Shown: in pieces, positions 1 to 64,000 of the stretch
Layout: each line of letters starts with the position of its first letter
How positions within the stretch are numbered: position 1 is the first letter of the stretch
Source of the DNA: Candidatus Aenigmatarchaeota archaeon
GTDB lineage: Archaea; Aenigmatarchaeota; Aenigmatarchaeia; CG10238-14; SCSR01
Assembly: GCA_038998335.1 (NCBI GenBank)
Contig: JAVZHQ010000001.1
Span: 224,001-288,000, forward strand
Length of the DNA stretch: 64,000 nucleotides
Reading direction: 5' to 3'
Program-made: the position numbers and the translations under genes
The notes under the pieces: model-generated
Database searches by the model: none
What the model was told of the DNA's origin: nothing
What the model saw: only the letters and a program-made list of their open reading frames with translations

Positions 1-168
1 GGAAGACTTGAATACGTAAGAAGAGAGGCCAGAAAACTTCAAGAAGAAAGAGCCAGACTAATCCTAGGCAACTATTATTCTATTTACTATTCGAGGGCTA
101 AGGAAGTTTTTACTGCTTTTTACAATCTTTTAGATTACTTAAAAGATTTGTTTCAACTTAAAACTTGA
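1..168 (+). CDS. 3' end of a hypothetical protein (partial)
   Basis: Frame 1 is open from the window edge: GRLEYVRREARKLQEERARL...LFQLKT*. Confidence 0.55.
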   Translation, partial: GRLEYVRREARKLQEERARLILGNYYSIYYSRAKEVFTAFYNLLDYLKDLFQLKT

Positions 169-247
169 ATTATATCTTTTGATTCAAAAAATTTTAAATA
201 CTTGTTCTTGAATTATTTTTAAATATCGAAGGAGGAAAATCGCTTAG

Positions 248-403
248 ATGACTGAAGTTATAAAAAGTTATTTTAGGGAAATGAGCGATTCTCTGATAGA
301 AATCGACTATTCCTGGAATGAAATTTACAGAAAGACTAATCCCTACTCTTACGACGCGCTAGCTTTTTCCCTCGAAAATTTGGATAAGATGTTTCAGCAA
401 TAA
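248..403 (+). CDS. small hypothetical protein (51 aa), not in ORF track
   Basis: MTEVIKSYFREMSDS...DKMFQQ*; GGAGGA upstream; fills the gap between neighbouring genes. Confidence 0.5.
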   Translation: MTEVIKSYFREMSDSLIEIDYSWNEIYRKTNPYSYDALAFSLENLDKMFQQ

Positions 404-861
404 TGCTTGCTAACTTGCTCAGGAGCTATCTCACAAGCCACAGAAAGAACTTGAAAACTCTTATCTATAGTAAACTCTTTCAAACAGACAGTTAAATTTT
501 CATAGTTGAAACAGAATATTTCAAAAGGCATTATAGCTCCTCTACAATTAAAAACGCTTTCAGTTTTCTTGCACACAAAATTGGAAAAATAACATACGCT
601 ATAATTTTCGGAAATTTTTTCATAACCTATGGGAAAGCCAGAATCCAAACCAGCGTTAGGAAATGTTTCTGTATATTCTTTTGCTTTTCTAGACAAGAAA
701 GCTTTAATTTCTTTCTCAATAACACAACCCTTCCTTTCTTCTCTTCGAAGATTTAATAAATGAGGATTAAGAGCTATCAACCCAACTACCACAAAAATAG
801 AAATAAGTAGAAGCATAGACTTCAAACTTCCTTTAAAAATTTTATTCACCCTTAAGAGCAA
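394..861 (-). CDS. hypothetical membrane-anchored Cys-containing protein
   Basis: N-terminal hydrophobic helix; several Cys. Confidence 0.6.
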   Translation of the reverse strand: MLLRVNKIFKGSLKSMLLLISIFVVVGLIALNPHLLNLRREERKGCVIEKEIKAFLSRKAKEYTETFPNAGLDSGFPIGYEKISENYSVCYFSNFVCKKTESVFNCRGAIMPFEIFCFNYENLTVCLKEFTIDKSFQVLSVACEIAPEQVSKHYC

Positions 862-1175
862 TTAACTTGAAAAGATGTTTTTGCGTTAGTGCAAATAACG
901 TCGCCAAACCCTAAGTAATAATACTTGTAATCGTAGCCAAAACCATAAAGAGTTTTTGTGCAGCACTTAAGCCTTGCATAATTTTGTAGCAAAACATCAT
1001 ATTTTTCTTGTAAATCTTTAATCTTTGCTTCACAATCTTGAGTAGAAACTCTTGCAAACTGCCCTGAAAAGCTTATACCAGTTATAAAACTCAAGAGAAA
1101 AATCGAAACAAAGACCGAAGCAAGTAAAACATTATTTCTTTTTCTTTTTATAACTGGAGCAGGTATTTCCATCAC
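852..1175 (-). CDS. hypothetical membrane-anchored protein
   Basis: N-terminal TM helix followed by a short coiled coil. Confidence 0.6.
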   Translation of the reverse strand: MMEIPAPVIKRKRNNVLLASVFVSIFLLSFITGISFSGQFARVSTQDCEAKIKDLQEKYDVLLQNYARLKCCTKTLYGFGYDYKYYYLGFGDVICTNAKTSFQVNCS

Positions 1176-1204
1176 TTTTTTGTTGGTTTGTCAATCTTAA
1201 ATAT

Positions 1205-1687
1205 TTAAGCCAAAGGGCTAAAAGTTGAGATTAAGTCACCAACGTAATGAGTAATCATAACAACTATAATAGTAATCAACAAGTGCTCCAAAATTACTGG
1301 TAATGGTTTTGTTCTTTGCTGTTTTGCCATATAAAAACTAAAAGATGCTATCAACGACAAACCCCAACAAACACTAACAAGTATAGCTTCTTGCAACTCA
1401 AAAATTAAAACAGGAAGTATAAAAGTAGAGGCAAAAAATAATTTTGACAGAAAAGTTGATAGTGTAGCTAGCCAAATCTCTTTTGGTTTACGCTTCTTTT
1501 CTGATTCTTCTGATATATGCATACCTATAGCATCAGAGAAAGCATCAGCTATAGCAATAGCAAGGATTCCACCGATAACAGCTATCCTAGAATGGGTGCT
1601 TGAGTGTAAGCCTACCATTAAGCCGAGAGTCGTTATTATGCCAGAAGTTAAACCAAAACTAAACCCTCTTCTTACCGATGTTTCCAT
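1205..1687 (-). CDS. VIT1/CCC1-family membrane transporter
   Basis: FGLTSGIITTLGL and AIADAFSDAIGMHISEES motifs; about 5 TM helices. Confidence 0.75.
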   Translation of the reverse strand: METSVRRGFSFGLTSGIITTLGLMVGLHSSTHSRIAVIGGILAIAIADAFSDAIGMHISEESEKKRKPKEIWLATLSTFLSKLFFASTFILPVLIFELQEAILVSVCWGLSLIASFSFYMAKQQRTKPLPVILEHLLITIIVVMITHYVGDLISTFSPLA

Positions 1688-1741
1688 AGTTTTAATTTAG
1701 TAAGGATTAAATTTAAAGTAAACCAATAAATTATTGAGAAA

Positions 1742-1993
1742 ATGTTTATTTTTTCGATATTTGGAAAGATTTTCAAGAAGAAAGAGTCAGAGAAAGAAGA
1801 AGAGAGCAAAGAAAGTAAAGAGGCTGAAGAAGAATTTCAAAAAATTGAACCTAAGGATACTTCTTTAAGAAATGTTCCAATAGAAAAAGAAGAAAAGGAA
1901 ATGTTAAAATCCGAGCTTAAACCTGGACCTTTAACGGAAAAATTCTTTGACCTTGCTCCAGTGAGAGAAAAAAAGAAAGAAGAAAAAGAGTAA
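1742..1993 (+). CDS. Glu/Lys-rich hypothetical protein
   Basis: ORF preceded by a TATA-like element. Confidence 0.55.
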   Translation: MFIFSIFGKIFKKKESEKEEESKESKEAEEEFQKIEPKDTSLRNVPIEKEEKEMLKSELKPGPLTEKFFDLAPVREKKKEEKE

Positions 1994-2024
1994 TCAAAAA
2001 TTACATAAAAAACTAAATTATATT

Positions 2025-3005
2025 ATGGCCAAATGGTTAATTTTACTCGTTCTTATCCTAATTCTTTCTTATCTTTTTCTAGAACTTCTTAAAAGTTTTC
2101 AAGGTTTTGAATGGTTTTGTATAAACTGTGAAAACATTTCTGAAGCTGTTTTTGAGAATTTTACCTTTTCTAACCTAAGCAGTATAGAAACTTCTGCTTT
2201 TGCGCCTCTACTTTATGAGAATATAAGATGGAATCATATGCCTTTGAAAGTTTACTTGAACGTTAGTAGTGGTTTAAGCTTGCCCCAGTTTAGTGTTTCA
2301 AACATCGAAAACGTAAGAGAGGCTATGCAAAGATGGGAAAACGCAACTAACAAATTGATTACTTTTGTTGAAGTGACAAAGGCTGAAGAAAGTGATATTA
2401 TAGTAAACTGGGTTAAAACTTTTGAAGCTGGAGGGAAAAAAATTTTAGGTGAAGGCGGGCCTGTTGTTAGGGATACAGGCTTGTTTAATTTAACAATAAG
2501 GGGTGAAATCTATCTTTTAGTTCAAAGAATTAAGTGCTTGGATATAACAACAGCCACTCATGAGCTTGGTCATGTTTTAGGTTTTGACCACTCAAAAAAC
2601 TTTCAGGATATAATGTACCCTACTGCTGACTGCTCTCAAAGAATAAGTGAAGCAGAGGTTAAAACCCTTTTTGAGCTTTATAAAGTTCCGCCCAAGCCAG
2701 AGTTATACTTTCTAAACGCTTCAGTTAAAAAACCAGGAAAGTATTTAAACTTAGAGTTTGCAGTTAAGAATTCTGGTTTAATAACCTCTTTAAAAACTTC
2801 TGTAGACTTAGTTCTTGACAATAAAACAGTAAGGAGTTTTGATTTGCCAAAACTTGAGCCAGGAGAGACTATCGTAATAAGAATTAGTAACATAATGATT
2901 CCAAGCTTTAAGGTTTTACAGCTTTTTGTTGACTCAAAGAATAGTAATGACGAAATTTATGAGGATAATAATTTCGTAACTTTGGTGAGACTTGAACAAG
3001 CTTAA
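2025..3005 (+). CDS. matrixin (M10)-family zinc metalloprotease with C-terminal CARDB/Ig-like domain
   Basis: Signal anchor; HELGHVLGFDH zinc motif; Met-turn DIMYP; C-terminal VD..N...EIYEDNN. Confidence 0.85.
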   Translation: MAKWLILLVLILILSYLFLELLKSFQGFEWFCINCENISEAVFENFTFSNLSSIETSAFAPLLYENIRWNHMPLKVYLNVSSGLSLPQFSVSNIENVREAMQRWENATNKLITFVEVTKAEESDIIVNWVKTFEAGGKKILGEGGPVVRDTGLFNLTIRGEIYLLVQRIKCLDITTATHELGHVLGFDHSKNFQDIMYPTADCSQRISEAEVKTLFELYKVPPKPELYFLNASVKKPGKYLNLEFAVKNSGLITSLKTSVDLVLDNKTVRSFDLPKLEPGETIVIRISNIMIPSFKVLQLFVDSKNSNDEIYEDNNFVTLVRLEQA

Positions 3006-3030
3006 ATCTTTTTCTACTACTTCTTTAAGT

Positions 3031-3252
3031 ATGGGAGAAGATTTAAAATACCAAATACTTTCTAAACTTGCTTCCTCAAAAAATGGTCTTTATCTTTCCC
3101 AGTTTTACGATAAAAATTATGATTTCCTAGACTTCTTCAAAGTGCTCATGAGTTTATACAACGAAAAACTTGTAGAAAGAAATAAAGTTACGAGAAAATA
3201 TGAAATAACTTCAAAAGGCTTGGAAGAATTTAAAAAGATAAAGCAAGCTTAA
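3031..3252 (+). CDS. small winged-helix protein
   Basis: ATG at 3031 behind CTTAAAT; LVERNKVTRKYEITSKG wing motif. Confidence 0.6.
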   Translation: MGEDLKYQILSKLASSKNGLYLSQFYDKNYDFLDFFKVLMSLYNEKLVERNKVTRKYEITSKGLEEFKKIKQA

Positions 3253-3278
3253 ATTTTTTAACTACGATTCAATAATAA

Positions 3279-4145
3279 ATGAAGGAAAGGAGCTTCCTCA
3301 CAGAATCTAGCAAATTTGAAGAAGCAGACATAGTGATATTTGGAGTTCCCTTAGGGAAAGATGCTAAAAAAATTTTAACCTTTTTAAGAGAAACTAGCTG
3401 GTTTGTTGAATTTTTTGACGTAGATAAAAAAAGAAATTTGATAGAAAAAGTTAAATTTTATGATGCTGGCGACGTTCAACTAACAAGCGAGAATGATATT
3501 GTAGTTAAAACAAAAGAAATACTTGAAAGTAAAAAAATCCCTTTGATTCTTGGAAAATCCCATTTGTTAACTTTGTTTGCTCTAAGAGCTTTTGATAACG
3601 TGAAAGTTGTAAGTTTTGACGCTCATGCAGACATTAAAAATGAATACTATGACGAAAAAATTTCTCAGTCAACAGAACCTTTAAGAATAAAAGAGCAAGC
3701 GAGATACAATTGCACAACTTGGCTAAGAAGAGCTTTTGAGGAAGGTAAGAAAGATATAGCTATTGTAGGTTTAAGGTCTTGTGATGAAGATGATTTCTCT
3801 TTTATAGAAAAAAATAAAATTTTAGCTTTCTCGCCAAATAAAATAAAAAAAGACTTTTACGAGAAAAAAAGGATAAAAGAAAATCTTAAAAAATTTGTTA
3901 GGGATTCGAAAGTTTATTTAAGCATAGATATAGATGTTTTCGACCCAAGCATTGCCCCTGCTGTTGAGCATCCTGAACCAAATGGTTTACTACTCCCTGA
4001 GTTTTTGGAACTATTAGAAATTTTTAAAGGAAAAATTGTAGGTTTTGACTTGGTTGAAATAGCTTTTTGCGAGAAAAAACTTATGGAAATAACAGAATTC
4101 TTAGCTACTAGAGTTATTCTTGAAGTTCTGTCCAGAATTAAGTAA
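3279..4145 (+). CDS. arginase/agmatinase-family ureohydrolase (divergent)
   Basis: FDAHAD and SIDIDVFDP metal motifs; GGEH replaced by GKSH. Confidence 0.8.
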   Translation: MKERSFLTESSKFEEADIVIFGVPLGKDAKKILTFLRETSWFVEFFDVDKKRNLIEKVKFYDAGDVQLTSENDIVVKTKEILESKKIPLILGKSHLLTLFALRAFDNVKVVSFDAHADIKNEYYDEKISQSTEPLRIKEQARYNCTTWLRRAFEEGKKDIAIVGLRSCDEDDFSFIEKNKILAFSPNKIKKDFYEKKRIKENLKKFVRDSKVYLSIDIDVFDPSIAPAVEHPEPNGLLLPEFLELLEIFKGKIVGFDLVEIAFCEKKLMEITEFLATRVILEVLSRIK

Positions 4146-4967
4146 GTTTAAGTAGGCTTCCCTTATTCCTCTAAACCCAAGATTTTTTGCTTGCAACTTT
4201 GTGAAGTATTTTCTTCCAAGCTTTTCTATTCCTTTGTGAATTCCTGAGCTGTACTGAAAAGATTTCTTGACTTTGAAAGCAATTTCTTTTGGTACACCAA
4301 GCTCAAAAGCAATTTCTCTGGTTATATGCTTTCTTAAGTTATCTTCTGGGCTTTTAATTTTAAGCTGAAGAGGAACTTTTTTTGCAAAATTTATGAAATT
4401 TTGGTCAAGAAAAGGTTCTGAGTAGCTTATTCCAAAAAAACTTGCAATTTTCCTTACAGCTTCTTGGTTTTCAAAAGCTTTTTCTAAGGTTCTTTCCATA
4501 AACTCAAAAAAGGCATCTTCGCTTATTTTTAAAAACTTGCAAAATCTTTTATAACCGCAAAACAATTCATCTAAACCGTTAGCGCTTAGAACAACTTTTA
4601 TATTATTTTCTTTCGCAAGCATAAAGGTGAAATAAAAACCGACTCTAATTTCTAAGTCAACCAAGGTTTTGGGTTTTGTGAGTGAAATTACTTTTTTAAT
4701 CCCTTCTTCCAACTCTTCTAAACTTAAGGGTTTAGTATAATGAGGAAGATTTAAAGCCTGACTCGAGATTTTTGAATTTTTTAAATCGAAAGAATTTTCT
4801 AAACCAACGGTTAAAAGCTTAACCTTTTTCCCTAGCCTCTCACAAGCTTTCGCAAGCAAAGAGCTATCACAACCACCAGAAAATGCAATTCCAACTTCTT
4901 TTTTTCTACAATTTCTTTCTATGGTTGAAAAAATTTCTTCAATTAATTTTTGCTTTATTTCTTCCAT
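4101..4967 (-). CDS. asparagine synthase C-terminal-domain protein (PP-loop ATPase, no glutaminase domain)
   Basis: AFSGGCDSS, GLDELFCGY, PFLD, KKSFQYSSG. Confidence 0.8.
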   Translation of the reverse strand: MEEIKQKLIEEIFSTIERNCRKKEVGIAFSGGCDSSLLAKACERLGKKVKLLTVGLENSFDLKNSKISSQALNLPHYTKPLSLEELEEGIKKVISLTKPKTLVDLEIRVGFYFTFMLAKENNIKVVLSANGLDELFCGYKRFCKFLKISEDAFFEFMERTLEKAFENQEAVRKIASFFGISYSEPFLDQNFINFAKKVPLQLKIKSPEDNLRKHITREIAFELGVPKEIAFKVKKSFQYSSGIHKGIEKLGRKYFTKLQAKNLGFRGIREAYLNLLNSGQNFKNNSSS

Positions 4968-5018
4968 AATTTTAAATATTAAGGTAATTAAAAGTTTAAG
5001 TTGAATTATTTAATAGAA

Positions 5019-5104
5019 GCAGGGGTCGCCTAGCCTGGTCAAGGGCGCAGGCCTGAGGCGCCTGTGGCTTAGTGCCTTCCTGGGTTCAAATCCCAGCCCC
5101 TGCA
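5019..5104 (+). tRNA. tRNA-Leu(GAG), no intron, CCA not encoded
   Basis: Acceptor GCAGGGG/CCCCTGC; anticodon arm CAGGC-CTGAGGC-GCCTG; long variable arm; GTTCAAATC. Confidence 0.95.
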
Positions 5105-5214
5105 CTAGATTCTATTCCCATGCACTTGACAGGATTTATCATAAACTCTAAATTATACAAGGAAAGATGGCATCTATTAGTAGACTTAAATCTTTTTCTA
5201 ACTATATTTTTACC

Positions 5215-6357
5215 ATGAGAATAAAATATTCTGATTTTGTTGATTATAGAAAACTAGACCCTGTTAAAAAAATGGCTTTAGAAATTTTTGAACCAACTCT
5301 AAAATATCCTGAAAGATTAGGATTAAGACTACTACCAGAAAGTTTAGGGCAGACAGCTCCTATTTTTGAGCCTGTTGGAATAAAAGATTCAGATTTTTTG
5401 ATAGTAGGTCCAAACGTAGAAGGACTTGGAACAAAAAACTTAGTTGCAGATTGCATGTACAATGAAATTGTTGAGAAAAAAAGGATTGCAGAAAATTTGG
5501 ATGTTAAAAAATTGTATAGATGTATAGGACAAGATACAGCTGCTATGTCAGTTAACGATGTTTTGGCCGTTGGTGCAGACCCATACGTTTACTGTGATAT
5601 AATTGCATGTGGAAAAGCATCATGGTTTGATGACCTTGAAAGAACAAGAGAATTGCTGTTAGGATACAGACAGGCTGCTGATATAGGACAGTTTGCAATT
5701 CCTCAAGGTGAAACTCCTGAACTACCTGGAATAGTAAACTCTGAAACTTTGGATTTGGCTGGAGCTTCTTGCGGGCTAGTAAGACCAAAGAGCAGATACA
5801 TTACTGGAGAAAAAATAGAGGAAGGGGATATAATTTATGGACTTGCAAGTAGTGGGATTCATGCTAATGGTTTGAGCAAGGCAAGAAAGATTGCAGAAAA
5901 ACTTCCTGAAGGTTTCTTTACAGAGCTATCTAACGGAAAAACCTTAGGTGAAGAACTTTTAACTCCTACTCACATTTACTCTAGGTTAGTAATGGAATTG
6001 TTTGAATTTATAGATATTCACTTTTTACAGCCAATAACTGGGCATGGATGGAAAAAAATTATGAGGGTAAGAAAACCTTTTACCTATGTGATAGAGAATG
6101 TTCCAGAGCCATCTTTAATCTTTCAGGAATTAATTGAGTTTGGGAAAAAATATGGTTTTGATGTTTCTGATTTTGAAAATTATCAAGTATGGAATATGGG
6201 CGTTGGATATATTATCATAGGGCCTAAATTTGATGTAGATGCTGTAAGAAAAGTAGTTAGAAGAAATTCTAATATAGAAGTCTACGAGTTGGGCTATGTA
6301 AAAAAAGGAGAAAAGCAAGTAATAATAAAACCAAAAAATATTGTGTATAAGGATTAA
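5215..6357 (+). CDS. purM: phosphoribosylformylglycinamidine cyclo-ligase (AIR synthetase)
   Basis: EGLGTK, AMSVND, GETPELPG, SSGIHANG, ITGHG, WNMGVG; start reassigned to ATG 5215. Confidence 0.88.
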   Translation: MRIKYSDFVDYRKLDPVKKMALEIFEPTLKYPERLGLRLLPESLGQTAPIFEPVGIKDSDFLIVGPNVEGLGTKNLVADCMYNEIVEKKRIAENLDVKKLYRCIGQDTAAMSVNDVLAVGADPYVYCDIIACGKASWFDDLERTRELLLGYRQAADIGQFAIPQGETPELPGIVNSETLDLAGASCGLVRPKSRYITGEKIEEGDIIYGLASSGIHANGLSKARKIAEKLPEGFFTELSNGKTLGEELLTPTHIYSRLVMELFEFIDIHFLQPITGHGWKKIMRVRKPFTYVIENVPEPSLIFQELIEFGKKYGFDVSDFENYQVWNMGVGYIIIGPKFDVDAVRKVVRRNSNIEVYELGYVKKGEKQVIIKPKNIVYKD

Positions 6358-6373
6358 AAATTTAGGTGATAAA

Positions 6374-7777
6374 ATGAGCGAAGAAAAAGTATCGATATTT
6401 GATTTGTTTTCTCCAACAGACTATAGGTACTCTGTTGAAGAATTAAAGCAATATCTATCAGAAGAGGCTTTTGTTAAGTACAAATCAAAAGTGGAAGCAG
6501 CGTTAGCTAAAGTTAAAGCAAGAAGAGGCATGATAACCCAAGAATCTGCTGAAGAAATTTTTAAAGCTTGTGAACAAGTTAAAGCAAAAGAAGTTTACGA
6601 GGAAGAAGAAAGAACAAGACATGACATAATAGCTCAAGTCAATATGATAAGGAAAAGAGTTAGTGATGAAGCAAAGCCAGCTGTACATGTACCAGCAACC
6701 TCTTATGATATAGTTGACACTGCTAATATGCTACGCTATAGAGATGCTTTTAAAAATGTTATTATTCCTGATATGGTTTCTTTGGAAAAAGTTTGGATAG
6801 AGCTAGCTAGAAAAGAAAAAGATACTTTACAAATAGGCAGAACTCATCTGCAGCATGCCGAACCTATAACATTTGGTTTTACAATGGCCTGGTATGTTAG
6901 TAGGTTTGGAAGAAGAATTTTAAAAGTAAAAGAGGCGGTTGAAAGCTTGGAGGGGAAATTTTCAGGTGCAGTAGGCGCCTATAACGCTTCTTCTTTATTT
7001 TTTGATAATCCTGAAGAATTTGAGAGAGAAGTTTTGGCAGAATTGGGAATAAAACCAACTGAAATTTCCACTCAAATAGTACAACCAGAACCTTTAGCAG
7101 ATTTGATGCATTATGTTTTTAGCAGCTTTAATATTCTAGCAAACTGGGCAAGAGATATGAGGAACTTGCAAAGACCAGAAATAGGAGAAGTAGGTCAGCC
7201 AAGAGGTAAAGATATTTCAAGCTCTTCAACTATGCCACATAAAGCAAACCCTATAGGATTAGAAAATATAGAAAGTTTGTGGAAGGCAACGATTCCCTAC
7301 ATTTTCACAACTTATTTAGATCAAATTTCAGACCATCAACGTGACTTAACAAATTCTGCTTCCCAAAGGTTTATACCCCAAATACTTGTTCAGTTTGACT
7401 ATGCTGTAAGAAGGGCTAAAAGAATTTCTGAAAACCTTAAACCCCATTATCACAATATGCTCAAAAACTTTGAAATGAATAAGGACAAGATAATCGCAGA
7501 GCCTCTCCACGTCTTACTTTCTTTCTATGGGCATCCAAACTCTCATGAATACGTGAGCAAGCTCGTTGAACAGTCTTACTCTACTGGTAAACCATTAACA
7601 GAAATTATTACTCAAGATGAAAACCTTAAACCTTATCTTGAAAAGTTTACTGAAGAACAAAAGAATATGATTTTCAATCCTTCCAAATATGTTGGAATCG
7701 CTCCTCAAAAAGCAGAAAAAATTGCAAACTTTTGGGAAAAAAGACTTAAAGAGGCAATTTGTTATAACCAAAAATAA
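6374..7777 (+). CDS. purB: adenylosuccinate lyase
   Basis: TRHD, GRTHLQHAEP, SSTMPHKANP signature; GGTG SD before ATG 6374. Confidence 0.9.
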   Translation: MSEEKVSIFDLFSPTDYRYSVEELKQYLSEEAFVKYKSKVEAALAKVKARRGMITQESAEEIFKACEQVKAKEVYEEEERTRHDIIAQVNMIRKRVSDEAKPAVHVPATSYDIVDTANMLRYRDAFKNVIIPDMVSLEKVWIELARKEKDTLQIGRTHLQHAEPITFGFTMAWYVSRFGRRILKVKEAVESLEGKFSGAVGAYNASSLFFDNPEEFEREVLAELGIKPTEISTQIVQPEPLADLMHYVFSSFNILANWARDMRNLQRPEIGEVGQPRGKDISSSSTMPHKANPIGLENIESLWKATIPYIFTTYLDQISDHQRDLTNSASQRFIPQILVQFDYAVRRAKRISENLKPHYHNMLKNFEMNKDKIIAEPLHVLLSFYGHPNSHEYVSKLVEQSYSTGKPLTEIITQDENLKPYLEKFTEEQKNMIFNPSKYVGIAPQKAEKIANFWEKRLKEAICYNQK

Positions 7778-7808
7778 GTTTAAAAGTTTTAAATTAAAAT
7801 AAAAAAGC

Positions 7809-9068
7809 ATGTACATTCCCAAGAAGACCCTTTTTATTCCTCTTGATGGTACAGTTGATATTTCAGATTATCTCCCTATAATAGATTCATTTTACTTTCA
7901 AAGACTGGATGGAGTTAAACAATTAGATACAGCTGAAACAGTTTACAGAGGAGCAAAGCATTCAAGGTTTGAGCACTCCATAGGGACGATGAATAAATTT
8001 AGAAGAATGTTTTTCCATAGAAATTTACCAAATTCTGATTTAAGCAAAGATGAGCTTAAAAAAGTAGAATTAGCTTCTTTGCTTCATGATTGTTCTCACA
8101 ACGCTTATGCGCATTTAACTGAAGTTATAGAGAAGTCTCTCACAGGAAAATCTCATGATGACAGGTGGGTAGAAACTTTGGAGAAGTATTTTGATAAACC
8201 TTTGAAGGAATGTGGTTTTTCGCCAAAAGATTTGAAAGAAGTTGCTGAGACAAATTTAAGAGAAATAATATGGGATATTGTTGGTGTAGACAAGCTAGAC
8301 TATATCCAGAGAGATTTTTATCATGTTGGTTTTCCAACTATAGAGATAGAACCTCAGCTTACTTATTCGATTTTTCTCAAGAGCAAAGGCCTTTGTATAG
8401 AAGAGAAGAGCTCAGCTTTGGTAACAAACTTCATTCATGCATGGTACGTTGCCCATTCTACGATTTACTGGAGAAAAGCTTGTTTGATACAAGCATCCAT
8501 GATGAGAAGAGCTATATGGGATGCTATTTCACAAGGTTATTTAGAATTAGAGAAAATGAAGGAAATGAGGGATTATGAAGTAGATTATACGCTTTTAAGT
8601 TCAAAAGGCAAAAGCAAAGAGTTGTTTAAAAAAATTCTTTCAAGAAATCTTTACAAAACTGCAGTTACGTTTAAAGTTGAAGGTTACTCTTACTTTGAGA
8701 GAAAAGGTAACAAGCCACTATCAATAGTAGAAGTTCCAGAAGAAGATGTAAATAAAATTTTTGTTGAGGACAGAAATTTTAAAGAAATCTTAGAGTTAGA
8801 AAAAGAACTCTCAAAAGAATTAACTACTGATGTAATAATTTCTACAACTCCACAGCCAGAAAGACTAAAACCAAAAGACCCAAAAATATTTTCTGCAGAT
8901 AGAGAAGAAGTTCAAAAACTTTCAGACATAAACAGTGATTTTTTAAGTTACCAAAAGAAAATACCTAATCATCTTTGGGTAGTAAGGGTTGTAGTTCCTG
9001 CTGAAGATAGAAAAGAAGTGTCAAGAATGTATAAAACAGTCGAAGAATACTTATACTCCAACTCTTAA
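7809..9068 (+). CDS. HD-domain phosphohydrolase (SAMHD1/dNTP triphosphohydrolase-like)
   Basis: FQRL..VKQL, HSRFEHSIG, LLHDCSH, VDKLDYIQRD. Confidence 0.85.
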   Translation: MYIPKKTLFIPLDGTVDISDYLPIIDSFYFQRLDGVKQLDTAETVYRGAKHSRFEHSIGTMNKFRRMFFHRNLPNSDLSKDELKKVELASLLHDCSHNAYAHLTEVIEKSLTGKSHDDRWVETLEKYFDKPLKECGFSPKDLKEVAETNLREIIWDIVGVDKLDYIQRDFYHVGFPTIEIEPQLTYSIFLKSKGLCIEEKSSALVTNFIHAWYVAHSTIYWRKACLIQASMMRRAIWDAISQGYLELEKMKEMRDYEVDYTLLSSKGKSKELFKKILSRNLYKTAVTFKVEGYSYFERKGNKPLSIVEVPEEDVNKIFVEDRNFKEILELEKELSKELTTDVIISTTPQPERLKPKDPKIFSADREEVQKLSDINSDFLSYQKKIPNHLWVVRVVVPAEDRKEVSRMYKTVEEYLYSNS

Positions 9069-9099
9069 CATTTTAAATATTAAATTACAAATTAAAAAT

Positions 9100-9576
9100 A
9101 TGGATGAAAAGGCAGAAGCAAAGGCTATTGAGGAAGAATTGAAAAAAGAGCTCGAATCTTACAAGGCAAGAATTTTGCCTCAGTATTCTAAGAAAGCTGG
9201 CAAAAAATTAAAAAGAATTCAAAAGTACTTAGCTAAACTTAAGCCTTTAAAAATAAAATTTTCTTCAGTTTCAAAAATTGAGGAAGAGGCTAGGAACACT
9301 CTAGCTCAACTCAAAACTCAGATTTCTCAAGCCAAAGAGAAAATAGGTTCTAACAAAGCAAGAATAAAAGCTTTGAAGCAAGAAATTAAAGATTTAAAAA
9401 GAGAAATTCCTTTACTCAAGAAGTATATAAAGGGATGGAAAAAGGAAAGGAAAAAAGCTGCAAAGAAACATAAAAAAGCTTCCAAACTTTTGAGGAAACT
9501 AAAAGCTAAGATTACAAAAATTGAGAAAAGAAAAGAGAAAGTAGTTAAAAGTATGAAAAAGTACTTTAGCAGCTAA
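9100..9576 (+). CDS. Lys-rich coiled-coil protein
   Basis: Heptad pattern; very basic C-terminal half. Confidence 0.65.
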   Translation: MDEKAEAKAIEEELKKELESYKARILPQYSKKAGKKLKRIQKYLAKLKPLKIKFSSVSKIEEEARNTLAQLKTQISQAKEKIGSNKARIKALKQEIKDLKREIPLLKKYIKGWKKERKKAAKKHKKASKLLRKLKAKITKIEKRKEKVVKSMKKYFSS

Positions 9577-11549
9577 ACCTCAATTTTTCCAAGCTCTTCC
9601 AAGCTCTCTAAGCTATTCATCTTTATCATTTTGTTTGAAATAGTGTAGAGTATATCGTCAATATACAAAGTTCTCTTTATTTCATAATCATAGTCGTAAG
9701 GTTTTTCAGTGTGACTAATTCTTCCCCTTTCACTTATTCCTTCTTGTGTAATGTTAAAAACATAAGCTCCTTGCCATTTTTGGATATAATTCTCTGCTAC
9801 AGAAACAGGAATGACTAGTAAGTTCTTAGATTTGCTGAACAAGAATGCTTTATGATCAGAAGAAACAAGAGTATAGCTTCCTCTTGTTCCTATAACAATC
9901 TTCGAAATTTCTTTTGGATTAGAAAAATCACTAACATCAAATAAAGAAATTTTTACTCCTAGCTCTCTTCCTTGGTCGTCAGCGTCTTTACCTATTCCTA
10001 TTAAATGGGTTCCATCGTAAGGGTGTAAATAATCAGAATATCCTGGAATTTTTAGTTCGCCAAGAATTTTTGGGTTTGTTTCATCTTCTAAATCAATAAC
10101 AAATAAAGGATCTGTTCTTCTAAAAGTTACCATGTAAGCTTTATCACCAACAAACCTTACAGCAAAAATTCTCTCAGTTCTTGCTATATTCTCTATCTTG
10201 CCTAAAATGTTTAAGTTTTCATCTAATGTATAAATATTGTTAAAAACTTCTCTTCCGTAGCTTGAAGTTGTTGCTATCCTAAAATGATTGTTGTCTTCGT
10301 CCATGGAAAATTGATTTAAAACACTTCCAGGCACTTCTCCGCTGACCTTATACTCTATGTTTCCTTCAGAAATTGAAATTTTATGGATAATTGTTTTCTC
10401 CAATTCTTTAATTATTTCTTCCATTACTTTTTCATATCTATTCTGCAACTCTTTCATGAAAGAAGCTGCTTGCTCAGGGTTAAGAGTTTTGGTATAATTT
10501 TCTATTACTTCCTCTATTTTGTTCATCTTATCATAAATGTTAATGTTTGATTCTTTTACTTCCTCTATTTTTTCCTTAACTTCCTGTGGAACTACAGGCA
10601 AGATTGCCTCATCTATTATTCTTTCATAAAAGTCATAAATGCTGTAGGTTTTAGTGTAAACTATGTAGATGTTGTTTGAAGAAACATAAAGATTTTGAGT
10701 TGCTCCTATGAGAAAAGTTTTAACGTTTATTTCTTCCTCATCGTTTTGTGTGTTTAAAGCTATAACATTAGTAAACGAATAAGAATAATCAAAAATAGGT
10801 GAGTAGTAAATTTCCTCAGCCTTTACTTCTTTTACTTTGTTTCCTTCTACTACCGAAGGAAGAATTATTTCATCCTCATAAAATTCTAAAGGTTCATTAA
10901 CTATAACATAAACATAATCTCCTATCATTCTTGAGTCATAATAGCTTCCGTTAAGGTAGACTTCTCTTGTAACTTTTGGGTTAGCTTTATCTGAAACATC
11001 ATAAACATAAATGTAAGTTTTTGGGGTGTAGCGATAGTAAGGAATTAGTCCTCCTCTATATTCTCTTAAAGGAAGAGGATAGAAATAAGATTCGCTAGCA
11101 AAAATCACAAGCTTATCTTTGTTTATAAAAATTCCTTCAATACTTTTGTTTAAAGAAATTTTTGAAACAACTTTCGCGTTTTCAAGAGGGTAAGCCTCAA
11201 CTATCGTTAAGTTGTTTCCATAAACGGAATAAATGTATTGGCCATCAGTCTTTACCACGTCTGCTTCATCTACCCCTACAACTTGAACGTTTGTTGCTGA
11301 ATACTCTTGAGCAGCCGGAACAGCCAAAGGAGCGCCTGTTTTAATAGACTCAATTCCATACTCTCTAGCTATACCTATTCCTACTAAAGGAAGGTATTGT
11401 TCGCTAGAGGATTTAACAAAATTTTTAAGTTCCTCGTAAGATGAAAACTTTTTAAGCTCTACTTTATAAGTTTCAGGTCTTTTCTGGTAAAGTATCGAGA
11501 AAACTATTAAACAAATAATTAGCAAAAGGATTACTTTCCATAGCTTCAT
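9573..11549 (-). CDS. secreted beta-propeller-domain protein (COG4880-like)
   Basis: Signal anchor; YSATNVQVVGVDEADVVKTDG; LNQFSMDE; VTFRRTDPLFVIDL; GELKIPGYSDYLHP. Confidence 0.85.
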   Translation of the reverse strand: MKLWKVILLLIICLIVFSILYQKRPETYKVELKKFSSYEELKNFVKSSSEQYLPLVGIGIAREYGIESIKTGAPLAVPAAQEYSATNVQVVGVDEADVVKTDGQYIYSVYGNNLTIVEAYPLENAKVVSKISLNKSIEGIFINKDKLVIFASESYFYPLPLREYRGGLIPYYRYTPKTYIYVYDVSDKANPKVTREVYLNGSYYDSRMIGDYVYVIVNEPLEFYEDEIILPSVVEGNKVKEVKAEEIYYSPIFDYSYSFTNVIALNTQNDEEEINVKTFLIGATQNLYVSSNNIYIVYTKTYSIYDFYERIIDEAILPVVPQEVKEKIEEVKESNINIYDKMNKIEEVIENYTKTLNPEQAASFMKELQNRYEKVMEEIIKELEKTIIHKISISEGNIEYKVSGEVPGSVLNQFSMDEDNNHFRIATTSSYGREVFNNIYTLDENLNILGKIENIARTERIFAVRFVGDKAYMVTFRRTDPLFVIDLEDETNPKILGELKIPGYSDYLHPYDGTHLIGIGKDADDQGRELGVKISLFDVSDFSNPKEISKIVIGTRGSYTLVSSDHKAFLFSKSKNLLVIPVSVAENYIQKWQGAYVFNITQEGISERGRISHTEKPYDYDYEIKRTLYIDDILYTISNKMIKMNSLESLEELGKIEV

Positions 11550-11605
11550 AAATTTTTCTTGTCTTTTTATTCTTAAATGTTTAGCTTTTTTATTTGGCTT
11601 TTGCC

Positions 11606-12160
11606 CTAAAGAAAACGTTTAAGCCTTGCTTCAAACTCACAGTATTCGTGGCCCATAGCTTTACATTTTGTCTCTTCAACCACAACTTCTTCTCCCCAGA
11701 TTGCAGAAGCCCCTCCTGCCAAACTTCCCATCAAAAAAGCACATACTGGTTTTTTAGATTTTCCATAAAATTGAGCCTCAAAAGAATTATAAATTCTTCC
11801 TGTAATAGTTTCTCCCTTTTCTAGCTTACCTTCTTCAACTATTTCTCCCCTCCCCCAGCCTTCACCTTGAACTATTTGTAAAACTTTCTTAGCTATTTCT
11901 ATTCTTTTAACCCCAAGTTTTGCCAGGATATAAGCTGTTAAATTTCGTTTAAGAGCTTTTTCCACAACTTTATAAGCTTGGTCAAAAGCTCCTTGATAAA
12001 TTATTCCTTTTGTTGCAACTCCAACTATTTTACTTAAATCTTTGTTTAAAACTGGCAATACTTCTGCTGGTAAGGTTATATAAGGTAATCCTATAAACTC
12101 TAGCTTTCCTTTTTCGTACTTAATCTCTCTAACCAAAGGCCACCAAATCTTCTCTTTCAT
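11606..12160 (-). CDS. V4R-domain protein
   Basis: GWGR, NSFEA, PVCAFLMGSLAG, EETKCKAMGHEYCEF. Confidence 0.85.
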   Translation of the reverse strand: MKEKIWWPLVREIKYEKGKLEFIGLPYITLPAEVLPVLNKDLSKIVGVATKGIIYQGAFDQAYKVVEKALKRNLTAYILAKLGVKRIEIAKKVLQIVQGEGWGRGEIVEEGKLEKGETITGRIYNSFEAQFYGKSKKPVCAFLMGSLAGGASAIWGEEVVVEETKCKAMGHEYCEFEARLKRFL

Positions 12161-12675
12161 ACTAGGCTTACCTCAAACTCACAAAAATTATCACCAACAG
12201 CTTTACACTTTCTTTCTTTAACAGAAACTTTTTTGTTTAAAATTGCTGAAAACAATCCAGCAATAATTCCTGCAGTTATATAACATACAGGCTTATTAGG
12301 TTTTTCATAATACTGAGAAAATGAGCAACCATAAATTCTTATCAAGCTTTTGATTTCTTTTTCAACCTCAAGGCTAATTATATCAACACTACCGAAGCCC
12401 CAGTATTCAAGGTATTTTAGAAACTCTTTTATAACTTCCTCTTTTGTTAAGTCTTTTGGCAAGAATTTTTTCCAGTTCTTATAGTAGTTGTTAGCACTTT
12501 TTTCACAACTTTTATATATTTCAACGTTGGCTATTTCTCCTATCGTTTTTAAAATAGCTAAATGAATCGAAGGAAGCATTCTTGCAGACATAAAAACTAG
12601 TCTTTGCTTGTTTAGTATTAGTTCTCCTTTTTCAGGCTTATAGAATATTTTTTTGAGGATTGGCCACTCTTCCAT
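12157..12675 (-). CDS. V4R-domain protein (paralog of 11606-12160)
   Basis: WGFG, PVCYITAGIIAG, KERKCKAVGDNFCEF. Confidence 0.85.
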   Translation of the reverse strand: MEEWPILKKIFYKPEKGELILNKQRLVFMSARMLPSIHLAILKTIGEIANVEIYKSCEKSANNYYKNWKKFLPKDLTKEEVIKEFLKYLEYWGFGSVDIISLEVEKEIKSLIRIYGCSFSQYYEKPNKPVCYITAGIIAGLFSAILNKKVSVKERKCKAVGDNFCEFEVSLV

Positions 12676-12720
12676 TAATTGATTTTATTTTTTTAAGTTT
12701 AAAATCGTTTTTTATTTTTG

Positions 12721-13599
12721 ATGCCACTTTTTTCAGTAGTAACAACAGCAAAGAATGAAGAAAGAAAAACGATAGAAGAGGTTTTTCAAAACTGGGAGCT
12801 AACAAAAGAAATTTTTGAAAGAAAAACCGAGAAAAAAGTTGAGTTTATAGTTGTGGATGCGGGTAATAATTCAGAAATTCCAAAACTAAAAGATTCTTTT
12901 GTTGTTGGAGAAGAAATTTATCAAGATTATAGAAAATTTCTTTATTCTTCAGGTAAAATAAAATACAAATCTTGGGACTGCCCAAGCATAGGAAGAAATC
13001 TTGGTTTTAAATATTGCAAAGGAAATATAGTAGTTTTCCAAGATATAGACACTCTTTTCTCAACAGGCACTGAACTTGATTTTAATTACATAAACCCAAA
13101 TCTTGATAAGTATGAGAATTATTTTGAAGTTATGTATAAAGCTTTTAGAAAAAAATCGATAGTTGCAGCTTCGCCTTCTGCCAGAGCTTACGATGTTAAG
13201 AAAATTAGCAGAAGGTTTGGAATGATGGGGGAAAACTACATGGTTTGGTTGTCTTGTAAGCTACCAACCTTAAAAATAAGAAATAATTTTATTGGTGGAC
13301 CAAGCATTCCTGGTTTTAGTATATCAGCTTTAAAAAATGTTTGTGATAAAATTTACGAAGAAAAAGGGTTTTTGTTCGACCCTGAGTTAGCGATAGCAGA
13401 AGACCATAAGTTTTCTAGAATGTTAAGATTGTTTGGTAAAATTTCCTACGAGAGAAAAGCAGGGGTTTTCACAAGAACTGTTAAAAGAGTAACTCCAGGG
13501 TTTGATTTGTTAAAATCCCTTTTATACGCTGCAAAATGGTTTTTACCTTATTTTTGTCCAGATTTTTTTAAGTACCATAAACATGTTTTATCTGTTTAG
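12721..13599 (+). CDS. glycosyltransferase family 2
   Basis: FSVVTTAKNEE, IVVDAG, GRNLG, FQDID, AEDHKF. Confidence 0.8.
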   Translation: MPLFSVVTTAKNEERKTIEEVFQNWELTKEIFERKTEKKVEFIVVDAGNNSEIPKLKDSFVVGEEIYQDYRKFLYSSGKIKYKSWDCPSIGRNLGFKYCKGNIVVFQDIDTLFSTGTELDFNYINPNLDKYENYFEVMYKAFRKKSIVAASPSARAYDVKKISRRFGMMGENYMVWLSCKLPTLKIRNNFIGGPSIPGFSISALKNVCDKIYEEKGFLFDPELAIAEDHKFSRMLRLFGKISYERKAGVFTRTVKRVTPGFDLLKSLLYAAKWFLPYFCPDFFKYHKHVLSV

Positions 13600-13636
13600 C
13601 AAAAAGCTTTTAAATTAAAAGTGCAGAAGGATAATT

Positions 13637-13918
13637 ATGGAAGAAGAAAAAATTGAAGAAGTGAATAAGAAACTTGTTGGAAAAGTAACTCACTACTATG
13701 GAAAAATCGGAGTTGCAGTTGTTGAGCTTCAAGATGAACTAAGCGTTAACGATGAAGTAATAATTGAAGGTAAAGTAACAAAGCTAAGACAAAAACCTCC
13801 TTTATCCATGCAAATAGAACATAAAAACGTTGAAGTAGCAAAAGCAGGCGATTCTATTGGCTTAAAGGTTGACGAGAAAGTAAGGGAAAACGACTTGGTT
13901 TACAAAGTGGTTCAGTAA
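13637..13918 (+). CDS. translation-factor beta-barrel-like / peptidase U32 C-terminal-like small protein
   Basis: VGKVTHYYGKIGVAVV...SMQIEH...AKAGDSIGLKV...VREND.VYK. Confidence 0.75.
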   Translation: MEEEKIEEVNKKLVGKVTHYYGKIGVAVVELQDELSVNDEVIIEGKVTKLRQKPPLSMQIEHKNVEVAKAGDSIGLKVDEKVRENDLVYKVVQ

Positions 13919-13939
13919 ATCTAAGTAAAATTTTTATCT

Positions 13940-15970
13940 TTAACCAATTTTTTCTATTTTCACGTTACAGTACTTAAAGGCTGGTATTTTTGAAACTGGG
14001 TCTAGAATCGGGCTAGTTAACTTGTTTACCTTTTTTTCTGAGTAATGGTTTGGAGCTGCCAATACTCCTTTGTTTACCCTATCGCTAATTTTAGCTTTTA
14101 TCTCAACTTGGCCAAAAGGTGAAGATATTTTTATTACTTCTCCATCTTTAATCTTAAGCTCTTCTGCATCCTCTTTGCTAATTTCAACATAAGCTTCAGG
14201 CTTGAGCTTGTTTAGGCTATCAACCTTCCTTGTCATCACTCCAGTGTTAAAATGTTCAAGCCATCTGTGAGAAATTAGAACATAAGGATAAGCATGATCA
14301 AGAGTTTGCGGCCCAACAAATGAAACAGGATAGAAAATTGCCCTTTTTCCTGGATAACCAAAATCTTTTGTGTATAGAATTTGAGTTCCTTTTGGGTTTT
14401 TATTATCGCAAGGCCATTGTATGCCTTTTCTTCCTAGTTTTTTATATGTTATTCCAGAATATTGAGGAATTGCTTTTCTCATTTCCTTAAAAATTTCTTC
14501 TGGTGAATTAAAGTTAAACTCATCTTTAAAGCCCATTCTCTCTGCCAAAAGTTTTACTATGACCCAATCTTCTTTTGCTTCTCCTGGTGGCTCAACAGCT
14601 TTATTGATTAGTTGAACTCTTCTTTCACTGTTTGTAAAAGTTCCGGTTTTTTCTAAAAAGTCTGCTGCAGGCAGAATTATGTTAGCAAGCTTTGCAGTTT
14701 CTGTCATAAAAATATCTTGAACAACAAGAAACTCCAAATTTTTTAAGTTTTCCTCTACTCTGTTAGAGTTTGGTAACGAAACTACAGGGTTATTTCCGAT
14801 TATGTACATACCAAGAATTCTTTCAGGAATGGCTTCAATCATCTCATACTCAGTTAATCCCTTAGAAATAGGTAAACCTTTTACCTTCCAAATTTTTTCA
14901 AATTTTTTTATGGTTTCCTGTGTCAAAGAAGAATAACCAGGATAAACGTTCGGCAGGGCTCCAACATCACAAGCTCCTTGAACGTTATTGCAGCCTCTTA
15001 AAGGATTAATTCCTGAGCCAGGTTTTCCAAAATTTCCAGTAAGCAAAACTAAATCTGTTATAGTTAAAATGTTTTCAACACCATTACTATGCTGGGTTAT
15101 TCCCATTCCAATTAACACAGCAGCTCTCTTAGATTTAGCATAGAGCAAAGCCACTTCCCTTATAGTTTTTTCTTCTACACCTGTCATTTTTGAAATGTAG
15201 CTGAGGTCAAACTTTTCTAAACTTTTCTTCAGTTGCTCAAAGCCTAAGGTTCTTTCTTTAATGAATTTTTTATTTTCTAATTTTTCTTCAAGAATGACTT
15301 TCATCAAACCTGCAACAAAAAGTATGTCAGTATTTGGGTTAATTCTAACAAAAATATCAGCTTTTTCTGCAGTCTCTGTTTTTCTTACATCCACAACAAC
15401 AAGCTTCCCATGCTTCTTCATTTCTAAGATTCTATCAAAGCCTATTGGTTGGGTAGCTACAGGGTTTACACCAAAAGCTAAAATGCAATCAGCTTCTTTC
15501 AAGTCTTCATAGCTGTTTGTCATAGCTGACTTTCCAAGAATTTCATATAAACCAGTAATAGTAGAAGCATGGCAAAGCCTAGTACAATTGTCTATGTTGT
15601 TAGTGCCTATAACAACCCTAGCAAACTTTTGAATTAAATAGTTTTCTTCGTTCGTGCATTTTGTTGAAGAAAAAATTCCAATAGAATTTTTTCCATAAGT
15701 ATCCCTTATTCTCACGAATTCTTCTGCTATTATGTCCAAAGCTTTATTCCAAGAAATTCTCTCAAACTTATCTCCTTTTCTGATTAAAGGATACTTTAAC
15801 CTTCCTGGATGGTTCGCTACTTGCAATAAAGTAGCCCCTTTTATGCAAAGTCTCCCTTTGCTGATTGGATGGTCCTTTTGCGGGTTAATTCTTGCAATTT
15901 CTCCTTTTTCTACTTCAACTTCTAGCCCGCAACCAACACCACAATAGGGGCAAACAGAGAATACTCTCAT
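13940..15970 (-). CDS. fdhF: formate dehydrogenase alpha subunit (Mo/W-bisPGD, Cys-type)
   Basis: CPYCGVGC...C 4Fe-4S motif; NNIDNCTRLCHAS; LRGCNNVQGACD; GTFTNSERRVQ. Confidence 0.85.
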   Translation of the reverse strand: MRVFSVCPYCGVGCGLEVEVEKGEIARINPQKDHPISKGRLCIKGATLLQVANHPGRLKYPLIRKGDKFERISWNKALDIIAEEFVRIRDTYGKNSIGIFSSTKCTNEENYLIQKFARVVIGTNNIDNCTRLCHASTITGLYEILGKSAMTNSYEDLKEADCILAFGVNPVATQPIGFDRILEMKKHGKLVVVDVRKTETAEKADIFVRINPNTDILFVAGLMKVILEEKLENKKFIKERTLGFEQLKKSLEKFDLSYISKMTGVEEKTIREVALLYAKSKRAAVLIGMGITQHSNGVENILTITDLVLLTGNFGKPGSGINPLRGCNNVQGACDVGALPNVYPGYSSLTQETIKKFEKIWKVKGLPISKGLTEYEMIEAIPERILGMYIIGNNPVVSLPNSNRVEENLKNLEFLVVQDIFMTETAKLANIILPAADFLEKTGTFTNSERRVQLINKAVEPPGEAKEDWVIVKLLAERMGFKDEFNFNSPEEIFKEMRKAIPQYSGITYKKLGRKGIQWPCDNKNPKGTQILYTKDFGYPGKRAIFYPVSFVGPQTLDHAYPYVLISHRWLEHFNTGVMTRKVDSLNKLKPEAYVEISKEDAEELKIKDGEVIKISSPFGQVEIKAKISDRVNKGVLAAPNHYSEKKVNKLTSPILDPVSKIPAFKYCNVKIEKIG

Positions 15971-16008
15971 TAAATATAGTTTAATTTTTATAATAAATTA
16001 TTTTAATC

Positions 16009-16581
16009 ATGGAGATAAGCTGCTTGATTCTTGCTGGTGGTAAGTCTTCTAGGCTTAAGAATAAACCTTTTGTGGTTCTAAAAGATAAACCTTTGGTAAA
16101 ACACGTGTTTGATAATTTAAGGAAAATTTTCTCAGACATTGTTATTGTTGTTAAGAACGAGAAGGATAAAGTAAAGGTTGAAAGGATTATAAAAGATTGT
16201 AGAATAGTTGTTGATGAAAACAAAGTTTTTTCACCTATCGCAGGAATAGTTTCAGGAATTAAACATGTAAAAAATGATTTTGTTTTTGTTGTAGCTTGTG
16301 ACATGCCTTTTGTGAAAGAAAAAACAGTAAAGGAATTGCTCTCAAGAATAGATAATGAAACGAAATGCGCATGCTATGCTTATTCTTTAAACAAGTTTGA
16401 ACCCCTGTGTGCAATTTACAGAAAAGATTTTTTCAAAGGAATAAGTCTAGAAGAAAGCTTGAGTAAAGCTATAGAAAAAGAGAGGAATAGGGTTTTAGTT
16501 CCAATTGCTAAAGAAACCGACGAGTTTTTTAACATAAACACAAAAAGAGATTTTAAAAAAGCAGAAAAATTACTCTCCTGA
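16009..16581 (+). CDS. mobA: molybdenum cofactor guanylyltransferase
   Basis: LILAGGKSSRL, VACDMPF, EPLCAIY, FFNINT. Confidence 0.88.
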   Translation: MEISCLILAGGKSSRLKNKPFVVLKDKPLVKHVFDNLRKIFSDIVIVVKNEKDKVKVERIIKDCRIVVDENKVFSPIAGIVSGIKHVKNDFVFVVACDMPFVKEKTVKELLSRIDNETKCACYAYSLNKFEPLCAIYRKDFFKGISLEESLSKAIEKERNRVLVPIAKETDEFFNINTKRDFKKAEKLLS

Positions 16582-16755
16582 AAGGCTTGGTATTAAACCT
16601 ATTTTTTCGAACAAAAACCATAAAGTCAATATTAATAAGAGCAAGGATGCTACAAGCATGCCTGGAGAGATTTGAAAACCTTGAAAATAGTTTCTTAATA
16701 TTTCATAAACAAGGTAAAAAACTATGATGTCCCTTATAAAAGAGCGAAAACCCAT
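16570..16755 (-). CDS. small 2-TM membrane protein
   Basis: MGFRSFIRDIIVFYLVYEIL; resembles 27242-27394. Confidence 0.65.
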   Translation of the reverse strand: MGFRSFIRDIIVFYLVYEILRNYFQGFQISPGMLVASLLLLILTLWFLFEKIGLIPSLSGE

Positions 16756-16792
16756 ATTAATTAATTATTTCACTAATAAAAATATTGAGAGT

Positions 16793-17473
16793 ATGAGAAT
16801 AGTAATCGGTTTGGGAGGTTCGCTTTTAACAAAAGAGCTTACTTACGAGAATTTCAAGAAGTATGCAGAGGTTTTGATTAAACTTAAGGAAAAAGGTCAT
16901 AGGCTAATAGTTATTTGTGGCGGAGGAAAAACTTGTAGAGAGTATCAAAAAATAGCAAAAGAGTTTAACGCTACATCAACTTTTGTTGACAGGATTGGAA
17001 TCATAGCAACAAGGCTTAACGCTTTAACTTTAATCTCAGCTTTGGGTGAACAAGCTTATAAAGATGTTGTTAAAAGTGTGGAAGAGTTAGAAAATTTACC
17101 AGAAGATAAAATAATAGTAGGAGCAGGAATATTCCCAGGCCATTCCACAGATTTTGATTCTGCAATATTTGCTGAAGCGGTAAGGGCTGATATTTTAATA
17201 AAAGCAACCAATGTAGATGGAGTTTACACTTCTGACCCAACTCAAGACCCTCAAGCTAGAAAACTGGAAAAAGTAAGTTATGAGGAATTTGAAAAGATTT
17301 TGCTAAAAAACAGGCAAGGACCAGGAGAATACAAGCTTTTTGATTTATCTGCTGCAAAGATAATAGCAAGGTCAAGAATAAGAACAATAATAGTTGATGG
17401 AAGCGATCCAGAAGAAATTTTAAGAGCAGTAGAAGGAAAACATAAAGGAAGTGAAGTTTTAAGTTTAGGCTAA
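16793..17473 (+). CDS. pyrH: UMP kinase (archaeal type)
   Basis: MRIVIGLGGS, CGGGKTCREY, PGHSTD, ATNVDGVYTSDP. Confidence 0.9.
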   Translation: MRIVIGLGGSLLTKELTYENFKKYAEVLIKLKEKGHRLIVICGGGKTCREYQKIAKEFNATSTFVDRIGIIATRLNALTLISALGEQAYKDVVKSVEELENLPEDKIIVGAGIFPGHSTDFDSAIFAEAVRADILIKATNVDGVYTSDPTQDPQARKLEKVSYEEFEKILLKNRQGPGEYKLFDLSAAKIIARSRIRTIIVDGSDPEEILRAVEGKHKGSEVLSLG

Positions 17474-17490
17474 AAATAAATTATTAGAAA

Positions 17491-17576
17491 GCCCTGGTAG
17501 CTCAGTTGGTTAGAGCGCATAGTTTAGCGTAAGCTTGGTAAGCATGAGGTCCCGGGTTCAAGTCCCGGCCAGGGCT
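17491..17576 (+). tRNA. tRNA-Thr(GGT) with 12-nt intron at position 29/30 (17521-17532)
   Basis: Acceptor GCCCTGG/CCAGGGC; D arm GCTC/GAGC; removing AGTTTAGCGTAA restores CATGC-TTGGTAA-GCATG. Confidence 0.9.
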
Positions 17577-17688
17577 TTACGGCACAACCACAAATCCCTT
17601 ACCAATAAAAAGGGATATAACTAGTCAACAAAAGGGAAAGGCAAATTGCAGAAAAATTCTACGAGTAGTTTTGACGGTAATTATCATG

Positions 17689-19071
17689 CTAAATGCTTTT
17701 GCTTGTCCACAAAGCATGTGGTTTAAATTTTGTTTCTAAATTCGAAAATATTAAGTCAACTTCTTCTTTCCACTCATAAAACCCTTCAGGATTTTTTGGA
17801 TATTCTAAACAAATCTCCTGAAGTTTTCTCATGATTCTTGTAACATAGTTTAAATTTCTCATAAGGTCAAATCTCTTAATTCCTTTCAAAGTTCTGACAG
17901 CTTTTTCTAGTATGCTTAACCTAAGCTCAGTTTCTGTTGTTAGAGCTATTAAATCCTCTTCCCTTATTATTTCCTGATTTCTTATATAATCTATATCTTT
18001 TGAAGTAAGACTTTGAAGAAGAATCCTTAAAGCATCTAAAGGTAAATACTTGTAACCATAACTTTTTGTGTAAAGCTCAAAGTTGTAAAGCCATAAATTT
18101 TCTTTACTTGGATTATTATTTTCCAAGGCATTACATGCAACTTCTGAAGCAAGTTTTCCGCTTACTACTGCTTGTCCATTTCCACCTCCAGTAATGGGGT
18201 CAACTATGGAGCCTGCCTCTCCTGCTATTAAAAAACCGTTTCCAACAAGAGAGGTTAAAGGCCTTCTAGTTGAAACGTCCATACCTCCTGCCTGCTTTAC
18301 TCCATTTATTTCTAAAATTTTTGAGTCTTCAAACAATTCCATCTTGAGCAAAGTTTCATACAACCTCTTTTTTGGATTGGGATGGTTTGGTAGCTTTTGT
18401 ACCCCTAAGCCAACGTTTACAGTATTTTCATCATGAGGGAAAATCCAACCATAACCTCCAGGAAAATTCTCCGGGTTCAAGTATATTTCGCAATAATTTT
18501 TATTTTCCACTTTGTGTTTAATCTTTCTGATTTCTCTGTAAGCGCAATTAACATCCTTATCTTTAATCTCTTCTATTCCAAAATCGCTTGGAAGCTCGGA
18601 TCTAAATTTAGACCTAAGTCCACTTGCATCTATAACAATATCTCCATAGATTTTTCCTGATGAAAATACTTCCACACCTTTTACAAAATTTTTTTCTATA
18701 ATTGGTTTTTTAACAATAGTTTTATCGATCAATTTTGCTCCAGCATCTGTCGCAAAATCTAAAAGCAGTTGACCAAAAACGTATCTATTAAGCATACAAC
18801 CCTTATACTTTCCACCAGGAACTTTCCAGTAACCGAGAGATGGAGTATAAATAATTATTCCATCTATTTCATTAGTTTTCATTTCATCAAGAATGTTAAA
18901 TCCAGCTTCTTCAAAATGATGATAGCTTACCGCATTTCCACAAATTTTATCTCCAATTCTATTTTTTGGTTTTGCATCTATCAAACAAACATCAAAATTC
19001 CTTTTTGCAGCAGTAAGGGCAGCCATGCAGCCAGCAGAACCTGCTCCAACAACGATAATATCATACTTCAT
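17689..19071 (-). CDS. geranylgeranyl reductase-family FAD oxidoreductase
   Basis: MKYDIIVVGAGSAG, GDKICG, PGGYGWIFP, AGEAGSIVDPITGGG; start reassigned to 19071. Confidence 0.85.
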   Translation of the reverse strand: MKYDIIVVGAGSAGCMAALTAAKRNFDVCLIDAKPKNRIGDKICGNAVSYHHFEEAGFNILDEMKTNEIDGIIIYTPSLGYWKVPGGKYKGCMLNRYVFGQLLLDFATDAGAKLIDKTIVKKPIIEKNFVKGVEVFSSGKIYGDIVIDASGLRSKFRSELPSDFGIEEIKDKDVNCAYREIRKIKHKVENKNYCEIYLNPENFPGGYGWIFPHDENTVNVGLGVQKLPNHPNPKKRLYETLLKMELFEDSKILEINGVKQAGGMDVSTRRPLTSLVGNGFLIAGEAGSIVDPITGGGNGQAVVSGKLASEVACNALENNNPSKENLWLYNFELYTKSYGYKYLPLDALRILLQSLTSKDIDYIRNQEIIREEDLIALTTETELRLSILEKAVRTLKGIKRFDLMRNLNYVTRIMRKLQEICLEYPKNPEGFYEWKEEVDLIFSNLETKFKPHALWTSKSI

Positions 19072-19147
19072 GTAAAATAATTGAATTGAAAAAATAAAAA
19101 GTTTAGTCAATTCTCCAAAACTCGTATCGGAAAATAATTTTAAAAAG

Positions 19148-19360
19148 TTGGGAGTACAATCTTTAAAAGTGGAAGATAAAAGATTTTCTTCACTCTTAGA
19201 AAAATATAAGGTAACTGACAAGAGGGAAACGAAGAGAATACTCGAAAGCATAGAAAAAGCCAAGAAAATAAGGCTTGAGAAGGGCTTATTTTACGAGGTT
19301 GATGATGGAATTCTTATAGGAGTAAACAAGGATGGAAAGCTTATTGTTTATACATTATAA
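19148..19360 (+). CDS. small hypothetical protein
   Basis: ORF with typical codon usage. Confidence 0.5.
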   Translation: MGVQSLKVEDKRFSSLLEKYKVTDKRETKRILESIEKAKKIRLEKGLFYEVDDGILIGVNKDGKLIVYTL

Positions 19361-19401
19361 AAAGTTTAAATGGCTATTGCATCTTTATCGTGAAATACCC
19401 T

Positions 19402-19893
19402 TTATTTAGAATGGAGAGCTTTGGCGATTCTTTCAGGAAGTGTGTCAAGCTTTTCGTCGATTGCTTTCAAGTACTGAGCAAAAATGTCCAATTTTTCTGC
19501 GGCTTTGTCAAGTTTTTCGTTCAAGCTTGCAGCTGATGAGGAAATTGGCTTTAGTGCTTTATCAAGGGTTTCCTCTATTCTATCAAGGGCTTCTTCCCAC
19601 CCTACCAATTGCTCCAGTATTAAGAAATAAAAATATCTCTCTATGCTTAGAATTTTTTCATAGCAAGGTTCCTCTTTTATGCTTTTGACTTTTGCTTCTG
19701 GTGGGGATTCGGAAGTAACTTTCTTATAAAAAAGCTTGAGGTTATCTTCTCCATCACCAACGAGCACTTCAATTTTATCGTTGTTTATGTTTCTAGCATA
19801 AATTTTCTCGATTCCGCTTTCCATTGCTTTTTCTAATAAAAAGAGCCGGTAATCAGCATTTTGAACTTTTTCACCTTCAATTAAAATTTTCAC
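19402..19893 (-). CDS. acylphosphatase-like domain fused to a coiled-coil tail
   Basis: IEGEKVQNADYR, ARN, IEVLV, PPEAKV; heptad-repeat C-terminus. Confidence 0.7.
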   Translation of the reverse strand: MKILIEGEKVQNADYRLFLLEKAMESGIEKIYARNINNDKIEVLVGDGEDNLKLFYKKVTSESPPEAKVKSIKEEPCYEKILSIERYFYFLILEQLVGWEEALDRIEETLDKALKPISSSAASLNEKLDKAAEKLDIFAQYLKAIDEKLDTLPERIAKALHSK

Positions 19894-20072
19894 CGAACCA
19901 CTTCTTCCTTCTTCATTGGATGAAGGTTACTTATTCTCTAAACTAAAATATTATCGTTTCAACGTAAATATTTAAAACTTTAGTTGTGCCTTGTTTTTCA
20001 GTAGTTAATTGAAAGTAGTTTACAATTGTTCTATTAACCGTAAAATAAGAACTTTTAGTTAGTACATTATAT

Positions 20073-20357
20073 TCAAGAGTTTTTAGCTTGTGTTAAATCG
20101 TAGATCTGAAGAAAAGAGTTTGGGTTGTCAAGAGCAAGAGCAATAACTTTGCCTAGCTCCGTAAGTTCATAGTAGATTCTGTTCTTTTCCTTGTAGGATT
20201 TTACCAGATTATCTTTTACCATCTTTGGCAATACGTACAGGCTTAGGTGCCTAGCCGAAACACGAATTTCATAAGATAGTTCAGTAGTGTAGAGTTTACC
20301 TTTTTTATTTAGCGCTAAAAGGACTTTTGCTACTGCACTGCTTCTTAGAGATTCCAT
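20073..20357 (-). CDS. winged-helix transcription regulator
   Basis: LYTTELSYEI...LVKSYKEKNRIYYELTELG. Confidence 0.75.
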   Translation of the reverse strand: MESLRSSAVAKVLLALNKKGKLYTTELSYEIRVSARHLSLYVLPKMVKDNLVKSYKEKNRIYYELTELGKVIALALDNPNSFLQIYDLTQAKNS

Positions 20358-20399
20358 TTTATCACTTTTGTAAAGAGAGCTTTAACTATTTAAAACTTT

Positions 20400-20687
20400 C
20401 TATTTTCTTTTGCTTCTCTTTAATTTTCTTCTTACTAATCTTGGTTTCAAAACTTTGGTTTCAACCATTTTTTCAAGCAAGTTACTTATTTTGTTGAACG
20501 TGTCTGTTAAGTTAGAAATGCTTAATGAAAGGTCATGAAAATCTTCTGTCATAGTTTCCATAACAGTAGCCATATTTTCTATACTTGCTGTTAAATGAAC
20601 TATAGCTCTCATCGCTGAGCCTTCTTCGTCAAAAACGTTTTTTCCTGTACTATCAACGATTCTAAATTCTTTTATCTCCTCGTTCAT
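20400..20687 (-). CDS. hypothetical helical protein with basic tail
   Basis: Strong SD GGAGGTGA upstream. Confidence 0.65.
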   Translation of the reverse strand: MNEEIKEFRIVDSTGKNVFDEEGSAMRAIVHLTASIENMATVMETMTEDFHDLSLSISNLTDTFNKISNLLEKMVETKVLKPRLVRRKLKRSKRK

Positions 20688-20821
20688 GTTTCACCTCCCA
20701 TAATTAAATAAGTTTATTTAGTAAGAAAAAGTAATCTTAAACTTTTGTTGAGTCTTTAAAAAACTTTAAAGCAAACAAATGCTAAACCAATTTTATTTAG
20801 TTGTTTGACTTAAATAGTATT

Positions 20822-21028
20822 ATGAACTTTTGGCTAATAGTTGCGATAATTTTTATAATCTTTGCAATTATTCTTTGGTTTCTTCCTTTCGAGTGTGAAA
20901 CTACAGTAATTAGTCTTGAAAATTGCTATTGTAACTCAACACTATGCAAAAATATTTTTGGAAACAAGCTTTACGGAGAAGAATGCTCGCAATGCGAATT
21001 TATTTTTAATTCAACTAAAGCTTTTTGA
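20822..21028 (+). CDS. small membrane-anchored Cys-rich protein
   Basis: TM helix followed by 6 Cys. Confidence 0.5.
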   Translation: MNFWLIVAIIFIIFAIILWFLPFECETTVISLENCYCNSTLCKNIFGNKLYGEECSQCEFIFNSTKAF

Positions 21029-21485
21029 TTTCTTCTATAGCTTCTTCCTTGAGCCTATCTAAAATCTCGCTTAAGTCTTTTGTAAATTCTACATACTCAA
21101 CATTTTTCTCAAGTTCAGACTTTATTTTTTCCTCATCTATATTTGATTCATCAAAACTTGGAGCAATACTTTTAAAGAGTTCAGTCTTAGTAAAAATTTT
21201 TATACTTTCTGGAATTATTTCTTCATGGATTAAATCTTCAATTTCATTCCTTTTTTCTACCAATACTTCATCACATTTCTTAATAAAAGTTGAAGCATAA
21301 GTTTCAAACTTCTTTCTTAGAATAGAAACATCTTTTTCTAAAATCTTCTTTCTTTCAAAAAAGTATAAAGCTAAAGCAAGTACAAACAAAGGAAAAATTC
21401 CAACAAAAAGCAAAACATACTCGTAAGGAAGAGACTTTAAAAGTGAATCAAAAGAAAATAAAATCCAATTTATCAAATTTTGCAA
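21015..21485 (-). CDS. hypothetical membrane protein
   Basis: One TM helix and an acidic helical domain. Confidence 0.55.
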   Translation of the reverse strand: MQNLINWILFSFDSLLKSLPYEYVLLFVGIFPLFVLALALYFFERKKILEKDVSILRKKFETYASTFIKKCDEVLVEKRNEIEDLIHEEIIPESIKIFTKTELFKSIAPSFDESNIDEEKIKSELEKNVEYVEFTKDLSEILDRLKEEAIEEIKKL

Positions 21486-21502
21486 TTCTTGTATCGGATC
21501 CG

Positions 21503-24500
21503 TTATTCTCTCCTCCTCAAATCCTCCAAAATTCTTTTTTCAGTTCTTGCAACTATTTCTCTTACTTTCTTTATTGCATCGATATTAACTGAAATGCTTG
21601 AAATTCCACACTCAACTAAAAACTCAACCATCTCTGGAATATTGCTTGGGGCTTCGCCACAAATTGAACTTTCCACATTATACCTATTACAAGTTTTTAT
21701 TGTTTCTTTTATTAATCTTAATACTGCAGGGTGCATTTCCGAGTAAAGGTTTAATAACTTTGCGTTATTTCTATCTACGCCTAAGGTAAGCATGGTTAAA
21801 TCATTAGAGCCAATAGAAGCAAATGCTATTCCTTCTTTACAAAATTCTTCTATGGTTAAAGCACAAGAAGGAACTTCGACCATTATGCCAAGCTTACAGC
21901 TTTTTGGCAGTCTAACTTCCAAAGCAATTTCTTTTGCTTTCCTGAATTCCTCAACAGAAATTATAAAAGGAAGCATGATATGAACATTATCCAAACCTTC
22001 TTCATGTAAAGTTTTGATAGCTTCAAACTCTGCTTTGAGTATCTCAGGCTCATCTAAACTTCTTCTTATACCATGCCATCCAAGCATTGGGTTGTCTTCT
22101 TTTGGTTCTGTTTCACCCCCTTCTAGATGTCTTAGCTCATCTGTTCTAGCGTCTAAGGTTCTTACCCATACAGGCTTGGGATAAAATGCTTTTGCTATTG
22201 GTCTTATACCATCAAGAAGAATTTGAATGTACTCTTCTTTTCTCCCTTCCCTAACAAGTTTTGCAGGGTGTTTCCCTGACTTAAGTATCATATGCTCGAT
22301 TCTTAACAAGCCAACTCCATCAACTTTTTTTGCTATTTCTTCCACACCCTCTGGAAAAACAAGATTAACTTTTATTTGAGTAATGGTTGGCTTTATCTCT
22401 TCTTCCTCTTCTTCTGGAGCTACGATTTCTGGTGTCTCTACCTGAATTATTCCAGGATAAATCAAACCACGATAAGCATCGACAGTAACTTCTTGTCCAT
22501 CTTTTAAAACTTTTGTTGCAGCTAAGGTTCCTACTACACAAGGAATTCTCATTTCTCTTGAAACTATTGCCGCATGACAGTTTGAAACTAATAGAGGAGT
22601 GTATTTTTTGGTAAACACAACATAATTTTTATTAACTTCTTCTTCCGTATCAACTTCAAAGTTAAACACTTCTGTTTTAAATCTTTCACCAACTTCTTTA
22701 ACTCTTAACATACTTAGGCTTGAGTTAAGTATTCTTTCGATTTCTTCTTTTTCTCTTCCTTCAAGCAGAGGTAAAATTCTTTCTCTAATTTTATTTCTAT
22801 CGATTAAGAGGTTTTTATTCAAATAAGGCTTTATTTTTCCTTTCCAGTTTGCTTTATCTTCCAAACCTTCAAGAACTTGTTTAGCCGCAAAGAATTTGCT
22901 TCCCTTTTTCCTTTCGTCAAAATTTGCTTTAATTCTTTTACATTTTTCCAAAATTTCTTTCACTTTTTCTCCTATTTGAACGTTACATATTTCTCTATTT
23001 TTTGTTATTTTGGGGATAATTCCTAGCTTTAAACAAGTTATTACTATCCCCCTTAGTAGGTTTTTGTCCGAAACATAAATTTGAATTCTATTTTTAGAAA
23101 TTGTACCATCCCCATCGATAACTCCTGCAAGAAAAGCTAAAGAAGTAGCTTCATCTAAGAGCAAGCACCAAGAAGCTAAGTGTTGATAGATCTTTTCTAG
23201 AATCAAAGCAGGATAAAGTCTGTAAGAAATATAATCACTTACAGTTCCGGTAACCTCTTTTCCTCTTATTTGTGTGTGAGTTATTTTCTCTTTTTGGCTA
23301 AATTCGTAACCAAAAATTTCTTTGAAATAATCTCTAACTGCAGTAATAAACTCAATTTTTGACTCTTCCTCTTTTTGAGTAAATATCACACAACCTCTTC
23401 TTAAGCCTGTCTTACCCTTAAAAATTTTCCAGTAACCGTCAGAAAAAATGCTTCCTACTAAATATCCAAGTTTTTCGTTAGAAATCTTACATTCAGAATC
23501 AGGCAGGCCAAAAGGTACACAAATAGCTAGTTTTTTACTTAAAATTTCTTGAAGTTCTTTTTTAATTAATTCTCTTTTTTCATAAGTGAAAATTTTATGG
23601 TCTGGAGTTATTCTTATGGAATTATCTTTAATCTTTCCGGTTTGTGAAACAGAAACTTCTACAGTTTGGGCAATTCTTCTAAAGGCTCTTTTAATTCTTC
23701 TCCAAATAGGTTGATTTCTTAAGCAGTCAAAAGAAAGAATGTAAACCTTTTCCTTATTCATAACTTTTTCATAGAGTTCTTCTGCAGTAACGAAACCTTT
23801 TGGCGTTAGAAGAAGAGTATCTCCTGCTATGCAGGTTTGTCCTCCGGAATCAGTTATTATAGCTGAACACTTGCTCATAGTAGGAACCAAATCAGGAGAA
23901 GTCATTGTCGTAACTAAAATATCTCCCTTTTCAACTTTATCTATATCCTTTAGGTCTAAAACAATTTTAACAACCCCTGAAGCTATCCCAGGCGAAACCC
24001 CCAAACCCTTAAGAATAGGTTCACCAACAACTTGTATTTCTTCTACTTTTCCTATGGTTGTTATCGCTCTTGTTTGAACTATATATATTCTGTTTCTCTC
24101 TATGGCAAACTCAATGTCCTGAGGTTTACCGTAATGGTTTTCAAGTATTACTCCGTAATGAGCAAGTTTTGCTATTTCTTCTTCCGTTAAAATTTGTTTT
24201 CCTTTTTTATCTCTTGGAACAGGAATCTCTTCTGTTTTATCAGTAGCTAAATCTCTTACTCGCATAATTTCTTTTAAACCAATTTTTTTCTCGAGAAGTT
24301 TGCCATCTTTTGAAACTATATAAATATCAGGAGTAACTCTACCAGAAACAAGGGTTTCGCCTAAACCCCAACAAGCTTCTATAACTATTTTATCTTCCCC
24401 AGTTGCAGGGTTAACCGTGAACATTACTCCAGCCTTTTCACTATTAACCATTTTTTGAATAACAACAGCAATGCTAGCATGCCTAAACCCTTGTTTTGCT

Positions 24501-25033
24501 CTGTAAAAAATGGCTCTAGGCTCATACAAGCTTGCAAAACATTCCTTAACAGCTTGCAAAAGCTCTTTATGTCCTTTAACGTTTAAGAAAGAAGCTTGTT
24601 GGCCAGCAAAACTTGCTGTTGGCAAATCTTCAGCAGTAGCAGAACTCCTAACTGCAACCAAAGCTAAGTCTCTCCCAGATTTTATTATTTCTAGTTCTTT
24701 TCCAACTTCGCTATAAGAAAGAGTTTCGTAAGCTTCTATAATTTCATTTTTAATAGTTGCAGGATACTCTTGTGAAAGAATAAGCTCTTTTATTTTTTGG
24801 GAAGTCTCAAGAAGTTGAGTAGTATTGTCAACATCACACTCTTTTATCAAATTATCTATTAAATCTTTAATTTTGTTAATTTCTATAAATTTTTCAAAGG
24901 CATTCGTTGTTATTACAAACCCTGGAGGAACAGGAAGTCCAAGCCTTGTCATTTCTCCTAGGTTTGCACCTTTACCTCCTGCTATACTTAAGGAATCTCT
25001 TGAAAGCTCATCAAGCCATTTGATATATTCCAT
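21503..25033 (-). CDS. ppsA: phosphoenolpyruvate synthase, intein-containing
   Basis: GGKGANLGEM, AVRSSATAEDL, SFAGQ, T[intein]CHAAIVSRE, NPMLGWHG, SIGSNDL. Confidence 0.93.
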   Translation of the reverse strand: MEYIKWLDELSRDSLSIAGGKGANLGEMTRLGLPVPPGFVITTNAFEKFIEINKIKDLIDNLIKECDVDNTTQLLETSQKIKELILSQEYPATIKNEIIEAYETLSYSEVGKELEIIKSGRDLALVAVRSSATAEDLPTASFAGQQASFLNVKGHKELLQAVKECFASLYEPRAIFYRAKQGFRHASIAVVIQKMVNSEKAGVMFTVNPATGEDKIVIEACWGLGETLVSGRVTPDIYIVSKDGKLLEKKIGLKEIMRVRDLATDKTEEIPVPRDKKGKQILTEEEIAKLAHYGVILENHYGKPQDIEFAIERNRIYIVQTRAITTIGKVEEIQVVGEPILKGLGVSPGIASGVVKIVLDLKDIDKVEKGDILVTTMTSPDLVPTMSKCSAIITDSGGQTCIAGDTLLLTPKGFVTAEELYEKVMNKEKVYILSFDCLRNQPIWRRIKRAFRRIAQTVEVSVSQTGKIKDNSIRITPDHKIFTYEKRELIKKELQEILSKKLAICVPFGLPDSECKISNEKLGYLVGSIFSDGYWKIFKGKTGLRRGCVIFTQKEEESKIEFITAVRDYFKEIFGYEFSQKEKITHTQIRGKEVTGTVSDYISYRLYPALILEKIYQHLASWCLLLDEATSLAFLAGVIDGDGTISKNRIQIYVSDKNLLRGIVITCLKLGIIPKITKNREICNVQIGEKVKEILEKCKRIKANFDERKKGSKFFAAKQVLEGLEDKANWKGKIKPYLNKNLLIDRNKIRERILPLLEGREKEEIERILNSSLSMLRVKEVGERFKTEVFNFEVDTEEEVNKNYVVFTKKYTPLLVSNCHAAIVSREMRIPCVVGTLAATKVLKDGQEVTVDAYRGLIYPGIIQVETPEIVAPEEEEEEIKPTITQIKVNLVFPEGVEEIAKKVDGVGLLRIEHMILKSGKHPAKLVREGRKEEYIQILLDGIRPIAKAFYPKPVWVRTLDARTDELRHLEGGETEPKEDNPMLGWHGIRRSLDEPEILKAEFEAIKTLHEEGLDNVHIMLPFIISVEEFRKAKEIALEVRLPKSCKLGIMVEVPSCALTIEEFCKEGIAFASIGSNDLTMLTLGVDRNNAKLLNLYSEMHPAVLRLIKETIKTCNRYNVESSICGEAPSNIPEMVEFLVECGISSISVNIDAIKKVREIVARTEKRILEDLRRRE
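22580..23833 (-). mobile_element. intein (418 aa) with LAGLIDADG homing endonuclease
   Basis: Begins CIAGDT; block B ITPDHKIF; LVGSIFSDG and FLAGVIDGDG; ends VSN before extein Cys. Confidence 0.92.
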
Positions 25034-25063
25034 AATAATTATTTCATTTTTATTAAAGATATC

Positions 25064-25576
25064 TTATTCCTCAATTTCAATCCTTATGGGAGTAGAAATT
25101 TTAAGGCCAGCTTTCTTTAAAGCTTGTTTCCCCACTTCTAAATTTTGCTTGTTTATTTGGAGCATCATAATCTTTTGACCTTCTTTAACTTGTATTGCAG
25201 TGCCAACAGGTTTTCCAAAAGCTAGTTTCATTCCTCTTGAATATCTATCAGCTCCTGCCCCAGTTGCTATAGGTTTTTCCCTCAAGACATGATGAGGATA
25301 TAATAAAATTTTGAAGAAATAGTTTGAACCAAGATTTTTTTCTAAGAACTTATGAGCAACTACTCTTGCTGCTTCCAAGGCATTATCTCTTATTTGTACA
25401 CTATTTTTTGCAACTAAGTATAAAGTGAGATCATAATCTCCTTTCATTCCCATTTCAAACTGATGAGTTTTTGGGTAAGGTACTCCAACCACATAACTTT
25501 TTCTTGGAACCTTTTTACTTATTCTAGTGTAAGGTCTTTCTATCTTTCTCATAGTTCTTCCAGGTCTTAAAGCCAT
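25064..25576 (-). CDS. rpl10e: 50S ribosomal protein L10e (uL16)
   Basis: QIRDNALEAARV, YPHHVLRE, GAGADRYSRGMKLAFGKPVG. Confidence 0.95.
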   Translation of the reverse strand: MALRPGRTMRKIERPYTRISKKVPRKSYVVGVPYPKTHQFEMGMKGDYDLTLYLVAKNSVQIRDNALEAARVVAHKFLEKNLGSNYFFKILLYPHHVLREKPIATGAGADRYSRGMKLAFGKPVGTAIQVKEGQKIMMLQINKQNLEVGKQALKKAGLKISTPIRIEIEE

Positions 25577-25679
25577 AAAATCACTTTATTCAATTCTAAT
25601 TAACAAATATTTAAAGTTTTTAAAGAAAAAAGTATTTAATTTAAATAGCTGTTATATTAATAGAAAAGGAGGTGTAAAG

Positions 25680-25844
25680 GTGGCATTAGTTGTTAAGTCT
25701 GCAGTTAAAGCTCAACTAAAAGGTTTCAGAGTAGGAGGAGACTTCTTCACAGCTCTAGACAAACAGATTGGAGAAATGCTCAAAACTGCTATGGCAAGAG
25801 CTAAAGCTAACGGAAGAAAAACGTTGAGAGCATGTGATTTGTAA
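25680..25844 (+). CDS. short histone-fold protein (54 aa), not in ORF track
   Basis: GGAGGTG SD then GTG; MALVVKSAVKAQLKGFRVGGDFFTALDKQIGEMLKTAMARAKANGRKTLRACDL. Confidence 0.88.
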   Translation: MALVVKSAVKAQLKGFRVGGDFFTALDKQIGEMLKTAMARAKANGRKTLRACDL

Positions 25845-25913
25845 GCTAGAAATTTTTTGAACTTTTTTGTTTTTTCTTTTAAATTTTTATAAATGAATAG
25901 GTAAAATAATTTA

Positions 25914-26489
25914 ATGGAAAAAGTAGTAGGGATAACAGGAACTATCGCTTCTGGAAAAGATACAGTTAAAAAAATTTTACAAAGTAAATTTAATTGTTAT
26001 ACAGTTTCTCTTTCTTCTATCATTAAAGCAGAACTTGAAAAGAAGAAGAATAAAAATTTTAGCAGAAAAAACTTGCAAGATTTGGGTAATGAATTAAGAA
26101 AAAAATATGGCACACATATTTTAGCTATGCTCGCAGTTGAATACTTACAAAGAGATAAGGAACTTATAATAATAGATGGAATAAGAAACCCAGGAGAAGT
26201 GGATTTCCTTAGGAAAAAGTTCGGTAATAAATTTGTTTTGATTGGTGTAGATGCCAACCCAAAAATAAGGTTCGAGAGAATAAAGAAAAGAGGTAATGAT
26301 TCTGACCCAAAAACTTGGGAAGAATTTTTGGAAATAGATAAAAGAGACCAAGGAGAAAATGAACCTGAGTATGGACAAAAAACTAAGGAATGCTTGGAAA
26401 AAGCTGATTTTCTTATAATTAACGATAGTACCTTAGAAGATTTAGAAAAAAAAGTAAATGAAATAGCAGAAAAGATAAAAAACTGGTAG
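25914..26489 (+). CDS. P-loop nucleotide kinase (archaeal dephospho-CoA kinase/NMP kinase-like)
   Basis: GITGTIASGKDT, IIDGIRNPGEV, RFERIKKRG. Confidence 0.75.
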   Translation: MEKVVGITGTIASGKDTVKKILQSKFNCYTVSLSSIIKAELEKKKNKNFSRKNLQDLGNELRKKYGTHILAMLAVEYLQRDKELIIIDGIRNPGEVDFLRKKFGNKFVLIGVDANPKIRFERIKKRGNDSDPKTWEEFLEIDKRDQGENEPEYGQKTKECLEKADFLIINDSTLEDLEKKVNEIAEKIKNW

Positions 26490-26523
26490 ATTTAAATAGA
26501 ATAACAGCTAATTACTTGTAATT

Positions 26524-27240
26524 ATGAGGGTTAAGCTTTTGGCCTATACTCCTAACCCAGAATTGGTAGTTGCAGCTTCTGCTACAACTTCATTTAAAAA
26601 GAAGCCCCCTTCTTTCACTTTTGAGAAATATAAAAAGGAAATGTCAAGAGAGAAGATTAAAAAGATAATAAGAGATTTGCTTAGGCACAATCATTTATCT
26701 CCTTTAGAGCATGCTTCTTTCACTTTCGCTTTAGAAGAAGTTTCAAGAAGTTTAACTCATGAGCTTGTAAGACATAGAATAGCCTCTTATACACAACAAA
26801 GTCAAAGATACGTGAAGGTTGACACTAACGAAGAATGGTATGTTATTCCACCAAAGCTTGATGAAGAAAAAAGAAAAAAATTTGTAGAAATAATGAATCA
26901 GATAGCAAAATGGTACGAAGAATTTATAAATGAAGGAGTAGCTTATGAGGATGCCAGGTTTATTCTCCCCAACGCAACTAAAACCAACATTGTTGTTACT
27001 ATGAACGCTAGAGAGCTTTACCATTTCTTTAACTTAAGATGTTGTGCAAGAGCACAATGGGAAATAAGGAGCGCAGCCACAGAAATGCTAAGAATAGTTA
27101 AAAAAATTGCACCAACTTTATTTGAAAAAGCAGGACCTAGTTGTATGAAAGGATTTTGCCCAGAAGCAGAGCTTATGCCAGAAGAATGCAGGAAGTTAGG
27201 AATAACAAGAATACAGAAAAAGTTTAGGGAGTTGAAATAA
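26524..27240 (+). CDS. thyX: FAD-dependent thymidylate synthase
   Basis: HLSPLEH, HELVRHRIASYTQQSQRY, AQWEIR. Confidence 0.95.
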   Translation: MRVKLLAYTPNPELVVAASATTSFKKKPPSFTFEKYKKEMSREKIKKIIRDLLRHNHLSPLEHASFTFALEEVSRSLTHELVRHRIASYTQQSQRYVKVDTNEEWYVIPPKLDEEKRKKFVEIMNQIAKWYEEFINEGVAYEDARFILPNATKTNIVVTMNARELYHFFNLRCCARAQWEIRSAATEMLRIVKKIAPTLFEKAGPSCMKGFCPEAELMPEECRKLGITRIQKKFRELK

Positions 27241-27241
27241 A

Positions 27242-27394
27242 ATGGGAATAAAAGGGTTAATAAGAGATGCTGTTATGGTTTTTGTGGCGTTTCAACTTTT
27301 AACTAACGGAATTGATAAAACATATTTGGCTTATATTCTTATAGCTGTTGTGATCTTCTTCACCATTCTTGGTTTTTGGAGGTTACTTAGTTGA
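27242..27394 (+). CDS. small 2-TM membrane protein (50 aa), not in ORF track
   Basis: MGIKGLIRDAVMVFVAFQLL...WRLLS*; 1-nt gap after the thyX stop; its TGA overlaps the glyA TTG. Confidence 0.7.
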   Translation: MGIKGLIRDAVMVFVAFQLLTNGIDKTYLAYILIAVVIFFTILGFWRLLS

Positions 27395-28626
27395 AAGAAA
27401 AAGTTTTTGAAATAGTAAAAAAACAAAACGAATGGAGAAGAAAAGAATGCATAAACTTGATAGCCTCAGAAAGTGTTTTATCACCTTTAGCAGAGAAGTT
27501 TTTTGTTTCTGATTTTGAAGGAAGATATAATGAGCATTCAGGAAGAGAATGTCATTACCAAGGAACAAAATATTCTTACGAAATTGAAGAATTTTGCAAC
27601 GAAATTTTTAGAAGAAAATTTAAAACAAAGTTCGCTGATGTTAGACCAATATCTGGAGGAATAGCCAATCTTGTAGCTTATACTGCATTTTGTAAACCAG
27701 GAGACATAATAGCAAGTCTGGGAATTCAAAACGGAGCCCATGTAAGCTCAAGTCACTATGGCTTAGCAGGAGTGAGAGGTTTAAGAAGCGTTGAGATGTT
27801 TTTTGATGAAAAGAAAATGAATATAGATGTAGAAAAAAGTGTTGAACTAATAAAAAAAGTTAAGCCAAAGCTTATAATGTTAGGGGCTTCTATGATTCTC
27901 TTTCCCGAACCTGTAAAAGAGATAAGGGAAGAAATTAAAGATGTTAAGATAGTCTATGACGCTTCCCATGTTTTTGGTTTAATATATAATCAAGAGTTTC
28001 AAGACCCTTTAAAAGAAGGAGTAGACCTAATAACTTCTTCAACTCACAAAACTTTTCAAGGCCCTCAAGGTGGTTTGATAATAGGAAGTAATAGCTTAAG
28101 TGAAGAAGAATGGGAAAAGGTTCAAACTGCAATTTTTCCAGGAATACTTTCTAACACTCATCTTCACAGATTTCCTGCTTTAGCTATTACTGCTTTAGAA
28201 ATGAATGAGTTTGGGAAAGATTATGCAAAACAAGTAATAAAAAACGCAAAGGTTTTGGCAAGAGAGCTCTATAACCTTGGGTTTAAAGTTCTCTGTCCTG
28301 AGTTAGACTTTACAGAATCGCATCAAGTAATAGTTAACGTTAAAGAGCTTGGAGGAGGGAAAATAGTTGCTGAAAAACTGGAAAAAAGTAATATAATATG
28401 CAATAAGATTGCTCTACCTTCTGATTCTCCCCATGATGCAACAAAAAATCCTAGTGGAATAAGGCTTGGAGTTCAAGAGCTAACAAGGTTTGGGATGAAA
28501 GAAAGCGAGATGAAAATAGTCGCAGAATTTTTCAAAAAAGTTTTAATTGAAAATAAGAATGTGAGAGAGGAAGTTAAGGAATTTAGGAAGAACTTCCATA
28601 AAATTTTTTACTGTTTTGAAGTTTAA
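27391..28626 (+). CDS. glyA: serine hydroxymethyltransferase
   Basis: INLIASE, YDASHVFGL, SSTHKTFQGPQGG, SGIRLG. Confidence 0.93.
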   Translation: MKEKVFEIVKKQNEWRRKECINLIASESVLSPLAEKFFVSDFEGRYNEHSGRECHYQGTKYSYEIEEFCNEIFRRKFKTKFADVRPISGGIANLVAYTAFCKPGDIIASLGIQNGAHVSSSHYGLAGVRGLRSVEMFFDEKKMNIDVEKSVELIKKVKPKLIMLGASMILFPEPVKEIREEIKDVKIVYDASHVFGLIYNQEFQDPLKEGVDLITSSTHKTFQGPQGGLIIGSNSLSEEEWEKVQTAIFPGILSNTHLHRFPALAITALEMNEFGKDYAKQVIKNAKVLARELYNLGFKVLCPELDFTESHQVIVNVKELGGGKIVAEKLEKSNIICNKIALPSDSPHDATKNPSGIRLGVQELTRFGMKESEMKIVAEFFKKVLIENKNVREEVKEFRKNFHKIFYCFEV

Positions 28627-29801
28627 ATCTCAAAAAATCTCGGCTTCTTCTTTTCTCTTTCTTCTATTAGTTTAATAACTTCTTTTATTTTTTTCTCGCT
28701 TTCCTCAACTTCTTTCCTGTTATTTCCTATACCACAACTATTGCCAACGCCTACAACAATTATCTTTCCCTTTTCCTTTGTTCTTGCAATTTCTTCTTCT
28801 ACAAGTTTTAAAACTTTTTCTTTTGCAGCGAGAATTTCTTTTTTCATAGGCTGGATTGCTTCTTCTTCGCTCATTTTAATCACTATTGTTGTTATCGGAA
28901 TTCTTTTCTTTACTGCAATATTTTCTATGTACGCTTTATCTACCCCTATTCCTCCAATAGCTACTCCTATCCCTTCTGCTACACTTCCTGTTTCTTCGCC
29001 TTCAAGCTTAAGAGCAGCGTCTATGGTTATTATCTTTGCTATTTTTTCTCTTTTTGTAACCTTTTCTACTGCTTTTCCTAGTTTTCCTAACCTTCCACCA
29101 GGACCTTTTGCTCTGATTATATAAACATCTTTTCCCTTTATCCTTCTTTTTGCAAGCAAGGTATCCTTTTCTATCTTAATTAACCTACCATTTTCTACAA
29201 GGCTTGCCCCTATTAAATTTCCTATAGCATCACCTATAGGCCAGCCATTAGTTAAAGCTTCTGTACCATAGAGCAAAGCTTTTGAGACTCTTTCTATCAA
29301 GGGCATGTTAAACTGGAAAATCAAACCAAGCTGAAAGTTTTTTGTTTTCTTTATCAAACCTAAGTAGTGCTTAACAACTTTTGAAAGGAAGTTTAAACTC
29401 ATTGCTCCCGATAGTCCCATTACCAAATTGGCTTTTGTTTCTGCGTCGCTTTGCGAAGCAATTTGATTAACAAAATAGTTAAGTCTTTCTTCTGCTAGGT
29501 TTGAAATGTGTTCGAATTTGCTTATTATTCCATAAGGATCTAGCTTCACAGGCTCTATGGTAAAGAATTCGAGAAAATGTCTTATACTTTCTTTCAATTC
29601 TTTTGAAGGTTTTTTTGTAATTTTTCTCATTATTATTTCTTCAGCTTTTGCAAGGTAAGAGTCGATAGCTCTTGCTATCTCTTCCATTCTCCAAACGATT
29701 TGAAAATAGTTCAGCCTTAAGTAAACTATAGGTAAAACTACAAAAATTAATATCAAGTAAATAATGCTCCAAATGTTAACGTCTGGGTTAAAAATATCCA
29801 T
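28623..29801 (-). CDS. DUF1512-family membrane protein
   Basis: EFFTIEPVKLDPYGI, PIGDAIG, IDAALKLEGEETG, GVGNSCGIG. Confidence 0.75.
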   Translation of the reverse strand: MDIFNPDVNIWSIIYLILIFVVLPIVYLRLNYFQIVWRMEEIARAIDSYLAKAEEIIMRKITKKPSKELKESIRHFLEFFTIEPVKLDPYGIISKFEHISNLAEERLNYFVNQIASQSDAETKANLVMGLSGAMSLNFLSKVVKHYLGLIKKTKNFQLGLIFQFNMPLIERVSKALLYGTEALTNGWPIGDAIGNLIGASLVENGRLIKIEKDTLLAKRRIKGKDVYIIRAKGPGGRLGKLGKAVEKVTKREKIAKIITIDAALKLEGEETGSVAEGIGVAIGGIGVDKAYIENIAVKKRIPITTIVIKMSEEEAIQPMKKEILAAKEKVLKLVEEEIARTKEKGKIIVVGVGNSCGIGNNRKEVEESEKKIKEVIKLIEEREKKKPRFFEI

Positions 29802-29891
29802 TTTTATCAATTTTATAAGTGTGTACAACCTTTTAAATGTTTTGTATTATAAATATATCTTTTAAATCCTAATAAATTTTTAGTGGAAAGC

Positions 29892-30587
29892 ATGAAATTA
29901 AAGGCTGTAATAGCTGTGATAATAATAATAGCAATCGTTGGTTTGCTTTTCTTTACAGATTCTGGTAAAAAAACTATCGAATTCATAGGAGGAAAATTTA
30001 GCGAAACAGCTTCATTTATTTTTGGACCAAAAAACACAAAAACCTTTAGAATGGTTTTAGAAGTAAGCTTGGAGAATAAAAAAAGTTTCTATGAGAAGAG
30101 CTTTTCTCTTAAAAATTCTAATTTCACAGCCTATAGTATTTATAACTTTATTTCTGTTGACGGAGGAATAGAAAAAATTTCAGGTAACAAAAGAGTTGAA
30201 TTAGAATTAAGAGATTTGAACGGTAAGCTTGAGGTATCAAGTGTCGGGACGCTAAGAATTTCTGGGGAAGCAAACTACATAAGGGTTGGAGATTACGAGA
30301 GAAGTAGAGACAAACCCTATCAAATTGAGATAGAAGCTTTACCTTTTGATTGTTCTCCTGCTTGTAGTTTTAAGGCTGAAAACTTAAACGCAGACCTAAG
30401 CTTTTCTGTGATTAGCGGAGAAGTTAAGAAATTAAGAAGTGATGGAAGCGTTGATCAAATAAAATACTTAAAGGAAGAAAGTCTTATAATTCAAGGATTT
30501 AAAGGAAGCTTTGAGTTAGGGAAATCTTTGATTTTAAGTGGAGAAGCAGTTCAAGTAAGAGGAAGTGATTTCCTTTACACAGGCTGA
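29892..30587 (+). CDS. membrane-anchored beta-rich hypothetical protein
   Basis: N-terminal TM helix. Confidence 0.6.
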   Translation: MKLKAVIAVIIIIAIVGLLFFTDSGKKTIEFIGGKFSETASFIFGPKNTKTFRMVLEVSLENKKSFYEKSFSLKNSNFTAYSIYNFISVDGGIEKISGNKRVELELRDLNGKLEVSSVGTLRISGEANYIRVGDYERSRDKPYQIEIEALPFDCSPACSFKAENLNADLSFSVISGEVKKLRSDGSVDQIKYLKEESLIIQGFKGSFELGKSLILSGEAVQVRGSDFLYTG

Positions 30588-30591
30588 ACGT

Positions 30592-31035
30592 ATGACTGCT
30601 AAAAAAGAAAAACCCAAGATAGCTGTTTTTGTTGACGGTCCAAACATGCTTAGAAAAGAGTTTGCTATAGACTTGAGAGAGCTTAAGAAAAGAGTGAAAA
30701 AGTATGGTAGAATAGTTATAGCAAGAGTTTTTTTAAATCAATTTGCTCCTGAAAAGTTGATAGAAGCGGTGATAAACGAAGGTTTTGAAACTATAATGGT
30801 TTTGGCAAAGGAAGAGGAAGAAGCTCAGGATGTAGATGTTGCTTTGGCTGTTTCAGCCATGGAGGCTATTTTAACAAAAAATATTGACGCGATAGCTTTA
30901 GCAACAAGAGATGCTGACTTTTTGCCAATAATTCAAAAAGCTAAGGAGTACGGAAAGAGGGTAATAGTTTTGGGCGCTCAGCCAGGTTTTTCAGCTTCAC
31001 TAAGAAATGCTGCAGATTTTGTGGAAGAGCTTTAA
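30592..31035 (+). CDS. NYN-domain protein (TIGR00288-like)
   Basis: FVDGPNMLRKEF, DVDVALA, TRDADFLP. Confidence 0.85.
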   Translation: MTAKKEKPKIAVFVDGPNMLRKEFAIDLRELKKRVKKYGRIVIARVFLNQFAPEKLIEAVINEGFETIMVLAKEEEEAQDVDVALAVSAMEAILTKNIDAIALATRDADFLPIIQKAKEYGKRVIVLGAQPGFSASLRNAADFVEEL

Positions 31036-31085
31036 AAAAAAGAGTTTAAATCTATAAAATAACAATATAAAATAAGGTGGTGTGG

Positions 31086-31415
31086 ATGGGTTTGATTACA
31101 GACTTGTTCAAAAGCCTGAAAAGAGAGGAAACACTAGTAGAATTGCCAGCAGAGGAAGAGGAAAAACCTCAAGTTAACGTAAGAGTTGAAACTTTACATG
31201 ATTTTGTTGATGTTGATAGGATAACTAGGTTGGTAAAAGAAGGGAACATAGTTTTCTTAAGAACTGCTCAAATGCAGAAGCATGACTTGGGAGAATTCAG
31301 GAATAGTGTAGAAAAACTGAAAAGAGTAAGCAAACAGTTTGGTTGGGACATAGTTGGTTTGGAAGAAGGATATATAATAGTAACACCAAGCTTTGCAAGA
31401 GTAGAAAGAAGCTAA
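31086..31415 (+). CDS. sepF: cell division protein SepF (archaeal)
   Basis: VKEGNIVF, VEKLKRV...GWDIVGL..GYIIVTP. Confidence 0.8.
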   Translation: MGLITDLFKSLKREETLVELPAEEEEKPQVNVRVETLHDFVDVDRITRLVKEGNIVFLRTAQMQKHDLGEFRNSVEKLKRVSKQFGWDIVGLEEGYIIVTPSFARVERS

Positions 31416-31771
31416 AGTTTAAAGAAAAGCCAGTAGTTTTTCTTAAACTTGATTAAGCAGTATTTTCCTTGAAGCTTCTTACCTTTTACTCTAAAAACCA
31501 TTTTTTTATCGTCTCTTTCCTCAAGAACATAAGTTCCTTTATCCCAAATCTCAACTTTTCCTGCCCCATACTGTCCTTCTGGAATTTCTCCTTCAAAATT
31601 AGCATACTCCAAATCATGATTTTCAACTTGAATTGCAAGTCTTTTAACGCCTTTTTCTTTTGGAGGTTCTTTTGGAACAGCCCAGCTTTTAAGCTTGCCT
31701 TCCATTTCAAGTCTTAAGTCATAATGCAAATGCCTAGCTTGATGTTTATGGATTACATAAATTTTTTCCAT
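31412..31771 (-). CDS. stand-alone LigD-type DNA 3'-phosphoesterase
   Basis: HQARHLHYDLRLE, SWAVPK, RLAIQVENH, GQYGAG.VEIWDKG. Confidence 0.9.
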   Translation of the reverse strand: MEKIYVIHKHQARHLHYDLRLEMEGKLKSWAVPKEPPKEKGVKRLAIQVENHDLEYANFEGEIPEGQYGAGKVEIWDKGTYVLEERDDKKMVFRVKGKKLQGKYCLIKFKKNYWLFFKL

Positions 31772-31801
31772 ACTTATATTTTAGGAATAGAAAAATATGA
31801 T

Positions 31802-32425
31802 GTGGAGCAATTAGTTCAATTGATAGAAAAATTGAAAAAAAGCGAAGTAAGTAAATTAATTGAAACTAGGATTAAAGAATTTGAAGAAAACAGAAAAAAG
31901 TCAAGCGAAGAAATTTTTAAAGAGCTTTGTTTTTGTATTTTAACTGCAAACTTTAACGCAGAAAAGAGCATAAGAATTCAGGAAGAAATTAGTAATGGAT
32001 TTTTGTTTCTGGAAAAAGAAGATTTAGAAAAAAAGTTAAGGGAGCTTGGTCATAGGTTCCCAAAGGCAAGAGCTTATTATATAGTTGAAGCAAGGAAGTT
32101 TAAAGATAAGTTAAAAAAAATTATAGAAAGTTTGAAAGAGGAAGAGCTAAGAGAATGGTTAGTGGAAAACGTTAAAGGTTTAGGATATAAAGAGGCGAGC
32201 CATTTTTTAAGAAATATTGGTTATAAAAATTTTGCGATAATAGATTTCCACATTCTTGATGTTTTAAATAAATTTAAGCTTGTAAAAAAACCAAAAGTTA
32301 TAACAAAGAAAAAATACTTAGAGATAGAGAGTTTGCTTAGAAAAATTGCTGAAGAGGCTAAGCTAACTTTAGCTGAACTTGACTTATACCTTTGGTACTT
32401 AGAAACAAGAAAAGTGTTAAAATAG
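31802..32425 (+). CDS. ogg: 8-oxoguanine N-glycosylase/DNA lyase (Ogg2 type)
   Basis: ELCFCILTAN, GHRFP, KGLGYKEASHFLRNIG, IIDFHI, LDLYLWY; likely GTG start. Confidence 0.88.
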   Translation: MEQLVQLIEKLKKSEVSKLIETRIKEFEENRKKSSEEIFKELCFCILTANFNAEKSIRIQEEISNGFLFLEKEDLEKKLRELGHRFPKARAYYIVEARKFKDKLKKIIESLKEEELREWLVENVKGLGYKEASHFLRNIGYKNFAIIDFHILDVLNKFKLVKKPKVITKKKYLEIESLLRKIAEEAKLTLAELDLYLWYLETRKVLK

Positions 32426-32446
32426 TTTTAATAACTCAATCAAGGC

Positions 32447-33370
32447 TCAACTTTCTAACCTTAAACTTAAAATGTATCCGCTACCGTCGCAAACTCTTGT
32501 GTTAAATTCTGGGCAAGTTCTACAACTGCCAAAGCCAAGCTTATATTTATCAGCCAAGGTTCTTATTTTCTTCGTTATGTTATATCTGTATTCTGGCGAA
32601 GCATAATAGTATATGTATCTTCTATCTGGTTTGGTGAAGTATAGGCTTGCAATTTTATCTTTTATTTCTGGTAAAGCTTTTTCTATTCTTTCTTTATATC
32701 TCCAAACAATTCTCAATGTCCCAGAGGTAATCATTCTAACTCCAGCTTCTTTCACTTGCTTTATTAGTTCTTCCAATTCTTTTTCATCATCATTTAAATA
32801 AGGAACGATAGGGTCTATCCAGACAGTGGTGAGAAATTTTTTTGAAAGTTCTTTTAAAACTTCTAATCTTTTTTGTGGCGAAGGGGCGTAGGGCTCGATT
32901 TTTCTTGCTTTTTCTTTATCTAAAGTTGTTACGGTGACAGAAGCGATAAAATATTTTGATTTTTCTAAAACATCCAAATCTCTTAACATTAAACCAGGAT
33001 TTTTTGTTTGGACATTTATGGGAAAATTGTTCTTAACAAGGATTTTTAAAATCTCTCTTGTTATTTGGTACTTTTCCTCTTCATAAGTATACGGGTCTAC
33101 AATAGAAGAAAGGTAAACCAAACGTTTTGGTCTGTTTTTAACTTCCTTTTTAAGTGCTTCAACCAAACCTTCCCTAGGGATCGCAACTTCTTTTTGTATA
33201 CCTCGAGATAAGTCTTGGTATTTTTTTGATTTTTTATGAAAATCGGAGAAATATCTTCCATAACAATAAACACAACCTATAGAACATCCGATGTAGGGGT
33301 TGATCGTATACTTAGGAGGACACGTACAAAGCAATTTTTGAGACGATTTGAAATCTCTTAATACTTGCAT
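32447..33370 (-). CDS. radical SAM protein, spore-photoproduct-lyase-like (COG1533)
   Basis: INPYIGCSIGCVYCY, DPY, TKNP, IEPYAPSPQKRL; extra N- and C-terminal Cys. Confidence 0.82.
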   Translation of the reverse strand: MQVLRDFKSSQKLLCTCPPKYTINPYIGCSIGCVYCYGRYFSDFHKKSKKYQDLSRGIQKEVAIPREGLVEALKKEVKNRPKRLVYLSSIVDPYTYEEEKYQITREILKILVKNNFPINVQTKNPGLMLRDLDVLEKSKYFIASVTVTTLDKEKARKIEPYAPSPQKRLEVLKELSKKFLTTVWIDPIVPYLNDDEKELEELIKQVKEAGVRMITSGTLRIVWRYKERIEKALPEIKDKIASLYFTKPDRRYIYYYASPEYRYNITKKIRTLADKYKLGFGSCRTCPEFNTRVCDGSGYILSLRLES

Positions 33371-33381
33371 TATACCACAAG

Positions 33382-33966
33382 CTAATCTTTTAAGTAGTTC
33401 AAGTTAAGGAGGTATTCTCCTTTTTCCTTTATAAGATAGCCAAGCTTACTTAATGAAAACAAGCGTCTCAATATAGTAGATTTCCTATAGGTTCCTTTTA
33501 ACGGTGAAGGTATTTTTTGTATGAGTAATTCTGGTGTAATCTTTCCTTCTTCTGCAGCAACTTCCATTATCTTATACACTAGGTCGCAGTTAAAGTGTAA
33601 GGTGTGCGTTGGATACCTCTCAAGAAATTCTTTGAGTTTCTTTGAATGTTTAGCTACAAACTCATCCTTAGGTAGATCAAGCTTTTTTGAAATAATTTCG
33701 GCTGTATCATCAGGTATTGAGAGAAATTTATCGCAAGGAAGGTGTGGTTTGGTAATAAAAGGAAGGGAAGGAACAATGAAGCCTGCTTCAGTCAACTTCT
33801 TGCTCAAATATTTTAGCTCCTTTTCAGCTTCTCTTCTTTCCTTCTTTTTTTCTCTTAGCTGATTTTCTAGTGTATTTATTTCATTTTCAAGGATTTTATA
33901 AGCTTCTATTTTTTCTACAGCCTCGTCTATAAGCTTTTTGTATTCTTTCAATTTTTCAAGACTCAT
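33382..33966 (-). CDS. coiled-coil + winged-helix protein, paralog 1
   Basis: MSLEKLKEYKKLIDEAVEKIE...LSKKLTEAGF; C-terminal STILRRLFSLSKLGYLIKEKGEY. Confidence 0.7.
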   Translation of the reverse strand: MSLEKLKEYKKLIDEAVEKIEAYKILENEINTLENQLREKKKERREAEKELKYLSKKLTEAGFIVPSLPFITKPHLPCDKFLSIPDDTAEIISKKLDLPKDEFVAKHSKKLKEFLERYPTHTLHFNCDLVYKIMEVAAEEGKITPELLIQKIPSPLKGTYRKSTILRRLFSLSKLGYLIKEKGEYLLNLNYLKD

Positions 33967-34034
33967 AATATCTATGAAATTAATCGAACAATTAAGGATT
34001 TAAATTTAATTTTTATAGAACTTTTAGGACTGTC

Positions 34035-36332
34035 ATGGCAGGGAAAAAAGAAAAATTCGAGAAATTAGTAGAGCTCTTGTTGGCAAACCCTAAAATCAAG
34101 TACCATGAAATACCTACAAACCTCCATTGGACTCTCCGAAAATCTTTTGGTGGAATTAACAACGCAAAAAGAGCTCTGAGGTTAGACGCTTACATCTCAA
34201 AAACTTATAGTTCAAAACTTCCAACCCCAGAGGAGGTAGATAAAAATTTTGCTGAACTAACAGAGAAGCTAGGAAGGCATCCTACTTATGAGGAGTTTTA
34301 CGAACATTTTCCTTCTTCCTATTACGTGATTAGAAAAGGCTTATATCCTAACGTTAAAAGTTGGAAAGAATACATTAGAAGTAAGGGTTACGAACCTTAT
34401 GATAATAGAGGGGTGATTTCTGACGAGCAGATAATTGAGCTTATAGAAAGAGGATTGAGTGATGCTGAAATTGCAAGAAAATTAGGAAGAATCACAAGAA
34501 AAGGTGTTGCCTACAGAAGAAAAAAATTAGGATACCCTCCTTTTTCAAGGAAAAAATTTACTGACGAACAATTGGAAGAGGCTATAAAGAAAAGTGGAAG
34601 TTATTCTGCAGCTGCAAGGCTTCTAGGAGTAAACTCTAGTAGTTTAGCTGAAAGAGCAAAGAAAAAAGGTATAGAATCGCCTTATATCAAAAGAGTTCAT
34701 CCAATTAAAAAATTTTTAAAGGAACAAGGCCCTTCTTTAGGTTCTGAAATCATTGCTGCGGTTGGAAACTTTAACGTGGGAAGATGGGTCTTATACGAAG
34801 GTAAAGACGTATGCTCGTTTCGCATACCAGGATATAAAAGCAAATTATATTTTCTAAAAGGACAAGAAGAGGAAGCAAAAAAGAAGAAAATTTTTTATAT
34901 AAACAAAAAAATTGAACCTCTTTTAGAGTTTATTAAAGCTAACCCAGACTGTACACGTACAAGAATAAGAAAAGAGGGGTTTGACAGTATTATTCGTTCA
35001 TGCTTTGATGACTCTCTGGATAAGGCAAAGATAATTCAAAGGTGTATCCAGTTAGGCAGGAGGGATTTAGCCAATCAACTATTACAACAAATTAAAAACT
35101 TAGACCTGAAAGATATGGAAACGTTAGTTTCTTTGTACCAAAATGAAGCGCAAAACCAAGAAGAGGATGTAAAAATTGAATATATAGACGTTTTAAGAGA
35201 GCCTAGCACTGCAAGAATCTATACAGAATCTACAGAAACAGAAATTGGAGACATTTTACCAAAAAAGCATTTTAAAGGAAGAAGGGTTATAGTAAAAGGT
35301 TTGAAACAAGCTGAAATGCCTAAAGAAATACCAATTTTATTAAGACTGGAGAGAGCGAAGAATACAATAGATTCGTACTTTATTCATAAAAAAGAATTGG
35401 AAGGAAAGGAAGAATACCTAAGAGAAGGCTATAGAATAACAAGAGCTTATCAAAGTAGTTATAGATTATTACAAAACTTGTTGAATTTGGAAGAATTAGA
35501 AGGGAAAACAGTTTTAGACTTAGGATGCGGCTCAAATTCTCCTTTAATGCAAGTCTTAAAAGACAAAAAAATTAACGCCAATGTTGTTGGGTTAGACAGC
35601 CACAAAAAATCTTTACAGATTTGTAAAGAAAAATTTTCTGAGAATGAATTTATTCAGGGTTTATATCCCTACACTCTTTTCAGCTTCAGAAGCAACAGTT
35701 TTGATTGGATTTTTGCGATAAATTGTTTGCATTACACAAATGAAAAATCTGAAATTTGTGCAACATTAATTGGTTTAGATCAGTTACTGAAGAAAGGTGG
35801 AAGAATTGTAATAATCGAACCAAGGTCTCAATCTAAGATGAAATTCAATGCTGAATTGAAGAAAAACCTTAGTGAGATGGGTTATAATGTAGAAGAGTAT
35901 AATAAATATATAAAGTGGCCAGGACCACAATACTCTCATCATCTAATTCTGGTAGGCGAAAAAATAAATGAGGTAGATAGGAGTCAGGAGTATAAAAAGG
36001 CTATTGCAGCAAGTTTGATTAAAACAAACAGGTTTGAGGAAGCTAAGAAGATTGTTGAAGATTTGGGATTAACGCTAAGTGACATAATTAAGGAGAAAGA
36101 GAAAGAAATGGTATGCATCAGAAAGCCAGAAATAAGAAAAGTTTACAAAGAACCTAAGAGAGTTTTCAGTTTTGAAGAAAACCTTAAACTATATTCTCTG
36201 ATAAAAATGGTTAAAACTACAAAGATATATTCGAGAGATTTAGCAGAAAAAATGTTTGATAAGATTTTCAATTATTATTTTCAAAAAACCGAAAAATTAA
36301 AAAAATTTCGTCCTTACGTTGGTTCAAGGTAA
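34035..36332 (+). CDS. multi-HTH protein fused to a class I SAM-dependent methyltransferase (MTase A)
   Basis: GLSDAEIARKLG and SYSAAARLLG HTHs; VLDLGCG, VGLD, FDWIFA, LLKKGG. Confidence 0.8.
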   Translation: MAGKKEKFEKLVELLLANPKIKYHEIPTNLHWTLRKSFGGINNAKRALRLDAYISKTYSSKLPTPEEVDKNFAELTEKLGRHPTYEEFYEHFPSSYYVIRKGLYPNVKSWKEYIRSKGYEPYDNRGVISDEQIIELIERGLSDAEIARKLGRITRKGVAYRRKKLGYPPFSRKKFTDEQLEEAIKKSGSYSAAARLLGVNSSSLAERAKKKGIESPYIKRVHPIKKFLKEQGPSLGSEIIAAVGNFNVGRWVLYEGKDVCSFRIPGYKSKLYFLKGQEEEAKKKKIFYINKKIEPLLEFIKANPDCTRTRIRKEGFDSIIRSCFDDSLDKAKIIQRCIQLGRRDLANQLLQQIKNLDLKDMETLVSLYQNEAQNQEEDVKIEYIDVLREPSTARIYTESTETEIGDILPKKHFKGRRVIVKGLKQAEMPKEIPILLRLERAKNTIDSYFIHKKELEGKEEYLREGYRITRAYQSSYRLLQNLLNLEELEGKTVLDLGCGSNSPLMQVLKDKKINANVVGLDSHKKSLQICKEKFSENEFIQGLYPYTLFSFRSNSFDWIFAINCLHYTNEKSEICATLIGLDQLLKKGGRIVIIEPRSQSKMKFNAELKKNLSEMGYNVEEYNKYIKWPGPQYSHHLILVGEKINEVDRSQEYKKAIAASLIKTNRFEEAKKIVEDLGLTLSDIIKEKEKEMVCIRKPEIRKVYKEPKRVFSFEENLKLYSLIKMVKTTKIYSRDLAEKMFDKIFNYYFQKTEKLKKFRPYVGSR

Positions 36333-36385
36333 AACTTTTTGGTAAAGCTTAAATTTTTTACTATTTTTAATAAGTTAAGATAAAC

Positions 36386-37099
36386 ATGGCTCTCGAAAAA
36401 TTAATAGAATACAAAAAAATGTTGGATCGAGCTATCGAACTTATCGAAACCTATCCTAAGCTTCAAGCAGAGGTGGAAAGTTTAAAAAAACAATTGAAAG
36501 AGAAAAAGAAAGCAAAGAAAGAAATAGAATTAGAACTTAAAGATTTGAACAAAAAGTTGGCAGAAGCAGGCTTTTCTGTTAAAATAGAAGAAATTATGAA
36601 GGAACCTGTTACACTTACACCTCCCAAAACAGTTGGAATACTTCAAACAATTACCAAAACAATTCTTGATTATAAAGCTGGAGAAATATTTCGTCGCAAA
36701 GACGTTTATGAAAAATTCCCACCAGAAATAAAAGAAAAATATCCTGACTACTTGAAAGTTGAAGGAAATATCGGAAAAATACTTAACAACTTAATCAAGA
36801 AAGGTGAGGTTATAAAAATTAGGTTTGGAACTTATAAAAGAGTTGGTAAGACAGAAGAAGTTGATAATCCAAGCCATTATTCAGAACCTATAAATAAAGC
36901 ATATAGTGTTATACTGACATATGAACCTGGTAAAAGGTTTACTTATAGAGATATCAGGGAAAAATTGTTACAGGATAGGGAGGTGCGTGAGTATAGAAAG
37001 GGTTTGTCTTTAAGAATAATTCAAGCACTTCAGTTAGCTGTTGATAGCGGAAAAGTTAGGAGAATTGGAAGAGACGTTTACGAGAGGTTATCTAACTAA
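36386..37099 (+). CDS. coiled-coil + two winged-helix-like domains, paralog 2
   Basis: MALEKLIEYKKMLDRAIELIE...LNKKLAEAGF; two repeats ending GEVIKIRFGTYKR and GKVRRIGRDVYER. Confidence 0.75.
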   Translation: MALEKLIEYKKMLDRAIELIETYPKLQAEVESLKKQLKEKKKAKKEIELELKDLNKKLAEAGFSVKIEEIMKEPVTLTPPKTVGILQTITKTILDYKAGEIFRRKDVYEKFPPEIKEKYPDYLKVEGNIGKILNNLIKKGEVIKIRFGTYKRVGKTEEVDNPSHYSEPINKAYSVILTYEPGKRFTYRDIREKLLQDREVREYRKGLSLRIIQALQLAVDSGKVRRIGRDVYERLSN

Positions 37100-37114
37100 T
37101 TGTTTAGAGTTAAA

Positions 37115-38995
37115 CTAATCTATTCGTAACCTAGGTAAGCTTTTTATATATTCTCTCAATTTTTGTTCATACTTTTCTTTTGCTTCTACATACTCCTTCT
37201 GTGCTTCCTCATAGATTTTTTGTGCTGAAAGACCTAAAAGTCTTGCCAGATTTCCTAAAGAGACAATTATTGTATCTGTAGGCCAACCTAAAAATCCATC
37301 TCTCCTTCTTATTTTCTCTTGTAAATCTAACATGATTTTGTGGGTTTTTTTCCATGAGATATAATGATTTGCAGCAAGATTTTTTACTTCGTTCATAGAA
37401 ATCATCCAAGGATATTTTCCTTCTTCTCTATATTCAAATAAGTCCATTATAAAATCTTTACATCTCTGATCTTCAGGATATGTTTGAAGCCATTTTTTAA
37501 GTTTTGCTAGCAATTTCTTATGAGTTCTTACAAAAATTTTGGGTGGTTTGAACTTTGGTATTCTTATTTTCTTCTCAACATCTATACCTTCTAATTCTTC
37601 TATTTTTTTGAAATAATCTTTTAAAGTATGGTTATAATTTTCCGCGATTTCATACGCACGAAGCAAATACATGGTTTTTTCCTCAGCATCACTTCTGTTT
37701 TTTGCAGCTTTAAGATAACTCATTCCAACCCCTTTTACATAAGAGTTAGTCTTATCAGTTTGAAGTGTTTTTTCAGCTATTAACAGATAAAAATAGGAAG
37801 GTTTCAAACCAACCCAATCAACTTTTAGCCTTTTCTCATGAAGGTTGTAGCTTAGACTTTCTAAATATTGTTTGGTTTCTAAATGACTTACTTTTTGAGA
37901 TCTTGGATGAACTATGAAAAATTTTCCCCCTTTTTTAAGGAGCTGGTGTAGACCAGCTAAAGTAGCATATTTCTCGATTCTGTTGTTAAAATGCATAGAA
38001 CATACAGCAAAAATGTAATCAAATGCATTATCAACAAAAGGAAGGGTATAAGGAAAATTTGCTTGTAAGTAGTTTTGTTTAGGAAATGTTTCCTTACTAA
38101 GCTTGAGGAATTTTTGGCAATCGTCCAAACCAATTACTTCAGCTTTTATGCCCTTTTTCTCAATTACATCTATCAAGGGAGACTTACATCCACAACCCAA
38201 ATCCAAGATTGTTTTTTCGTTCAATTCTTCCGGATTTATATAAGTCTCGAACAAATCAAGAAGAAGTTTATATTCTGACATAATTGGCTTTGAATTTACT
38301 ATAATTTCTGCTACTCTTATATCGATATTTTTTGCTTTATCATGAAATTCCAAACTATCTCTCACTTTTTTCATCCATCCAACTACTTTCATAATTTCTG
38401 CAGGACCTATAGAAACTTCACCAGCTTTTAGTGGTCTTAAAACATAAGATTTTGCCCTTCTTCTTCCAACTTCTCTCCACGCTTCAACTTCTGCCTCCAT
38501 GTCTTTTGTATAAGTGTAGTGTTTACGGAATATTCTATTAAAGCCTCTTTTTAACCTCTTTCTTTCATTTCTCTCAGGAATTTTTTCGATAAGTTTATAG
38601 AAGTCAAAAATCATTTCGAGACCGTGAGCAGAAGGAAATCTAGGAATTTCTTGGTGTAAATAATTTGCTATTAAATCTCGAATTGGTTTAGCTATGTAGA
38701 TAACAACCTCTTCTGGAACTTTTTCTGTTTTTGGAAATAGCACGTTTGTTATATCGTCAAGAGTAGAAAATTTTAAGTATCGAAAAATAAGCTCAGAAAT
38801 AAGAGTTTCTTGGTCTTCTTTCAGGTTTGACAAGTTAAGAACTTTCTTGCTATATCCCCTTACAATAGAAGGAAGATTACTCCTTAAAACTGCATATATT
38901 TCTCTAACTTTTTCCTCGTCTCTGATTAAATGCTCTATCTCATCTTTATAGATTTTCATTATCGTTTTGGGAAGACTTTTCAATTCTTTTCGCAT
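37115..38995 (-). CDS. large class I SAM-dependent methyltransferase (MTase B), paralog of MTase A
   Basis: ILDLGCG, IGLD, FPYTL, FDYIFA, ATLAGLHQLLKKGG, PRSQ. Confidence 0.8.
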   Translation of the reverse strand: MRKELKSLPKTIMKIYKDEIEHLIRDEEKVREIYAVLRSNLPSIVRGYSKKVLNLSNLKEDQETLISELIFRYLKFSTLDDITNVLFPKTEKVPEEVVIYIAKPIRDLIANYLHQEIPRFPSAHGLEMIFDFYKLIEKIPERNERKRLKRGFNRIFRKHYTYTKDMEAEVEAWREVGRRRAKSYVLRPLKAGEVSIGPAEIMKVVGWMKKVRDSLEFHDKAKNIDIRVAEIIVNSKPIMSEYKLLLDLFETYINPEELNEKTILDLGCGCKSPLIDVIEKKGIKAEVIGLDDCQKFLKLSKETFPKQNYLQANFPYTLPFVDNAFDYIFAVCSMHFNNRIEKYATLAGLHQLLKKGGKFFIVHPRSQKVSHLETKQYLESLSYNLHEKRLKVDWVGLKPSYFYLLIAEKTLQTDKTNSYVKGVGMSYLKAAKNRSDAEEKTMYLLRAYEIAENYNHTLKDYFKKIEELEGIDVEKKIRIPKFKPPKIFVRTHKKLLAKLKKWLQTYPEDQRCKDFIMDLFEYREEGKYPWMISMNEVKNLAANHYISWKKTHKIMLDLQEKIRRRDGFLGWPTDTIIVSLGNLARLLGLSAQKIYEEAQKEYVEAKEKYEQKLREYIKSLPRLRID

Positions 38996-39027
38996 GATCT
39001 CGAATAGTTATCGAATAATTAAAACTT

Positions 39028-40049
39028 TTAAGATTTACTGTAAAGAGAGCCTAAGATATCATTCAATTTTTTCAACGCAAAAACAAGGTTTCTATTTAAG
39101 GAAAACTTGGATAAAACTTCATCGTCACATTTTAACAAAAAATCAAGTAGTTGAGTTACGGGAATTTCGTACTTTCTTAATATCTCAGTAATACTATATT
39201 TTTTAAGCTCTTCCTCTAAGTTTAGTTTAGGCTTTATGTTACTGGCAAAAAATAGCTCTCCCTAAATACATAAAATGTTTGAGAATCAGAAACTTCTGTT
39301 TGAATTTTACCCTCTTCTACTAAATCAACAAGTACTAAAAGACCACAACTTCTTAACATTTTTCTGCTCAACTTGTATGTTCGCGAAAAATCTAAAAGGC
39401 GTGATGCTAAATCCTTGTATTGGAATTTTTTGAGCTCTCTTGCATGAAATTCTATACTTTCTTTTAACTTTTTCATAAGTTCAATTTTTTTATCATCACT
39501 GAGCCATTCCGCTTTTTCCAAAAAGTCAGGAACATAAGGAAGCTTTTCACCTTTTGGAGAATAAATAGGATAATTATACACATACTCTTTTCCTGGTTTT
39601 GGTGTTTTTAATTTTATGTAACGGATATGTCTCTTATCATACAATCCTTCACTAACAGCTTTTTCAAGAAAACTTGATACTAGATTGCGTGTTTTGAGTG
39701 TATACGGTAAATTCAATTTTTTAATAATCGATTTTGGTGTGACACTTCTTCCTTCTCTTACTCTTTCTCCTGTTTTTGGGTCTAAACCCATTATTTCACT
39801 AGAAACTTCTATAACTCTTTCGTAAGTCAGTTCTTCTGGTTTAATGATTTTTGGTGCGATTTTTTCAAAAGTTATAGAAGGTAACGAAGAGACAGAAATA
39901 GAAAACCCAAACTTAAAAAGTTTCTTGTTTAACTCTTGGATTTCTTCCACGTTCTTTTCCAATTCTTTTTTGAGTTTTTCAAGTTTTTCAACTTTTTCTA
40001 CAGCTTCAGAAATTAAGTCTCTTTGTTCCTTCAATTTTTCTATCGACAT
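39028..40049 (-). CDS. coiled-coil + winged-helix-like protein, paralog 3; frameshift at the T6 run 39247-39252
   Basis: MSIEKLKEQRDLISEAVEKVE...LNKKLFKFGF from ATG 40049; the unshifted frame stops at 39234; the -1 frame stays open for 72 codons to 39028. Confidence 0.65.
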
Positions 40050-40295
40050 TTTTACCCATAATTTATTAAGCAGTAAAAAATTTAAGATTATACCCACAAA
40101 AGTAACAAAGTTATAAGAAAAAAATTGTTTCCAAAAAAGAATACGAACAATGGTTAGGAAAACCTGGTGCAATGATAATCAAAGCACAAAAAGTTTTTGA
40201 AGCAAGCGGTGAGTAAAATTGCTTGGTAGAGGTAGTGTAACAATAAGAATCATGAAAAAGCATGTTACTAAATTGCTGGAATAAGGGAATATAAA

Positions 40296-41372
40296 CTAAA
40301 ATGGTCTTTGTTCCCTTCTCAAAGAAAACAAGCTAGCAAGATTCCCAACTTTTGTTAACAAATCATAATAAAATAGTTCTAAATCTTTTTCTGTAAGCTT
40401 CGCTCTTTGGTCTGCTTCTATAAGAACAGAAGGCATTCCATAGTTTGCATGTCCACTCAAAGCAAGCAAAACAGAAGAAATAAAATTTGCAGTTTTTACA
40501 CAATCTTTTTCTCCTAGAAAATCAACTCTAATTGGTCTATCAAACTCAGCAGTTTTTAGATAGAATGAAAATATTGAATTTGAAAATTCACCAAACTCTT
40601 TTAGAATAGGATGCTTTTCTGGTTCAGAAGAATAGTTGAAAACACAAGTTCTTTCGTTTAGTTTTAAAGCATAAGTTAAAAGATTGGAGTCTTTTGAGTT
40701 TTCAAGCAAAGGTTTAAACTCTATCAGTTCAGGATTAAGATTAGCTTTTTCCTTTATTATCTCACAAAATCTTGTTCCTCTTGAGTCCTCTATTACTCCA
40801 GCCAAAACGCAATTTTTTTCTCTAGCTTTTGAAAAGAGGTTTAAATAAGATTGAATCAAGTTTTCGTAAGTTGGAAAAAGTATCGAATCCTTTGCTGGTT
40901 TTTCTGTGTAATGAGGAATTATTGAACCATCTAGAAAAATTATGTCAGGTTTAAAATTTTCTATAACTTCAGAAGCTGTAGAAGTTTCAATTATTTGTCT
41001 TTCATAGTTTGAGTTCATCTCAAGCTCTATCTCATGTAAAGGTTCAAAAACTATTTTTGGGATAGGTGTTGGTAAAGCTTCAGGATAATATTCAACTTTT
41101 TCAAGCTTTCCTTTTGAGTAAAAGAATATAACTCCAATTGCTCTCAACAATATCAAATCCATGCCATGTAAAGAACGTTTTACTATTCCTCCATCTACAC
41201 CAGCAATTTTTAAGCTTTCTAGGTTTGATTTTTCAACCTTAAAAATAGTTTTTTCCTCTATTCCAGAAGAAATAGAAATTTTTCTTAGAACTTCAGCAAG
41301 CCTTATTCTTTCTGATTCCATTTTTTCGATTTTCTTAGCAAGCTCTTCCGTTATCTTGAACAAATCTTCCAT
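40296..41372 (-). CDS. nurA: NurA nuclease
   Basis: IAGVDGG, IFLDGSI, GVIEDSR, YGMPSVLIEADQRAK. Confidence 0.85.
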   Translation of the reverse strand: MEDLFKITEELAKKIEKMESERIRLAEVLRKISISSGIEEKTIFKVEKSNLESLKIAGVDGGIVKRSLHGMDLILLRAIGVIFFYSKGKLEKVEYYPEALPTPIPKIVFEPLHEIELEMNSNYERQIIETSTASEVIENFKPDIIFLDGSIIPHYTEKPAKDSILFPTYENLIQSYLNLFSKAREKNCVLAGVIEDSRGTRFCEIIKEKANLNPELIEFKPLLENSKDSNLLTYALKLNERTCVFNYSSEPEKHPILKEFGEFSNSIFSFYLKTAEFDRPIRVDFLGEKDCVKTANFISSVLLALSGHANYGMPSVLIEADQRAKLTEKDLELFYYDLLTKVGNLASLFSLRREQRPF

Positions 41373-41435
41373 CCATTTTTATTTGGAATCAGAAGTAATA
41401 AAAAGTTTTTTAACTTACAAGAAGGAAAAAAGATT

Positions 41436-42188
41436 ATGGTAGATTTCAAAAAATTTAATACTTTCATTTTTGATTTAGATGGAACTGTTTGGAACTGGGT
41501 AAGTTTGCTCCCAGGAGTAAAAGAAATTATTCAAAAATTAAAAAAAGAAGGAAAGCAAGTTCTTTTTGTCTCAAATAATAGTATGCTTTGTAGGAAGAAA
41601 ATGGCAGAAAAACTGAGAAGCTTTGGGATAGAGCTTAAAGAAAATGATTTAATAACTTCAAGTTTTGTTGCTGCAAATTACTTAAAAATTAAAGATGCTA
41701 CTGCATTTCCTATAGGAGAAGGAGTAAAAGAAGAGTTGGAAGAAAATGGTGTAAAAATTGATGAAAATAAACCAGAATATTTGGTTGTTGGCCAAGACTT
41801 AAGCTTTAACTATGAGAAACTGATGAAAGCTTACGAAATAGTAAAAAATGGAGCAAAGATATTAGCCACAGCAAGAGGAAAGGTTTATTTTGAAGGAGAA
41901 AAGTTGATGCCAGCTACAGGAGTTTGGGTTAGCGCTATAGAATACATAACAGATAAAAAAGCGAAGCTTATAGGCAAACCTTCTAACGAAATGTTAGAAA
42001 CTATTCAGCTTTTTGTTTGTTCTCCAAGAAAAGAAACTGTTTTGATTGGTGATGAATGTGATTCAGATATAATGGCAGGAAAGATTCTTGGTTACTATAC
42101 TGTTTTGGTTAAAACAGGAATAGATAAAGAGGCAAAGAAAGTTAAACCAGACTTGATAATAGATTCTTTAGAAGAAATAAAGATTTAA
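41436..42188 (+). CDS. HAD-IIA (NagD-like) phosphatase
   Basis: FDLDGTV, SNNS, IGKPS, IGDECDSDI. Confidence 0.85.
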   Translation: MVDFKKFNTFIFDLDGTVWNWVSLLPGVKEIIQKLKKEGKQVLFVSNNSMLCRKKMAEKLRSFGIELKENDLITSSFVAANYLKIKDATAFPIGEGVKEELEENGVKIDENKPEYLVVGQDLSFNYEKLMKAYEIVKNGAKILATARGKVYFEGEKLMPATGVWVSAIEYITDKKAKLIGKPSNEMLETIQLFVCSPRKETVLIGDECDSDIMAGKILGYYTVLVKTGIDKEAKKVKPDLIIDSLEEIKI

Positions 42189-42655
42189 TCACTTACTTTT
42201 CTTAGATATTTTTTGTACCAGTTCTGAATCGAGGATTTAACGTTTATCTTTCTAACTAAAGCTTTAAGTTCGCTTAATCCTGCTCGGAAGTGCCACTTTC
42301 CTTTTTTTGTTATAGAATAAACTCTCCTTGGTTTTTCGGCTATAATCGTTTGAGATTCTACAAGACCTCTTTCTTCTAAGGACCAAAGAGTTGGATAAAC
42401 TGTGCTTGCTCCTGGATTATAACCAAACTTTTCTCTTAAATTTTTCATAATCTTATAGCCATGAAGATTTCCGTAATGTTCCAAAAAATAAAGTATGAGC
42501 AAGTCTATACAGCTTCTAACCCATCTTTTTCTGTATTGCCTAGCAATATCTCCATAATTTTCAGTAGACAAAATTACTGGATATTTTTGAGTTACTTGTG
42601 GAAAACTCATGAAAATTAAAGGAAAAGTAAACTTTTTATGTTTTTCTAAAACCAT
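42185..42655 (-). CDS. PadR-family regulator (true start possibly 42610)
   Basis: HGYKIMK, STVYPTLWSLEERGLV, RRVYSITKKG. Confidence 0.85.
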   Translation of the reverse strand: MVLEKHKKFTFPLIFMSFPQVTQKYPVILSTENYGDIARQYRKRWVRSCIDLLILYFLEHYGNLHGYKIMKNLREKFGYNPGASTVYPTLWSLEERGLVESQTIIAEKPRRVYSITKKGKWHFRAGLSELKALVRKINVKSSIQNWYKKYLRKVSD

Positions 42656-42688
42656 TTAATTTTTAAGTTCAAAATAATAAATCTATAG

Positions 42689-44368
42689 GTGATTAATTTC
42701 GAGAAAGAAAGATGGCTTGTAACAGCAGCCTTACCTTATGTGAACAATATCCCACATGTAGGTAACATAGTAGGTTCTCATTTACCAGCAGATATTTTTG
42801 CAAGATTTCTAAGACTTTTTGGTTATGATGTTGTTTTTGTTGGTGGTACTGATGAGCATGGTTCACCAACAGAAGTTGCAGCTTTTAAAGCTGGGTTAAG
42901 CCCAAAGGATTTTTGCGACAAACTATACAAGGTTCATAAGCTTATATACGATTGGTTTGGTATAAGCTACGACAACTTTTCTAGAACTTCTAAAGAAATA
43001 AATCATAAGGTTACGACTGAGATTTTTTTAAGATTGTTTAAGAATGGGTTTATAATAAGAAAGAAACTTTTGCTTCCTTATTGTGCGATAGATAAAAGAT
43101 TTTTGCCTGACAGGTGGGTAGAAGGCACGTGCCCTTATTGTGGTTATAAGCCTGCAAGAGGCGATCAATGTGAATCTTGCACTCGTTTGCTAGATCCTTC
43201 TGAACTTATAGAACCTTATTGTATAATTTGTAAAAACAAACCAGAAATAAAAGAGGTAGAGCATTTATTCTTAGACTTGCCGAAACTTGAAAAGCAGCTT
43301 GAAGAATGGATAAAAGAAAACAAACATTGGAAGCCTAACGTGAGAAATTTAGCTTTATCTTGGATAAAAGAAGGTTTGAAACCAAGATGCATTTCAAGAG
43401 ATTTAAAATGGGGGATTCAAATTCCTCTAGAAGGATTCAAGGATAAAGTTTTCTATTGCTGGTTTGATGCTCCTATTGGTTACATTTCTTCAACAGTTGA
43501 ATGGGCTGAAAAGATTGGTAAACCAGAAGAATGGAGAAAGTATTGGCAGGAAAAAAGTTCAAAAATAGTTCATTTTATAGGAAAGGATAATATTGTTTTT
43601 CACACGATAATCTGGCCTGCTATTTTGATGGGGACTGGAGAGTTTAATCTTCCTTATCAAGTTGGTGGTTTAGAGTTCTTAAACTATGAAGGAGATAAGA
43701 TTTCAAAAAGTAGAAACTGGGGAGTTTTTCTAGATGTTGAAAACGATAAGGTTATAGTAAAGGTTGGTGAAAAGAAAATAGATATTGAGCCTGATTATTT
43801 GAGGTTTTACTTAAGCTTGATAATGCCTGAGACAAAAGATTCAAACTTTGTTTGGAAGGAATTTGAAAAGAAGGTTAACGCTGAGCTTGTTGGTAATTTT
43901 GGGAATCTTGTTTTTAGAGTTTTGATTTTTGTTAGAAACAATTTTAATTCTACAGTTCCTGAGCCTGAAAAGCTGGGAAGAAAAGAGAATAACTTGATTA
44001 AAAAGATAACTGCTACAAAAAATTCTGTGAAAGAACTTGTTTTGCAACTTAAGTTTAGAGATGCCTTGAAAAAGATTTTAAGTTTGAGTAAGGCTGGTAA
44101 CGCTTACTTCCAAAGCAAAAAGCCTTGGGAAAATCTTAAGGAAAACCCTGAAGATTGTAGAACAACCTTATTTGTTAGTGTGCATTTGGTTAAAGCTTTA
44201 GCTATACTTCTCGAGCCTTTTATTCCTTTCGCCTCTGAAAAAATTTGGTCTCAGCTTAACTTGGAAGGCTCAGTTCATAAGCAAGATTTTGATAGCTTAG
44301 ATAAGCTTGATATCCAACCTGGACATAAAATTGGAAAAGTTGAGCCTTTGTTCAAGAAGTTTGAGTAA
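42689..44368 (+). CDS. metG: methionyl-tRNA synthetase (catalytic and anticodon-binding core)
   Basis: ALPYVNNIPHVGN, GTDEHG, Zn knuckles, WFDAPIGY, KISKS. Confidence 0.95.
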   Translation: MINFEKERWLVTAALPYVNNIPHVGNIVGSHLPADIFARFLRLFGYDVVFVGGTDEHGSPTEVAAFKAGLSPKDFCDKLYKVHKLIYDWFGISYDNFSRTSKEINHKVTTEIFLRLFKNGFIIRKKLLLPYCAIDKRFLPDRWVEGTCPYCGYKPARGDQCESCTRLLDPSELIEPYCIICKNKPEIKEVEHLFLDLPKLEKQLEEWIKENKHWKPNVRNLALSWIKEGLKPRCISRDLKWGIQIPLEGFKDKVFYCWFDAPIGYISSTVEWAEKIGKPEEWRKYWQEKSSKIVHFIGKDNIVFHTIIWPAILMGTGEFNLPYQVGGLEFLNYEGDKISKSRNWGVFLDVENDKVIVKVGEKKIDIEPDYLRFYLSLIMPETKDSNFVWKEFEKKVNAELVGNFGNLVFRVLIFVRNNFNSTVPEPEKLGRKENNLIKKITATKNSVKELVLQLKFRDALKKILSLSKAGNAYFQSKKPWENLKENPEDCRTTLFVSVHLVKALAILLEPFIPFASEKIWSQLNLEGSVHKQDFDSLDKLDIQPGHKIGKVEPLFKKFE

Positions 44369-44401
44369 AGGATTTAAAAATAGAACAAGAAATTAAATAG
44401 C

Positions 44402-44731
44402 ATGGCAGAAATATCTTTCGCTCAATTCAAAGAGCTTGACTTAAGAGTAGGGAAAGTTTTGGAAGCCGAGCAAATACCAAACTCAAGGAATTTGATCAAG
44501 CTAATAGTCGATTTTGGAACAGAAAAAAGGCAAGCAGTTGCTGGGCTTGTGGGTTATTATAAGCCTGAAGAGCTTGTTGGAAACAAGTATGTTTTTATCC
44601 TTAACCTGGAGAGGAAAAAGTTTTTTGGAATAGAAAGTCAATGTATGATTCTTGCTGCAGAAGATGGTAAAGGAAATGTGGTTTTGATAAAGCCAGAAAA
44701 AGATATAGAAGAAGGAAGTAAGATAACTTAA
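44402..44731 (+). CDS. tRNA-binding OB-fold protein (MetRS C-terminal domain/Trbp111/CsaA-like)
   Basis: FKELDLRVGKV, VDFG..RQAVAG, FGIESQCMILAA. Confidence 0.85.
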   Translation: MAEISFAQFKELDLRVGKVLEAEQIPNSRNLIKLIVDFGTEKRQAVAGLVGYYKPEELVGNKYVFILNLERKKFFGIESQCMILAAEDGKGNVVLIKPEKDIEEGSKIT

Positions 44732-44777
44732 ACTTTTTGGTTATGATTTTAAATTCTTTTCTTTTCTTTATTTAATT

Positions 44778-45935
44778 GTGAAGTATGAGATTTCTTTGAT
44801 AAGGAAGTTTGACGAAAAAGTAAGAGAAATGGAAAATAACTTTGAAAAAATAATCAAGGCGCACATAGGTGACGTAAAATATCCTTATCCTCAATTTATA
44901 GAAGATGTTTTATGTGATTACATAAAAGGGAAGTATGATGGTGTTCTCTACAAAGGAAGCCCTATGCTTGGAAAATGGAGTAAGTATTCTCCGTTTAAAG
45001 GATTTCCTATAGTTAGAGAAGCGATAGCTGAAAATGAAGATGTTGAAGCAGATAACATTTTGCCGTGTGTAGGAGCGATGGGAGGTATTTTTGTAAGCTT
45101 AAAGGCTGTTTCTGAGCTAGGAGTGAAAAAAGTTTTTATTCCTGACGTTGGCTTTAACCCCTACTATATTAACTCTGCTTCACTTTCTGGTCTTAAAATT
45201 TTTTTGTATAACATAAAACCTACTAACGGAAGAGTTGAAGTTGAGATGCCTGAACCAGTAGAAAATTCTTGTATACTCATAAACTTTCCCCATAATCCTA
45301 CAGGCTACATTGCCGAAGAAAACAAGCTCGAGACTTTGATGAAAAAAGCTAGGGAAAAGGAGAATTGTTGGATTATTTCAGACAATCCCTATAAGCATAT
45401 TTACTTGAGGAAAAAACCTACAAACTTAATTTCTCTTTCAAGAAAGTTGGATTTTAAAAATTTTGTAGAGATAGTGAGTTTTTCTAAGCTCGGGCCTGTT
45501 CCAGGAGTTAGAACTGGTTATATATACGGAGAAGAGCAATTCATAGAAAAGGCAAGTTCTATCCAGTTCAACACTCTTGTGCACCCTCCAAATTTGTCTC
45601 AAATTCTTCTTTATTTTTTCGCAAAAGAGAAGGATAAAATGGATAAACATTATGCAAGTTTAAGAGAAGAGATGAAAGAAAGGGAAAAAATTTTAGAGAA
45701 GTTGGATAAGAGAATAGAAAGAGTCCCACCAGACGGTGCAATCTATGAAATGGTAAGGGTGGGGAAAGATGACGTAAAGATTTGTGAGGAAATTTTAGAG
45801 AAGAAAAAGGTTTCTCTCGCTCCTGGAAGTGGGTTTGGGAATAATGGAAAAGGTTGGACAAGAATAGCTTTTGGTGCTTTAGAGAGAGAAGAAATAGAAG
45901 AATTAGTGGAAAGGCTGAACGAGTTTTTACTTTAA
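44778..45935 (+). CDS. PLP-dependent aminotransferase class I/II
   Basis: NFPHNPTG, SDNPY, SFSK...GVRTG, PGSGFG. Confidence 0.85.
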   Translation: MKYEISLIRKFDEKVREMENNFEKIIKAHIGDVKYPYPQFIEDVLCDYIKGKYDGVLYKGSPMLGKWSKYSPFKGFPIVREAIAENEDVEADNILPCVGAMGGIFVSLKAVSELGVKKVFIPDVGFNPYYINSASLSGLKIFLYNIKPTNGRVEVEMPEPVENSCILINFPHNPTGYIAEENKLETLMKKAREKENCWIISDNPYKHIYLRKKPTNLISLSRKLDFKNFVEIVSFSKLGPVPGVRTGYIYGEEQFIEKASSIQFNTLVHPPNLSQILLYFFAKEKDKMDKHYASLREEMKEREKILEKLDKRIERVPPDGAIYEMVRVGKDDVKICEEILEKKKVSLAPGSGFGNNGKGWTRIAFGALEREEIEELVERLNEFLL

Positions 45936-45960
45936 ATTTTCTTAAATCAAAAAAATTTAT

Positions 45961-46431
45961 ATGAAGAAAGTTAGGGATTTCATGAATTGTAACGTTATTT
46001 TTGTAAGTCCTGAAGACTCAATTTTTAAGGCCGCAAAGATTTTTTGCGATAAAAACATCTCTGGAGCTCCGGTAGTAGAAGAAGGAAAAGTTGTAGGAGT
46101 TATAAGCATTTCCGATATAATAAGGTTTGTTAGCATGAAACTACAAAAAGCAGATTTGGCACAAATCCCTTCCTTAAGCTTGCTTTTATTCGATTTTATA
46201 AAAAGCAGTAAAGAATACTTACAAATGAAAAAAGAAATAAACAAGATTTTGAAAGTGAAGGTAAGAGATGTTATGAGTAAGGAAGTTGTTTCAGTAAACC
46301 CAGAAGCTAGCCTAATAGAGGCAGCTTCGCTGATGGAGAAAAATGATGTTAATAGGTTACCAGTAATAGAAAACGACAAGCTTGTTGGAATAATAGCTAG
46401 AGAAGACTTGATAAAGGCTCTTATAGAATAA
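45961..46431 (+). CDS. CBS-domain pair protein
   Basis: KVRDFM, ISGAPVV, KVRDVM, RLPVI. Confidence 0.85.
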   Translation: MKKVRDFMNCNVIFVSPEDSIFKAAKIFCDKNISGAPVVEEGKVVGVISISDIIRFVSMKLQKADLAQIPSLSLLLFDFIKSSKEYLQMKKEINKILKVKVRDVMSKEVVSVNPEASLIEAASLMEKNDVNRLPVIENDKLVGIIAREDLIKALIE

Positions 46432-46900
46432 AAGGAATCCTTCTACTTTTTGGAATCATATTTTTTATACCTTGCTCAGTAAGCAAACTACTTCCAAGTA
46501 TTTTATCCTTGAATTTAACTATGGCAAAGTTGTGATATTCACAGTTTATTTCTTTTTCCGGTTTAACGTCCAAGCCTTGCATAAATTTTAAAACATTCTC
46601 TTCGCTTAGAATTGCTATGTTTTTTGTTGCACTTTTTCCAACAATTTGTGAACCTTCTATGGTTAAATGGATCTTTTCATTTCTTTTTAATTTGCCGAAG
46701 TTAAAGCCTAAAGAATTGACTTTAAGCTTTGAAAAATCAAAACTTAAAACTTCTTTGCTTGTCAGCCAAATTTTTTCTTCCTTATCCTTTGCTACGCCAA
46801 AATCTTTTAAACTGATTTTTGCTCCGTAATTTTTTTCCAAAATTCTCTCTAATTCTTTTACTTCTTCCCTACTTAGAAAAGTTATTTTCTTAACTTGCAT
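46421..46900 (-). CDS. PUA-like/NIP7-like ribosome biogenesis protein
   Basis: NSLGFNFG, LTIEGSQIVG.SATKN, NMIPKSRR; overlaps the m5C methyltransferase gene. Confidence 0.65.
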   Translation of the reverse strand: MQVKKITFLSREEVKELERILEKNYGAKISLKDFGVAKDKEEKIWLTSKEVLSFDFSKLKVNSLGFNFGKLKRNEKIHLTIEGSQIVGKSATKNIAILSEENVLKFMQGLDVKPEKEINCEYHNFAIVKFKDKILGSSLLTEQGIKNMIPKSRRIPFIL

Positions 46901-47769
46901 ACAAAAAACCCCTCTGTTTTCTGAGAGGGAATAATTCTTAAAGCTTTAGCCAAAGATTTATCAAACTCTTTTCCTTCAAACTCAGTTAAACCTTTAACAC
47001 AAGGAAGTTTAAGGTTTATTTCCTCTAATTTTAAACCAAGCTTTTTAACCGCAAAATCTATAACCTCTTCGTTTTCCATCGGTTCTATAGAGCAGGTTGA
47101 ATAAACTAAGGTTCCGTTCTCTTTCAAACATTTGGAAGCAGAAATTATCAGTTTTTTTTGCAAATTTTGTAAAGCTTTTATACTTGTTAAACTTGTTTGT
47201 TGGAATATTCTTTCTTTAAGTTGACCTGTGCCTGAGCATGGTGCATCTAAAAGAATTTTGTCAAACTTTAAACCAAGTTTCCAAAACCTTTCTCCAAAAT
47301 GCATAGTTATTATTGTGTTAGCAACTCCACATCTTTGCAAGTTTCCTCTCAAAGCTTTTATTCTCTTGTAGGTTATGTCGTTAGCGATTATTACTCCTTT
47401 ATTTTCCATCATAGCAGCAATCTGAGTTGTTTTTGCTCCGGGAGCTGCACATAAGTCAAGGATTAATTCCTCAGAGTTAGGTTCTAAAACTAGAGGAGGA
47501 ATCATGCTAGAAGCATTTTGAATAAAAAAATAACCTAGAACATGCTCTATAGTTTTTGCTAAATTTTCTTGAGTTCTTACCCAAAAACCTTCTTTTATCC
47601 AAGGTATTCTTTCATATTCAAAACCTTTTTCTTCAAAAAGTTTGATTGCTTCGTCTACCGAAAACTTTAAAGTATTTATTCTAACATGCCACAAAGGTAG
47701 AAAAGGTTCAGCAAATTTTTCTTTAAAGCCTGGATAGATTTTTTCATATCTTTCTAGCTCTAAGGTCAT
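46882..47769 (-). CDS. RsmB/NOL1/NOP2-family RNA m5C methyltransferase
   Basis: RINTLK, LDLCAAPGAKT, LLDAPCSG, YSTCS. Confidence 0.92.
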   Translation of the reverse strand: MTLELERYEKIYPGFKEKFAEPFLPLWHVRINTLKFSVDEAIKLFEEKGFEYERIPWIKEGFWVRTQENLAKTIEHVLGYFFIQNASSMIPPLVLEPNSEELILDLCAAPGAKTTQIAAMMENKGVIIANDITYKRIKALRGNLQRCGVANTIITMHFGERFWKLGLKFDKILLDAPCSGTGQLKERIFQQTSLTSIKALQNLQKKLIISASKCLKENGTLVYSTCSIEPMENEEVIDFAVKKLGLKLEEINLKLPCVKGLTEFEGKEFDKSLAKALRIIPSQKTEGFFVCKLRK

Positions 47770-47821
47770 AAAATTAAGTAAGATTTTTTATTATTTTAAA
47801 CCAATTAATTATTAGAAGAAA

Positions 47822-48304
47822 ATGGTAGCCACAATCGAGAAATACCCTTTGGAGAAAAGGAAGATAATCAAAAAAACTGTAAAAGCAACTTTTTGGGCTT
47901 ATGTTTTCTTCTTCATAGGGCCACTATGGCTTCACTTTTTTTTCTTTGAAATGTTTAAGTATCATCTTATTATTCTAGACTTCCTTTTTGCTATCTTCCC
48001 AATCGTGGAATTTTTGTACCAGCGAGAATATTTCAAAAGATACTTTTACGACGCAAAAAAGGATTTCTTGGTTATAAGGAAAGGTGTTTTTATGCCAAGA
48101 GAAACTATTTTACCTTATGAGAAGCTACAAGATGTTTATGTCGATCAAGATGTTTTTGACAGGATTTTCAGACTTTATGATGTTCATGTTTCTACTGCAA
48201 CTTTTATGTCAGGGTTCGAAGCTCATATAGATGGTGTAAATAAAGAAAATGCAGAAGCAATAAGAGAAATAATACTTGAAAACATTCGCAAGAACAAGAA
48301 GTGA
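47822..48304 (+). CDS. membrane protein with one bacterial PH (bPH_2) domain
   Basis: Two TM helices; IRKGVF..ETILPYEKLQDVYVDQ..FDRIF. Confidence 0.8.
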   Translation: MVATIEKYPLEKRKIIKKTVKATFWAYVFFFIGPLWLHFFFFEMFKYHLIILDFLFAIFPIVEFLYQREYFKRYFYDAKKDFLVIRKGVFMPRETILPYEKLQDVYVDQDVFDRIFRLYDVHVSTATFMSGFEAHIDGVNKENAEAIREIILENIRKNKK

Positions 48305-48308
48305 ATGT

Positions 48309-49745
48309 ATGGCTGATTTAACCAAAAAGGTTTATAAGCCAGACTGTTTAAGAGGAGTTTTAAGTTATTCGTTCATTTTTCTGTTCGTTTTGTTAATATT
48401 TCTTCTTCCGTCCGGAAGGTTCCTCTTCGTATTTTTCTTGTTTATCCTTTTACTTTTTTTGATAGGAGTGTTTGTATTTTACTTGCGCCTTAAAGTCCAA
48501 TCTTATGAGTTGAGAGATGATGGAATTTTAATTAAAAGTGGTATAATAGCAAAAAAACAAGCTCTTGTACTTTATTCTGAAATTCAAGATGTGCAAGAGC
48601 AACAGTTTATCACAGAAAGAATATTTGGCATAGAGAATTTAACTATCCTTACTCTAGCAAAACTTAGGCCTGCTTCGCTGGTTTGCCTTAAAAAGGACGA
48701 AGCAGTCCGAATAAAACAATTTTTATTGTCCAAAGCTAAGATTAGTAAAGAAGGAGTTAAGCCTAAAGTAGCTACTAAAGCTATTTCCAAACAATACGAA
48801 ATCCATCCCGTGAAGAAAACTTTAGCTGTGATACTTCCTTTCTTCTTACTTTTAATTTTTGGTTCTGGTATTTCTTTCCTTCTAGGGGTTGATCTTGTTC
48901 TCATAGCGATTTTGGTTTCTTTCTTTCTATTGTTTCCTATATTTTTCTTGGTAGGTGCCGCTATAGAGAAGATTTCTTTCAGGTTGTACTTTACAGAGGA
49001 CGTAGTTTCTATAGGAAGAGAATTCTTGAGTAAGAATTTTGTGAATTTGCCTTATGAAAAAATCCAAGACGTTTCAATATTTAGAGGCCCTTTTGACAGA
49101 CTTTTAGGCTTTGCAGGAATTGTTATAGAAACTGGTGAAGGTCTAGCTTATGTAGGTAGTGGAAGAAGTAGATATGCTTTGAACATAATCTCAAACCTCT
49201 ATTATAAAGATGCGTTAGAAATTAGAGAGTTTATTCTCAAAAAAAGTGGAATAAAAAATTTAAAAACCGAATTTTTGAGAAATGAATTTCCGCTGGAGAA
49301 AAGAAAAATTTTAAAAAAAAGTGTTAGTTCAACTTTCTGGCTGTCTTTATTCTTAGCTATCGCAACTTCTGTCATTTATCCACTCGGGCAATTCTGGGGC
49401 AGTTTACTTCTACGCTTTTTCCCAATTTTTCCTGTCGCCTTTTTCTTAATTAAACTTGTTTATGAAACTTTTTACTTCAAAAGTTATAGCTATTCTGATA
49501 ACGAAGAGATATTAAGCTTGAAAAAAGGCGTGATTAAAATTACTGAAGTAACTATTCCTTACAAAAAAGTCGAGAATGTTTTTGTTGATCAAGATTTATT
49601 TGATAGGATTTTCAAGCTTTATGATGTTCATCTTTCAACTATAGGTACTGTTTCACAAATGGAATTGCATATCGATGGTGTTTCAAGAGAAACTGCTGAA
49701 AAATTAAAAAATTGGTTATTGAATAGAATTAGGGTAAGAAAATGA
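48309..49745 (+). CDS. membrane protein with three bPH_2 domains
   Basis: Three 2TM+PH units (YSEIQDV, YEKIQDV, YKKVENV). Confidence 0.8.
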   Translation: MADLTKKVYKPDCLRGVLSYSFIFLFVLLIFLLPSGRFLFVFFLFILLLFLIGVFVFYLRLKVQSYELRDDGILIKSGIIAKKQALVLYSEIQDVQEQQFITERIFGIENLTILTLAKLRPASLVCLKKDEAVRIKQFLLSKAKISKEGVKPKVATKAISKQYEIHPVKKTLAVILPFFLLLIFGSGISFLLGVDLVLIAILVSFFLLFPIFFLVGAAIEKISFRLYFTEDVVSIGREFLSKNFVNLPYEKIQDVSIFRGPFDRLLGFAGIVIETGEGLAYVGSGRSRYALNIISNLYYKDALEIREFILKKSGIKNLKTEFLRNEFPLEKRKILKKSVSSTFWLSLFLAIATSVIYPLGQFWGSLLLRFFPIFPVAFFLIKLVYETFYFKSYSYSDNEEILSLKKGVIKITEVTIPYKKVENVFVDQDLFDRIFKLYDVHLSTIGTVSQMELHIDGVSRETAEKLKNWLLNRIRVRK

Positions 49746-49969
49746 GGGGCGAATATACCGAGCTTACATGTCCTTTTTGTGATAAGGGAAGAATACAAGC
49801 GTGGTATATTCCAGGAGCAATAAGTGTTAAGAGAGGAAGCTGTAGAAGCTTGCCAAGGTTTACAAAACACAAAAGTTCAGATGTTTGGATAATAAAATCT
49901 GGTTGCGAAGTTTGTGGTAAGTCGCAAGAGGAAGTTGAAAAAGAATTGAGGAGAAAGGGGATTATCTAG
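49742..49969 (+). CDS. small zinc-ribbon protein
   Basis: CPFC...CEVCGKS. Confidence 0.65.
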   Translation: MRGEYTELTCPFCDKGRIQAWYIPGAISVKRGSCRSLPRFTKHKSSDVWIIKSGCEVCGKSQEEVEKELRRKGII

Positions 49970-50138
49970 AAAGTTTTTTCCAAGCATAGCTAAGAGTTTC
50001 GTAAAGAGCAGTGCAGCCCCCATAGACTACAAAAGAAGCAAGAATATCCTTTAGAGCTTCAGGATTTTTAGAGGCATAATAGCTTAAATAACCTAAGGCA
50101 CAAGCTCCAGCGAGGTAACCTAAGTTTTTGAGCTTCAT
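49962..50138 (-). CDS. small hydrophobic protein (58 aa), not in ORF track
   Basis: MKLKNLGYLAGACALGYLSYY...AWKKLSR*; fills the gap. Confidence 0.55.
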   Translation of the reverse strand: MKLKNLGYLAGACALGYLSYYASKNPEALKDILASFVVYGGCTALYETLSYAWKKLSR

Positions 50139-50169
50139 GATTAAAAGTTAAAAAGAAAACTATAAAAAA

Positions 50170-50835
50170 TTATCGAACAATTTTAAGTAATTCCTCTATG
50201 CTTTTAATTTCAAAATCTGCTTTTCCTCTTTCTTTTCTTTCTTGTCCATACTTTGCAAGTACAGTTTTGATTCCAAGCCTTTTCGCTGGTTTTATGTCTC
50301 TTTCTACAGAATCCCCAACTAAAAGAACTTCTTCTGGCTTAAGTTCAAGTTTTTTTAAAGCAAGTTTTAAAGGCTCTAAACTTGCTTTTTCTTTTCCTGT
50401 ATCTTCTTTTCCGATAAGAAAATCAAAATAATCATCAATTCCAAGAGCTAAAACTCTTTGATACGCTTTAAGCTTAGGAGCATCTGTAACTATTACAAGT
50501 CTTAACCCAAATTTTCTCAACTTTTTAAGAGTAGATTTAACCTTTGGGTAAGGTTTAAGGAATTTTTGTTTTTTCTCAAGGTAAGCGTTTATCCCAGCTG
50601 CTAAAATTTTCTCGCTTAGAAAGCCTTGATTTTCCAAGAATTTTTCAAAAGCTTTGTCTGATTCTATCCCAACTTTAAAATAGGTTTTCATAAGTTTTTT
50701 GTAAGCTTTTTTAAAAGGAAGTCTCAAGCCTTTTTTTATCATTGCTTTAACAGCTGCCTTACAAGCTTCTTGCTTCATCTTTATAAAATCTATTAGAGTA
50801 TTGTCCAAATCAAAAATTATTGCCTTGATTTTCAT
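50170..50835 (-). CDS. HAD-IA hydrolase (TIGR02253-like)
   Basis: FDLDNTL, IVTD, VGDSVERDI. Confidence 0.85.
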   Translation of the reverse strand: MKIKAIIFDLDNTLIDFIKMKQEACKAAVKAMIKKGLRLPFKKAYKKLMKTYFKVGIESDKAFEKFLENQGFLSEKILAAGINAYLEKKQKFLKPYPKVKSTLKKLRKFGLRLVIVTDAPKLKAYQRVLALGIDDYFDFLIGKEDTGKEKASLEPLKLALKKLELKPEEVLLVGDSVERDIKPAKRLGIKTVLAKYGQERKERGKADFEIKSIEELLKIVR

Positions 50836-50868
50836 AAACTTTATTTTTGAATTAAACCTAATTAAGGA

Positions 50869-51318
50869 TTACGTAACGTCTTCCCTTGTAAAGATCCTTT
50901 CGCAAAAATAGCATCTTAACTTTAAAGGCTCTTTTTCCTCCACTATAAACTTTGTTTCCACTTCTTCATAATTTGTTATACAGTTTTTGTTTGGGCATTT
51001 AATCACACCTTCCAACATTTCAGGCAAGGAAATTTTTCTTTTTTCAACAACTTTCCAGCTTCTTATAATGTTTAGAGTTGCAGAAGGAGCTATTAAAGCA
51101 ATTCTGCTTACTTCTTTTTCTGTTAACTCTCGGTTTTCAACTTTAACTACATCTTTTTTTCCTAGTTTTTTGCTTTGAACGTTCATTAGGATTACGCTGG
51201 TAGAATTATTTTCTTCTAGGTTTAAAAGGGATGCGACCTTTAACCCTAGGTTGGCTGGAATGTGATCTATCACTGTACCGTTTTCTATTTTTCTTACAAG
51301 CAATTCTTTCTCGCTCAT
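50869..51318 (-). CDS. pyrI: aspartate carbamoyltransferase regulatory subunit
   Basis: IENGTVIDHI, CPNKNCIT, RCYFCE. Confidence 0.95.
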   Translation of the reverse strand: MSEKELLVRKIENGTVIDHIPANLGLKVASLLNLEENNSTSVILMNVQSKKLGKKDVVKVENRELTEKEVSRIALIAPSATLNIIRSWKVVEKRKISLPEMLEGVIKCPNKNCITNYEEVETKFIVEEKEPLKLRCYFCERIFTREDVT

Positions 51319-52238
51319 GGACACACCAGGTTCAAAACAGCCATTCTTACAGGAATTCCATAATAAACTTGATCGAAATATTTTGCTTTTTTTGTTTTGT
51401 CTATGCTTCCCTCGATTTCAACAGTTTTTGGTAAAGCGTGCAATATTACAGCATCTTCCTTAGTTTTTTCAAGGATTTGTTGGGTTATCTTAAAACTTTT
51501 TTGAATCTTTTCTGCTTCATAAACATCTTCAAACCTTTCCTTCTGAATCCTGCAAACATAAATTACATCAGCGTTTTTTATTCCTGAAATTATGTTGTCT
51601 GTTTGGATTATATCAGCGTCAAACTTTTTCAAAATTTCCATTATAAATTCTTCTGGAAATTCTAAACCGACAGGTGAAACTAAGGTTAAACTAGCTTTAA
51701 ACATAGCTAAAGCGTAAGCAAGGCTTTTCATAACTCTTCCGTGCTTTAAATCTCCAACCAAAGCAACGTTTAAACCTTCTATTCTTCCCTTCAATTTTTT
51801 GATGGTATACAAATCTAAAAGAGTTTGGGTAGGATGCTGATTTGCACCATCACCTGCGTTTATCACAGGCTTTTCTGAAATTTCTGCAGCAAGCCTTGCT
51901 GCACCTTCTTTTGGGTGGCGGATAACTATCAGATTGCAATATTTCTCTACTGTTCTAATCGTATCGATTAAGGTTTCACCTTTTGCTATGGAAGTCCCTT
52001 CAATACTTTCAAAACCTATCACGCTACCACCAAGCTTTTGCATCGCACTTGCAAAAGAAAGCCTTGTCCTTGTGCTTGGCTCAAAGAATAAGTTTGCAAG
52101 AATTTTTCCTTTCAGTAAATCTAGACAAGCTTTTTCAGCAAGCAATGATTCCATTCTTTCTGCTTCCTCAAGAATTTTTTCTATTTCTCTTTTTTCTAAA
52201 TCTCTTATCGATATGATATCCTTTCCTTTGAAATTCAT
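51315..52238 (-). CDS. pyrB: aspartate carbamoyltransferase catalytic subunit
   Basis: FFEPSTRTRLSF, NAGDGANQHPTQ. Confidence 0.95.
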   Translation of the reverse strand: MNFKGKDIISIRDLEKREIEKILEEAERMESLLAEKACLDLLKGKILANLFFEPSTRTRLSFASAMQKLGGSVIGFESIEGTSIAKGETLIDTIRTVEKYCNLIVIRHPKEGAARLAAEISEKPVINAGDGANQHPTQTLLDLYTIKKLKGRIEGLNVALVGDLKHGRVMKSLAYALAMFKASLTLVSPVGLEFPEEFIMEILKKFDADIIQTDNIISGIKNADVIYVCRIQKERFEDVYEAEKIQKSFKITQQILEKTKEDAVILHALPKTVEIEGSIDKTKKAKYFDQVYYGIPVRMAVLNLVCP

Positions 52239-55200
52239 ACTAACGCCCTTAAAAACCTTTCAAGTAAGTTAAAGTTCGTGATCAAAGGAATTCCAAATTC
52301 TACAGCCTTTCTTCTTAAATAATATTCTAAATCACTTTCTTCTGAAGGCACGTTTATCACTAGCTTTATTTCTTTGTTAGCTAGCAAATCTAATACCTCT
52401 TCTTTTATTTCTCTTGCGTGGAATAAATAGTTAAAGTTTTGGTAAATACTTGAAGGAACAAAAACTTGGAACCCTTTATTTTCGAGCAACCTTCCTATCT
52501 CTATTCCTAAGCTATTATTTGAGATTAATAAAACTTTGTCACCTGGCTTTGGTATACTAATACCGCTTGCCATTAAAGATTTAATAAAAGCTTCCTCAAA
52601 ACTTTGACCAAAGCAGGCTACTTCTCCTGTAGAAACCATTTCAACGCTTAGTATAGGATCTGCCTTTTCTAGACGCATAAAAGAGAACTGTGGTGACTTT
52701 ACTCCATACTTCTTAGGAACTTTTTCTCCATCAGGAATCTCTTCTCCAAAAATTGCTTTAGCAGCTAGTTCCATCAAGTTTATTCCTATTGTTTTTGAGA
52801 CAAAAGGCATGCTTCTACTTGCTCTTAAGTTGCATTCAATAACGTAAGCTTCGTTATCCTTAACAAGGAACTGAACGTTAAAAGGGCCAATAATCTTAAG
52901 TTTTCTTGCTATGTTTTTTGCATAAACCCTAATCTTTCTTTTTATTTCTTCGCTTAAACTTATAGGAGGAATTGTCATGGTAGCGTCGCCTGAATGAACT
53001 CCTGCCTGCTCGATATGCTCAATTATTGCTCCTATGAAAACGTTTTCTCCATCACTTACTCCGTCAACTTCAACCTCTTTTGCTCCTTCTATAAACTTTG
53101 AAACAACAACAGGATACTCTCTTGAAACTTTTGAAGCAAGTTTCAAGTATTCTTCCAGTTCTTCTTCATTTTTTGCAACTTTCATAGCAGAACCTGAAAG
53201 AACGTAAGAAGGTCTAATCAAAACAGGATAGCCAAAATCTTGAGCAAACTCTTTTACTTTATCTATACTTTCAGCCTTGCACCATTCTGGTTGAGGAATT
53301 CTTAATTCGTTTAGCAAAGAGCTAAACTTTGCTCTATCTTCAGCTCTATCTATGCTTTCTGCGCTTGTTCCAAGAAGTTTTACACCAAACCTTGCAAGTT
53401 TCAAAGCTAGATTATTTGGGATTTGGCCACCAACGCTTACTACTACTCCTAAAGGATTTTCCTTTTCAACTATATCCAAAACTCTTTCTAGGGTTAATTC
53501 CTCAAAGTAAAGTTTGTCCAAAACGTCAAAATCTGTAGAAACAGTTTCTGGGTTATAGTTTATCATTATAACTTCATCAACCTTATTTTTTAAAGCCCAG
53601 GCCATATTCACGCAGCACCAATCAAACTCTACGCTTGAACCAATTCTATAACAACCTGAACCAAGAACAATTGCTTTTGTTTTGTTTGGAAATTCTATAT
53701 CATCCTTTTCACCATTATAAGTTAGGTAAAGGTAATTTGTTTGAGCAGGCCATTCAGCCGCTAGCGTATCTATTTGTTTTACTACAGGCAAAATTCCAAA
53801 AGATTTTCTTTTTTCTCTAACTTCTTTTTCACTTATTCTCAAAAGTTGGGCGATTTTCTTGTCAGAAAAGCCAAGCTTTTTCATTTCTTTTAAGCTTTCT
53901 TTGTCTAAACTCTTGAAATTTCTTTCAGCTTCAACTATTTCTTTTATTTTAAACAAGAACCATTTGTCTATTCCTGTGAGCTTGTAAATTTCTTCTATTT
54001 CCATCCCTTTTTGTATAGCTTTGACTATGTAGAAAAGTCTTTGGTCTGTCGGGTTTTCTAGTTCTTTCTTTATTCTTTCTAAATCCTCTTCTAAATCTTG
54101 AGTATCAGTAAGCTCTTTTCCTATATCAAGCATTCTAACTGCTTTTTGTAAGGCTTCTTCAAACCTTCTTCCTATTGCCATCACTTCACCTACTGATTTC
54201 ATTTGAGTTCCTATTCTTCTGCTAACTTTCCTAAACTTTTGAAAATCCCATCTAGGAATTTTAACAACTATGTAATCCAAAGCAGGTTCGAAGCATGCAG
54301 TAGTAACTCCAGTAACTTTGTTTTTAAGCTCTGGTAAAGTATAACCTAGAGCAAGCTTAGCAGCTATATAAGCTATAGGGTAGCCTGTAGCCTTTGAAGC
54401 TAAGGCAGAACTTCTTGAAAGTCTTGGATTTACTTCTATAACTCTAAACTCTTCGTTTTTCGGGTTAAGAGCAAATTGAATGTTGCATTCCCCTATAATT
54501 TTTAAAGCTCTTACTACTTTGAAGCTTACGCTTCTTAGTAAATGATATTCTCTGTTTGTCAAAGTTTGGGAAGGAGCAACAACTATACTATCGCCAGTAT
54601 GAATTCCCATAGGATCAAAATTTTCCATGTTGCAAACTATTGCGCAATTATCTTCACAATCTCTCATCACTTCATACTCAACTTCCTTCCACTTTCCGAG
54701 ATATTCTTCTATTAAAACTTGTTTTATTCTGCTGTGAACTAAGCCACGAGAAACAATTTCTTTAAGCTGGTTTTCATCGTAAGCTACGCCTGTTCCCTGG
54801 CCACCAAGAGTATAAGCTACCCTTACCATTACAGGATAGCCTATTTTATTAGTAACTTCTACAGCTTCTTCTATACTATTTGCTTTCCCACTTCTTGGAA
54901 CAGGAATTTTATTTTCATTTAAAATTCTTCTAAATTTTTCTCTGTTGCTCGCATTTTCTATTGCTTCTACACTAGTTCCCAAAACTCTTACGTTATACTT
55001 TTCATAAACCCCTCTTTCAAAAAGTTCAACTCCGCAATTCAAAGCAGTTTGACCACCAAAAGTTAAAAGAATTCCATCTGGCCTTTCTTCTTCTATCACT
55101 TTTTCGACAAAATCTGGAGTAATCGGCAAGAAATAAACTTTATCCACAAACTTCTCATCAGTTTGAATTGTTGCAACATTTGGATTAACAAGAATTACTT

Positions 55201-55327
55201 TTATCCCTTCTTCTTTTAAGGCTTTTATTGCTTGCGCTCCCGAATAATCAAACTCTCCAGCTTCACCTATTTTTATAGCTCCTGAACCAAGGATTAAAAC
55301 TTTATTTATTCCTTTTAGCCTTGGCAT
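52235..55327 (-). CDS. carB: carbamoyl-phosphate synthase large subunit
   Basis: GEAGEFDYSG, HTGDS, NPRLSRSSALASKATG; duplicated ATP-grasp. Confidence 0.95.
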   Translation of the reverse strand: MPRLKGINKVLILGSGAIKIGEAGEFDYSGAQAIKALKEEGIKVILVNPNVATIQTDEKFVDKVYFLPITPDFVEKVIEEERPDGILLTFGGQTALNCGVELFERGVYEKYNVRVLGTSVEAIENASNREKFRRILNENKIPVPRSGKANSIEEAVEVTNKIGYPVMVRVAYTLGGQGTGVAYDENQLKEIVSRGLVHSRIKQVLIEEYLGKWKEVEYEVMRDCEDNCAIVCNMENFDPMGIHTGDSIVVAPSQTLTNREYHLLRSVSFKVVRALKIIGECNIQFALNPKNEEFRVIEVNPRLSRSSALASKATGYPIAYIAAKLALGYTLPELKNKVTGVTTACFEPALDYIVVKIPRWDFQKFRKVSRRIGTQMKSVGEVMAIGRRFEEALQKAVRMLDIGKELTDTQDLEEDLERIKKELENPTDQRLFYIVKAIQKGMEIEEIYKLTGIDKWFLFKIKEIVEAERNFKSLDKESLKEMKKLGFSDKKIAQLLRISEKEVREKRKSFGILPVVKQIDTLAAEWPAQTNYLYLTYNGEKDDIEFPNKTKAIVLGSGCYRIGSSVEFDWCCVNMAWALKNKVDEVIMINYNPETVSTDFDVLDKLYFEELTLERVLDIVEKENPLGVVVSVGGQIPNNLALKLARFGVKLLGTSAESIDRAEDRAKFSSLLNELRIPQPEWCKAESIDKVKEFAQDFGYPVLIRPSYVLSGSAMKVAKNEEELEEYLKLASKVSREYPVVVSKFIEGAKEVEVDGVSDGENVFIGAIIEHIEQAGVHSGDATMTIPPISLSEEIKRKIRVYAKNIARKLKIIGPFNVQFLVKDNEAYVIECNLRASRSMPFVSKTIGINLMELAAKAIFGEEIPDGEKVPKKYGVKSPQFSFMRLEKADPILSVEMVSTGEVACFGQSFEEAFIKSLMASGISIPKPGDKVLLISNNSLGIEIGRLLENKGFQVFVPSSIYQNFNYLFHAREIKEEVLDLLANKEIKLVINVPSEESDLEYYLRRKAVEFGIPLITNFNLLERFLRALV

Positions 55328-56427
55328 TTTTCCACCTCTTTTAAGAACAAGTCAAAAAGGAATTCTGTGTCTAAAGGACCAGGAGAGGCTTCTGGATGGA
55401 ATTGCACTCCAAAAATACTTTTTTTCTTGTGTTTTATTCCTTCTATTGTTTTGTCGTTAGCGTTTATGAACCAAGGCTCAAAATCGGTTTCTTTCAAAGA
55501 ATTCAACTCTATAGCATAGCCATGGTTTTGACTTGTTATGTAGCATTTTTTTGTTTTCAAATCAATTACAGGGTGGTTTTGGCCTCTGTGACCAAACTTA
55601 AGTTTGTAAGTTTTTGCACCAGAAGCTAAGGCGAGAATTTGGTTTCCAAGGCAAATTCCCATTATCGGTAACTCAGTTTCTAAGAGTTTTTTCACTGTTT
55701 CTATGGTTTCTTTAACCATTTCTGGGTTTCCTGGGCCGTTTGAAATAACTATTCCATTTGGTTCAAAGTCAAGAATTTTATCACAAGAAAAATTGTAAGG
55801 AACTCTTATCACACTAAAATTTCTTTCAAGCAGACTTCTTAAAATTCCGTATTTTGTCCCACAATCTATCAAAACAACTTTTCTTTTCCCAGAATTATAT
55901 TCTATTGGCTTAGAAATACTAACCTCTTTAACCAAATTTCTTTTGTTTGGGTCTTCTATTTTATTCAGTTTTCCTTTTATTTCTTCTAAATCATAATCTC
56001 CAACTTTTAGAATTCCAAGCATAACTCCCTTTATTCTTAATTTTTTTGTTAGTTCACGAGTATCTATTCCTTCTATTCCTGGAATTTTTTGCTCATAAAG
56101 CCATTCTTCTAAACTTTTCTTACAAGTCCAGTGGCTTGGGTTTCTCTGAAGCTCAGAAATAACATAACCTTTAACTTTTATTCCTTCGGACTCGAAGTGC
56201 AAAGGAATCCCTTTTTCTTTTATAGAAAGGGAAGGTACTCCATAGCAACCTATAAGAACATAAGTTTGAACAAGAATTTGACCGAAATAAGAAGGATCTG
56301 TTAAAGCTTCTGGGTAGCCTACCATTCCAGTATTAAAAACAACCTCACCAGAAACTTCACAAGGATAACCAAAGCCTTTCCCTTCAAGAATTGTTCCATC
56401 TTCAAGGGCTAAAATTGCTTTAAGCAA
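55315..56427 (-). CDS. carA: carbamoyl-phosphate synthase small subunit
   Basis: GEVVFNTGMVGY, SNGPG, GICLG, QFHPE. Confidence 0.95.
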   Translation of the reverse strand: MLKAILALEDGTILEGKGFGYPCEVSGEVVFNTGMVGYPEALTDPSYFGQILVQTYVLIGCYGVPSLSIKEKGIPLHFESEGIKVKGYVISELQRNPSHWTCKKSLEEWLYEQKIPGIEGIDTRELTKKLRIKGVMLGILKVGDYDLEEIKGKLNKIEDPNKRNLVKEVSISKPIEYNSGKRKVVLIDCGTKYGILRSLLERNFSVIRVPYNFSCDKILDFEPNGIVISNGPGNPEMVKETIETVKKLLETELPIMGICLGNQILALASGAKTYKLKFGHRGQNHPVIDLKTKKCYITSQNHGYAIELNSLKETDFEPWFINANDKTIEGIKHKKKSIFGVQFHPEASPGPLDTEFLFDLFLKEVEKCQG

Positions 56428-56468
56428 TGCCCACTCTTATTTTTGTTTTTTGAAGTATTTAAAATTAA

Positions 56469-57167
56469 TCAAATTATATTGTAAAGTCTTAGAACGATTT
56501 GTTCCAAATCTGGTTCAAACAAGCCGTATTTTTCAAGGTTTGAGGAATAAGAAATGAAAGAATCTTCATAATCTTCAACTTTTTTTCTAAACTCTTCTAT
56601 CTTGTTTTCTTTTATCCATTTTTCAACCTTAACTTTTTCTCCTTCAAAGCAGCCTGGACAAAGCTCTATTTCCACATACTTTTTATCAACATGTAAAAAA
56701 GGGTATTTCTTACAAACCCACGGCCTAACAGGATAAATTTCGCATAAGTTTGAATTGCTCAGGAAAATGCATTTACCGTCAGGCTTTTGTTTAAGAGTTA
56801 GAATATCATCAGAAACTTCAAAGTAGTGCTTGAAGGTTTGTTTTCTATCAAGGTCGATAAAAGAGCAGATTTTTTCAAATTCTTCTGGAAGAACAGAAAC
56901 TTTTCTTTTGATACAGCAATCGCCATCTTTTATACAATTGAAGTAAAAAAATTCTTCTTTGTTCAAAATGAGGATTGGGAGAAAAAATTCTCCTGTGTAT
57001 TGCAATTTTATAAGTTTATCTCTTCCGTAAACTTTTGTTACAAGCTTACAAGCTTGTATAGCATACTTGCTTCTTGAAAAGATTGCTGGGTCATTTCGAA
57101 AAAGGCCTAATATAGAAAGAGTTCTTAGGATTTCTTCTGGTTTTATCACGACTTCAAATTTTTCCAT
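56469..57167 (-). CDS. YkgJ-family (CxxCxxCC-type) cysteine-cluster protein
   Basis: CIKDGDCC (second Cys replaced by Asp), CIFL, CEIYPVRPWVCKKYPF. Confidence 0.75.
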   Translation of the reverse strand: MEKFEVVIKPEEILRTLSILGLFRNDPAIFSRSKYAIQACKLVTKVYGRDKLIKLQYTGEFFLPILILNKEEFFYFNCIKDGDCCIKRKVSVLPEEFEKICSFIDLDRKQTFKHYFEVSDDILTLKQKPDGKCIFLSNSNLCEIYPVRPWVCKKYPFLHVDKKYVEIELCPGCFEGEKVKVEKWIKENKIEEFRKKVEDYEDSFISYSSNLEKYGLFEPDLEQIVLRLYNII

Positions 57168-57225
57168 AATGAAATTTTAGAAAAAAAGCTTTTAAGATTG
57201 TAGCAACTCAGATAACTAAGTTCAG

Positions 57226-57370
57226 CGCCGAGGCTGGGATTTGAACCCAGAAGGGGCAAAGCCCCACCAGCTTTCTCAACTCACCTCCGACTCATCATTA
57301 GTCAGAGTCAAGCCATTTTATCATTGAAAGACTCAAGGCTGGCGCGTTAGCCAGGTTCCGCCACCTCGGC
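57226..57370 (-). tRNA. tRNA-Ser(TGA) with 59-nt intron at 37/38 (57273-57331)
   Basis: Acceptor GCCGAGG/CCTCGGC with G73; CCAGC-CTTGAG|A-GCTGG; variable arm GGGGC-TTT-GCCCC; GTTCAAATC. Confidence 0.93.
57273..57331 (-). ncRNA. putative box C/D guide sRNA encoded by the tRNA-Ser intron
   Basis: C (ATGATAA) - 12 nt - D' (CTGA) - 3 nt - C' (ATGATGA) - 12 nt - D (TTGA). Confidence 0.7.
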
Positions 57371-57399
57371 TTCCTCATCTTTATTCAGACCTTGAGTCT
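57371..57399 (-). ncRNA. putative D'/C' box guide in the pre-tRNA-Ser 5' leader, targeting U34
   Basis: AGACTCAAGGT-CTGA-ATAAAG-ATGAGGA; the guide is complementary to GCCTTGAG|TCT of the same pre-tRNA. Confidence 0.7.
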
Positions 57400-57465
57400 A
57401 ATTAAAATATGAGTTTTAATTTTAAAATATTAGAACTTAAAAATTAAATTTATCAAATTAATTTT

Positions 57466-57825
57466 ATGAGTGCTGCTTTACAAGCTTTAAGTATATTACT
57501 TTTGTTTCTTGGAGAAGCTTTAGCGATTTATTCTGAGATTGCTGGCGCAAACAAAGTTTTGAATGAGAATAAAATATCAAGCGAAACATTCCTTTGGTTT
57601 TTTCTTTTGATAACTATCGCAGGATTACCTTTAATAGCTGGTTATTTTTTGGGAATAATTGCTTTTAAAAACATTTGGATAGTAAGCGTAGTTTCAATAG
57701 TTTCTATTTTGATAGTAGAACCAATTTTAGCCTATTTAATTTTTAAACAATTCCCAACTTATGGAGCGTTAATTGGTTTAATTCTAGGTTCAGTTGGTTT
57801 GATTATAACCTTAGTTGTAAAGTAG
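57466..57825 (+). CDS. small 4-TM membrane protein
   Basis: Four hydrophobic helices. Confidence 0.65.
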   Translation: MSAALQALSILLLFLGEALAIYSEIAGANKVLNENKISSETFLWFFLLITIAGLPLIAGYFLGIIAFKNIWIVSVVSIVSILIVEPILAYLIFKQFPTYGALIGLILGSVGLIITLVVK

Positions 57826-57855
57826 AAAATTTTTGTAAAGTTTAAATAGGAAAAA

Positions 57856-58104
57856 TTAATCTCTTTTCTTGAAACTTTTGAGAAATTTGACGTAATTCTT
57901 TAAAAAAAGAAAATCCCCTAAAATTGTAATTCCTAGCTCTGCCCCAAGAATGTATGGATTTTGTTCAGCAGCCCTAAAATATCCGTTTGTTGCTATCTCA
58001 TAAAACAAAAGGTTTTGAAGAAAAAGAGCACCGCCTATTATGCTATAATAAGCTATGTCTAAAATCTTTTCCTTATAATTCTTCAATCTTTCTGTTTTTT
58101 TCAT
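57856..58104 (-). CDS. small 2-TM membrane protein
   Basis: Two hydrophobic segments. Confidence 0.55.
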   Translation of the reverse strand: MKKTERLKNYKEKILDIAYYSIIGGALFLQNLLFYEIATNGYFRAAEQNPYILGAELGITILGDFLFLKNYVKFLKSFKKRD

Positions 58105-58184
58105 GGGAAAAAGTTAAAAACAAAAAAATTTAAGCTTTTTTGCTTCTTGGAAATAAAAAATATCATAAAAGTTAATTTTAATTT

Positions 58185-58832
58185 ATGGATGAATTTTTGC
58201 TTAACAGGTTTTTAATTCCTTTGGTTTTAACTGCAATTTTCTTTTATTTTCAAGCTTATTGGAAAAATTTGGAAAATTTTCTCAAAAAAAGAATTAAAAA
58301 TAAAAGGAAGCTTAAAACCTTTTTGTTTTTATTAGACTGCTTAAAAGTTAAGAGGGTAAGTTTAAAAAGAATTGTTTTTGTTCCTCTAGTTTATTCTATC
58401 CTGCTTGAAGTTTTTCTTTCTTTAATTTTTCATAACCCTTTGCACGGATTTTTTGAACCGGTTTGGTTTGCAGGTTTGACCTCTGGCTTTCTTTCTCCAA
58501 TTGCTGAAGAATTTTTAACAAGAGCTGTATTTCTTGGCTTTTGTGGTTCAGGCTTGCTAGCTGTTTTAAAGTTGAGGGGAGTGAAATTTAACAGAGAAAA
58601 AGAGTATGCTTACTATTTTGTATGGCTTCTTATTTCCTCGCTTGTTTTTGTTCTTGCTCATGAAAATTTTACTCTTTTCCAGTTTATTCTTAGGTTTTCT
58701 CTTTCCATGCTTTACGGAATTCTTTACTTAGTTAACAGAAGAAATGTTTTGCCTAGCATAGTAGCTCATGCTAGTGCTAACTGGTTTATAATCTTGAAGG
58801 ATTATATACTTGGGTTTGAAAGTATTATTTAA
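58185..58832 (+). CDS. CPBP (Abi/CAAX) family intramembrane metalloprotease
   Basis: PIAEEFLTR, FVLAH, AHASAN. Confidence 0.8.
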   Translation: MDEFLLNRFLIPLVLTAIFFYFQAYWKNLENFLKKRIKNKRKLKTFLFLLDCLKVKRVSLKRIVFVPLVYSILLEVFLSLIFHNPLHGFFEPVWFAGLTSGFLSPIAEEFLTRAVFLGFCGSGLLAVLKLRGVKFNREKEYAYYFVWLLISSLVFVLAHENFTLFQFILRFSLSMLYGILYLVNRRNVLPSIVAHASANWFIILKDYILGFESII

Positions 58833-58842
58833 AGTAAGTTTT

Positions 58843-59127
58843 TCACTCCCTCACTATTCTTCCACTTCTTGGTACAGAAACCTGAAGCTTATCCCTAAAC
58901 TCAGTAACAAAAGCTCCTGTTATCGAAACAGTATCTCCTATGCTTACAGCTTTTATTTGCTCTCCCCACAAAGTTAAAGTTACTTGCCCAGTTTCATCTT
59001 CAATAGTAGCGTCGGCAACACTTCTTTTGCCATACCTTGTCATTACTTCACGTTTATCAGAAATGTCAATAACTTTTGCTCTTAAGCTTACGTTACTCAT
59101 TCCATTTTTTAACTCGTTTATTTTCAT
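58843..59127 (-). CDS. ssb: single OB-fold ssDNA-binding protein (SSB/RPA)
   Basis: MKINELK.G, DETGQVTLTLWGE, GAFVTEFRDKLQ. Confidence 0.85.
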   Translation of the reverse strand: MKINELKNGMSNVSLRAKVIDISDKREVMTRYGKRSVADATIEDETGQVTLTLWGEQIKAVSIGDTVSITGAFVTEFRDKLQVSVPRSGRIVRE

Positions 59128-59131
59128 TCTT

Positions 59132-59332
59132 TCACAATTTTAAATCGTGTTTAAAGTTATTAAGCTTTGCTTTTTCTAAAGGCCAGGCATCTTCTATTAG
59201 TAAATCAGGAACGTTTTCTAAAACAGGAAAAGCAAGCTCGCATTTTTTGCAAACCAAAAACATTTCCTTTTCTTCTATCTTTTCCTTGCATTTTGGACAA
59301 GCCAAAATTTCTAAAAGCTCTTTTGGAAGCAT
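59132..59332 (-). CDS. Trm112-family methyltransferase activator
   Basis: LLEILACPKCK...LVCKKC...FPV..VPDLL. Confidence 0.85.
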   Translation of the reverse strand: MLPKELLEILACPKCKEKIEEKEMFLVCKKCELAFPVLENVPDLLIEDAWPLEKAKLNNFKHDLKL

Positions 59333-59366
59333 AAGGATTATTTGAAAATTTAAAAATAAAACTTTT

Positions 59367-60326
59367 TTATTTAAAGCTTGGATAAGTTCCAGGTTTCATG
59401 AAAACCTTATCAGTTTTTATTGCTATCCCTTTCTTCTTTTCAAACATTTCCTCGCTACTCAAAACAGCTTTTCCTAAGGCAACTAGCTCTTCTTTCAAAG
59501 TATAAACAGCTACTATTTCATTTTTCTCTATTCCTTCTTGAATTCTTGTTAAGCCTGAGCAGAAAACTGGCGCTCCATGACAAATTGAATCGACAGCAGA
59601 ATCTTTAACAAAAACTCTTTTTAAGTGCAAAACAGCGAACTCAACAGGAATCAAAATTTCTTTTAAAAATTTTTCATTTCCTTCTTTCCAAAATTCATAA
59701 GCATCCCTAATCTCCACTAAGGAATGAGCCTGCTCTTCAGTAAAATTTCCTGCTTTTGTCCTTCTTAGCTCAGTTAAATGAGCTCCTATTCCTAAGTTTA
59801 AGCCTAAATCGCTAACAAGCTTTCTTATATAAACTCCAGCTTGGCATCCAACTTTAAACAAAACATCCTTTCCTTCAATTTCCAAAATATCAAAAAAATA
59901 AACTCTTTTTTCTCTTGGTTTTCTTGCAACTGCACTTCTTACAGGCGGGACTTGAACTATTTTCCCAACAAACTTTTTTACTCCTTCTCTTAAAATTTCT
60001 TCATCAACTTGCTTGTGTAAGTGCATCACTCCTACGTATTCTTTATCTAAACCTAAAAGCACACTCATAGCTTTTGTTGCGTTATCTAAGGCTACAGGTA
60101 AAACTCCAGTCACACCAGGATTTCCTCAAAGCTCTAAGGTCCCAGCATGACCAGCCTTTTTTGCTTGAAATATTTCTTTTATCCACTGAGTTACTTGATG
60201 GCTTGTTGGTCCTGCATGCTTATCAACTATTATCACAGAATTTTTTATTTGCTCTTCTATGCTTCTCTGGCTAGGCCTTTTCCCATAACTTTCGTCAGTT
60301 TCTTCTTCTGCTTTAATCAGCCAGAT
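59367..60326 (-). CDS. cbf5: H/ACA pseudouridine synthase Cbf5; exon 1 60326-60134, intron 60133-60122, exon 2 60121-59367
   Basis: DKHAGPTSHQV...GHAGTL[D]PGVTGVL, GVYIRKL, ELRRT, C-terminal PUA domain; start apparently ATC. Confidence 0.9.
60122..60133 (-). other. 12-nt BHB mRNA intron in cbf5
   Basis: AGCTTTGAGGAA contains an in-frame TGA; its removal gives GAT (Asp); central helix CCUU/GAGG, bulges AGA and AAA. Confidence 0.88.
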
Positions 60327-61267
60327 TTTTTCACCCCCTTGACTTTAAGGCCATGCGCAAAAAACTCTCTTATCATAAGAAAAACAAAGACTATAGCTGC
60401 TATAAGAATTACTAGAAAAACTGGAAACAGTTGAGAGGAAATTTTCCAATTTCCTATGGTAATTTCAGGGAATTGGATATTGCCAATAGACCAAGTTGGA
60501 AATTGGATTTCGCCTTGAGGTTTTTGGGTTTGAGTTGTAATTTTTTTAACTTTTATGCTAAAAGGAAAGGTAAAGTTACACTCTCTACTAGTTACGTTTA
60601 AAACAAAAGAATAATACTTGTCCTCAGTTAAATTTGGTGTTACAAAATCAAACTTTATGTCAACATAACCAAAAGGGGGAAGGGAAACTAATTCTAAAGG
60701 TTTAGGATAAACTTTAAGCTCAGAAAAAATTGAGTAGTTTAAGCCAAATAAACTGTTACCTAAGTTTGTCATTCTTACAGAATAATTTATTGTTTGAGAA
60801 GAGTTAAACTCCTGAGCTTGTAGACTTAAGTTTACATTGCAAGAAAGGTTCTGTGAAGTTTCGTTCCTCACATTTGTTATATTTGTTGTGTTTTTAATAA
60901 CAATAAAATCTAGGAAAGGTTCAACAGTTACCGAAGTTCCGTTTATATCCTCAGCAGTGATGTTTGCTAACACATAGTAGCCTTCTTTTTCTTTTATTGA
61001 AGAAAACCATAAACCATTTCTGTTTGTCCCTATTTCAAGGCTAAGATTAATGATTTTATAGCCAACTAGCTTAAAATCTAGAGTATGAGTTAAAAGAGTT
61101 GCATAAACTTTTGTTACGTTAGTATCAGAAGTAACATTAGCTGAGAGAATTAAAGAAGTGTTTTCATAAACTATTCCTTTAGGAGTGAGCCTGTAGGAGT
61201 TTATAGAAATGGCTTGAGAAACTGGAATTAAAAGGAAAAAAATTAAGAGCAAGAGTGACTTCTTCAT
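60317..61267 (-). CDS. secreted, membrane-anchored Ig-like surface protein
   Basis: Signal peptide; many N-x-S/T sequons; C-terminal TM helix. Confidence 0.7.
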   Translation of the reverse strand: MKKSLLLLIFFLLIPVSQAISINSYRLTPKGIVYENTSLILSANVTSDTNVTKVYATLLTHTLDFKLVGYKIINLSLEIGTNRNGLWFSSIKEKEGYYVLANITAEDINGTSVTVEPFLDFIVIKNTTNITNVRNETSQNLSCNVNLSLQAQEFNSSQTINYSVRMTNLGNSLFGLNYSIFSELKVYPKPLELVSLPPFGYVDIKFDFVTPNLTEDKYYSFVLNVTSRECNFTFPFSIKVKKITTQTQKPQGEIQFPTWSIGNIQFPEITIGNWKISSQLFPVFLVILIAAIVFVFLMIREFFAHGLKVKGVKKSG

Positions 61268-61292
61268 AATTATTTTTTTGTTAAACTTGGAA

Positions 61293-62129
61293 TTATTTCT
61301 TTCCTTTTTTAGGTTTTGTCCAAAATCTTATCGCAACAATAATTATTGCCACGATTGCTAATATAATAGTTGCTAAAAGTTGTGGGCTGCTTGCTATTAA
61401 ACCAAATAAACCTGTTGGAATTGGTGCTATTATCTCCTCTTGATAAGGAGTAATTTTGCTGCTTTTTGCTTCTAGTTGATAGGTTTTTCCTTTAACCTTG
61501 AAGGATACCTTTGCTATTATTTCCCCTTCTTCTAATGAAGGATAAACCGAAAAGTAAGAGACTTTTGTTTCACCTGGTTTGATTTCTTGAGTTACTTGTG
61601 AGGGAGTATAATTCCATGTTTCTGGAACACTTAAGTTTAGAGATACACTTACAGTTTCTGATTCTTCATTTTTAATTCCAATTCCAAAACTAAACTTTTT
61701 ATCTGCTAATACAGACTCAGGCTCTATTAAATATTCAACACTTACTTTGGGAACCTCTTCCTTTTTAACTTCTAAGTCAACTGTTTTTATGTCATAAAAT
61801 CTTGGAGAAGCTAACCTTACGTATAGCTTGTAATTTCCTTCGAGATAACTTGGAATTGTTAAATTGACCTCAATATCTTTTGTTTCTTTTGGTTGAAGTT
61901 CAAACGATTCAGGAAAAATTGTAGCACCAGAGATTCCGCTTACTTCTACTGTTAAGTTTGCAAGAGTTGAATTGAGCAAGTTTGTTGCTTGAACTTTAAA
62001 GCTTACAGTAGAGCCTGCGTTTACGCTTAAATTTTGTGGGACTGAAAGCTTAAAAGGAAGAAAGAAGTATGCTCTAACTAAAGGTAAAGATAGTAAAATT
62101 GCAGCTGCGATTATTATAAACTTTTTCAT
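61293..62129 (-). CDS. secreted, membrane-anchored Ig-like (NEW3/CARDB-like) protein
   Basis: Signal peptide; LSVPETW, IKPGETK; PTG followed by C-terminal TM helix. Confidence 0.7.
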   Translation of the reverse strand: MKKFIIIAAAILLSLPLVRAYFFLPFKLSVPQNLSVNAGSTVSFKVQATNLLNSTLANLTVEVSGISGATIFPESFELQPKETKDIEVNLTIPSYLEGNYKLYVRLASPRFYDIKTVDLEVKKEEVPKVSVEYLIEPESVLADKKFSFGIGIKNEESETVSVSLNLSVPETWNYTPSQVTQEIKPGETKVSYFSVYPSLEEGEIIAKVSFKVKGKTYQLEAKSSKITPYQEEIIAPIPTGLFGLIASSPQLLATIILAIVAIIIVAIRFWTKPKKGKK

Positions 62130-63040
62130 GCTGTTTCACCCTTTTTCATAGTTTCTTCCTTTTTCCTTATTTCTTTAGATTTATACATACCATAAATGTT
62201 CCAGGCTATGATGATTAAAAAGATTATGTTTAAAACTATAAGAACTGGTGAAATTTCCTGAATCGCAGCTAAATAGCTTGTTATTTCTTCCTCAGGAAAT
62301 TCTTCTTCAGGTTTAAATGAAATAGGGGTTAAAATTGGCCCAAGTTTTGTAAAATTGGCCAATTCTCCCTTATAAGGATATTCAAGTACTATTGAAACAC
62401 TTCCTGTTATGTTTGAGGGGGTAATGTTAAAGGTTAGAGTGGAAGCTTCGCCTGGTTTAAGTTTTAAAGATTTAATTCCATCTTCATAAACCCATTGTTC
62501 AGGGAGTTTTAAGTAAATTTTTATTTCTTCTTCAACACTCCCTTTATTCTCTATGGTAACGTTCAAAGGAAAGCTTTGGTTTTCTATTATAGTTTGCGGG
62601 ACTATTATTCTTGAAAGAGAAAATTCTGCTTTTGGCTTTGCTCTAATTTTTAAAGTTGCTACTCCTTCTGTCCTGTAGGCAGTGTAAGTTTCTTGAGCTA
62701 TAATATTTGCTACATAAACCTTTTCTTCTTCTATGTTGTCAGGGATTTTTATTTTAAGCTGGAATTCTCCTGGTTTAGTGAAAGGAATAACTTCAAAATA
62801 ATCTGGCTCGATCACGTAAGTAAGAGGCAAGTCTTCAACAAAGACAAAAACTTTTCTCATCCAAGTTCCTTTTGAAGAAATCTTTCCTGAGACTACTATT
62901 TCTTCTCCTGCAAAACCTTCAACCTCTTTCGGTAGGGTTACTGTTAATTTTCTTCTTGTTACTGGTACAGAGTTTGCTAGTTCGATTAGAAGCGAACTTA
63001 CTACTAGACAAACAATTAAAGCTAAAGTCAACTTTTTCAT
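62126..63040 (-). CDS. secreted, membrane-anchored Ig-like (NEW3/CARDB-like) protein
   Basis: Signal peptide; IENKG, LKLPEQW, LKPGEAS; C-terminal TM helix. Confidence 0.7.
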   Translation of the reverse strand: MKKLTLALIVCLVVSSLLIELANSVPVTRRKLTVTLPKEVEGFAGEEIVVSGKISSKGTWMRKVFVFVEDLPLTYVIEPDYFEVIPFTKPGEFQLKIKIPDNIEEEKVYVANIIAQETYTAYRTEGVATLKIRAKPKAEFSLSRIIVPQTIIENQSFPLNVTIENKGSVEEEIKIYLKLPEQWVYEDGIKSLKLKPGEASTLTFNITPSNITGSVSIVLEYPYKGELANFTKLGPILTPISFKPEEEFPEEEITSYLAAIQEISPVLIVLNIIFLIIIAWNIYGMYKSKEIRKKEETMKKGETA

Positions 63041-63053
63041 TATTACTTAATAG

Positions 63054-63077
63054 TATGCAAAGCTTTTTATTTGCATA
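63054..63077. promoter_or_regulatory. palindromic candidate operator TATGCAAA-N8-TTTGCATA
   Basis: Perfect 8-bp inverted repeat over the surface-protein operon promoter; the half-site recurs at 63290-63297. Confidence 0.5.
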
Positions 63078-63309
63078 GGAAAAAACCTTTTTAACTTTTC
63101 TATTTTTTTGGCAAAAAACTTATAAACTTAATCTTTATTTATCACTAGTCGATAAAAAATTTTATATTTTAATCTCGGGTTTTCGACAAAAGTTTGGAAG
63201 ATTCGTTCTACTTTTTTTAGTTAATCTGTTTAGATTAAGTAATAGTTAATTAATATAAAGCAAAAAAGTTAATTTATAATTAAAGAAAATTTGCATAATA
63301 AGGGAGAAA

Positions 63310-63606
63310 ATGCCAAAAAAAGTTTTTGAATATCCTGACGAAGAAAGACTCGAGATATTAATTTTGGCAAACTCACCTTGTACACCAACAGAAATTCTTG
63401 AGCTTGAGAAAATTCCCATAAGGCCTGATACTCTAGAAACCATAAAGAAAAGGATGGACTGGCTTTGTAATCAGGGGAAAGTAAAGAAAAAGAAAATTGC
63501 CCAAGGAAATATATACTGGCATTCTAAGATAGAAGAGTTTAAGAAAAGAATTGTGCTTAAACTGACCAAAAAAATAATCTCTGTTCCTGGAAATCATATC
63601 GAGTAG
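63310..63606 (+). CDS. small winged-helix protein
   Basis: CTPTEIL...ETIKKRMDWLCNQGKVKKKKI..GNIYW. Confidence 0.65.
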   Translation: MPKKVFEYPDEERLEILILANSPCTPTEILELEKIPIRPDTLETIKKRMDWLCNQGKVKKKKIAQGNIYWHSKIEEFKKRIVLKLTKKIISVPGNHIE

Positions 63607-63948
63607 TTACTTTTTCTTTTCTTTCTTGGATTTTTCTTCTTTAGGTTTTTCTTTTTCCTTTGCTGCTTTTATTTCTGCCTCGCTTGGGAACTTAAGCTCA
63701 AGTTTACTTGCTATTTCTGAGTTTTTAAAGGCTTGGATAACTTCTTCGTCGCTAGCATCTTCTTTTATTTCAAGTTTATAAGGCAAAGGTTCTAAGTGTG
63801 TTATGTTGCACTTTCTTCTTTTCACTCCTGTAAGTATTTTTGGGCCTGTAACTAGAACAAAGCTTTTATCTATTTTTTTAACAACTACACAATACTTCCC
63901 TGCTTCTCTTCCGCTAATTTTCAAGCACACTCTTCCTATATCAAGCAT
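63607..63948 (-). CDS. rpl14e: 50S ribosomal protein L14e
   Basis: IGRVCLKISGREAGKYCVVV, TGPK.LTGVKRRKCNI.HLEP. Confidence 0.93.
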   Translation of the reverse strand: MLDIGRVCLKISGREAGKYCVVVKKIDKSFVLVTGPKILTGVKRRKCNITHLEPLPYKLEIKEDASDEEVIQAFKNSEIASKLELKFPSEAEIKAAKEKEKPKEEKSKKEKKK

Positions 63949-64000
63949 TCTCCCACTCCTTTCTTGCTTTTTCCTTTAGAAATTCTTTTAAGCAGTTACT
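63941..64000 (-). CDS. rpl34e: C-terminus of probable ribosomal protein L34e (partial)
   Basis: SNCLKEFLKEKARKEWENA*, directly upstream of rpl14e. Confidence 0.6.
   Translation of the reverse strand, partial: SNCLKEFLKEKARKEWENA

Follow-up and report, generated by a model that had tools for sequence, protein, structure and literature searches.

Solitary DNA methyltransferases and restriction-modification (R-M) cassettes with helix-turn-helix (HTH) controllers pair a mobile methyltransferase gene with a small DNA-binding protein, and they are strain-specific. For MADS, a methylation-associated defence system, the preprint describes the methyltransferase as N6-type and shows that methylation of a DNA motif depends on mad2. 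In the window, the 64,000-nucleotide stretch of a hot-spring Aenigmatarchaeota (DPANN) genome that we analysed, we found a ~7.7 kb accessory island (32430–40106, no strand assigned) that likewise combines methyltransferase genes with genes for small, predicted DNA-binding proteins and that is present, within its genus, in this genome only. The island is laid out as three two-gene units, coil1→rSAM, MT1→coil2 and coil3→MT2, each consisting of one gene for an enzyme that uses S-adenosylmethionine (SAM) and one for a small helix/winged-helix protein. All six open frames lie where the initial annotation of this DNA had placed them, the end of coil3 excepted. That annotation recognised no described system here, and the island genes indeed match none; a literature search, with supplements outside its scope, found nothing on the island's protein family.

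The island separates two genes of the core genome, ogg (31724–32425, + strand; Pfam Ogg-HhH, E = 1.3e-63) and nurA (40296–41372, − strand; Pfam NurA, E = 5.8e-16), and Pfam supports these two flanking assignments as well as the LigD phosphoesterase proposed beside them. Ogg and NurA are each kept in four of five same-genus genomes, the exception being G002, which is 69% complete and has neither. They adjoin each other in all five locus copies assembled from those four genomes, and every copy is without the island. Same-genus nucleotide homology ends at 32429 (32527 in contig C42 of G004) and restarts at 40107 or 40297, and contigs from two other studies span both junctions. The island was inserted over a resident gene for a small class I methyltransferase. 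G001 and contig C10 of G004 have that gene at this site, and in the window its last ~40 codons, with an internal stop, remain as a remnant (40082–40213, + strand; tblastn, 73% identity, E = 1.3e-16). In contig C42 of G004, 81 nt of the 3′ end of rSAM are left. The cluster is an accessory island, strain-specific and apparently mobile, rather than a permanent component of the repair gene neighbourhood. In two metatranscriptome raw-read runs, of each of which ~3% was read, 0 reads fell on 11 kb, which says nothing for or against expression; these runs come from the same study as the sequencing run X3 discussed below.

Both large methyltransferases belong to class I and carry DNA-binding modules beside their cores. 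MT1 (34035–36332, + strand; 765 aa) consists of an N-terminal HNH_repeat/HTH array, a class I core (residues ~470–645) and a helical C-terminus, and MT2 (37115–38995, − strand; 626 aa) of a helical N-domain, a conserved pre-core strand, a class I core (~245–410), a helical/wHTH-like C-domain and a long terminal helix (591–619). The core that they had been said to share aligns at 39% identity over 236 aa (E = 1e-42). Both proteins pass the Pfam cut-offs of Methyltransf_11, Methyltransf_25 and Methyltransf_31 (for MT1, 51.1 bits against a cut-off of 27 with Methyltransf_31 and 43.3 against 21.2 with Methyltransf_11; for MT2, 46.0 against 21.2 with Methyltransf_11). Motif I, LDLGCG, is at residue 494 of MT1 and 264 of MT2, and GLD, with the acidic residue that follows strand 2, is kept in the family alignment; the family member in G024 has GCEEC instead. 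An AF2 model of the methyltransferase (pLDDT 79.8, core 85–97) has the seven-strand fold, and Foldseek matches it to class I methyltransferases in general (E = 1e-7, TM by target 0.4–0.72). As the initial annotation remarked of R-M methylase motifs, [DNS]PP[YFWH], PC and ENV are absent from MT1 and MT2, which sets both apart from the DNA N6-adenine and N4-cytosine methyltransferases (motif IV) and from the C5-cytosine methyltransferases (PC, ENV). The proposal that the two enzymes are tethered to DNA holds for the modules that they carry: 400–500 residues beyond the core, with HTH, HNH_repeat and wHTH-like modules, are kept across the family, and HTH/HNH_repeat arrays occur in MT1, where they score below Pfam cut-offs, and in the relatives P0002, whose HTH is clear, P0023 and P0024. 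The MT2 C-domain resembles wHTH-like structures at TM < 0.5, a lead only, and ESM Atlas gave no feature match for it.

The three small proteins share a long N-terminal helix. In coil1 (33382–33966, − strand; 194 aa) this module precedes a divergent C-terminal domain, in coil2 (36386–37099, + strand; 237 aa; 53 nt downstream of MT1) an unrelated one, and coil3 (39234–40049, − strand; 271 aa), the canonical form of the coil/winged-helix family, comprises a long helix (residues 3–46), a winged helix (72–168) and a second helical domain of lower confidence. Both the shared N-terminus and the unrelated C-termini had been read from the sequence, and both are borne out by Smith–Waterman comparison: the N-termini give z-scores of 20.5 (coil1/coil2), 9.8 (coil1/coil3) and 8.5 (coil2/coil3), with the observed score reached by none of 2000 composition-preserving shuffles, and the C-termini show no detectable likeness (z 0.3–2.1). 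The end assigned to coil3, 39028, proved wrong, as the stop codon lies at 39236–39234 and 39028 ends a −1 frame. We considered a sequencing-error frameshift, with coil3 running through to 39028, and rejected it because the contigs of the two other studies have no indel at the stop and the homologs in G074 and G147 terminate at the same point as coil3. The −1 frame itself (39028–39258, − strand) is open for 76 codons from a T_TTT_TTG heptamer; it has no ATG, GTG or TTG near its start, no Pfam match and no relative among the 159 proteins compared. In the AF2 model the coil3 winged helix has the H-b-H-H-b-b order, with pLDDT of 83–94 per ten-residue block to residue 140 and ~49 in the wing loop (141–160). 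It superposes on IdeR, Scc1-C, Z-alpha, Fur and SSV1 F-112 (VIA Z 6.0–7.6, rmsd 2.1–3.7 over 56–75 residues), a similarity so generic that no subfamily can be named. Foldseek returned nothing for coil3 at E ≤ 0.001, a PDB sequence search with the coil profile returned coiled-coil noise only (best E 0.006), and the best ESM Atlas score, 0.80, was at noise level. A complex prediction for MT2 and coil3 with a separate alignment per chain scored 0.00, which gives no verdict either way.

The third enzyme gene, rSAM (32447–33370, − strand), follows coil1 after the 11-nt gap noted previously and encodes a radical SAM enzyme of the SPL-like PA0069/Rv2578c group (COG1533 type). It scores 55.8 bits with Pfam Radical_SAM (PF04055; cut-off 29.5) and carries the CxxxCxxC motif at residues 29–36 as CSIGCVYC. 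Besides this gene there are two housekeeping paralogs; the best match of the island gene outside its own genome is a gene in G074 (207 bits, compared with 164–172 for the housekeeping paralog group), and the tree leaves the island and G074 genes at an open fork. Judged by its letters, the AT-rich 68-bp region between the divergent coil1 and MT1 (33967–34034, no strand) is promoter-like and may function as such. An 18-nt promoter-like motif 24 nt upstream of coil2 (36345–36362, + strand) recurs 23 nt upstream of coil3 (40072–40089, − strand); the two copies form inverted-repeat pair I19, are 94% complementary and have the same orientation relative to their genes. The island genes are under purifying selection, with pN/pS against a 98.8%-identical strain of 0.20 for MT1, 0.10 for coil2 and 0.15 for MT2. 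In a sister strain represented by three assemblies, coil2 and MT2 are frameshifted, which indicates that the module can decay.

The methyltransferase family is very rare. We found 14 representatives at E ≤ 1e-30 among 1.84 billion proteins, and matches above 100 bits in seven of 371 Aenigmatarchaeota genomes; of 401 genomes from a second DPANN phylum, the one to which a genome titled Ca. Woesearchaeota belongs, one gave a weak 79-bit match. Metagenome contigs compared with the family alignment yielded nine loci, all of them generic cores at 23–36% identity. Members are inserted in unrelated housekeeping contexts: in G101 the gene sits on the opposite strand inside a ribosomal-protein operon, between L32e and L19e, two genes that lie side by side in all four genomes of the same family for which this locus is assembled. 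Four of the 371 genomes contain the coil/winged-helix family, namely G000 and G143 (the same 3.8-kb piece), G074 and G147, and none of five same-genus genomes does. Each of its loci adjoins a methyltransferase-family gene or the N-terminal repeat of one: in G074 a gap of 11 nt, as in the window, separates the coil/winged-helix gene from the related radical SAM gene downstream of it, and a methyltransferase-family gene is next to the coil/winged-helix gene; in G147 this gene is transcribed away from one that bears the N-terminal repeat of P0021, a member of the methyltransferase family. This association comprises only three independent loci, and the G074 and G147 proteins were recognised via the winged-helix part alone; when the N-terminal coil profile was compared with the neighbours of other family members, it matched only the island's own copy. 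The co-occurrence anticipated by the initial annotation holds in part, for the families stand together in G074 and G147, but G024, G101, G333 and G347 have the methyltransferase without a coil gene. With four of seven methyltransferase-bearing genomes doing so, the coil partner is dispensable.

Together, these features lead us to favour, tentatively and with somewhat less than even confidence, a laterally acquired, mobile module of DNA-directed SAM enzymes with winged-helix adaptors or regulators as partners. The island proteins probably act on DNA, and the target of the enzymes would be DNA or something bound to it. The conserved N-terminal helix may be what joins the coil proteins to one another or to the enzymes, and the divergent winged-helix heads would select DNA sites, so that the coil proteins could act as targeting adaptors, as local expression controllers, or both. 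The whole module might then write or edit a DNA mark favouring the mobile element or its host, with self-marking, defence and anti-defence among its possible uses. Against this explanation, the motifs of DNA amino- and C5-methyltransferases are missing and the closest solved relatives of the methyltransferase core are small-molecule and rRNA enzymes; the four genomes without a coil gene, the tree's failure to join the island and G074 radical SAM genes as sisters, the sister-strain frameshifts in coil2 and MT2, and the restriction of the association to three independent loci also weigh against it.

The coil/winged-helix proteins could instead be ordinary transcription regulators of the neighbouring enzyme genes, comparable to the controllers of mobile cassettes, forming no complex with enzymes that might act on any substrate. 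We regard this as possible, though on the unlikely side. Each enzyme gene is accompanied by one regulator-like gene, coil2 and coil3 have the 18-nt promoter-like motif in common, the winged helix fits IdeR, Fur and MarR regulators as well as any family, and methyltransferase members do without a coil gene in four of seven genomes. However, the N-terminal helix has been kept although the DNA-binding parts of the paralogs diverged beyond recognition, which points to a shared protein contact beyond mere repressor dimerisation, and the island's intergenic regions contain no shared operator palindrome.

We think it quite improbable that the island is a decayed integrated virus or plasmid of a DPANN cell, with its coil/winged-helix and HTH-methyltransferase proteins serving that element in replication, partition or anti-restriction. 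Such an origin would fit the strain-specific presence of the island, its depth of ~7 in run X3 compared with 30–78 summed over the flanks, the insertion of family members into housekeeping operons, and weak PHROGs matches of rSAM to phrog_13321 (E = 5e-43) and of the MT1 N-terminus to phrog_323, a 'D5-like regulator' (E = 4e-6). However, Pfam finds no integrase, capsid, terminase, replicase or partition ATPase in the six island proteins, and for MT1 PHROGs gives just weak rows with regulator and exonuclease names. The GC content of the island equals that of the genome, no notable direct repeats flank it, and 2.9 million viral contigs contained no true family member, with one generic match. A search for attachment-site repeats at the island ends gave one candidate, an 18-nt low-complexity pair (D13), which we rejected. 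The earlier statement that the cluster contains neither integrase nor nuclease stands for the integrase in Pfam, PHROGs and PADLOC; for the nuclease it needs qualifying, as one weak nuclease-named row, phrog_704 against MT1 (PHROGs, E = 0.0032), was found, with no single stretch passing.

The initial annotation had itself suggested that the coil proteins are oligomerising silencers like H-NS or Rok and that the methyltransferases methylate them or chromatin, or sense SAM. The coil proteins do resemble H-NS and Rok in joining an N-terminal helix to a C-terminal DNA-binding head, with heads that vary among the three paralogs, but we consider this very improbable: there is no sequence or fold match, Pfam detects no H-NS or Rok DNA-binding domain in coil1–3 (E ≤ 0.1), the DNA-binding part of coil3 is a winged helix, coil2 is frameshifted in the sister strain, and the family is scattered much too thinly among phylum and same-genus genomes to be a chromatin organiser. 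That MT1 and MT2 are ordinary small-molecule methyltransferases clustered by chance is extremely improbable. Their best Pfam, NCBIfam and PDB matches are of UbiE/BioC/MitM type, but the extra modules are conserved family-wide, the adjacency to coil/winged-helix genes is seen again across the three loci, and no biosynthetic genes occur among the family's neighbours.

DPANN archaea are host-dependent and their genomes are tiny, and to our knowledge little is known of their mobile genes, epigenetics and defence. The module, in which three SAM enzymes are matched by three predicted DNA-binding partners, is compact and selectable-looking, comes and goes among strains of one hot-spring population, and consists of protein families nearly restricted to one phylum and annotated only by generic methyltransferase names. 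Should DNA be what the enzymes act on, they would extend the known routes of DNA marking by a methyltransferase lineage and perhaps by a radical-SAM step, and would provide a handle on single genes that invade ribosomal-protein operons; if they do not, the island would be a tidy case of regulator–enzyme cassettes. A bolder version, which we judge unlikely, is a new mobile DNA-marking element of DPANN archaea whose methyltransferase, outside the amino- and C5- families and steered by HTH and homing-endonuclease-type repeats, would spread integrase-free as a single gene into housekeeping operons, and whose fuller form would recruit the SPL-like radical SAM enzyme and coil/winged-helix adaptors and write or erase an undescribed modification.

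Each component of the favoured module has described relatives from which it departs. MT1 and MT2 have the core fold and motif I of the class I enzymes UbiE, BioC, Bud23 and MitM (Methyltransf_11/25/31); unlike these they are 626–765 aa long and approach no NCBIfam equivalog cut-off. The strand before their core is specific to the family, a helical region follows the core, HTH, HNH_repeat and wHTH-like modules flank it, and MT2 also has its long terminal helix. The radical SAM enzyme aligns over ~220–260 residues with SPL-like proteins (COG1533, PA0069, Rv2578c and 'radical SAM mobile pair protein B'), but at 139.1, 123.5 and 69 bits it falls far under the cut-offs of the last three (360, 430 and 410) and so outside those NCBIfam families. 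HNH_repeat (PF18780), which is associated with homing endonucleases, reaches 20.6 bits in MT1 against a cut-off of 26, exceeds it in P0023, P0024 and the G333 member, and takes up three neighbouring genes in the G074 cluster, two of which contain 8 and 5 copies; unlike homing endonucleases, the proteins that match it have no HNH or other nuclease domain. The PADLOC mad2 profile of MADS matches both methyltransferase cores (MT1, E = 5.6e-13; MT2, E = 1.4e-7), but the match spans the Rossmann core only and no other mad model fits the six island proteins, which places the island outside MADS. In its strain-specific pairing of methyltransferase and small, predicted DNA-binding protein the island resembles solitary DNA methyltransferases and R-M cassettes with HTH controllers; it differs from them in having neither the (D/N/S)PP(Y/F) and PC/ENV motifs nor a restriction nuclease, and in carrying a radical SAM partner.

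Between ogg (31724–32425, left flank) and nurA (40296–41372, right flank), an open-frame reading of the window gave six genes, arranged as three co-oriented pairs. On the (−) strand, coil1 (33382–33966, 194 aa), which encodes one of three small proteins with an N-terminal helix and a winged helix, precedes the SPL-like radical SAM gene rSAM (32447–33370, 307 aa) by 11 nt. The large methyltransferase gene MT1 (34035–36332, (+) strand, 765 aa) is followed after 53 nt by coil2 (36386–37099, (+) strand, 237 aa), and coil3 (39234–40049, (−) strand, 271 aa) precedes a second methyltransferase gene, MT2 (37115–38995, (−) strand, 626 aa), by 238 nt. The initial annotation had ended the third paralog at 39028; its frame, however, stops at 39236–39234, and contigs from two other studies carry no indel at this stop. 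A 76-codon open frame (39028–39258, (−) strand) lies beyond coil3 in the −1 frame and occupies most of the gap before MT2, opening some 7 codons ahead of the coil3 stop over T_TTT_TTG, a canonical slippery heptamer. Near where the frame begins there is no ordinary start codon; Pfam gave no match, and none of the 159 proteins compared is a relative. This frame may be a small HTH-like gene that starts unusually, an extension of coil3 by frameshifting, or nothing at all. The window spans 224001–288000 of contig C1 in a 1.0-Mb genome with 90% completeness, and the sequencing runs containing this DNA are hot-spring metagenomes. Elsewhere in the window, ARAGORN called a tRNA at 17490–17577 with an odd 4-letter anticodon (ttag; Rfam tRNA score 52 bits).

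Comparison with same-genus genomes shows that the 7.7-kb stretch (about 32430–40106) is an acquired accessory island. In all five assembled copies of the locus, from four of the five same-genus genomes, ogg and nurA stand next to each other; both genes are missing from G002, which is 69% complete. The interval is 46 bp in G005 and about 225 bp in G003, and holds a small class I methyltransferase ORF in G001 (205 aa) and on contig C10 of G004 (267 aa). On contig C42 of G004 it holds about 295 bp of other DNA and the last 81 nt of the island rSAM gene. The last 40 or so codons of the small methyltransferase persist in the window at 40082–40213 (73% identity, E = 1.3e-16); the island has therefore taken the place of most of this resident gene. 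Contigs of two further studies span the island junctions. In run X3 the island has a depth of about 7 against a summed flank depth of 30–78; depth does not equal share of cells, and the contrast fits a minority strain. That the G004 bin (5% contamination) holds two versions of the locus, one with the rSAM remnant (L019) and one with the small methyltransferase (L022), points to a strain mixture. The ogg–nurA site thus shows rapid turnover.

A 3.8-kb contig, L032 (equal in size to contig C11 of G143), is 98.8% identical to the island, with 42 substitutions and three single-base indels. Values of pN/pS between the window and this contig (MT1 0.20, coil2 0.10, MT2 0.15) indicate purifying selection on all three genes. 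Two of these indels, at 36887 and 37674/37675, leave coil2 cut short at 168 aa and MT2 in two pieces (448 + 192 aa) in the sister strain. We rejected assembly error as their source, since they recur in contigs of runs X2 and X3, from two other studies, and are therefore true variants; part of the population thus carries a decaying module.

MT1 and MT2 are 39% identical across 236 residues (E = 1e-42), exceed the Pfam cut-offs for Methyltransf_11/25/31 and share motif I, LDLGCG. Neither contains a [DNS]PP[YFWH], PC or ENV motif, bearing out the earlier description of a collinear core lacking the motifs of R-M methylases. The predicted AF2 model of MT2 (pLDDT 79.8) runs from a helical N-domain through the core and helical hairpins to a four-helix C-domain and a long last helix (591–619); Foldseek matched it to generic class I methyltransferases only. 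When 5.8 billion proteins were searched through a word index, the sole matches were a piece of the island protein itself and one relative, P0002, an MT1-like protein of 935 aa in which HTH domains are clear. Exhaustive profile searching of 1.84 billion representatives yielded 2532 matches at E ≤ 0.001, nearly all generic cores; just 42 of the matches reached 1e-10 and 14 reached 1e-30. Ten members looked up were singletons or in tiny clusters from metagenome assemblies, two with generic methyltransferase names and none with taxonomy. Members span 411–1163 aa and have in common a strand ahead of the core (R.HYTYTKD/E..E), the core itself and a post-core helical segment (..SYLK..A...A....L.DL..EI...E.IDV, then prolines), many closing with a terminal helix ending ..EW....L.I; at the N-terminus, HTH or HNH_repeat (PF18780) units form variable arrays. 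The methyltransferases belong to class I and have DNA-binding modules at their flanks. In the 411-aa G024 member (L007/L097, contig C4), GCEEC replaces the GCG of motif I while the C-terminal domain and tail are kept, and to judge by this sequence SAM binding may have been lost.

Members scoring above 100 bits occur in 7 of 371 phylum genomes (the window's own, G143, G024, G074, G101, G333 and G347), and 401 genomes of another DPANN phylum gave one weak match. The gene lies between adenylate kinase and ThiI in G024, adjoins RNase P Pop5 in G333 and G347, and in G101 sits on the opposite strand between the ribosomal protein genes L32e and L19e, which are adjacent in all four same-family genomes with the locus assembled. 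Given these differing contexts, the family behaves as a mobile gene. On contig C109 of G147 (L111, 3417–6298), a 735-aa protein without a Pfam match and a 173-aa ORF lie between L22 and S3, another foreign insertion within an Aenigmatarchaeota ribosomal-protein operon.

The N-terminal 52–66 residues of the three coil proteins align pairwise (z = 20.5, 9.8 and 8.5; 0 of 2000 shuffles per pair reached the score), and beyond them nothing aligns (z 0.3–2.1), confirming the initial annotation's common N-terminus with unlike C-termini. An 18-nt promoter-like motif stands 23–24 nt ahead of the start codons of coil2 and coil3. The predicted coil3 model (mean pLDDT 65) has one helix (3–46), a disordered linker, a winged helix (72–168) and a weaker second helical domain. 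The winged helix runs H-b-H-H-b-b, with block-mean pLDDT 83–94 to residue 140 and about 49 in the wing loop. VIA-align matches to many unrelated winged helices (Z 6.0–7.6; including IdeR, kleisin C-domains, Z-alpha, Fur and SSV1 F-112) support the modelled fold and name no particular family. The coil family was absent from all 40 relatives first searched. A profile built from the three paralogs and a G074 protein found it in 4 of 371 phylum genomes (the window's own, G143 with the same piece, G074 and G147), and the 5.8-billion-protein search added solely a coil3 variant, 85% identical.

The G074 protein matches the central domain of coil3 (E = 4e-8) and has a heptad helix at its N-terminus. 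Its gene precedes, by 11 nt, a radical SAM gene 40% identical to rSAM (E = 3e-70); on the other side of the coil gene stand a methyltransferase-family gene of 787 aa and three genes for HNH_repeat proteins. These three genes (L093, contig C3 of G074; 4434–5969, 8382–9284 and 9303–9731) are almost wholly PF18780 repeats and flank the methyltransferase gene; the two scanned had 8 and 5 repeats and no nuclease domain. In G147 the coil gene is divergent to a gene truncated by the contig end, whose first 103 residues match the repeat at the N-terminus of P0021, a member of the methyltransferase family (E = 4e-12). Coil genes thus recurrently adjoin the methyltransferases, in a sample of three loci and with four of the seven methyltransferase-bearing genomes lacking a coil gene. 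The objection foreseen at the outset, a lack of co-occurrence of the two families in other places, therefore does not hold. CxxxCxxC is present in the rSAM protein, which passes the PF04055 cut-off and scores far under those of the PA0069 and Rv2578c families. It is one of three SPL-like paralogs in its genome; its top score outside that genome was against the coil-linked G074 copy (207 bits, compared with 164–172 for the housekeeping paralog group). Both fall outside the housekeeping clade (support 100/100), their sister relation not being settled by the tree.

Our leading, still tentative, reading is that the methyltransferase and radical SAM enzymes would act on DNA or DNA-bound targets. 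The conserved coil helix would bind protein, linking the paralogs to one another or to the enzymes; a candidate site for this contact is the terminal helix found in MT2-type members. The divergent winged helices would pick DNA sites or operators. That the coil proteins are plain regulators is possible and, in our estimate, rather doubtful. A decayed virus or plasmid seems improbable: Pfam, PHROGs and PADLOC scans of the island proteins found no restriction nuclease, integrase or virus hallmark gene, in keeping with the cluster's initial description as free of nuclease and integrase. The H-NS-like silencer proposed in that description we consider very unlikely. That the methyltransferases, with their DNA-binding flanks, are unrelated small-molecule enzymes is the least likely reading.

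Our literature search found no paper on the methyltransferase/coil family. The PADLOC mad2 profile of MADS matches the methyltransferases over the Rossmann core only, and the other mad genes are absent from the island. As far as the available text of the MADS preprint goes, that system's methyltransferase is N6-type, and a DNA motif is methylated in a mad2-dependent manner. We regard the island as a mobile cassette in which methyltransferases are joined by DNA-binding partners, and think it unlikely to be something categorically new.

Follow-up and report, generated by a model that had tools for sequence, protein, structure and literature searches.

A single-K-loop box C'/D' module in the 5' leader of an archaeal tRNA-Ser(UGA) gene: a candidate guide for ribose methylation of its own wobble base

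The 5' leader of a single-copy archaeal tRNA-Ser(UGA) gene carries a short antisense stretch followed by box D'- and box C'-like motifs, which very probably make up a functional K-loop/antisense element. Judged from the sequence and its conservation, this leader is probably a hemi box C'/D' guide that would direct ribose methylation of the wobble base (Um34) on the tRNA-Ser(UGA) precursor of which it is itself a part. The gene occupies positions 57370–57226 on the minus strand of the window, by which we mean the whole 64-kb stretch of DNA that was analysed; G1 is at 57370. The source genome measures 1.0 Mb in 9 contigs. A search of sequencing runs for the locus returned DNA runs from hot-spring metagenomes and no RNA run.

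An Rfam tRNA match covers 57226–57370 and passes the family threshold (42.3 bits; gathering score 29). ARAGORN missed the gene at default settings; with introns allowed it returned Ser(tga) i(38,59), that is, a 59-nt intron after nt 37. The gene has a cloverleaf, a long variable arm, the anticodon UGA and an intron at 37/38, all of which identify it as tRNA-Ser(UGA). Its parts, and the evidence on which each assignment rests, are listed here.

57421–57428, minus strand: TATA/box A-like element AUUUUAAA of the putative pre-tRNA promoter (sequence, and spacing in relatives)
57389–57399, minus strand: guide AGACUCAAGGU, antisense to nt 30–37 and intron bases 1–3 (11-bp duplex, covariation)
57399–57390, minus strand: guide core AGACUCAAGG, followed by U at 57389 (sequence)
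57385–57388, minus strand: box D', CUGA (sequence; base 1 pairs with position 6 of C')
57380–57384, minus strand: K-loop spacer AUAAA (sequence; 3–8 nt in relatives)
57372–57379, minus strand: box C', G-AUGAGGA (GAUGAGGA) (sequence, box covariation)
57371, minus strand: last leader base, A (sequence)
57332–57370, minus strand: tRNA-Ser(UGA) 5' exon, nt 1–37 (Rfam, ARAGORN)
57339–57329, minus strand: target stretch from G30 (57339) to intron base 3, with U34 at 57335
57338–57332 and 57331–57329, minus strand: the two parts of the target, CCUUGAG (nt 31–37) and UCU (intron bases 1–3)
57273–57331, minus strand: 59-nt intron at 37/38, a predicted complete box C/D sRNA (Rfam snoPyro_CD, 16S complementarity, conservation)
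57226–57272, minus strand: tRNA-Ser(UGA) 3' exon, nt 38–73 (Rfam, ARAGORN)

The 29 nt upstream of G1 consist, in this order, of the 11-nt guide, CUGA, a 5-nt loop, GAUGAGGA and a final A. Re-derivation from the minus strand reproduced every coordinate, and the description of the leader, that had been put forward in an earlier, sequence-only reading of this DNA. That reading had also described the guide as the complement of the anticodon loop and three intron bases, extended to 11 bp by a U-G30 wobble, with U34 as the base 5 nt upstream of the D-type box. The guide core AGACUCAAGG is indeed the exact reverse complement of CCUUGAG followed by UCU, and U57389 is able to wobble with G30. A script trying every register arrived at the same duplex of 11 bp, made up of 10 Watson-Crick pairs and G30-U, in which the fifth guide base, counted upstream from CUGA, faces U34. 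The exact guide 10-mer occurs twice in the window when both strands are counted, once as the guide and once as the complement of its target; by our own arithmetic, which takes bases as uniform, a specific 10-mer would be expected about 6e-5 times within some 60 nt.

Does this leader have the build of a box C/D guide? The antisense stretch lies directly 5' of D', its length falls within the canonical range of roughly 10–12 nt, it places U34 in the N+5 register, and it is directed at nt 34 of its own precursor. The sequence CUGA-AUAAA-GAUGAGGA has the form of an internal C'/D' K-loop, for which a sheared G-A geometry would be expected. The canonical bipartite architecture, with a terminal C/D K-turn and a terminal stem, is missing from the leader module, and no terminal C box of the form RUGAUGA occurs within 30 nt upstream of the guide, here or in most relatives. 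A terminal K-turn composed of leader GAUGAGGA and a CUGA that follows G73 was considered and rejected: the trailer CUGA is found here and in G001 only, and in no other relatives.

The upstream neighbour is a divergent ORF starting at 57466, and the tRNA promoter must therefore lie within 57371–57465. The TTTAAA box that had been noted upstream of the guide is situated at 57426–57421 and is the sole TTTAWA within 70 nt upstream of the guide. Its spacing is kept in relatives: 13 of 23 leaders have a TTTAWA that begins 25–35 nt ahead of guide base 8, and in 7 of these leaders the distance is exactly −30; five of these come from one genus. Box A of N. equitans is placed about 26–27 nt upstream of the transcription start (PMC3491384). 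Applying this spacing to TTTAAA, we infer a start at guide base 9 or 10, which is about the second or third base of the guide; such a start fits the weak covariation at base 11 described below.

How would such a leader operate? The primary tRNA-Ser(UGA) transcript would begin at, or within 1–2 nt of, the 5' end of the hemi guide, whose 9–11-nt antisense, D' box, short loop and C' box would fold into a K-loop. The K-loop would be bound by L7Ae, and Nop5-fibrillarin would then be recruited. Before splicing, the guide would pair with the anticodon loop of the pre-tRNA and with the start of its intron. U34, which faces guide position 5 as counted from D', would then be methylated on its ribose; the leader would be cut off by RNase P and the intron removed by the splicing endonuclease. 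Methylation most likely takes place on the unspliced precursor; splicing would cost the duplex its three intron pairs. Both the guide machinery and the leader-removing enzyme are present, since the genome encodes an adjacent Nop5-fibrillarin pair in one operon (PF01798, 230 bits, and PF01269, 282 bits; C1:769150–770470), L7Ae (PF01248, 109 bits; C1:789289–789564) and RNase P RNA. Against the Um34 reading stands the fact that the leader module has only one K-turn-type motif: according to PMC1635284, synthetic hemi-complexes show little activity or a lack of specificity in vitro, and a bipartite build is absolutely conserved in natural complexes.

Could the same element act in trans rather than in cis? 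RNase P would then free the leader of about 29 nt as a minimal guide RNP for other pre-tRNA-Ser molecules, its targets would be end-matured but still intron-containing, and its placement in the leader would serve co-expression only. We regard this as possible, if on balance unlikely. A single nucleotide separates the C' box from G1, and cleavage by RNase P, whose RNA is present in the genome, would therefore spare the module. In Methanopyrus kandleri 5' processing precedes modification and splicing (PMC3695527), an order that, if general, would disfavour strict cis action and favour a released leader acting in trans; moreover, the guide in the tRNA-Trp intron was first proposed to act in cis and later reported to act in trans (PMC7994747 and PMC11408192). 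On the other hand, a free leader of 29 nt that has one K-loop and lacks a terminal stem might not be stable, and the leader-anticodon helix is already formed intramolecularly in the minimum-free-energy fold of the whole precursor (−64.8 kcal/mol, z = −2.99). Cis and trans action look the same in sequence data.

The tRNA-Ser(UGA) leader is not the only place in this genome where such a module occurs. A single-K-loop module also lies inside the introns of Leu(CAA), Leu(UAA), Trp(CCA), elongator Met(CAU) and Gln(UUG), in each case within the tRNA's own intron. These five intron modules consist of a guide, D', a 3–6-nt loop and GAUGA (AAUGA in tRNA-Met) and form duplexes of 8–10 bp with nt 34 at guide position 5 each time; the register is thus the same in 6 of 6 tRNAs, the Ser(UGA) leader included. 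When 38 tRNA genes were scanned automatically together with 100 nt on either side, three duplexes of at least 8 bp beside a K-loop came up, all of them in register 5, and no duplex of at least 8 bp at any other register. ARAGORN had mis-placed six anticodons, and Met, Leu(UAA) and Gln(UUG) were therefore examined by hand. A 16-bp "duplex" at tRNA-Cys was set aside as a palindrome pairing with itself. We adopted this register-based test because a generic scan was not discriminating: a genome-wide search for a K-loop with an 8-nt complement within 250 nt gave 26 of 608 candidates, mostly AT-rich chance matches. Four of the five intron-module targets are position-34 targets of Pyrococcus C/D sRNAs (PMC7994747), and U34 of tRNA-Gln is the target of a Pyrobaculum sRNA (PMC6009581). 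Because the intron modules share their build, register 5 and known nt-34 targets, we assign the Ser(UGA) leader module to a family of predicted self-targeting wobble guides in this genome, of which it is the only member outside an intron.

This constancy of register also bears on the idea that the leader helix and an L7Ae-bound K-loop are a structural or timing device without methyl transfer, one that masks the anticodon loop and the 5' splice site or chaperones the order of folding and processing. The helix does cover the 5' splice site and would have to open before the bulge-helix-bulge could form, and the precursor has two competing folds, the centroid fold being nearer to the cloverleaf than the minimum-free-energy fold. 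The loss of specificity of hemi-complexes in vitro (PMC1635284) would also be in keeping with a role other than methylation. We nevertheless consider such a device distinctly improbable: masking leaves unexplained why nt 34 is found at guide position 5 in all six tRNA families, why no other register was found and why the targeted tRNAs match the known Nm34 set, and one relative (G011) has the module on an intron-less tRNA, with no splice site to mask.

Is the leader module kept in related organisms? A similarity search across 61 related genomes led to 23 tRNA-Ser(UGA) loci, one of which (L006) was mis-called by ARAGORN before being recognised. The module is present at 14 of the 23, in the form NNN-CUCAAG(G/C)-U-(C/U/A)UGA, 3–8 nt, then GAUGANNN; it is missing at the remaining nine, which comprise a genome of the same genus (G004), six loci of family f4, L019 and L025. 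Used as a strict pattern across 371 genomes of the phylum (DPANN, Aenigmatarchaeota-like), the module was found in 31 genomes and in 21 of 170 genera, as compared with 1 match of the reversed-pattern control. By family, the pattern is present in 20/69 genomes of f1, 3/3 of f2 and 1/1 of f3; it occurs in none of 23 f4 and none of 19 f5 genomes, though the intron sRNA is kept there. Of 30 distinct sites examined, 28 are at tRNA-Ser(UGA), one is a chance match in coding-like DNA (L185) and one is a second tandem copy (G020). A pattern scan of contigs returned at least 120 stretches; among the matches listed are at least five archaeal tRNA-Ser(UGA) leaders, and most of the others are bacterial chance matches; the named MAGs that share the leader, again among the matches listed, are Candidatus Aenigmatarchaeota. 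Contigs from related organisms, drawn from four runs of which two are labelled metatranscriptomic but are probably DNA and so carry no information on transcript ends, agree with the locus downstream of about position 57398 and diverge beyond it on the upstream side.

The module is dispensable in some lineages, since the same-genus genome, f4 and f5 are without it and yet keep the intron. In the same-genus genome, which is 80% complete, it is visibly degenerate. No replacement guide was found with a looser pattern in 4 of 4 f4 genomes searched, and the single looser-pattern match in the same-genus genome was dismissed as a replacement because it is located in an unrelated, probably coding stretch. 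The sequence-only reading had named loss of the module with retention of the intron as an outcome that would speak against it. Such loss has taken place in these lineages.

That reading had also proposed covariation of leader and intron in relatives as a test, and here the expectation was borne out; at the level of sequence and comparison its proposal of a leader-borne guide for Um34 is supported. With an anticodon loop that does not vary, information comes from the guide bases facing the intron and from the one facing nt 31. We compared 28 distinct modules at tRNA-Ser(UGA). Guide position 9, facing intron base 1, forms a standard pair in 27/28 (A-U 17, G-C 4, U-A 4, G-U 2); position 10, facing intron base 2, in 21/28; and position 11, facing intron base 3, in 11/28. 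Position 2, facing nt 31, is paired in 28/28, with 26 G-C pairs and a compensatory swap to C-G in two (L028 and L166). Guide and intron triplets match as AGA/UCU here, AAG/CUU in L007, GGA/UCC in L010, AGU/ACU in L011 and GGC/GCC in L029. At the first intron pair, G-C and U-A are each found in at least three families, and several independent compensatory events would therefore be needed. Of the 84 cells in the three pairs that face the intron, 59 are paired as against 46.0 +/- 2.8 when partners are shuffled, and 0 of 5000 shuffles reach 59, with the caveat that the sequences are related by descent and are not independent samples. In the set derived from the search pattern, the pattern itself dictated seven invariant guide-target pairs (positions 1 and 3–8 of the guide) as well as TGA in D' and the core GAUGA in C'; the 23 loci found by tRNA similarity are free of this bias. 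In alignment A1, made with MAFFT from 23 leader-type sequences, 94.1% of the cells are paired and 4 of the 11 pairs have changed on both sides; 13 cells are changed on both sides as against 3.5 expected, and the covariation score of 0.179 compares with 0.074 for shuffled partners (0/500 shuffles), every slid control being lower. In one genome (G002) the guide has drifted without compensation, and its pairing with the intron bases includes one mismatch and one wobble.

In a C/D K-turn, base 1 of the D box forms a Watson-Crick pair with base 6 of the C box, and base 2 of the D box is opposite base 5 of the C box. CUGA and AUGAGGA, which had been read as a D-type and a C'-like box, covary as the second stem of such a turn. 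D' base 1, which together with C' base 6 was left free by the search pattern, pairs with it in 26/26 true modules (C-G 21, A-U 3, U-A 2), the sole non-pair being the false positive L185. The intron modules of this genome follow the same rule, with UUGA opposite ..AA., AUGA opposite ..AU. and UAGA opposite ..UA. The leader boxes thus seem to behave as a K-turn. Because the module is conserved and covaries in relatives, in 31 genomes as compared with one reversed-control match, we conclude that it does not represent a chance occurrence. That it should be without function in this genome, as the decaying remains of a C/D sRNA gene once located upstream or as an accidental match in AT-rich sequence, we hold to be very improbable: a second antisense stretch after C' in L007 and L011 and a C-box-like AUGAUAGA upstream of the module in L010 hint at an ancestral complete sRNA, and the same-genus genome has lost the module, but against this stand compensatory changes in guide and boxes across at least 21 genera, the far smaller yield of the reversed pattern, and a match that is perfect here over 10 nt plus one wobble.

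If the leader is indeed a hemi guide for U34, what is the role of the intron that its duplex reaches into? The tRNA-Ser(UGA) intron, by its motifs and complementarities, is a predicted full C/D sRNA aimed at 16S rRNA, with the following parts.

57324–57318, minus strand: C box, AUGAUAA
57317–57306, minus strand: D' guide
57305–57302, minus strand: D' box, CUGA
57298–57292, minus strand: C' box, AUGAUGA
57291–57280, minus strand: D guide
57279–57276, minus strand: D box, UUGA

Over its full length the intron matches Rfam snoPyro_CD, though below threshold (21.9 bits, E 0.066; gathering score 45), and it is conserved in relatives. The unusual A of the C box and U of the D box would compensate each other. 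The D' guide forms 9 Watson-Crick pairs with 16S GUCAAGCCA (context CACACCGCCC-GUCAAGCCA), at the decoding-centre top of helix 44, and its position 5 falls on what we take to be A1408 in E. coli numbering. The D guide GGAGGUGA forms 8 bp with the 16S 3'-terminal UCACCUCC, and 10 bp in several other genera. The D' guide can also pair with the stretch from U33 to the second intron base; this pairing, which comprises 7 bp, three of them G-U, and has nt 34 at position 4, was judged incidental. The intron sRNA of tRNA-Ser(CGA) gave no convincing target match when compared with rRNA. Neither the complete C/D sRNA in the Ser(UGA) intron nor the modules in the introns of five other tRNAs figured in the sequence-only reading. 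Does the guide reside in the leader simply because the intron is occupied? This does not appear to be so, because the leader module is also kept in genera whose tRNA-Ser(UGA) intron measures only 10–14 nt (seven loci: L012, L021, L028, L029, L045, L099 and L110).

The module is not confined to the leader of tRNA-Ser(UGA) genes. Three genomes have it in non-canonical introns of this tRNA: in G061 and G192 it lies inside an intron in the 5' strand of the anticodon stem (30/31), and in G228 inside a D-loop intron. In G011, where the tRNA is intron-less, the guide pairs with nt 38–39 instead, which argues that dependence on the intron is not universal. From these four genomes it would follow that the cassette works from several positions. 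In five genera copies of the acceptor 5' strand flank the cassette, which suggests duplicative insertion. A broader reading, which we hold tentatively and place a little short of even, is that single-K-loop guides form a modular, position-independent self-modification system in Aenigmatarchaeota-like DPANN, installing Nm34 on at least six tRNAs and perhaps moving by duplicative insertion, with the same cassette of 25–30 nt acting either in the 5' leader or in an intron, be it one at 37/38, one at 30/31 or one in the D-loop. If this broader reading is true, natural C/D RNPs need no bipartite RNA architecture, a design thought universal, and a tRNA gene can carry an instruction for its own modification beyond its mature sequence and introns.

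For the leader guide itself, the hemi-guide reading predicts a new modification, Um34 in tRNA-Ser(UGA), and suggests a route by which genome-reduced archaea may retain wobble methylation without separate guide genes. It would make the self-guiding principle independent of the intron and give the archaeal tRNA 5' leader a role besides that of RNase P substrate. As a natural single-motif guide, the leader would also bear on whether the two-motif symmetry of the C/D RNP is mechanistically required.

The sequence-only reading had stated that no leader-encoded self-guide was known, and within the openly available full-text literature we likewise found neither a guide in a tRNA 5' leader nor a natural single-motif wobble guide. 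The self-precursor guides in print lie in tRNA introns only, namely in tRNA-Trp and possibly in Nanoarchaeum tRNA-Met. A close known counterpart is the box C/D guide in the pre-tRNA-Trp intron of Haloferax volcanii and, as sR50, of Pyrococcus, and a separate guide, sR-tMet, serves tRNA-Met (PMC7994747, PMC4033218 and PMC11408192 for the former, PMC4033218 for the latter). The pre-tRNA-Trp guide shares with the Ser(UGA) leader that the guide is part of the pre-tRNA it targets and is directed at wobble nt 34 by the N+5 rule; use of L7Ae, Nop5 and fibrillarin and action on the unspliced precursor would, as predicted here, be further common traits. Unlike the pre-tRNA-Trp guide, which resides in the intron, the Ser(UGA) guide (57389–57399) lies in the 5' leader, and its one K-loop and one guide take the place of a bipartite C/D and C'/D' RNA whose two guides are directed at C34 and U39. 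The host differs as well, being tRNA-Ser(UGA) with Um34 as the predicted product, and the intron here carries a different, apparently complete sRNA aimed at 16S rRNA. In the haloarchaeal case, Joardar et al. in 2011 reportedly found sR-tMet to guide Cm34 of elongator pre-tRNA-Met by pairing across the exon-intron junction, for which the intron is needed; sR-tMet is said to be a separate, trans-acting gene of full C/D architecture. It resembles the Ser(UGA) leader in its wobble-base target and differs from it in being a separate trans gene with a full C/D.

Also similar in build is the stable, C/D-like RNA from the intron of N. equitans elongator tRNA-Met (Randau 2012, PMC3491384), which has a DPANN host, a single C/D box pair and a location within the pre-tRNA in common with the Ser(UGA) module. 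That RNA is intronic, not leader-borne, and N. equitans lacks both RNase P and tRNA leaders. Dicistronic tRNA-C/D sRNA transcripts, namely those of N. equitans tRNA-Val, Ignicoccus tRNA-Ser, Thermoproteus tRNA-Pro and the plant tRNA-snoRNA genes (PMC7994747), are similar in that guide RNA and tRNA are co-transcribed and one end of the guide is set by tRNA end-processing; unlike the leader guide, these sRNAs lie downstream of the tRNA, are complete and are not reported to target the co-transcribed tRNA. The synthetic hemi box C/D RNP (PMC1635284) likewise combines one box motif with one guide; it is engineered and non-specific, whereas the leader module is natural, conserved and fixed in the N+5 register. 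What is new with respect to the known pre-tRNA-embedded C/D guides is thus the placement in the leader together with the single K-loop.

Could a tRNA intron house a guide directed at an RNA other than its own host? The intron of tRNA-Ser(UGA), at 57273-57331 on the minus strand of the window, reads as a complete box C/D sRNA, and its guides match 16S rRNA, not the host tRNA. The D' guide is complementary over 9 bp to GUCAAGCCA in the decoding centre, with guide position 5 (the fifth guide base upstream of the box, which faces the predicted methylation target) opposite A1408 of 16S rRNA (E. coli numbering). The anti-Shine-Dalgarno stretch at the 3' terminus of 16S rRNA, UCACCUCC, offers the D guide a match of 8-10 bp. 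Both guides are kept across families, including those whose genes have no leader module (the guide, D', short loop and C' that precede the tRNA). These matches fit 16S rRNA as the predicted target of the intron sRNA. No rRNA-directed guide hosted by a tRNA intron was found in the literature searched.

Several other tRNA genes of G000, the genome that holds the window, carry guide-like introns, here listed by their coordinates on contig C1.

tRNA genes of G000 with guide-bearing or guide-like introns
569471-569588: tRNA-Leu(CAA), single-K-loop guide, nt 34 at guide position 5
663523-663634: tRNA-Trp, single-K-loop guide, nt 34 at guide position 5
785187-785307, complement: tRNA-Leu(UAA), single-K-loop guide, nt 34 at guide position 5
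405024-405132: elongator tRNA-Met, single-K-loop guide, nt 34 at guide position 5
556995-557113, complement: tRNA-Gln(UUG), single-K-loop guide, nt 34 at guide position 5
371540-371646: tRNA-Cys(GCA), K-loop UUGA-UAAAA-GAUGAAA
504696-504833, complement: tRNA-Ser(CGA), 53-nt intron resembling a full C/D sRNA (AUGAGGA, CUGA, AUGAUGA, CUGA)

ARAGORN wrongly names three of the first five genes as Ser or Leu. Within the window, it reports a tRNA with a four-base anticodon (ttag) at 17490-17577 on the plus strand. Upstream of the tRNA-Cys(GCA) K-loop, the guide GUUGGUCU complements the 3' splice junction and nt 38-43, placing position 5 opposite approximately C39, a register judged by eye. No leader module precedes the tRNA-Ser(CGA) gene of G000, and the rRNA sequences offered no convincing match to the guides of its sRNA-like intron.

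How are the tRNA-Ser(UGA) leaders of relatives built? In five genera (loci L028, L166, L168, L171 and L172, from genomes G013, G011, G033, G020 and G143, respectively) the tRNA's own 5' acceptor strand is duplicated in the leader, as GCCGAGG or GCCGGG in agreement with the variant of each tRNA, and 2-10 nt separate the duplicate from the guide downstream of it. Such a copy could be a trace of cassette insertion, akin to a target-site duplication, or could offer the 3' acceptor strand an alternative pairing partner. G020 carries two leader modules in tandem.

Some relatives have up to three or four introns in this gene (L168, L171, L179, L182), located at 8/9, 30/31, 37/38 and in the T-loop. 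A trailer, UCCUUGCUAAACUUUAUAUGCUUUUCGCUUUC, is conserved 3' of the tRNA in several genera (L003, L004, L021, L110, L172 and others) and is absent downstream of it in G000.

In the leaders of L007 (G043) and L011 (G038), the stretch 3' of C' (GCACCAGCUUU or GCACUGGCUUU) complements the last intron bases and nt 38-45, with which it covaries; it looks like a second guide. Together with a C-box-like element, AUGAUAGA, upstream in the L010 leader, this second antisense stretch hints at a complete sRNA as the ancestor. The putative second guide parallels the two-guide design of the tRNA-Trp intron, and the candidate C39 target in tRNA-Cys(GCA) resembles Um39 of tRNA-Trp.

Follow-up and report, generated by a model that had tools for sequence, protein, structure and literature searches.

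The consensus box motifs of archaeal C/D sRNAs are RUGAUGA and CUGA. Eukaryotic intron-encoded snoRNAs reside in spliceosomal introns and are processed exonucleolytically, and the archaeal pre-tRNA-Trp intron (in Haloferax, and in Pyrococcus as sR50) guides methylation of its own tRNA at C34 and U39. To our knowledge, intron-housed guides, which are the rule in animals, are known in archaea just from tRNA-Trp and from one uncharacterized tRNA-Met intron. A complete box C/D guide has been described in a canonical 37/38 bulge-helix-bulge intron of tRNA-Trp (PMC7994747). For the elongator tRNA-Met of Nanoarchaeum equitans, a stable C/D-like intron was reported together with the idea of "mobile C/D box sRNAs" (Randau 2012, PMC3491384); in the available text of that article C/D sRNA genes change their genomic context, but neither a target nor residence in an rRNA intron is given.

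With regard to targets, the closest described system is sR13 of N. equitans, an organism whose sRNAs have been catalogued (Dennis et al. 2015, PMC4644070) and which lacks RsmA/Dim1. sR13 is a dual-guide box C/D sRNA with a D' guide against 16S rRNA positions 1405-1415 and a D guide against positions 1531-1540, and both MALDI-MS and RiboMeth-seq confirmed the corresponding modifications, Am1408 and Am1534 (Seistrup et al. 2017, PMC5389701). sR56 of Ignicoccus hospitalis likewise has a D' guide to position 1408, but its second guide is directed to U1380 and not to the 3' tail, and I. hospitalis, unlike the archaeal order studied here, has RsmA (PMC5389701).

Here we report on a 59-nt intron of a tRNA-Ser(UGA) gene in an archaeal genome of approximately 1.0 Mb (33% G+C, 9 contigs); "the window" refers to the whole stretch of DNA analysed, 64,000 nt in length. 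Sequence comparisons lead us to conclude that this intron is, with high probability, a functional dual-guide box C/D sRNA orthologous to N. equitans sR13, and that it most likely directs 2'-O-methylation of two sites near the decoding end of 16S rRNA. Like sR13 it is a dual-guide box C/D sRNA with the same 16S targets; it differs in being housed in a tRNA intron, whereas sR13 is free-standing, and in carrying an A-U rather than a G-C pair where position 6 of box C faces position 1 of box D. The features of the locus, all on the minus strand, are as follows.

57226 to 57370, minus strand: tRNA-Ser(UGA) gene with intron (ARAGORN with introns allowed; Rfam tRNA)
57332 to 57370, minus strand: 5' exon, tRNA positions 1-37, with anticodon UGA at 57335-57333 (ARAGORN, direct reading)
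57226 to 57272, minus strand: 3' exon (ARAGORN, direct reading)
57273 to 57331, minus strand: 59-nt intron at the canonical 37/38 position, read as an sR13-like box C/D sRNA
57334 to 57337, minus strand: central helix of the bulge-helix-bulge motif, 5' strand C32 U33 U34 G35 (CUUG), derived by hand
57275 to 57278, minus strand: 3' strand of the same helix, UGAG, derived by hand from the sequence
57326 to 57328, minus strand: UUC, the 5' half of the terminal stem; the K-turn bulge AAU (3 nt) comes next (direct reading)
57318 to 57324, minus strand: box C, AUGAUAA (direct reading)
57306 to 57317, minus strand: D' guide, 12 nt, AAUGGCUUGACU (direct reading)
57302 to 57305, minus strand: box D', CUGA (direct reading)
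57292 to 57298, minus strand: box C', AUGAUGA, 3 nt (CUA) past box D', forming the K-loop (direct reading)
57280 to 57291, minus strand: D guide, 12 nt, GUCGGAGGUGAG (direct reading)
57276 to 57279, minus strand: box D, UUGA (direct reading)
57273 to 57275, minus strand: 3' half of the terminal stem, GAA, overlapping the 3' splice bulge (direct reading)

Standard scans of the window, i.e., ARAGORN without introns and Rfam at the gathering threshold, miss both the tRNA-Ser(UGA) gene and the sRNA. ARAGORN with introns allowed (-i) called tRNA-Ser(tga) i(38,59), and at a permissive E-value threshold the Rfam tRNA model matched the gene with 42.3 bits (E 5e-8) and a 62-nt insert. The intron-bearing gene is the single tRNA-Ser(UGA) gene predicted in this genome; a second "Ser(tga)" call (C1:785187-785307) has an anticodon that reads UAA, i.e., Leu, and was rejected as Ser. 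Read by hand, the 5' splice bulge consists of A36 and G37 followed, across the cut, by intron nucleotide U1, and lies after CUUG; the 3' bulge consists of two A residues followed, across the cut, by A38, and lies after UGAG. The CUUG/UGAG central helix comprises two Watson-Crick and two G.U pairs and the inner helix is imperfect, so that the intron shows, by hand reading, the two 3-nt bulges and 4-bp helix of a bulge-helix-bulge intron in a relaxed form; the predicted cuts leave an 86-nt tRNA-Ser. The minimum free energy fold produced by the folding tool does not draw this splice helix. The central helix shares nucleotides with box D, so that formation of the splice motif precludes the terminal K-turn and vice versa.

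Direct reading of the minus strand recovered all boxes and both 12-nt spacers at the positions given in the initial annotation, which had also pointed out one deviation from consensus in each of boxes C and D. These deviations are real (G6 to A in box C and C1 to U in box D), and they lie opposite each other in the K-turn, where they form an A-U pair that represents the lineage consensus; this pair is A-U in 40 of 44 homologues, G-C in 2 free-standing outgroup copies, U-U in 1 and A-C in 1. AUGAUAA and UUGA also retain both G.A pairs of the K-turn. With these K-turn boxes and a terminal stem (just 3 bp, UUC/GAA, in this genome), a K-loop and two 12-nt guides, the intron has the features expected of an archaeal box C/D sRNA. 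While no Rfam family reached its gathering score for the intron sRNA, permissive searches gave a match to snoPyro_CD at 57273-57328 (21.9 bits, E 0.014) as well as further weak full-length matches to sR2 and sR5 over the same interval, all below gathering. The hairpin between the spacers that had been raised as a caveat does exist, as the D' region and the D spacer can form 8 bp when naked RNA is folded (-15.9 kcal/mol, z -2.58). Points that speak against a functional guide orthologous to sR13 are that the D guide would be sequestered in this hairpin in naked RNA, that boxes C and D are non-consensus, that the terminal stem has just 3 bp, that box D overlaps the splice helix and that the Rfam scores stay below gathering.

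The D' guide pairs with nt 1422-1430 of the genome's own 16S rRNA (GUCAAGCCA, G000:C1 at about 409068-409076) through 9 contiguous pairs plus 1, which places the A1408-equivalent, in a U-A pair, at N+5. Eight base pairs join the D guide to the anti-Shine-Dalgarno tail at the 16S 3' end (UCACCUCC, own 16S nt 1539-1546), with the C1535-equivalent, in a G-C pair, at N+5; E. coli position numbers are carried over from PMC5389701, without alignment here. A duplex of at least 9 bp had been proposed as a check on the guide function and is present for the D' guide but not for the D guide, where the 8-bp duplex falls below the usual 9-bp rule, a further point against the sR13-orthologue explanation. 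In some relatives (G038) the D-guide duplex with the tail extends to as many as 12 bp. The target matches taken by themselves are not significant within the genome's own rRNAs, which also counts against the sR13-orthologue explanation: after shuffling, 45 of 300 D' guides and 286 of 300 D guides match these rRNAs as well as the real ones.

Evidence for 16S targeting comes instead from comparisons among genomes. The guides of locus L122 in N. equitans are complementary to the same two 16S stretches and share the cores GGCUUGACU and GGAGGUGA with this intron, so that in both a single sRNA combines a D' guide to 1405-1415 with a D guide to 1531-1540; we assigned L122 to sR13 from these matching complementarities, the name sR13 being absent from PMC3491384. 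Within the order, the D' guide covaries with its target: where the 16S rRNA reads GUCAAACCA the guide has U (5 of 5), and where it reads GUCAAGCCA the guide has C in 26 of 28 cases and U, allowing a G.U pair, in the other 2, with no C x A clash between D' guide and 16S rRNA among the readable rows (6 were unreadable). The N+5 position of the D guide differs by lineage, being C1535 here, A1534 in N. equitans and, by our own count, C1533 in an Altiarchaeota copy; A1534 is a measured site in N. equitans and C1535 a predicted one. This shift is another point against the sR13-orthologue explanation. The retention of both guide cores in every host type, the covariation and the measurements in N. equitans together argue for sR13-type guiding of 16S rRNA by this intron.

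To describe the distribution of the sRNA, we used an alignment (A1) of 57 distinct copies, most rows of which were collected with patterns that fix the guide and box motifs, and a sequence-only covariance model (R1) built from it. R1 matches 77 of the 118 genomes of the order with approximately one copy each, including 28 of the 34 high-quality genomes, and scores this intron at 61.6 bits. Within the order, 53 of 118 genomes match a strict pattern (ending of the D' guide, CUGA, UGAUGA, GAGGUGA), with a single match per genome except for two in G095, and in a scan of the phylum 50 of 371 genomes match it, every one in this order; the reversed pattern, used as a control, gave 0 matches. These counts are partly circular because the patterns demand the boxes; this applies less to R1, which was nevertheless trained on the same rows. 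BLAST searches with the 146-nt gene against 41 genomes do not demand the boxes and are thus less circular; they returned full-length matches in several families, with the full intron-bearing gene 95-100% identical within the genus and in G012, while in other genera matches were restricted to query positions 47-95, i.e., exactly box C to box D. In A1, the columns without variation, or nearly so, lie in the guides and boxes, including the D-guide core GGAGGUGA, most columns of box C' and all of box D' (G and A invariant, C and U near-invariant, CYGA in all rows), and the flanks and D'-C' loop are variable; conservation of the boxes in orthologous introns, which had been suggested as a check, thus extends to all four boxes and both guides. 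A terminal stem of at least 4 bp, with bulges of 2-4 nt allowed, occurs in 38 of 53 distinct homologues compared to 15% of controls that combine 5' and 3' flanks from different copies, and in a strict 3-nt-bulge register a stem of at least 3 bp occurs in 57% of copies compared to 17% of controls. In genus g29 the D box of the copies is degenerate (UUAA or UAAA), yet pairing with the 16S tail extends to as many as 12 bp.

Outside the order, free-standing homologues with consensus boxes were found in N. equitans (L122) and in one Altiarchaeota MAG. These came from a global scan that returned 67 stretches, of which 23 were inspected in sequence and the others judged from the record title; 12 matches (bacterial, Methanocalculus) were set aside as chance, having long gaps inside apparent coding regions.

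Reading the flanks of every copy allowed us to assign hosts. Thirty-five genomes house the sRNA as the intron of tRNA-Ser(UGA), namely 14 genomes of family f1 (among them each of the 5 in this genus that had a match), 3 of f2, 1 of f3, 16 of f4 and 1 of f5. A location within the 16S rRNA gene, between the two target sites of the sRNA and upstream of the terminal GGAUCACCUCC, was found in 43 genomes. One genome, G050, has both host kinds and shows 6% contamination. Five of the 16S-hosted loci were confirmed as archaeal SSU rRNA with Rfam; as the Rfam SSU alignments end oddly near the inserts, flanks were read directly instead, and insertion sites were determined by alignment with the organism's own insert-free 16S rRNA and from a junction table of 43 distinct copies. 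Insertions occupy four or more sites in the 3' end of the gene.

Site B1: after AAGUCGYCA, 10 distinct copies
Site B2: in the 5' strand of helix 45, 22 distinct copies, one of them truncated
Site B3: before AAGUCG, 10 distinct copies
Site B4: after the helix 45 loop, 1 distinct copy

Derived by hand, a 4-bp helix with a 3-nt bulge on either side, of the handedness seen in bulge-helix-bulge motifs, is present at B1, B2 and B3, and the inner helix at each of these sites covaries across genera. The predicted cuts rebuild the insert-free 16S rRNA exactly at B2 (GCCGUA + CGGGAAC) and B3 (GGGGCUA + AGUCG) and leave 2 extra A at B1, again by hand. We read the 16S inserts as putative endonuclease-spliced introns. 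In three 16S-hosted genomes examined, tRNA-Ser(UGA) is intron-less in two, and the third has in this gene a short intron that does not contain the sRNA; genus g31 contains both host states; the order of host switches was read from family and genus codes, without a species tree. The occurrence of the sRNA as a free-standing gene in N. equitans and Altiarchaeota and within 16S introns elsewhere indicates a self-contained functional module. Accordingly, the view in the initial annotation that the intron is a trans-acting guide stands on comparative grounds (i.e., conservation, the 16S match and covariation), whereas its host has turned out to be less unique than was implied. The tRNA-Met intron of N. 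equitans, likewise a C/D-like intron of a tRNA other than tRNA-Trp in a DPANN archaeon, resides in a different host tRNA (PMC3491384). A second intronic C/D-like RNA, in tRNA-Ser(CGA), has guides for which no convincing rRNA or tRNA target was found. As with eukaryotic intronic snoRNAs, splicing would release a guide from a host gene that serves translation; unlike them, release would rely on a bulge-helix-bulge endonuclease cut, and the hosts are RNA genes, which in relatives means the very RNA that the guide targets.

The genome encodes the protein machinery for both splicing and guided methylation, including fibrillarin (281.9 bits), Nop (230.3 bits) and L7Ae (109.3 bits), with the Nop5 and fibrillarin genes adjacent (C1:769150-770470), as well as an EndA splicing endonuclease of 193 aa (95.1 bits) and RtcB (547.2 bits). 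The region from 55500 to 59500 of the window is wholly or partly contained in 11 of 13 listed sequencing runs; all 13 are hot-spring metagenome runs available as contigs and classed, by guess, as DNA, and no RNA run is among them. In the pathway that we infer, the pre-tRNA would adopt the relaxed bulge-helix-bulge motif, the splicing endonuclease would cleave after G37 and before A38, and RtcB would ligate the exons and probably circularize the intron. The freed intron would then build the terminal K-turn (UUC/GAA, bulge AAU, tandem G.A, U.U and A-U) along with the D'/C' K-loop, bind L7Ae and recruit Nop5 and fibrillarin. On the 16S rRNA, the D' guide would anneal to the top strand of helix 44 and present the A1408-equivalent at N+5 for 2'-O-methylation, while annealing of the D guide to the anti-Shine-Dalgarno tail would put the C1535-equivalent at N+5; with both sites held together, the 3' minor domain may be clamped across helix 45 during 30S assembly. 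Predictions of this pathway are the order of splicing, circularization of the intron, the clamping of the 3' minor domain and methylation of this organism's 16S rRNA.

The RsmA/KsgA/Dim1 checkpoint is otherwise universal in small-subunit maturation. An explanation that is compatible with a functional guide, and that we consider possible but on the doubtful side, is that the sRNA acts mainly as an assembly chaperone or checkpoint in place of the missing RsmA/KsgA/Dim1, with the top strand of helix 44 and the 3' tail kept apart until late 30S maturation and with methylation secondary, or absent for the D guide. Full-length PF00398 (RsmA/KsgA) was found in 1 of 118 genomes of the order, the exception being the contaminated G050, versus 162 of 253 elsewhere in the phylum (positive controls: 14 of 14 genomes matched), and the strict sRNA pattern shows the inverse distribution (50 of 118 versus 0 of 253). 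PF00398 matches in the genome studied here are weak and partial (25.8 bits, positions 20-85), and a 247-aa ORF of L171, a candidate for RsmA, looks by eye like a tRNA methyltransferase. This distribution of RsmA and sRNA in the order fits the proposal, made for RsmA-less Nanoarchaeota, that sR13 replaces the RsmA checkpoint (PMC5389701). A chaperone role would also agree with the drift of the D-guide N+5 site among lineages while pairing persists, with the 12-bp tail pairing that g29 copies hold despite a degenerate D box, and with the location of the sRNA in cis between both target sites in 43 genomes. By contrast, the correlation comprises one order plus the Nanoarchaeota and thus about two events, RsmA-less families outside the order (f22-f26 and most of f8) do not have the strict pattern, Ignicoccus methylates 1408 despite having RsmA (PMC5389701), and canonical D'/C' boxes with an exact 12-nt spacer favor true methyl transfer, for the D' site at any rate.

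Far less probable, to the point that we give it little weight, is that the box-like motifs arose by chance in an ordinary structured intron or are a decaying relic that no longer works. Such a reading would account for the single mismatches in boxes C and D, the internal 8-bp hairpin, the sub-threshold Rfam scores and the lack of significance of target matches within a single genome; it is at odds with near-universal, single-copy guides and boxes in 77 genomes and three host types, with the two "mismatches" pairing mutually as the lineage consensus, with the guide-target covariation and with the 95-100% identity of the gene within the genus and in G012. Least probable of all is that the guides of the intron modify the pre-tRNA that carries them, in the manner of tRNA-Trp, with which the intron shares the canonical 37/38 location (PMC7994747). 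The guides match 16S rRNA and not host positions 34 or 39; against the mature host tRNA they align at no more than 7 and 8 of 12 positions, the mismatches being scattered (in line with the earlier remark that neither spacer clearly matches the host); the same guides also occur in 16S introns and free-standing genes, and complementarity to the anticodon loop belongs to a separate element in the 5' leader.

The preferred reading of the intron as an sR13-type guide leaves this leader element to be considered in its own right.

57372 to 57399, minus strand: leader element consisting of guide AGACUCAAGGU (57399-57389), CUGA (57388-57385), AUAAA and GAUGAGGA (57379-57372)

The first ten bases of the leader guide are fully complementary, in antiparallel orientation, to C31-G37 and on into intron nt 1-3, with 2 matches in the window compared to 0.19 expected. 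If CUGA is taken as a D'-type box, N+5 falls on the wobble base U34; C/D-guided methylation of the wobble base is known in other tRNAs (PMC7994747). Among 30 distinct tRNA-hosted copies, 9 have the element, and there the leader guide tracks the first intron bases with three compensating variants (AGA/UCU, AAG/CUU and AGU/ACU). Upstream of it there is A+T-rich promoter-like sequence only, and no box C. We therefore treat the leader guide plus K-loop as a candidate for a separate, cis-acting half-unit. As the leader guide needs the intron to pair, and as its pairing excludes the splice helix, methylation would come first, followed by leader removal and then splicing. Among the papers listed in our literature search, none deals with a leader-encoded C/D guide.

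The tRNA-Ser host and the predicted action in trans on rRNA appear to be new, and most notably so does the residence of the same sRNA, in relatives, within introns of its 16S target gene; no published report of this alternation between hosts was found in our search, supplements and further papers lying outside it. A wider proposal, which we offer tentatively and hold to be unlikely in its entirety, is that one essential guide RNA is the cargo of endonuclease-spliced introns that move between tRNA-Ser and several sites of its own target, 16S rRNA, in an order without RsmA/KsgA/Dim1. Under this proposal, residence in 16S rRNA would couple intron removal, decoding-site methylation and anti-Shine-Dalgarno release in cis, as an RNA-only small-subunit checkpoint, and the leader half-guide of the tRNA-hosted transcript would methylate its own wobble base before splicing.

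The 16S 3'-end introns lie within or adjoin the region of common 16S primers and thus represent an annotation issue. The free-standing gene, the tRNA intron and the 16S introns at four or more positions constitute a natural series, which may be used to study the movement of a guide RNA and the origin of intronic residence. The proposal that sR13 replaces RsmA/Dim1 would thereby be extended to a second DPANN lineage and made testable.

The 5' leader of the tRNA-Ser(UGA) gene, whose intron carries the sR13-like dual-guide box C/D sRNA in the source genome (G000), contains a further C/D-like element, and a second tRNA-Ser gene of the same genome also carries an intron with C/D-like layout:

Window 57372-57399, minus strand: 5' leader element of tRNA-Ser(UGA), consisting of the guide AGACUCAAGGU followed by CUGA, AUAAA and GAUGAGGA
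G000:C1:504696-504833 (locus L055:151-288), outside the window, same genome: tRNA-Ser(CGA) gene with a 53-nt intron

By sequence comparison, the leader guide is exactly complementary to the anticodon loop plus the first three bases of the intron; in this pairing, N+5, the position predicted for 2'-O-methylation, falls on the wobble base U34. The leader element was found in 9 of the 30 tRNA-hosted sRNA copies, and three compensating junction variants were identified among the copies with this element; we consider it a candidate cis-acting half C/D unit. The tRNA-Ser(CGA) intron shows the box order AUGAGGA, CUGA, AUGAUGA and CUGA, with guides that differ from those of the tRNA-Ser(UGA) intron, and similar introns are present in four other genomes (G015, L023; G006, L027; G039, L054; G030, L052). 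A search for rRNA and tRNA targets of the tRNA-Ser(CGA) intron guides identified none that was convincing. Elsewhere in G000, a 547-bit match to RtcB (L225, G000:C1:120751-122073) contains two internal TAA codons; possible explanations are an intein, a frameshift and an artefact of the alignment.

The D box is degenerate (UUAA or UAAA) in sRNA copies hosted in the 16S rRNA gene in genus g29 (L029, L095-L100), which also have a long and perfect terminal helix and complementarity of up to 12 bp to the anti-Shine-Dalgarno tail. Copies from several genera carry an additional G+C-rich hairpin of approximately 20-35 nt between box D' and box C':

L049 (G014), L068 (G008), L074 (G023), L207 (G065), L208 (G066) and L210 (G091): sRNA copies with the D'-C' hairpin

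In the 16S sequence, the helix 45 loop and its two adenosines are retained; RsmA/KsgA/Dim1 (PF00398) was not found in 117 of the 118 genomes of the order and is present in 162 of the 253 genomes from elsewhere in the phylum. Introns inserted in the 5' strand of helix 45 (site B2; e.g., L044, L045 and L078) share a conserved CCUAA 5' and CCAAAA 3' of the sRNA terminal stem, motifs that may represent processing signals. In G019, which hosts its sRNA in the 16S rRNA gene at B2, the tRNA-Ser(UGA) gene (L245, G019:C6) has a short 37/38 intron that starts with UCUUCA..AUG, the same letters as in the sRNA-bearing introns; this intron could be what a deletion left behind. The 16S rRNA genes of relatives (L040 in G019, L047 in G022, L084 in G083 and L085 in G086) also contain additional small helix-flanked inserts that lack the sRNA, located at or near the sites used by sRNA-bearing inserts; among these is an insert of the B1 type (i.e., after AAGUCGYCA) in G019. 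In this family, the 16S 3' end appears to act as a mini-intron hotspot.
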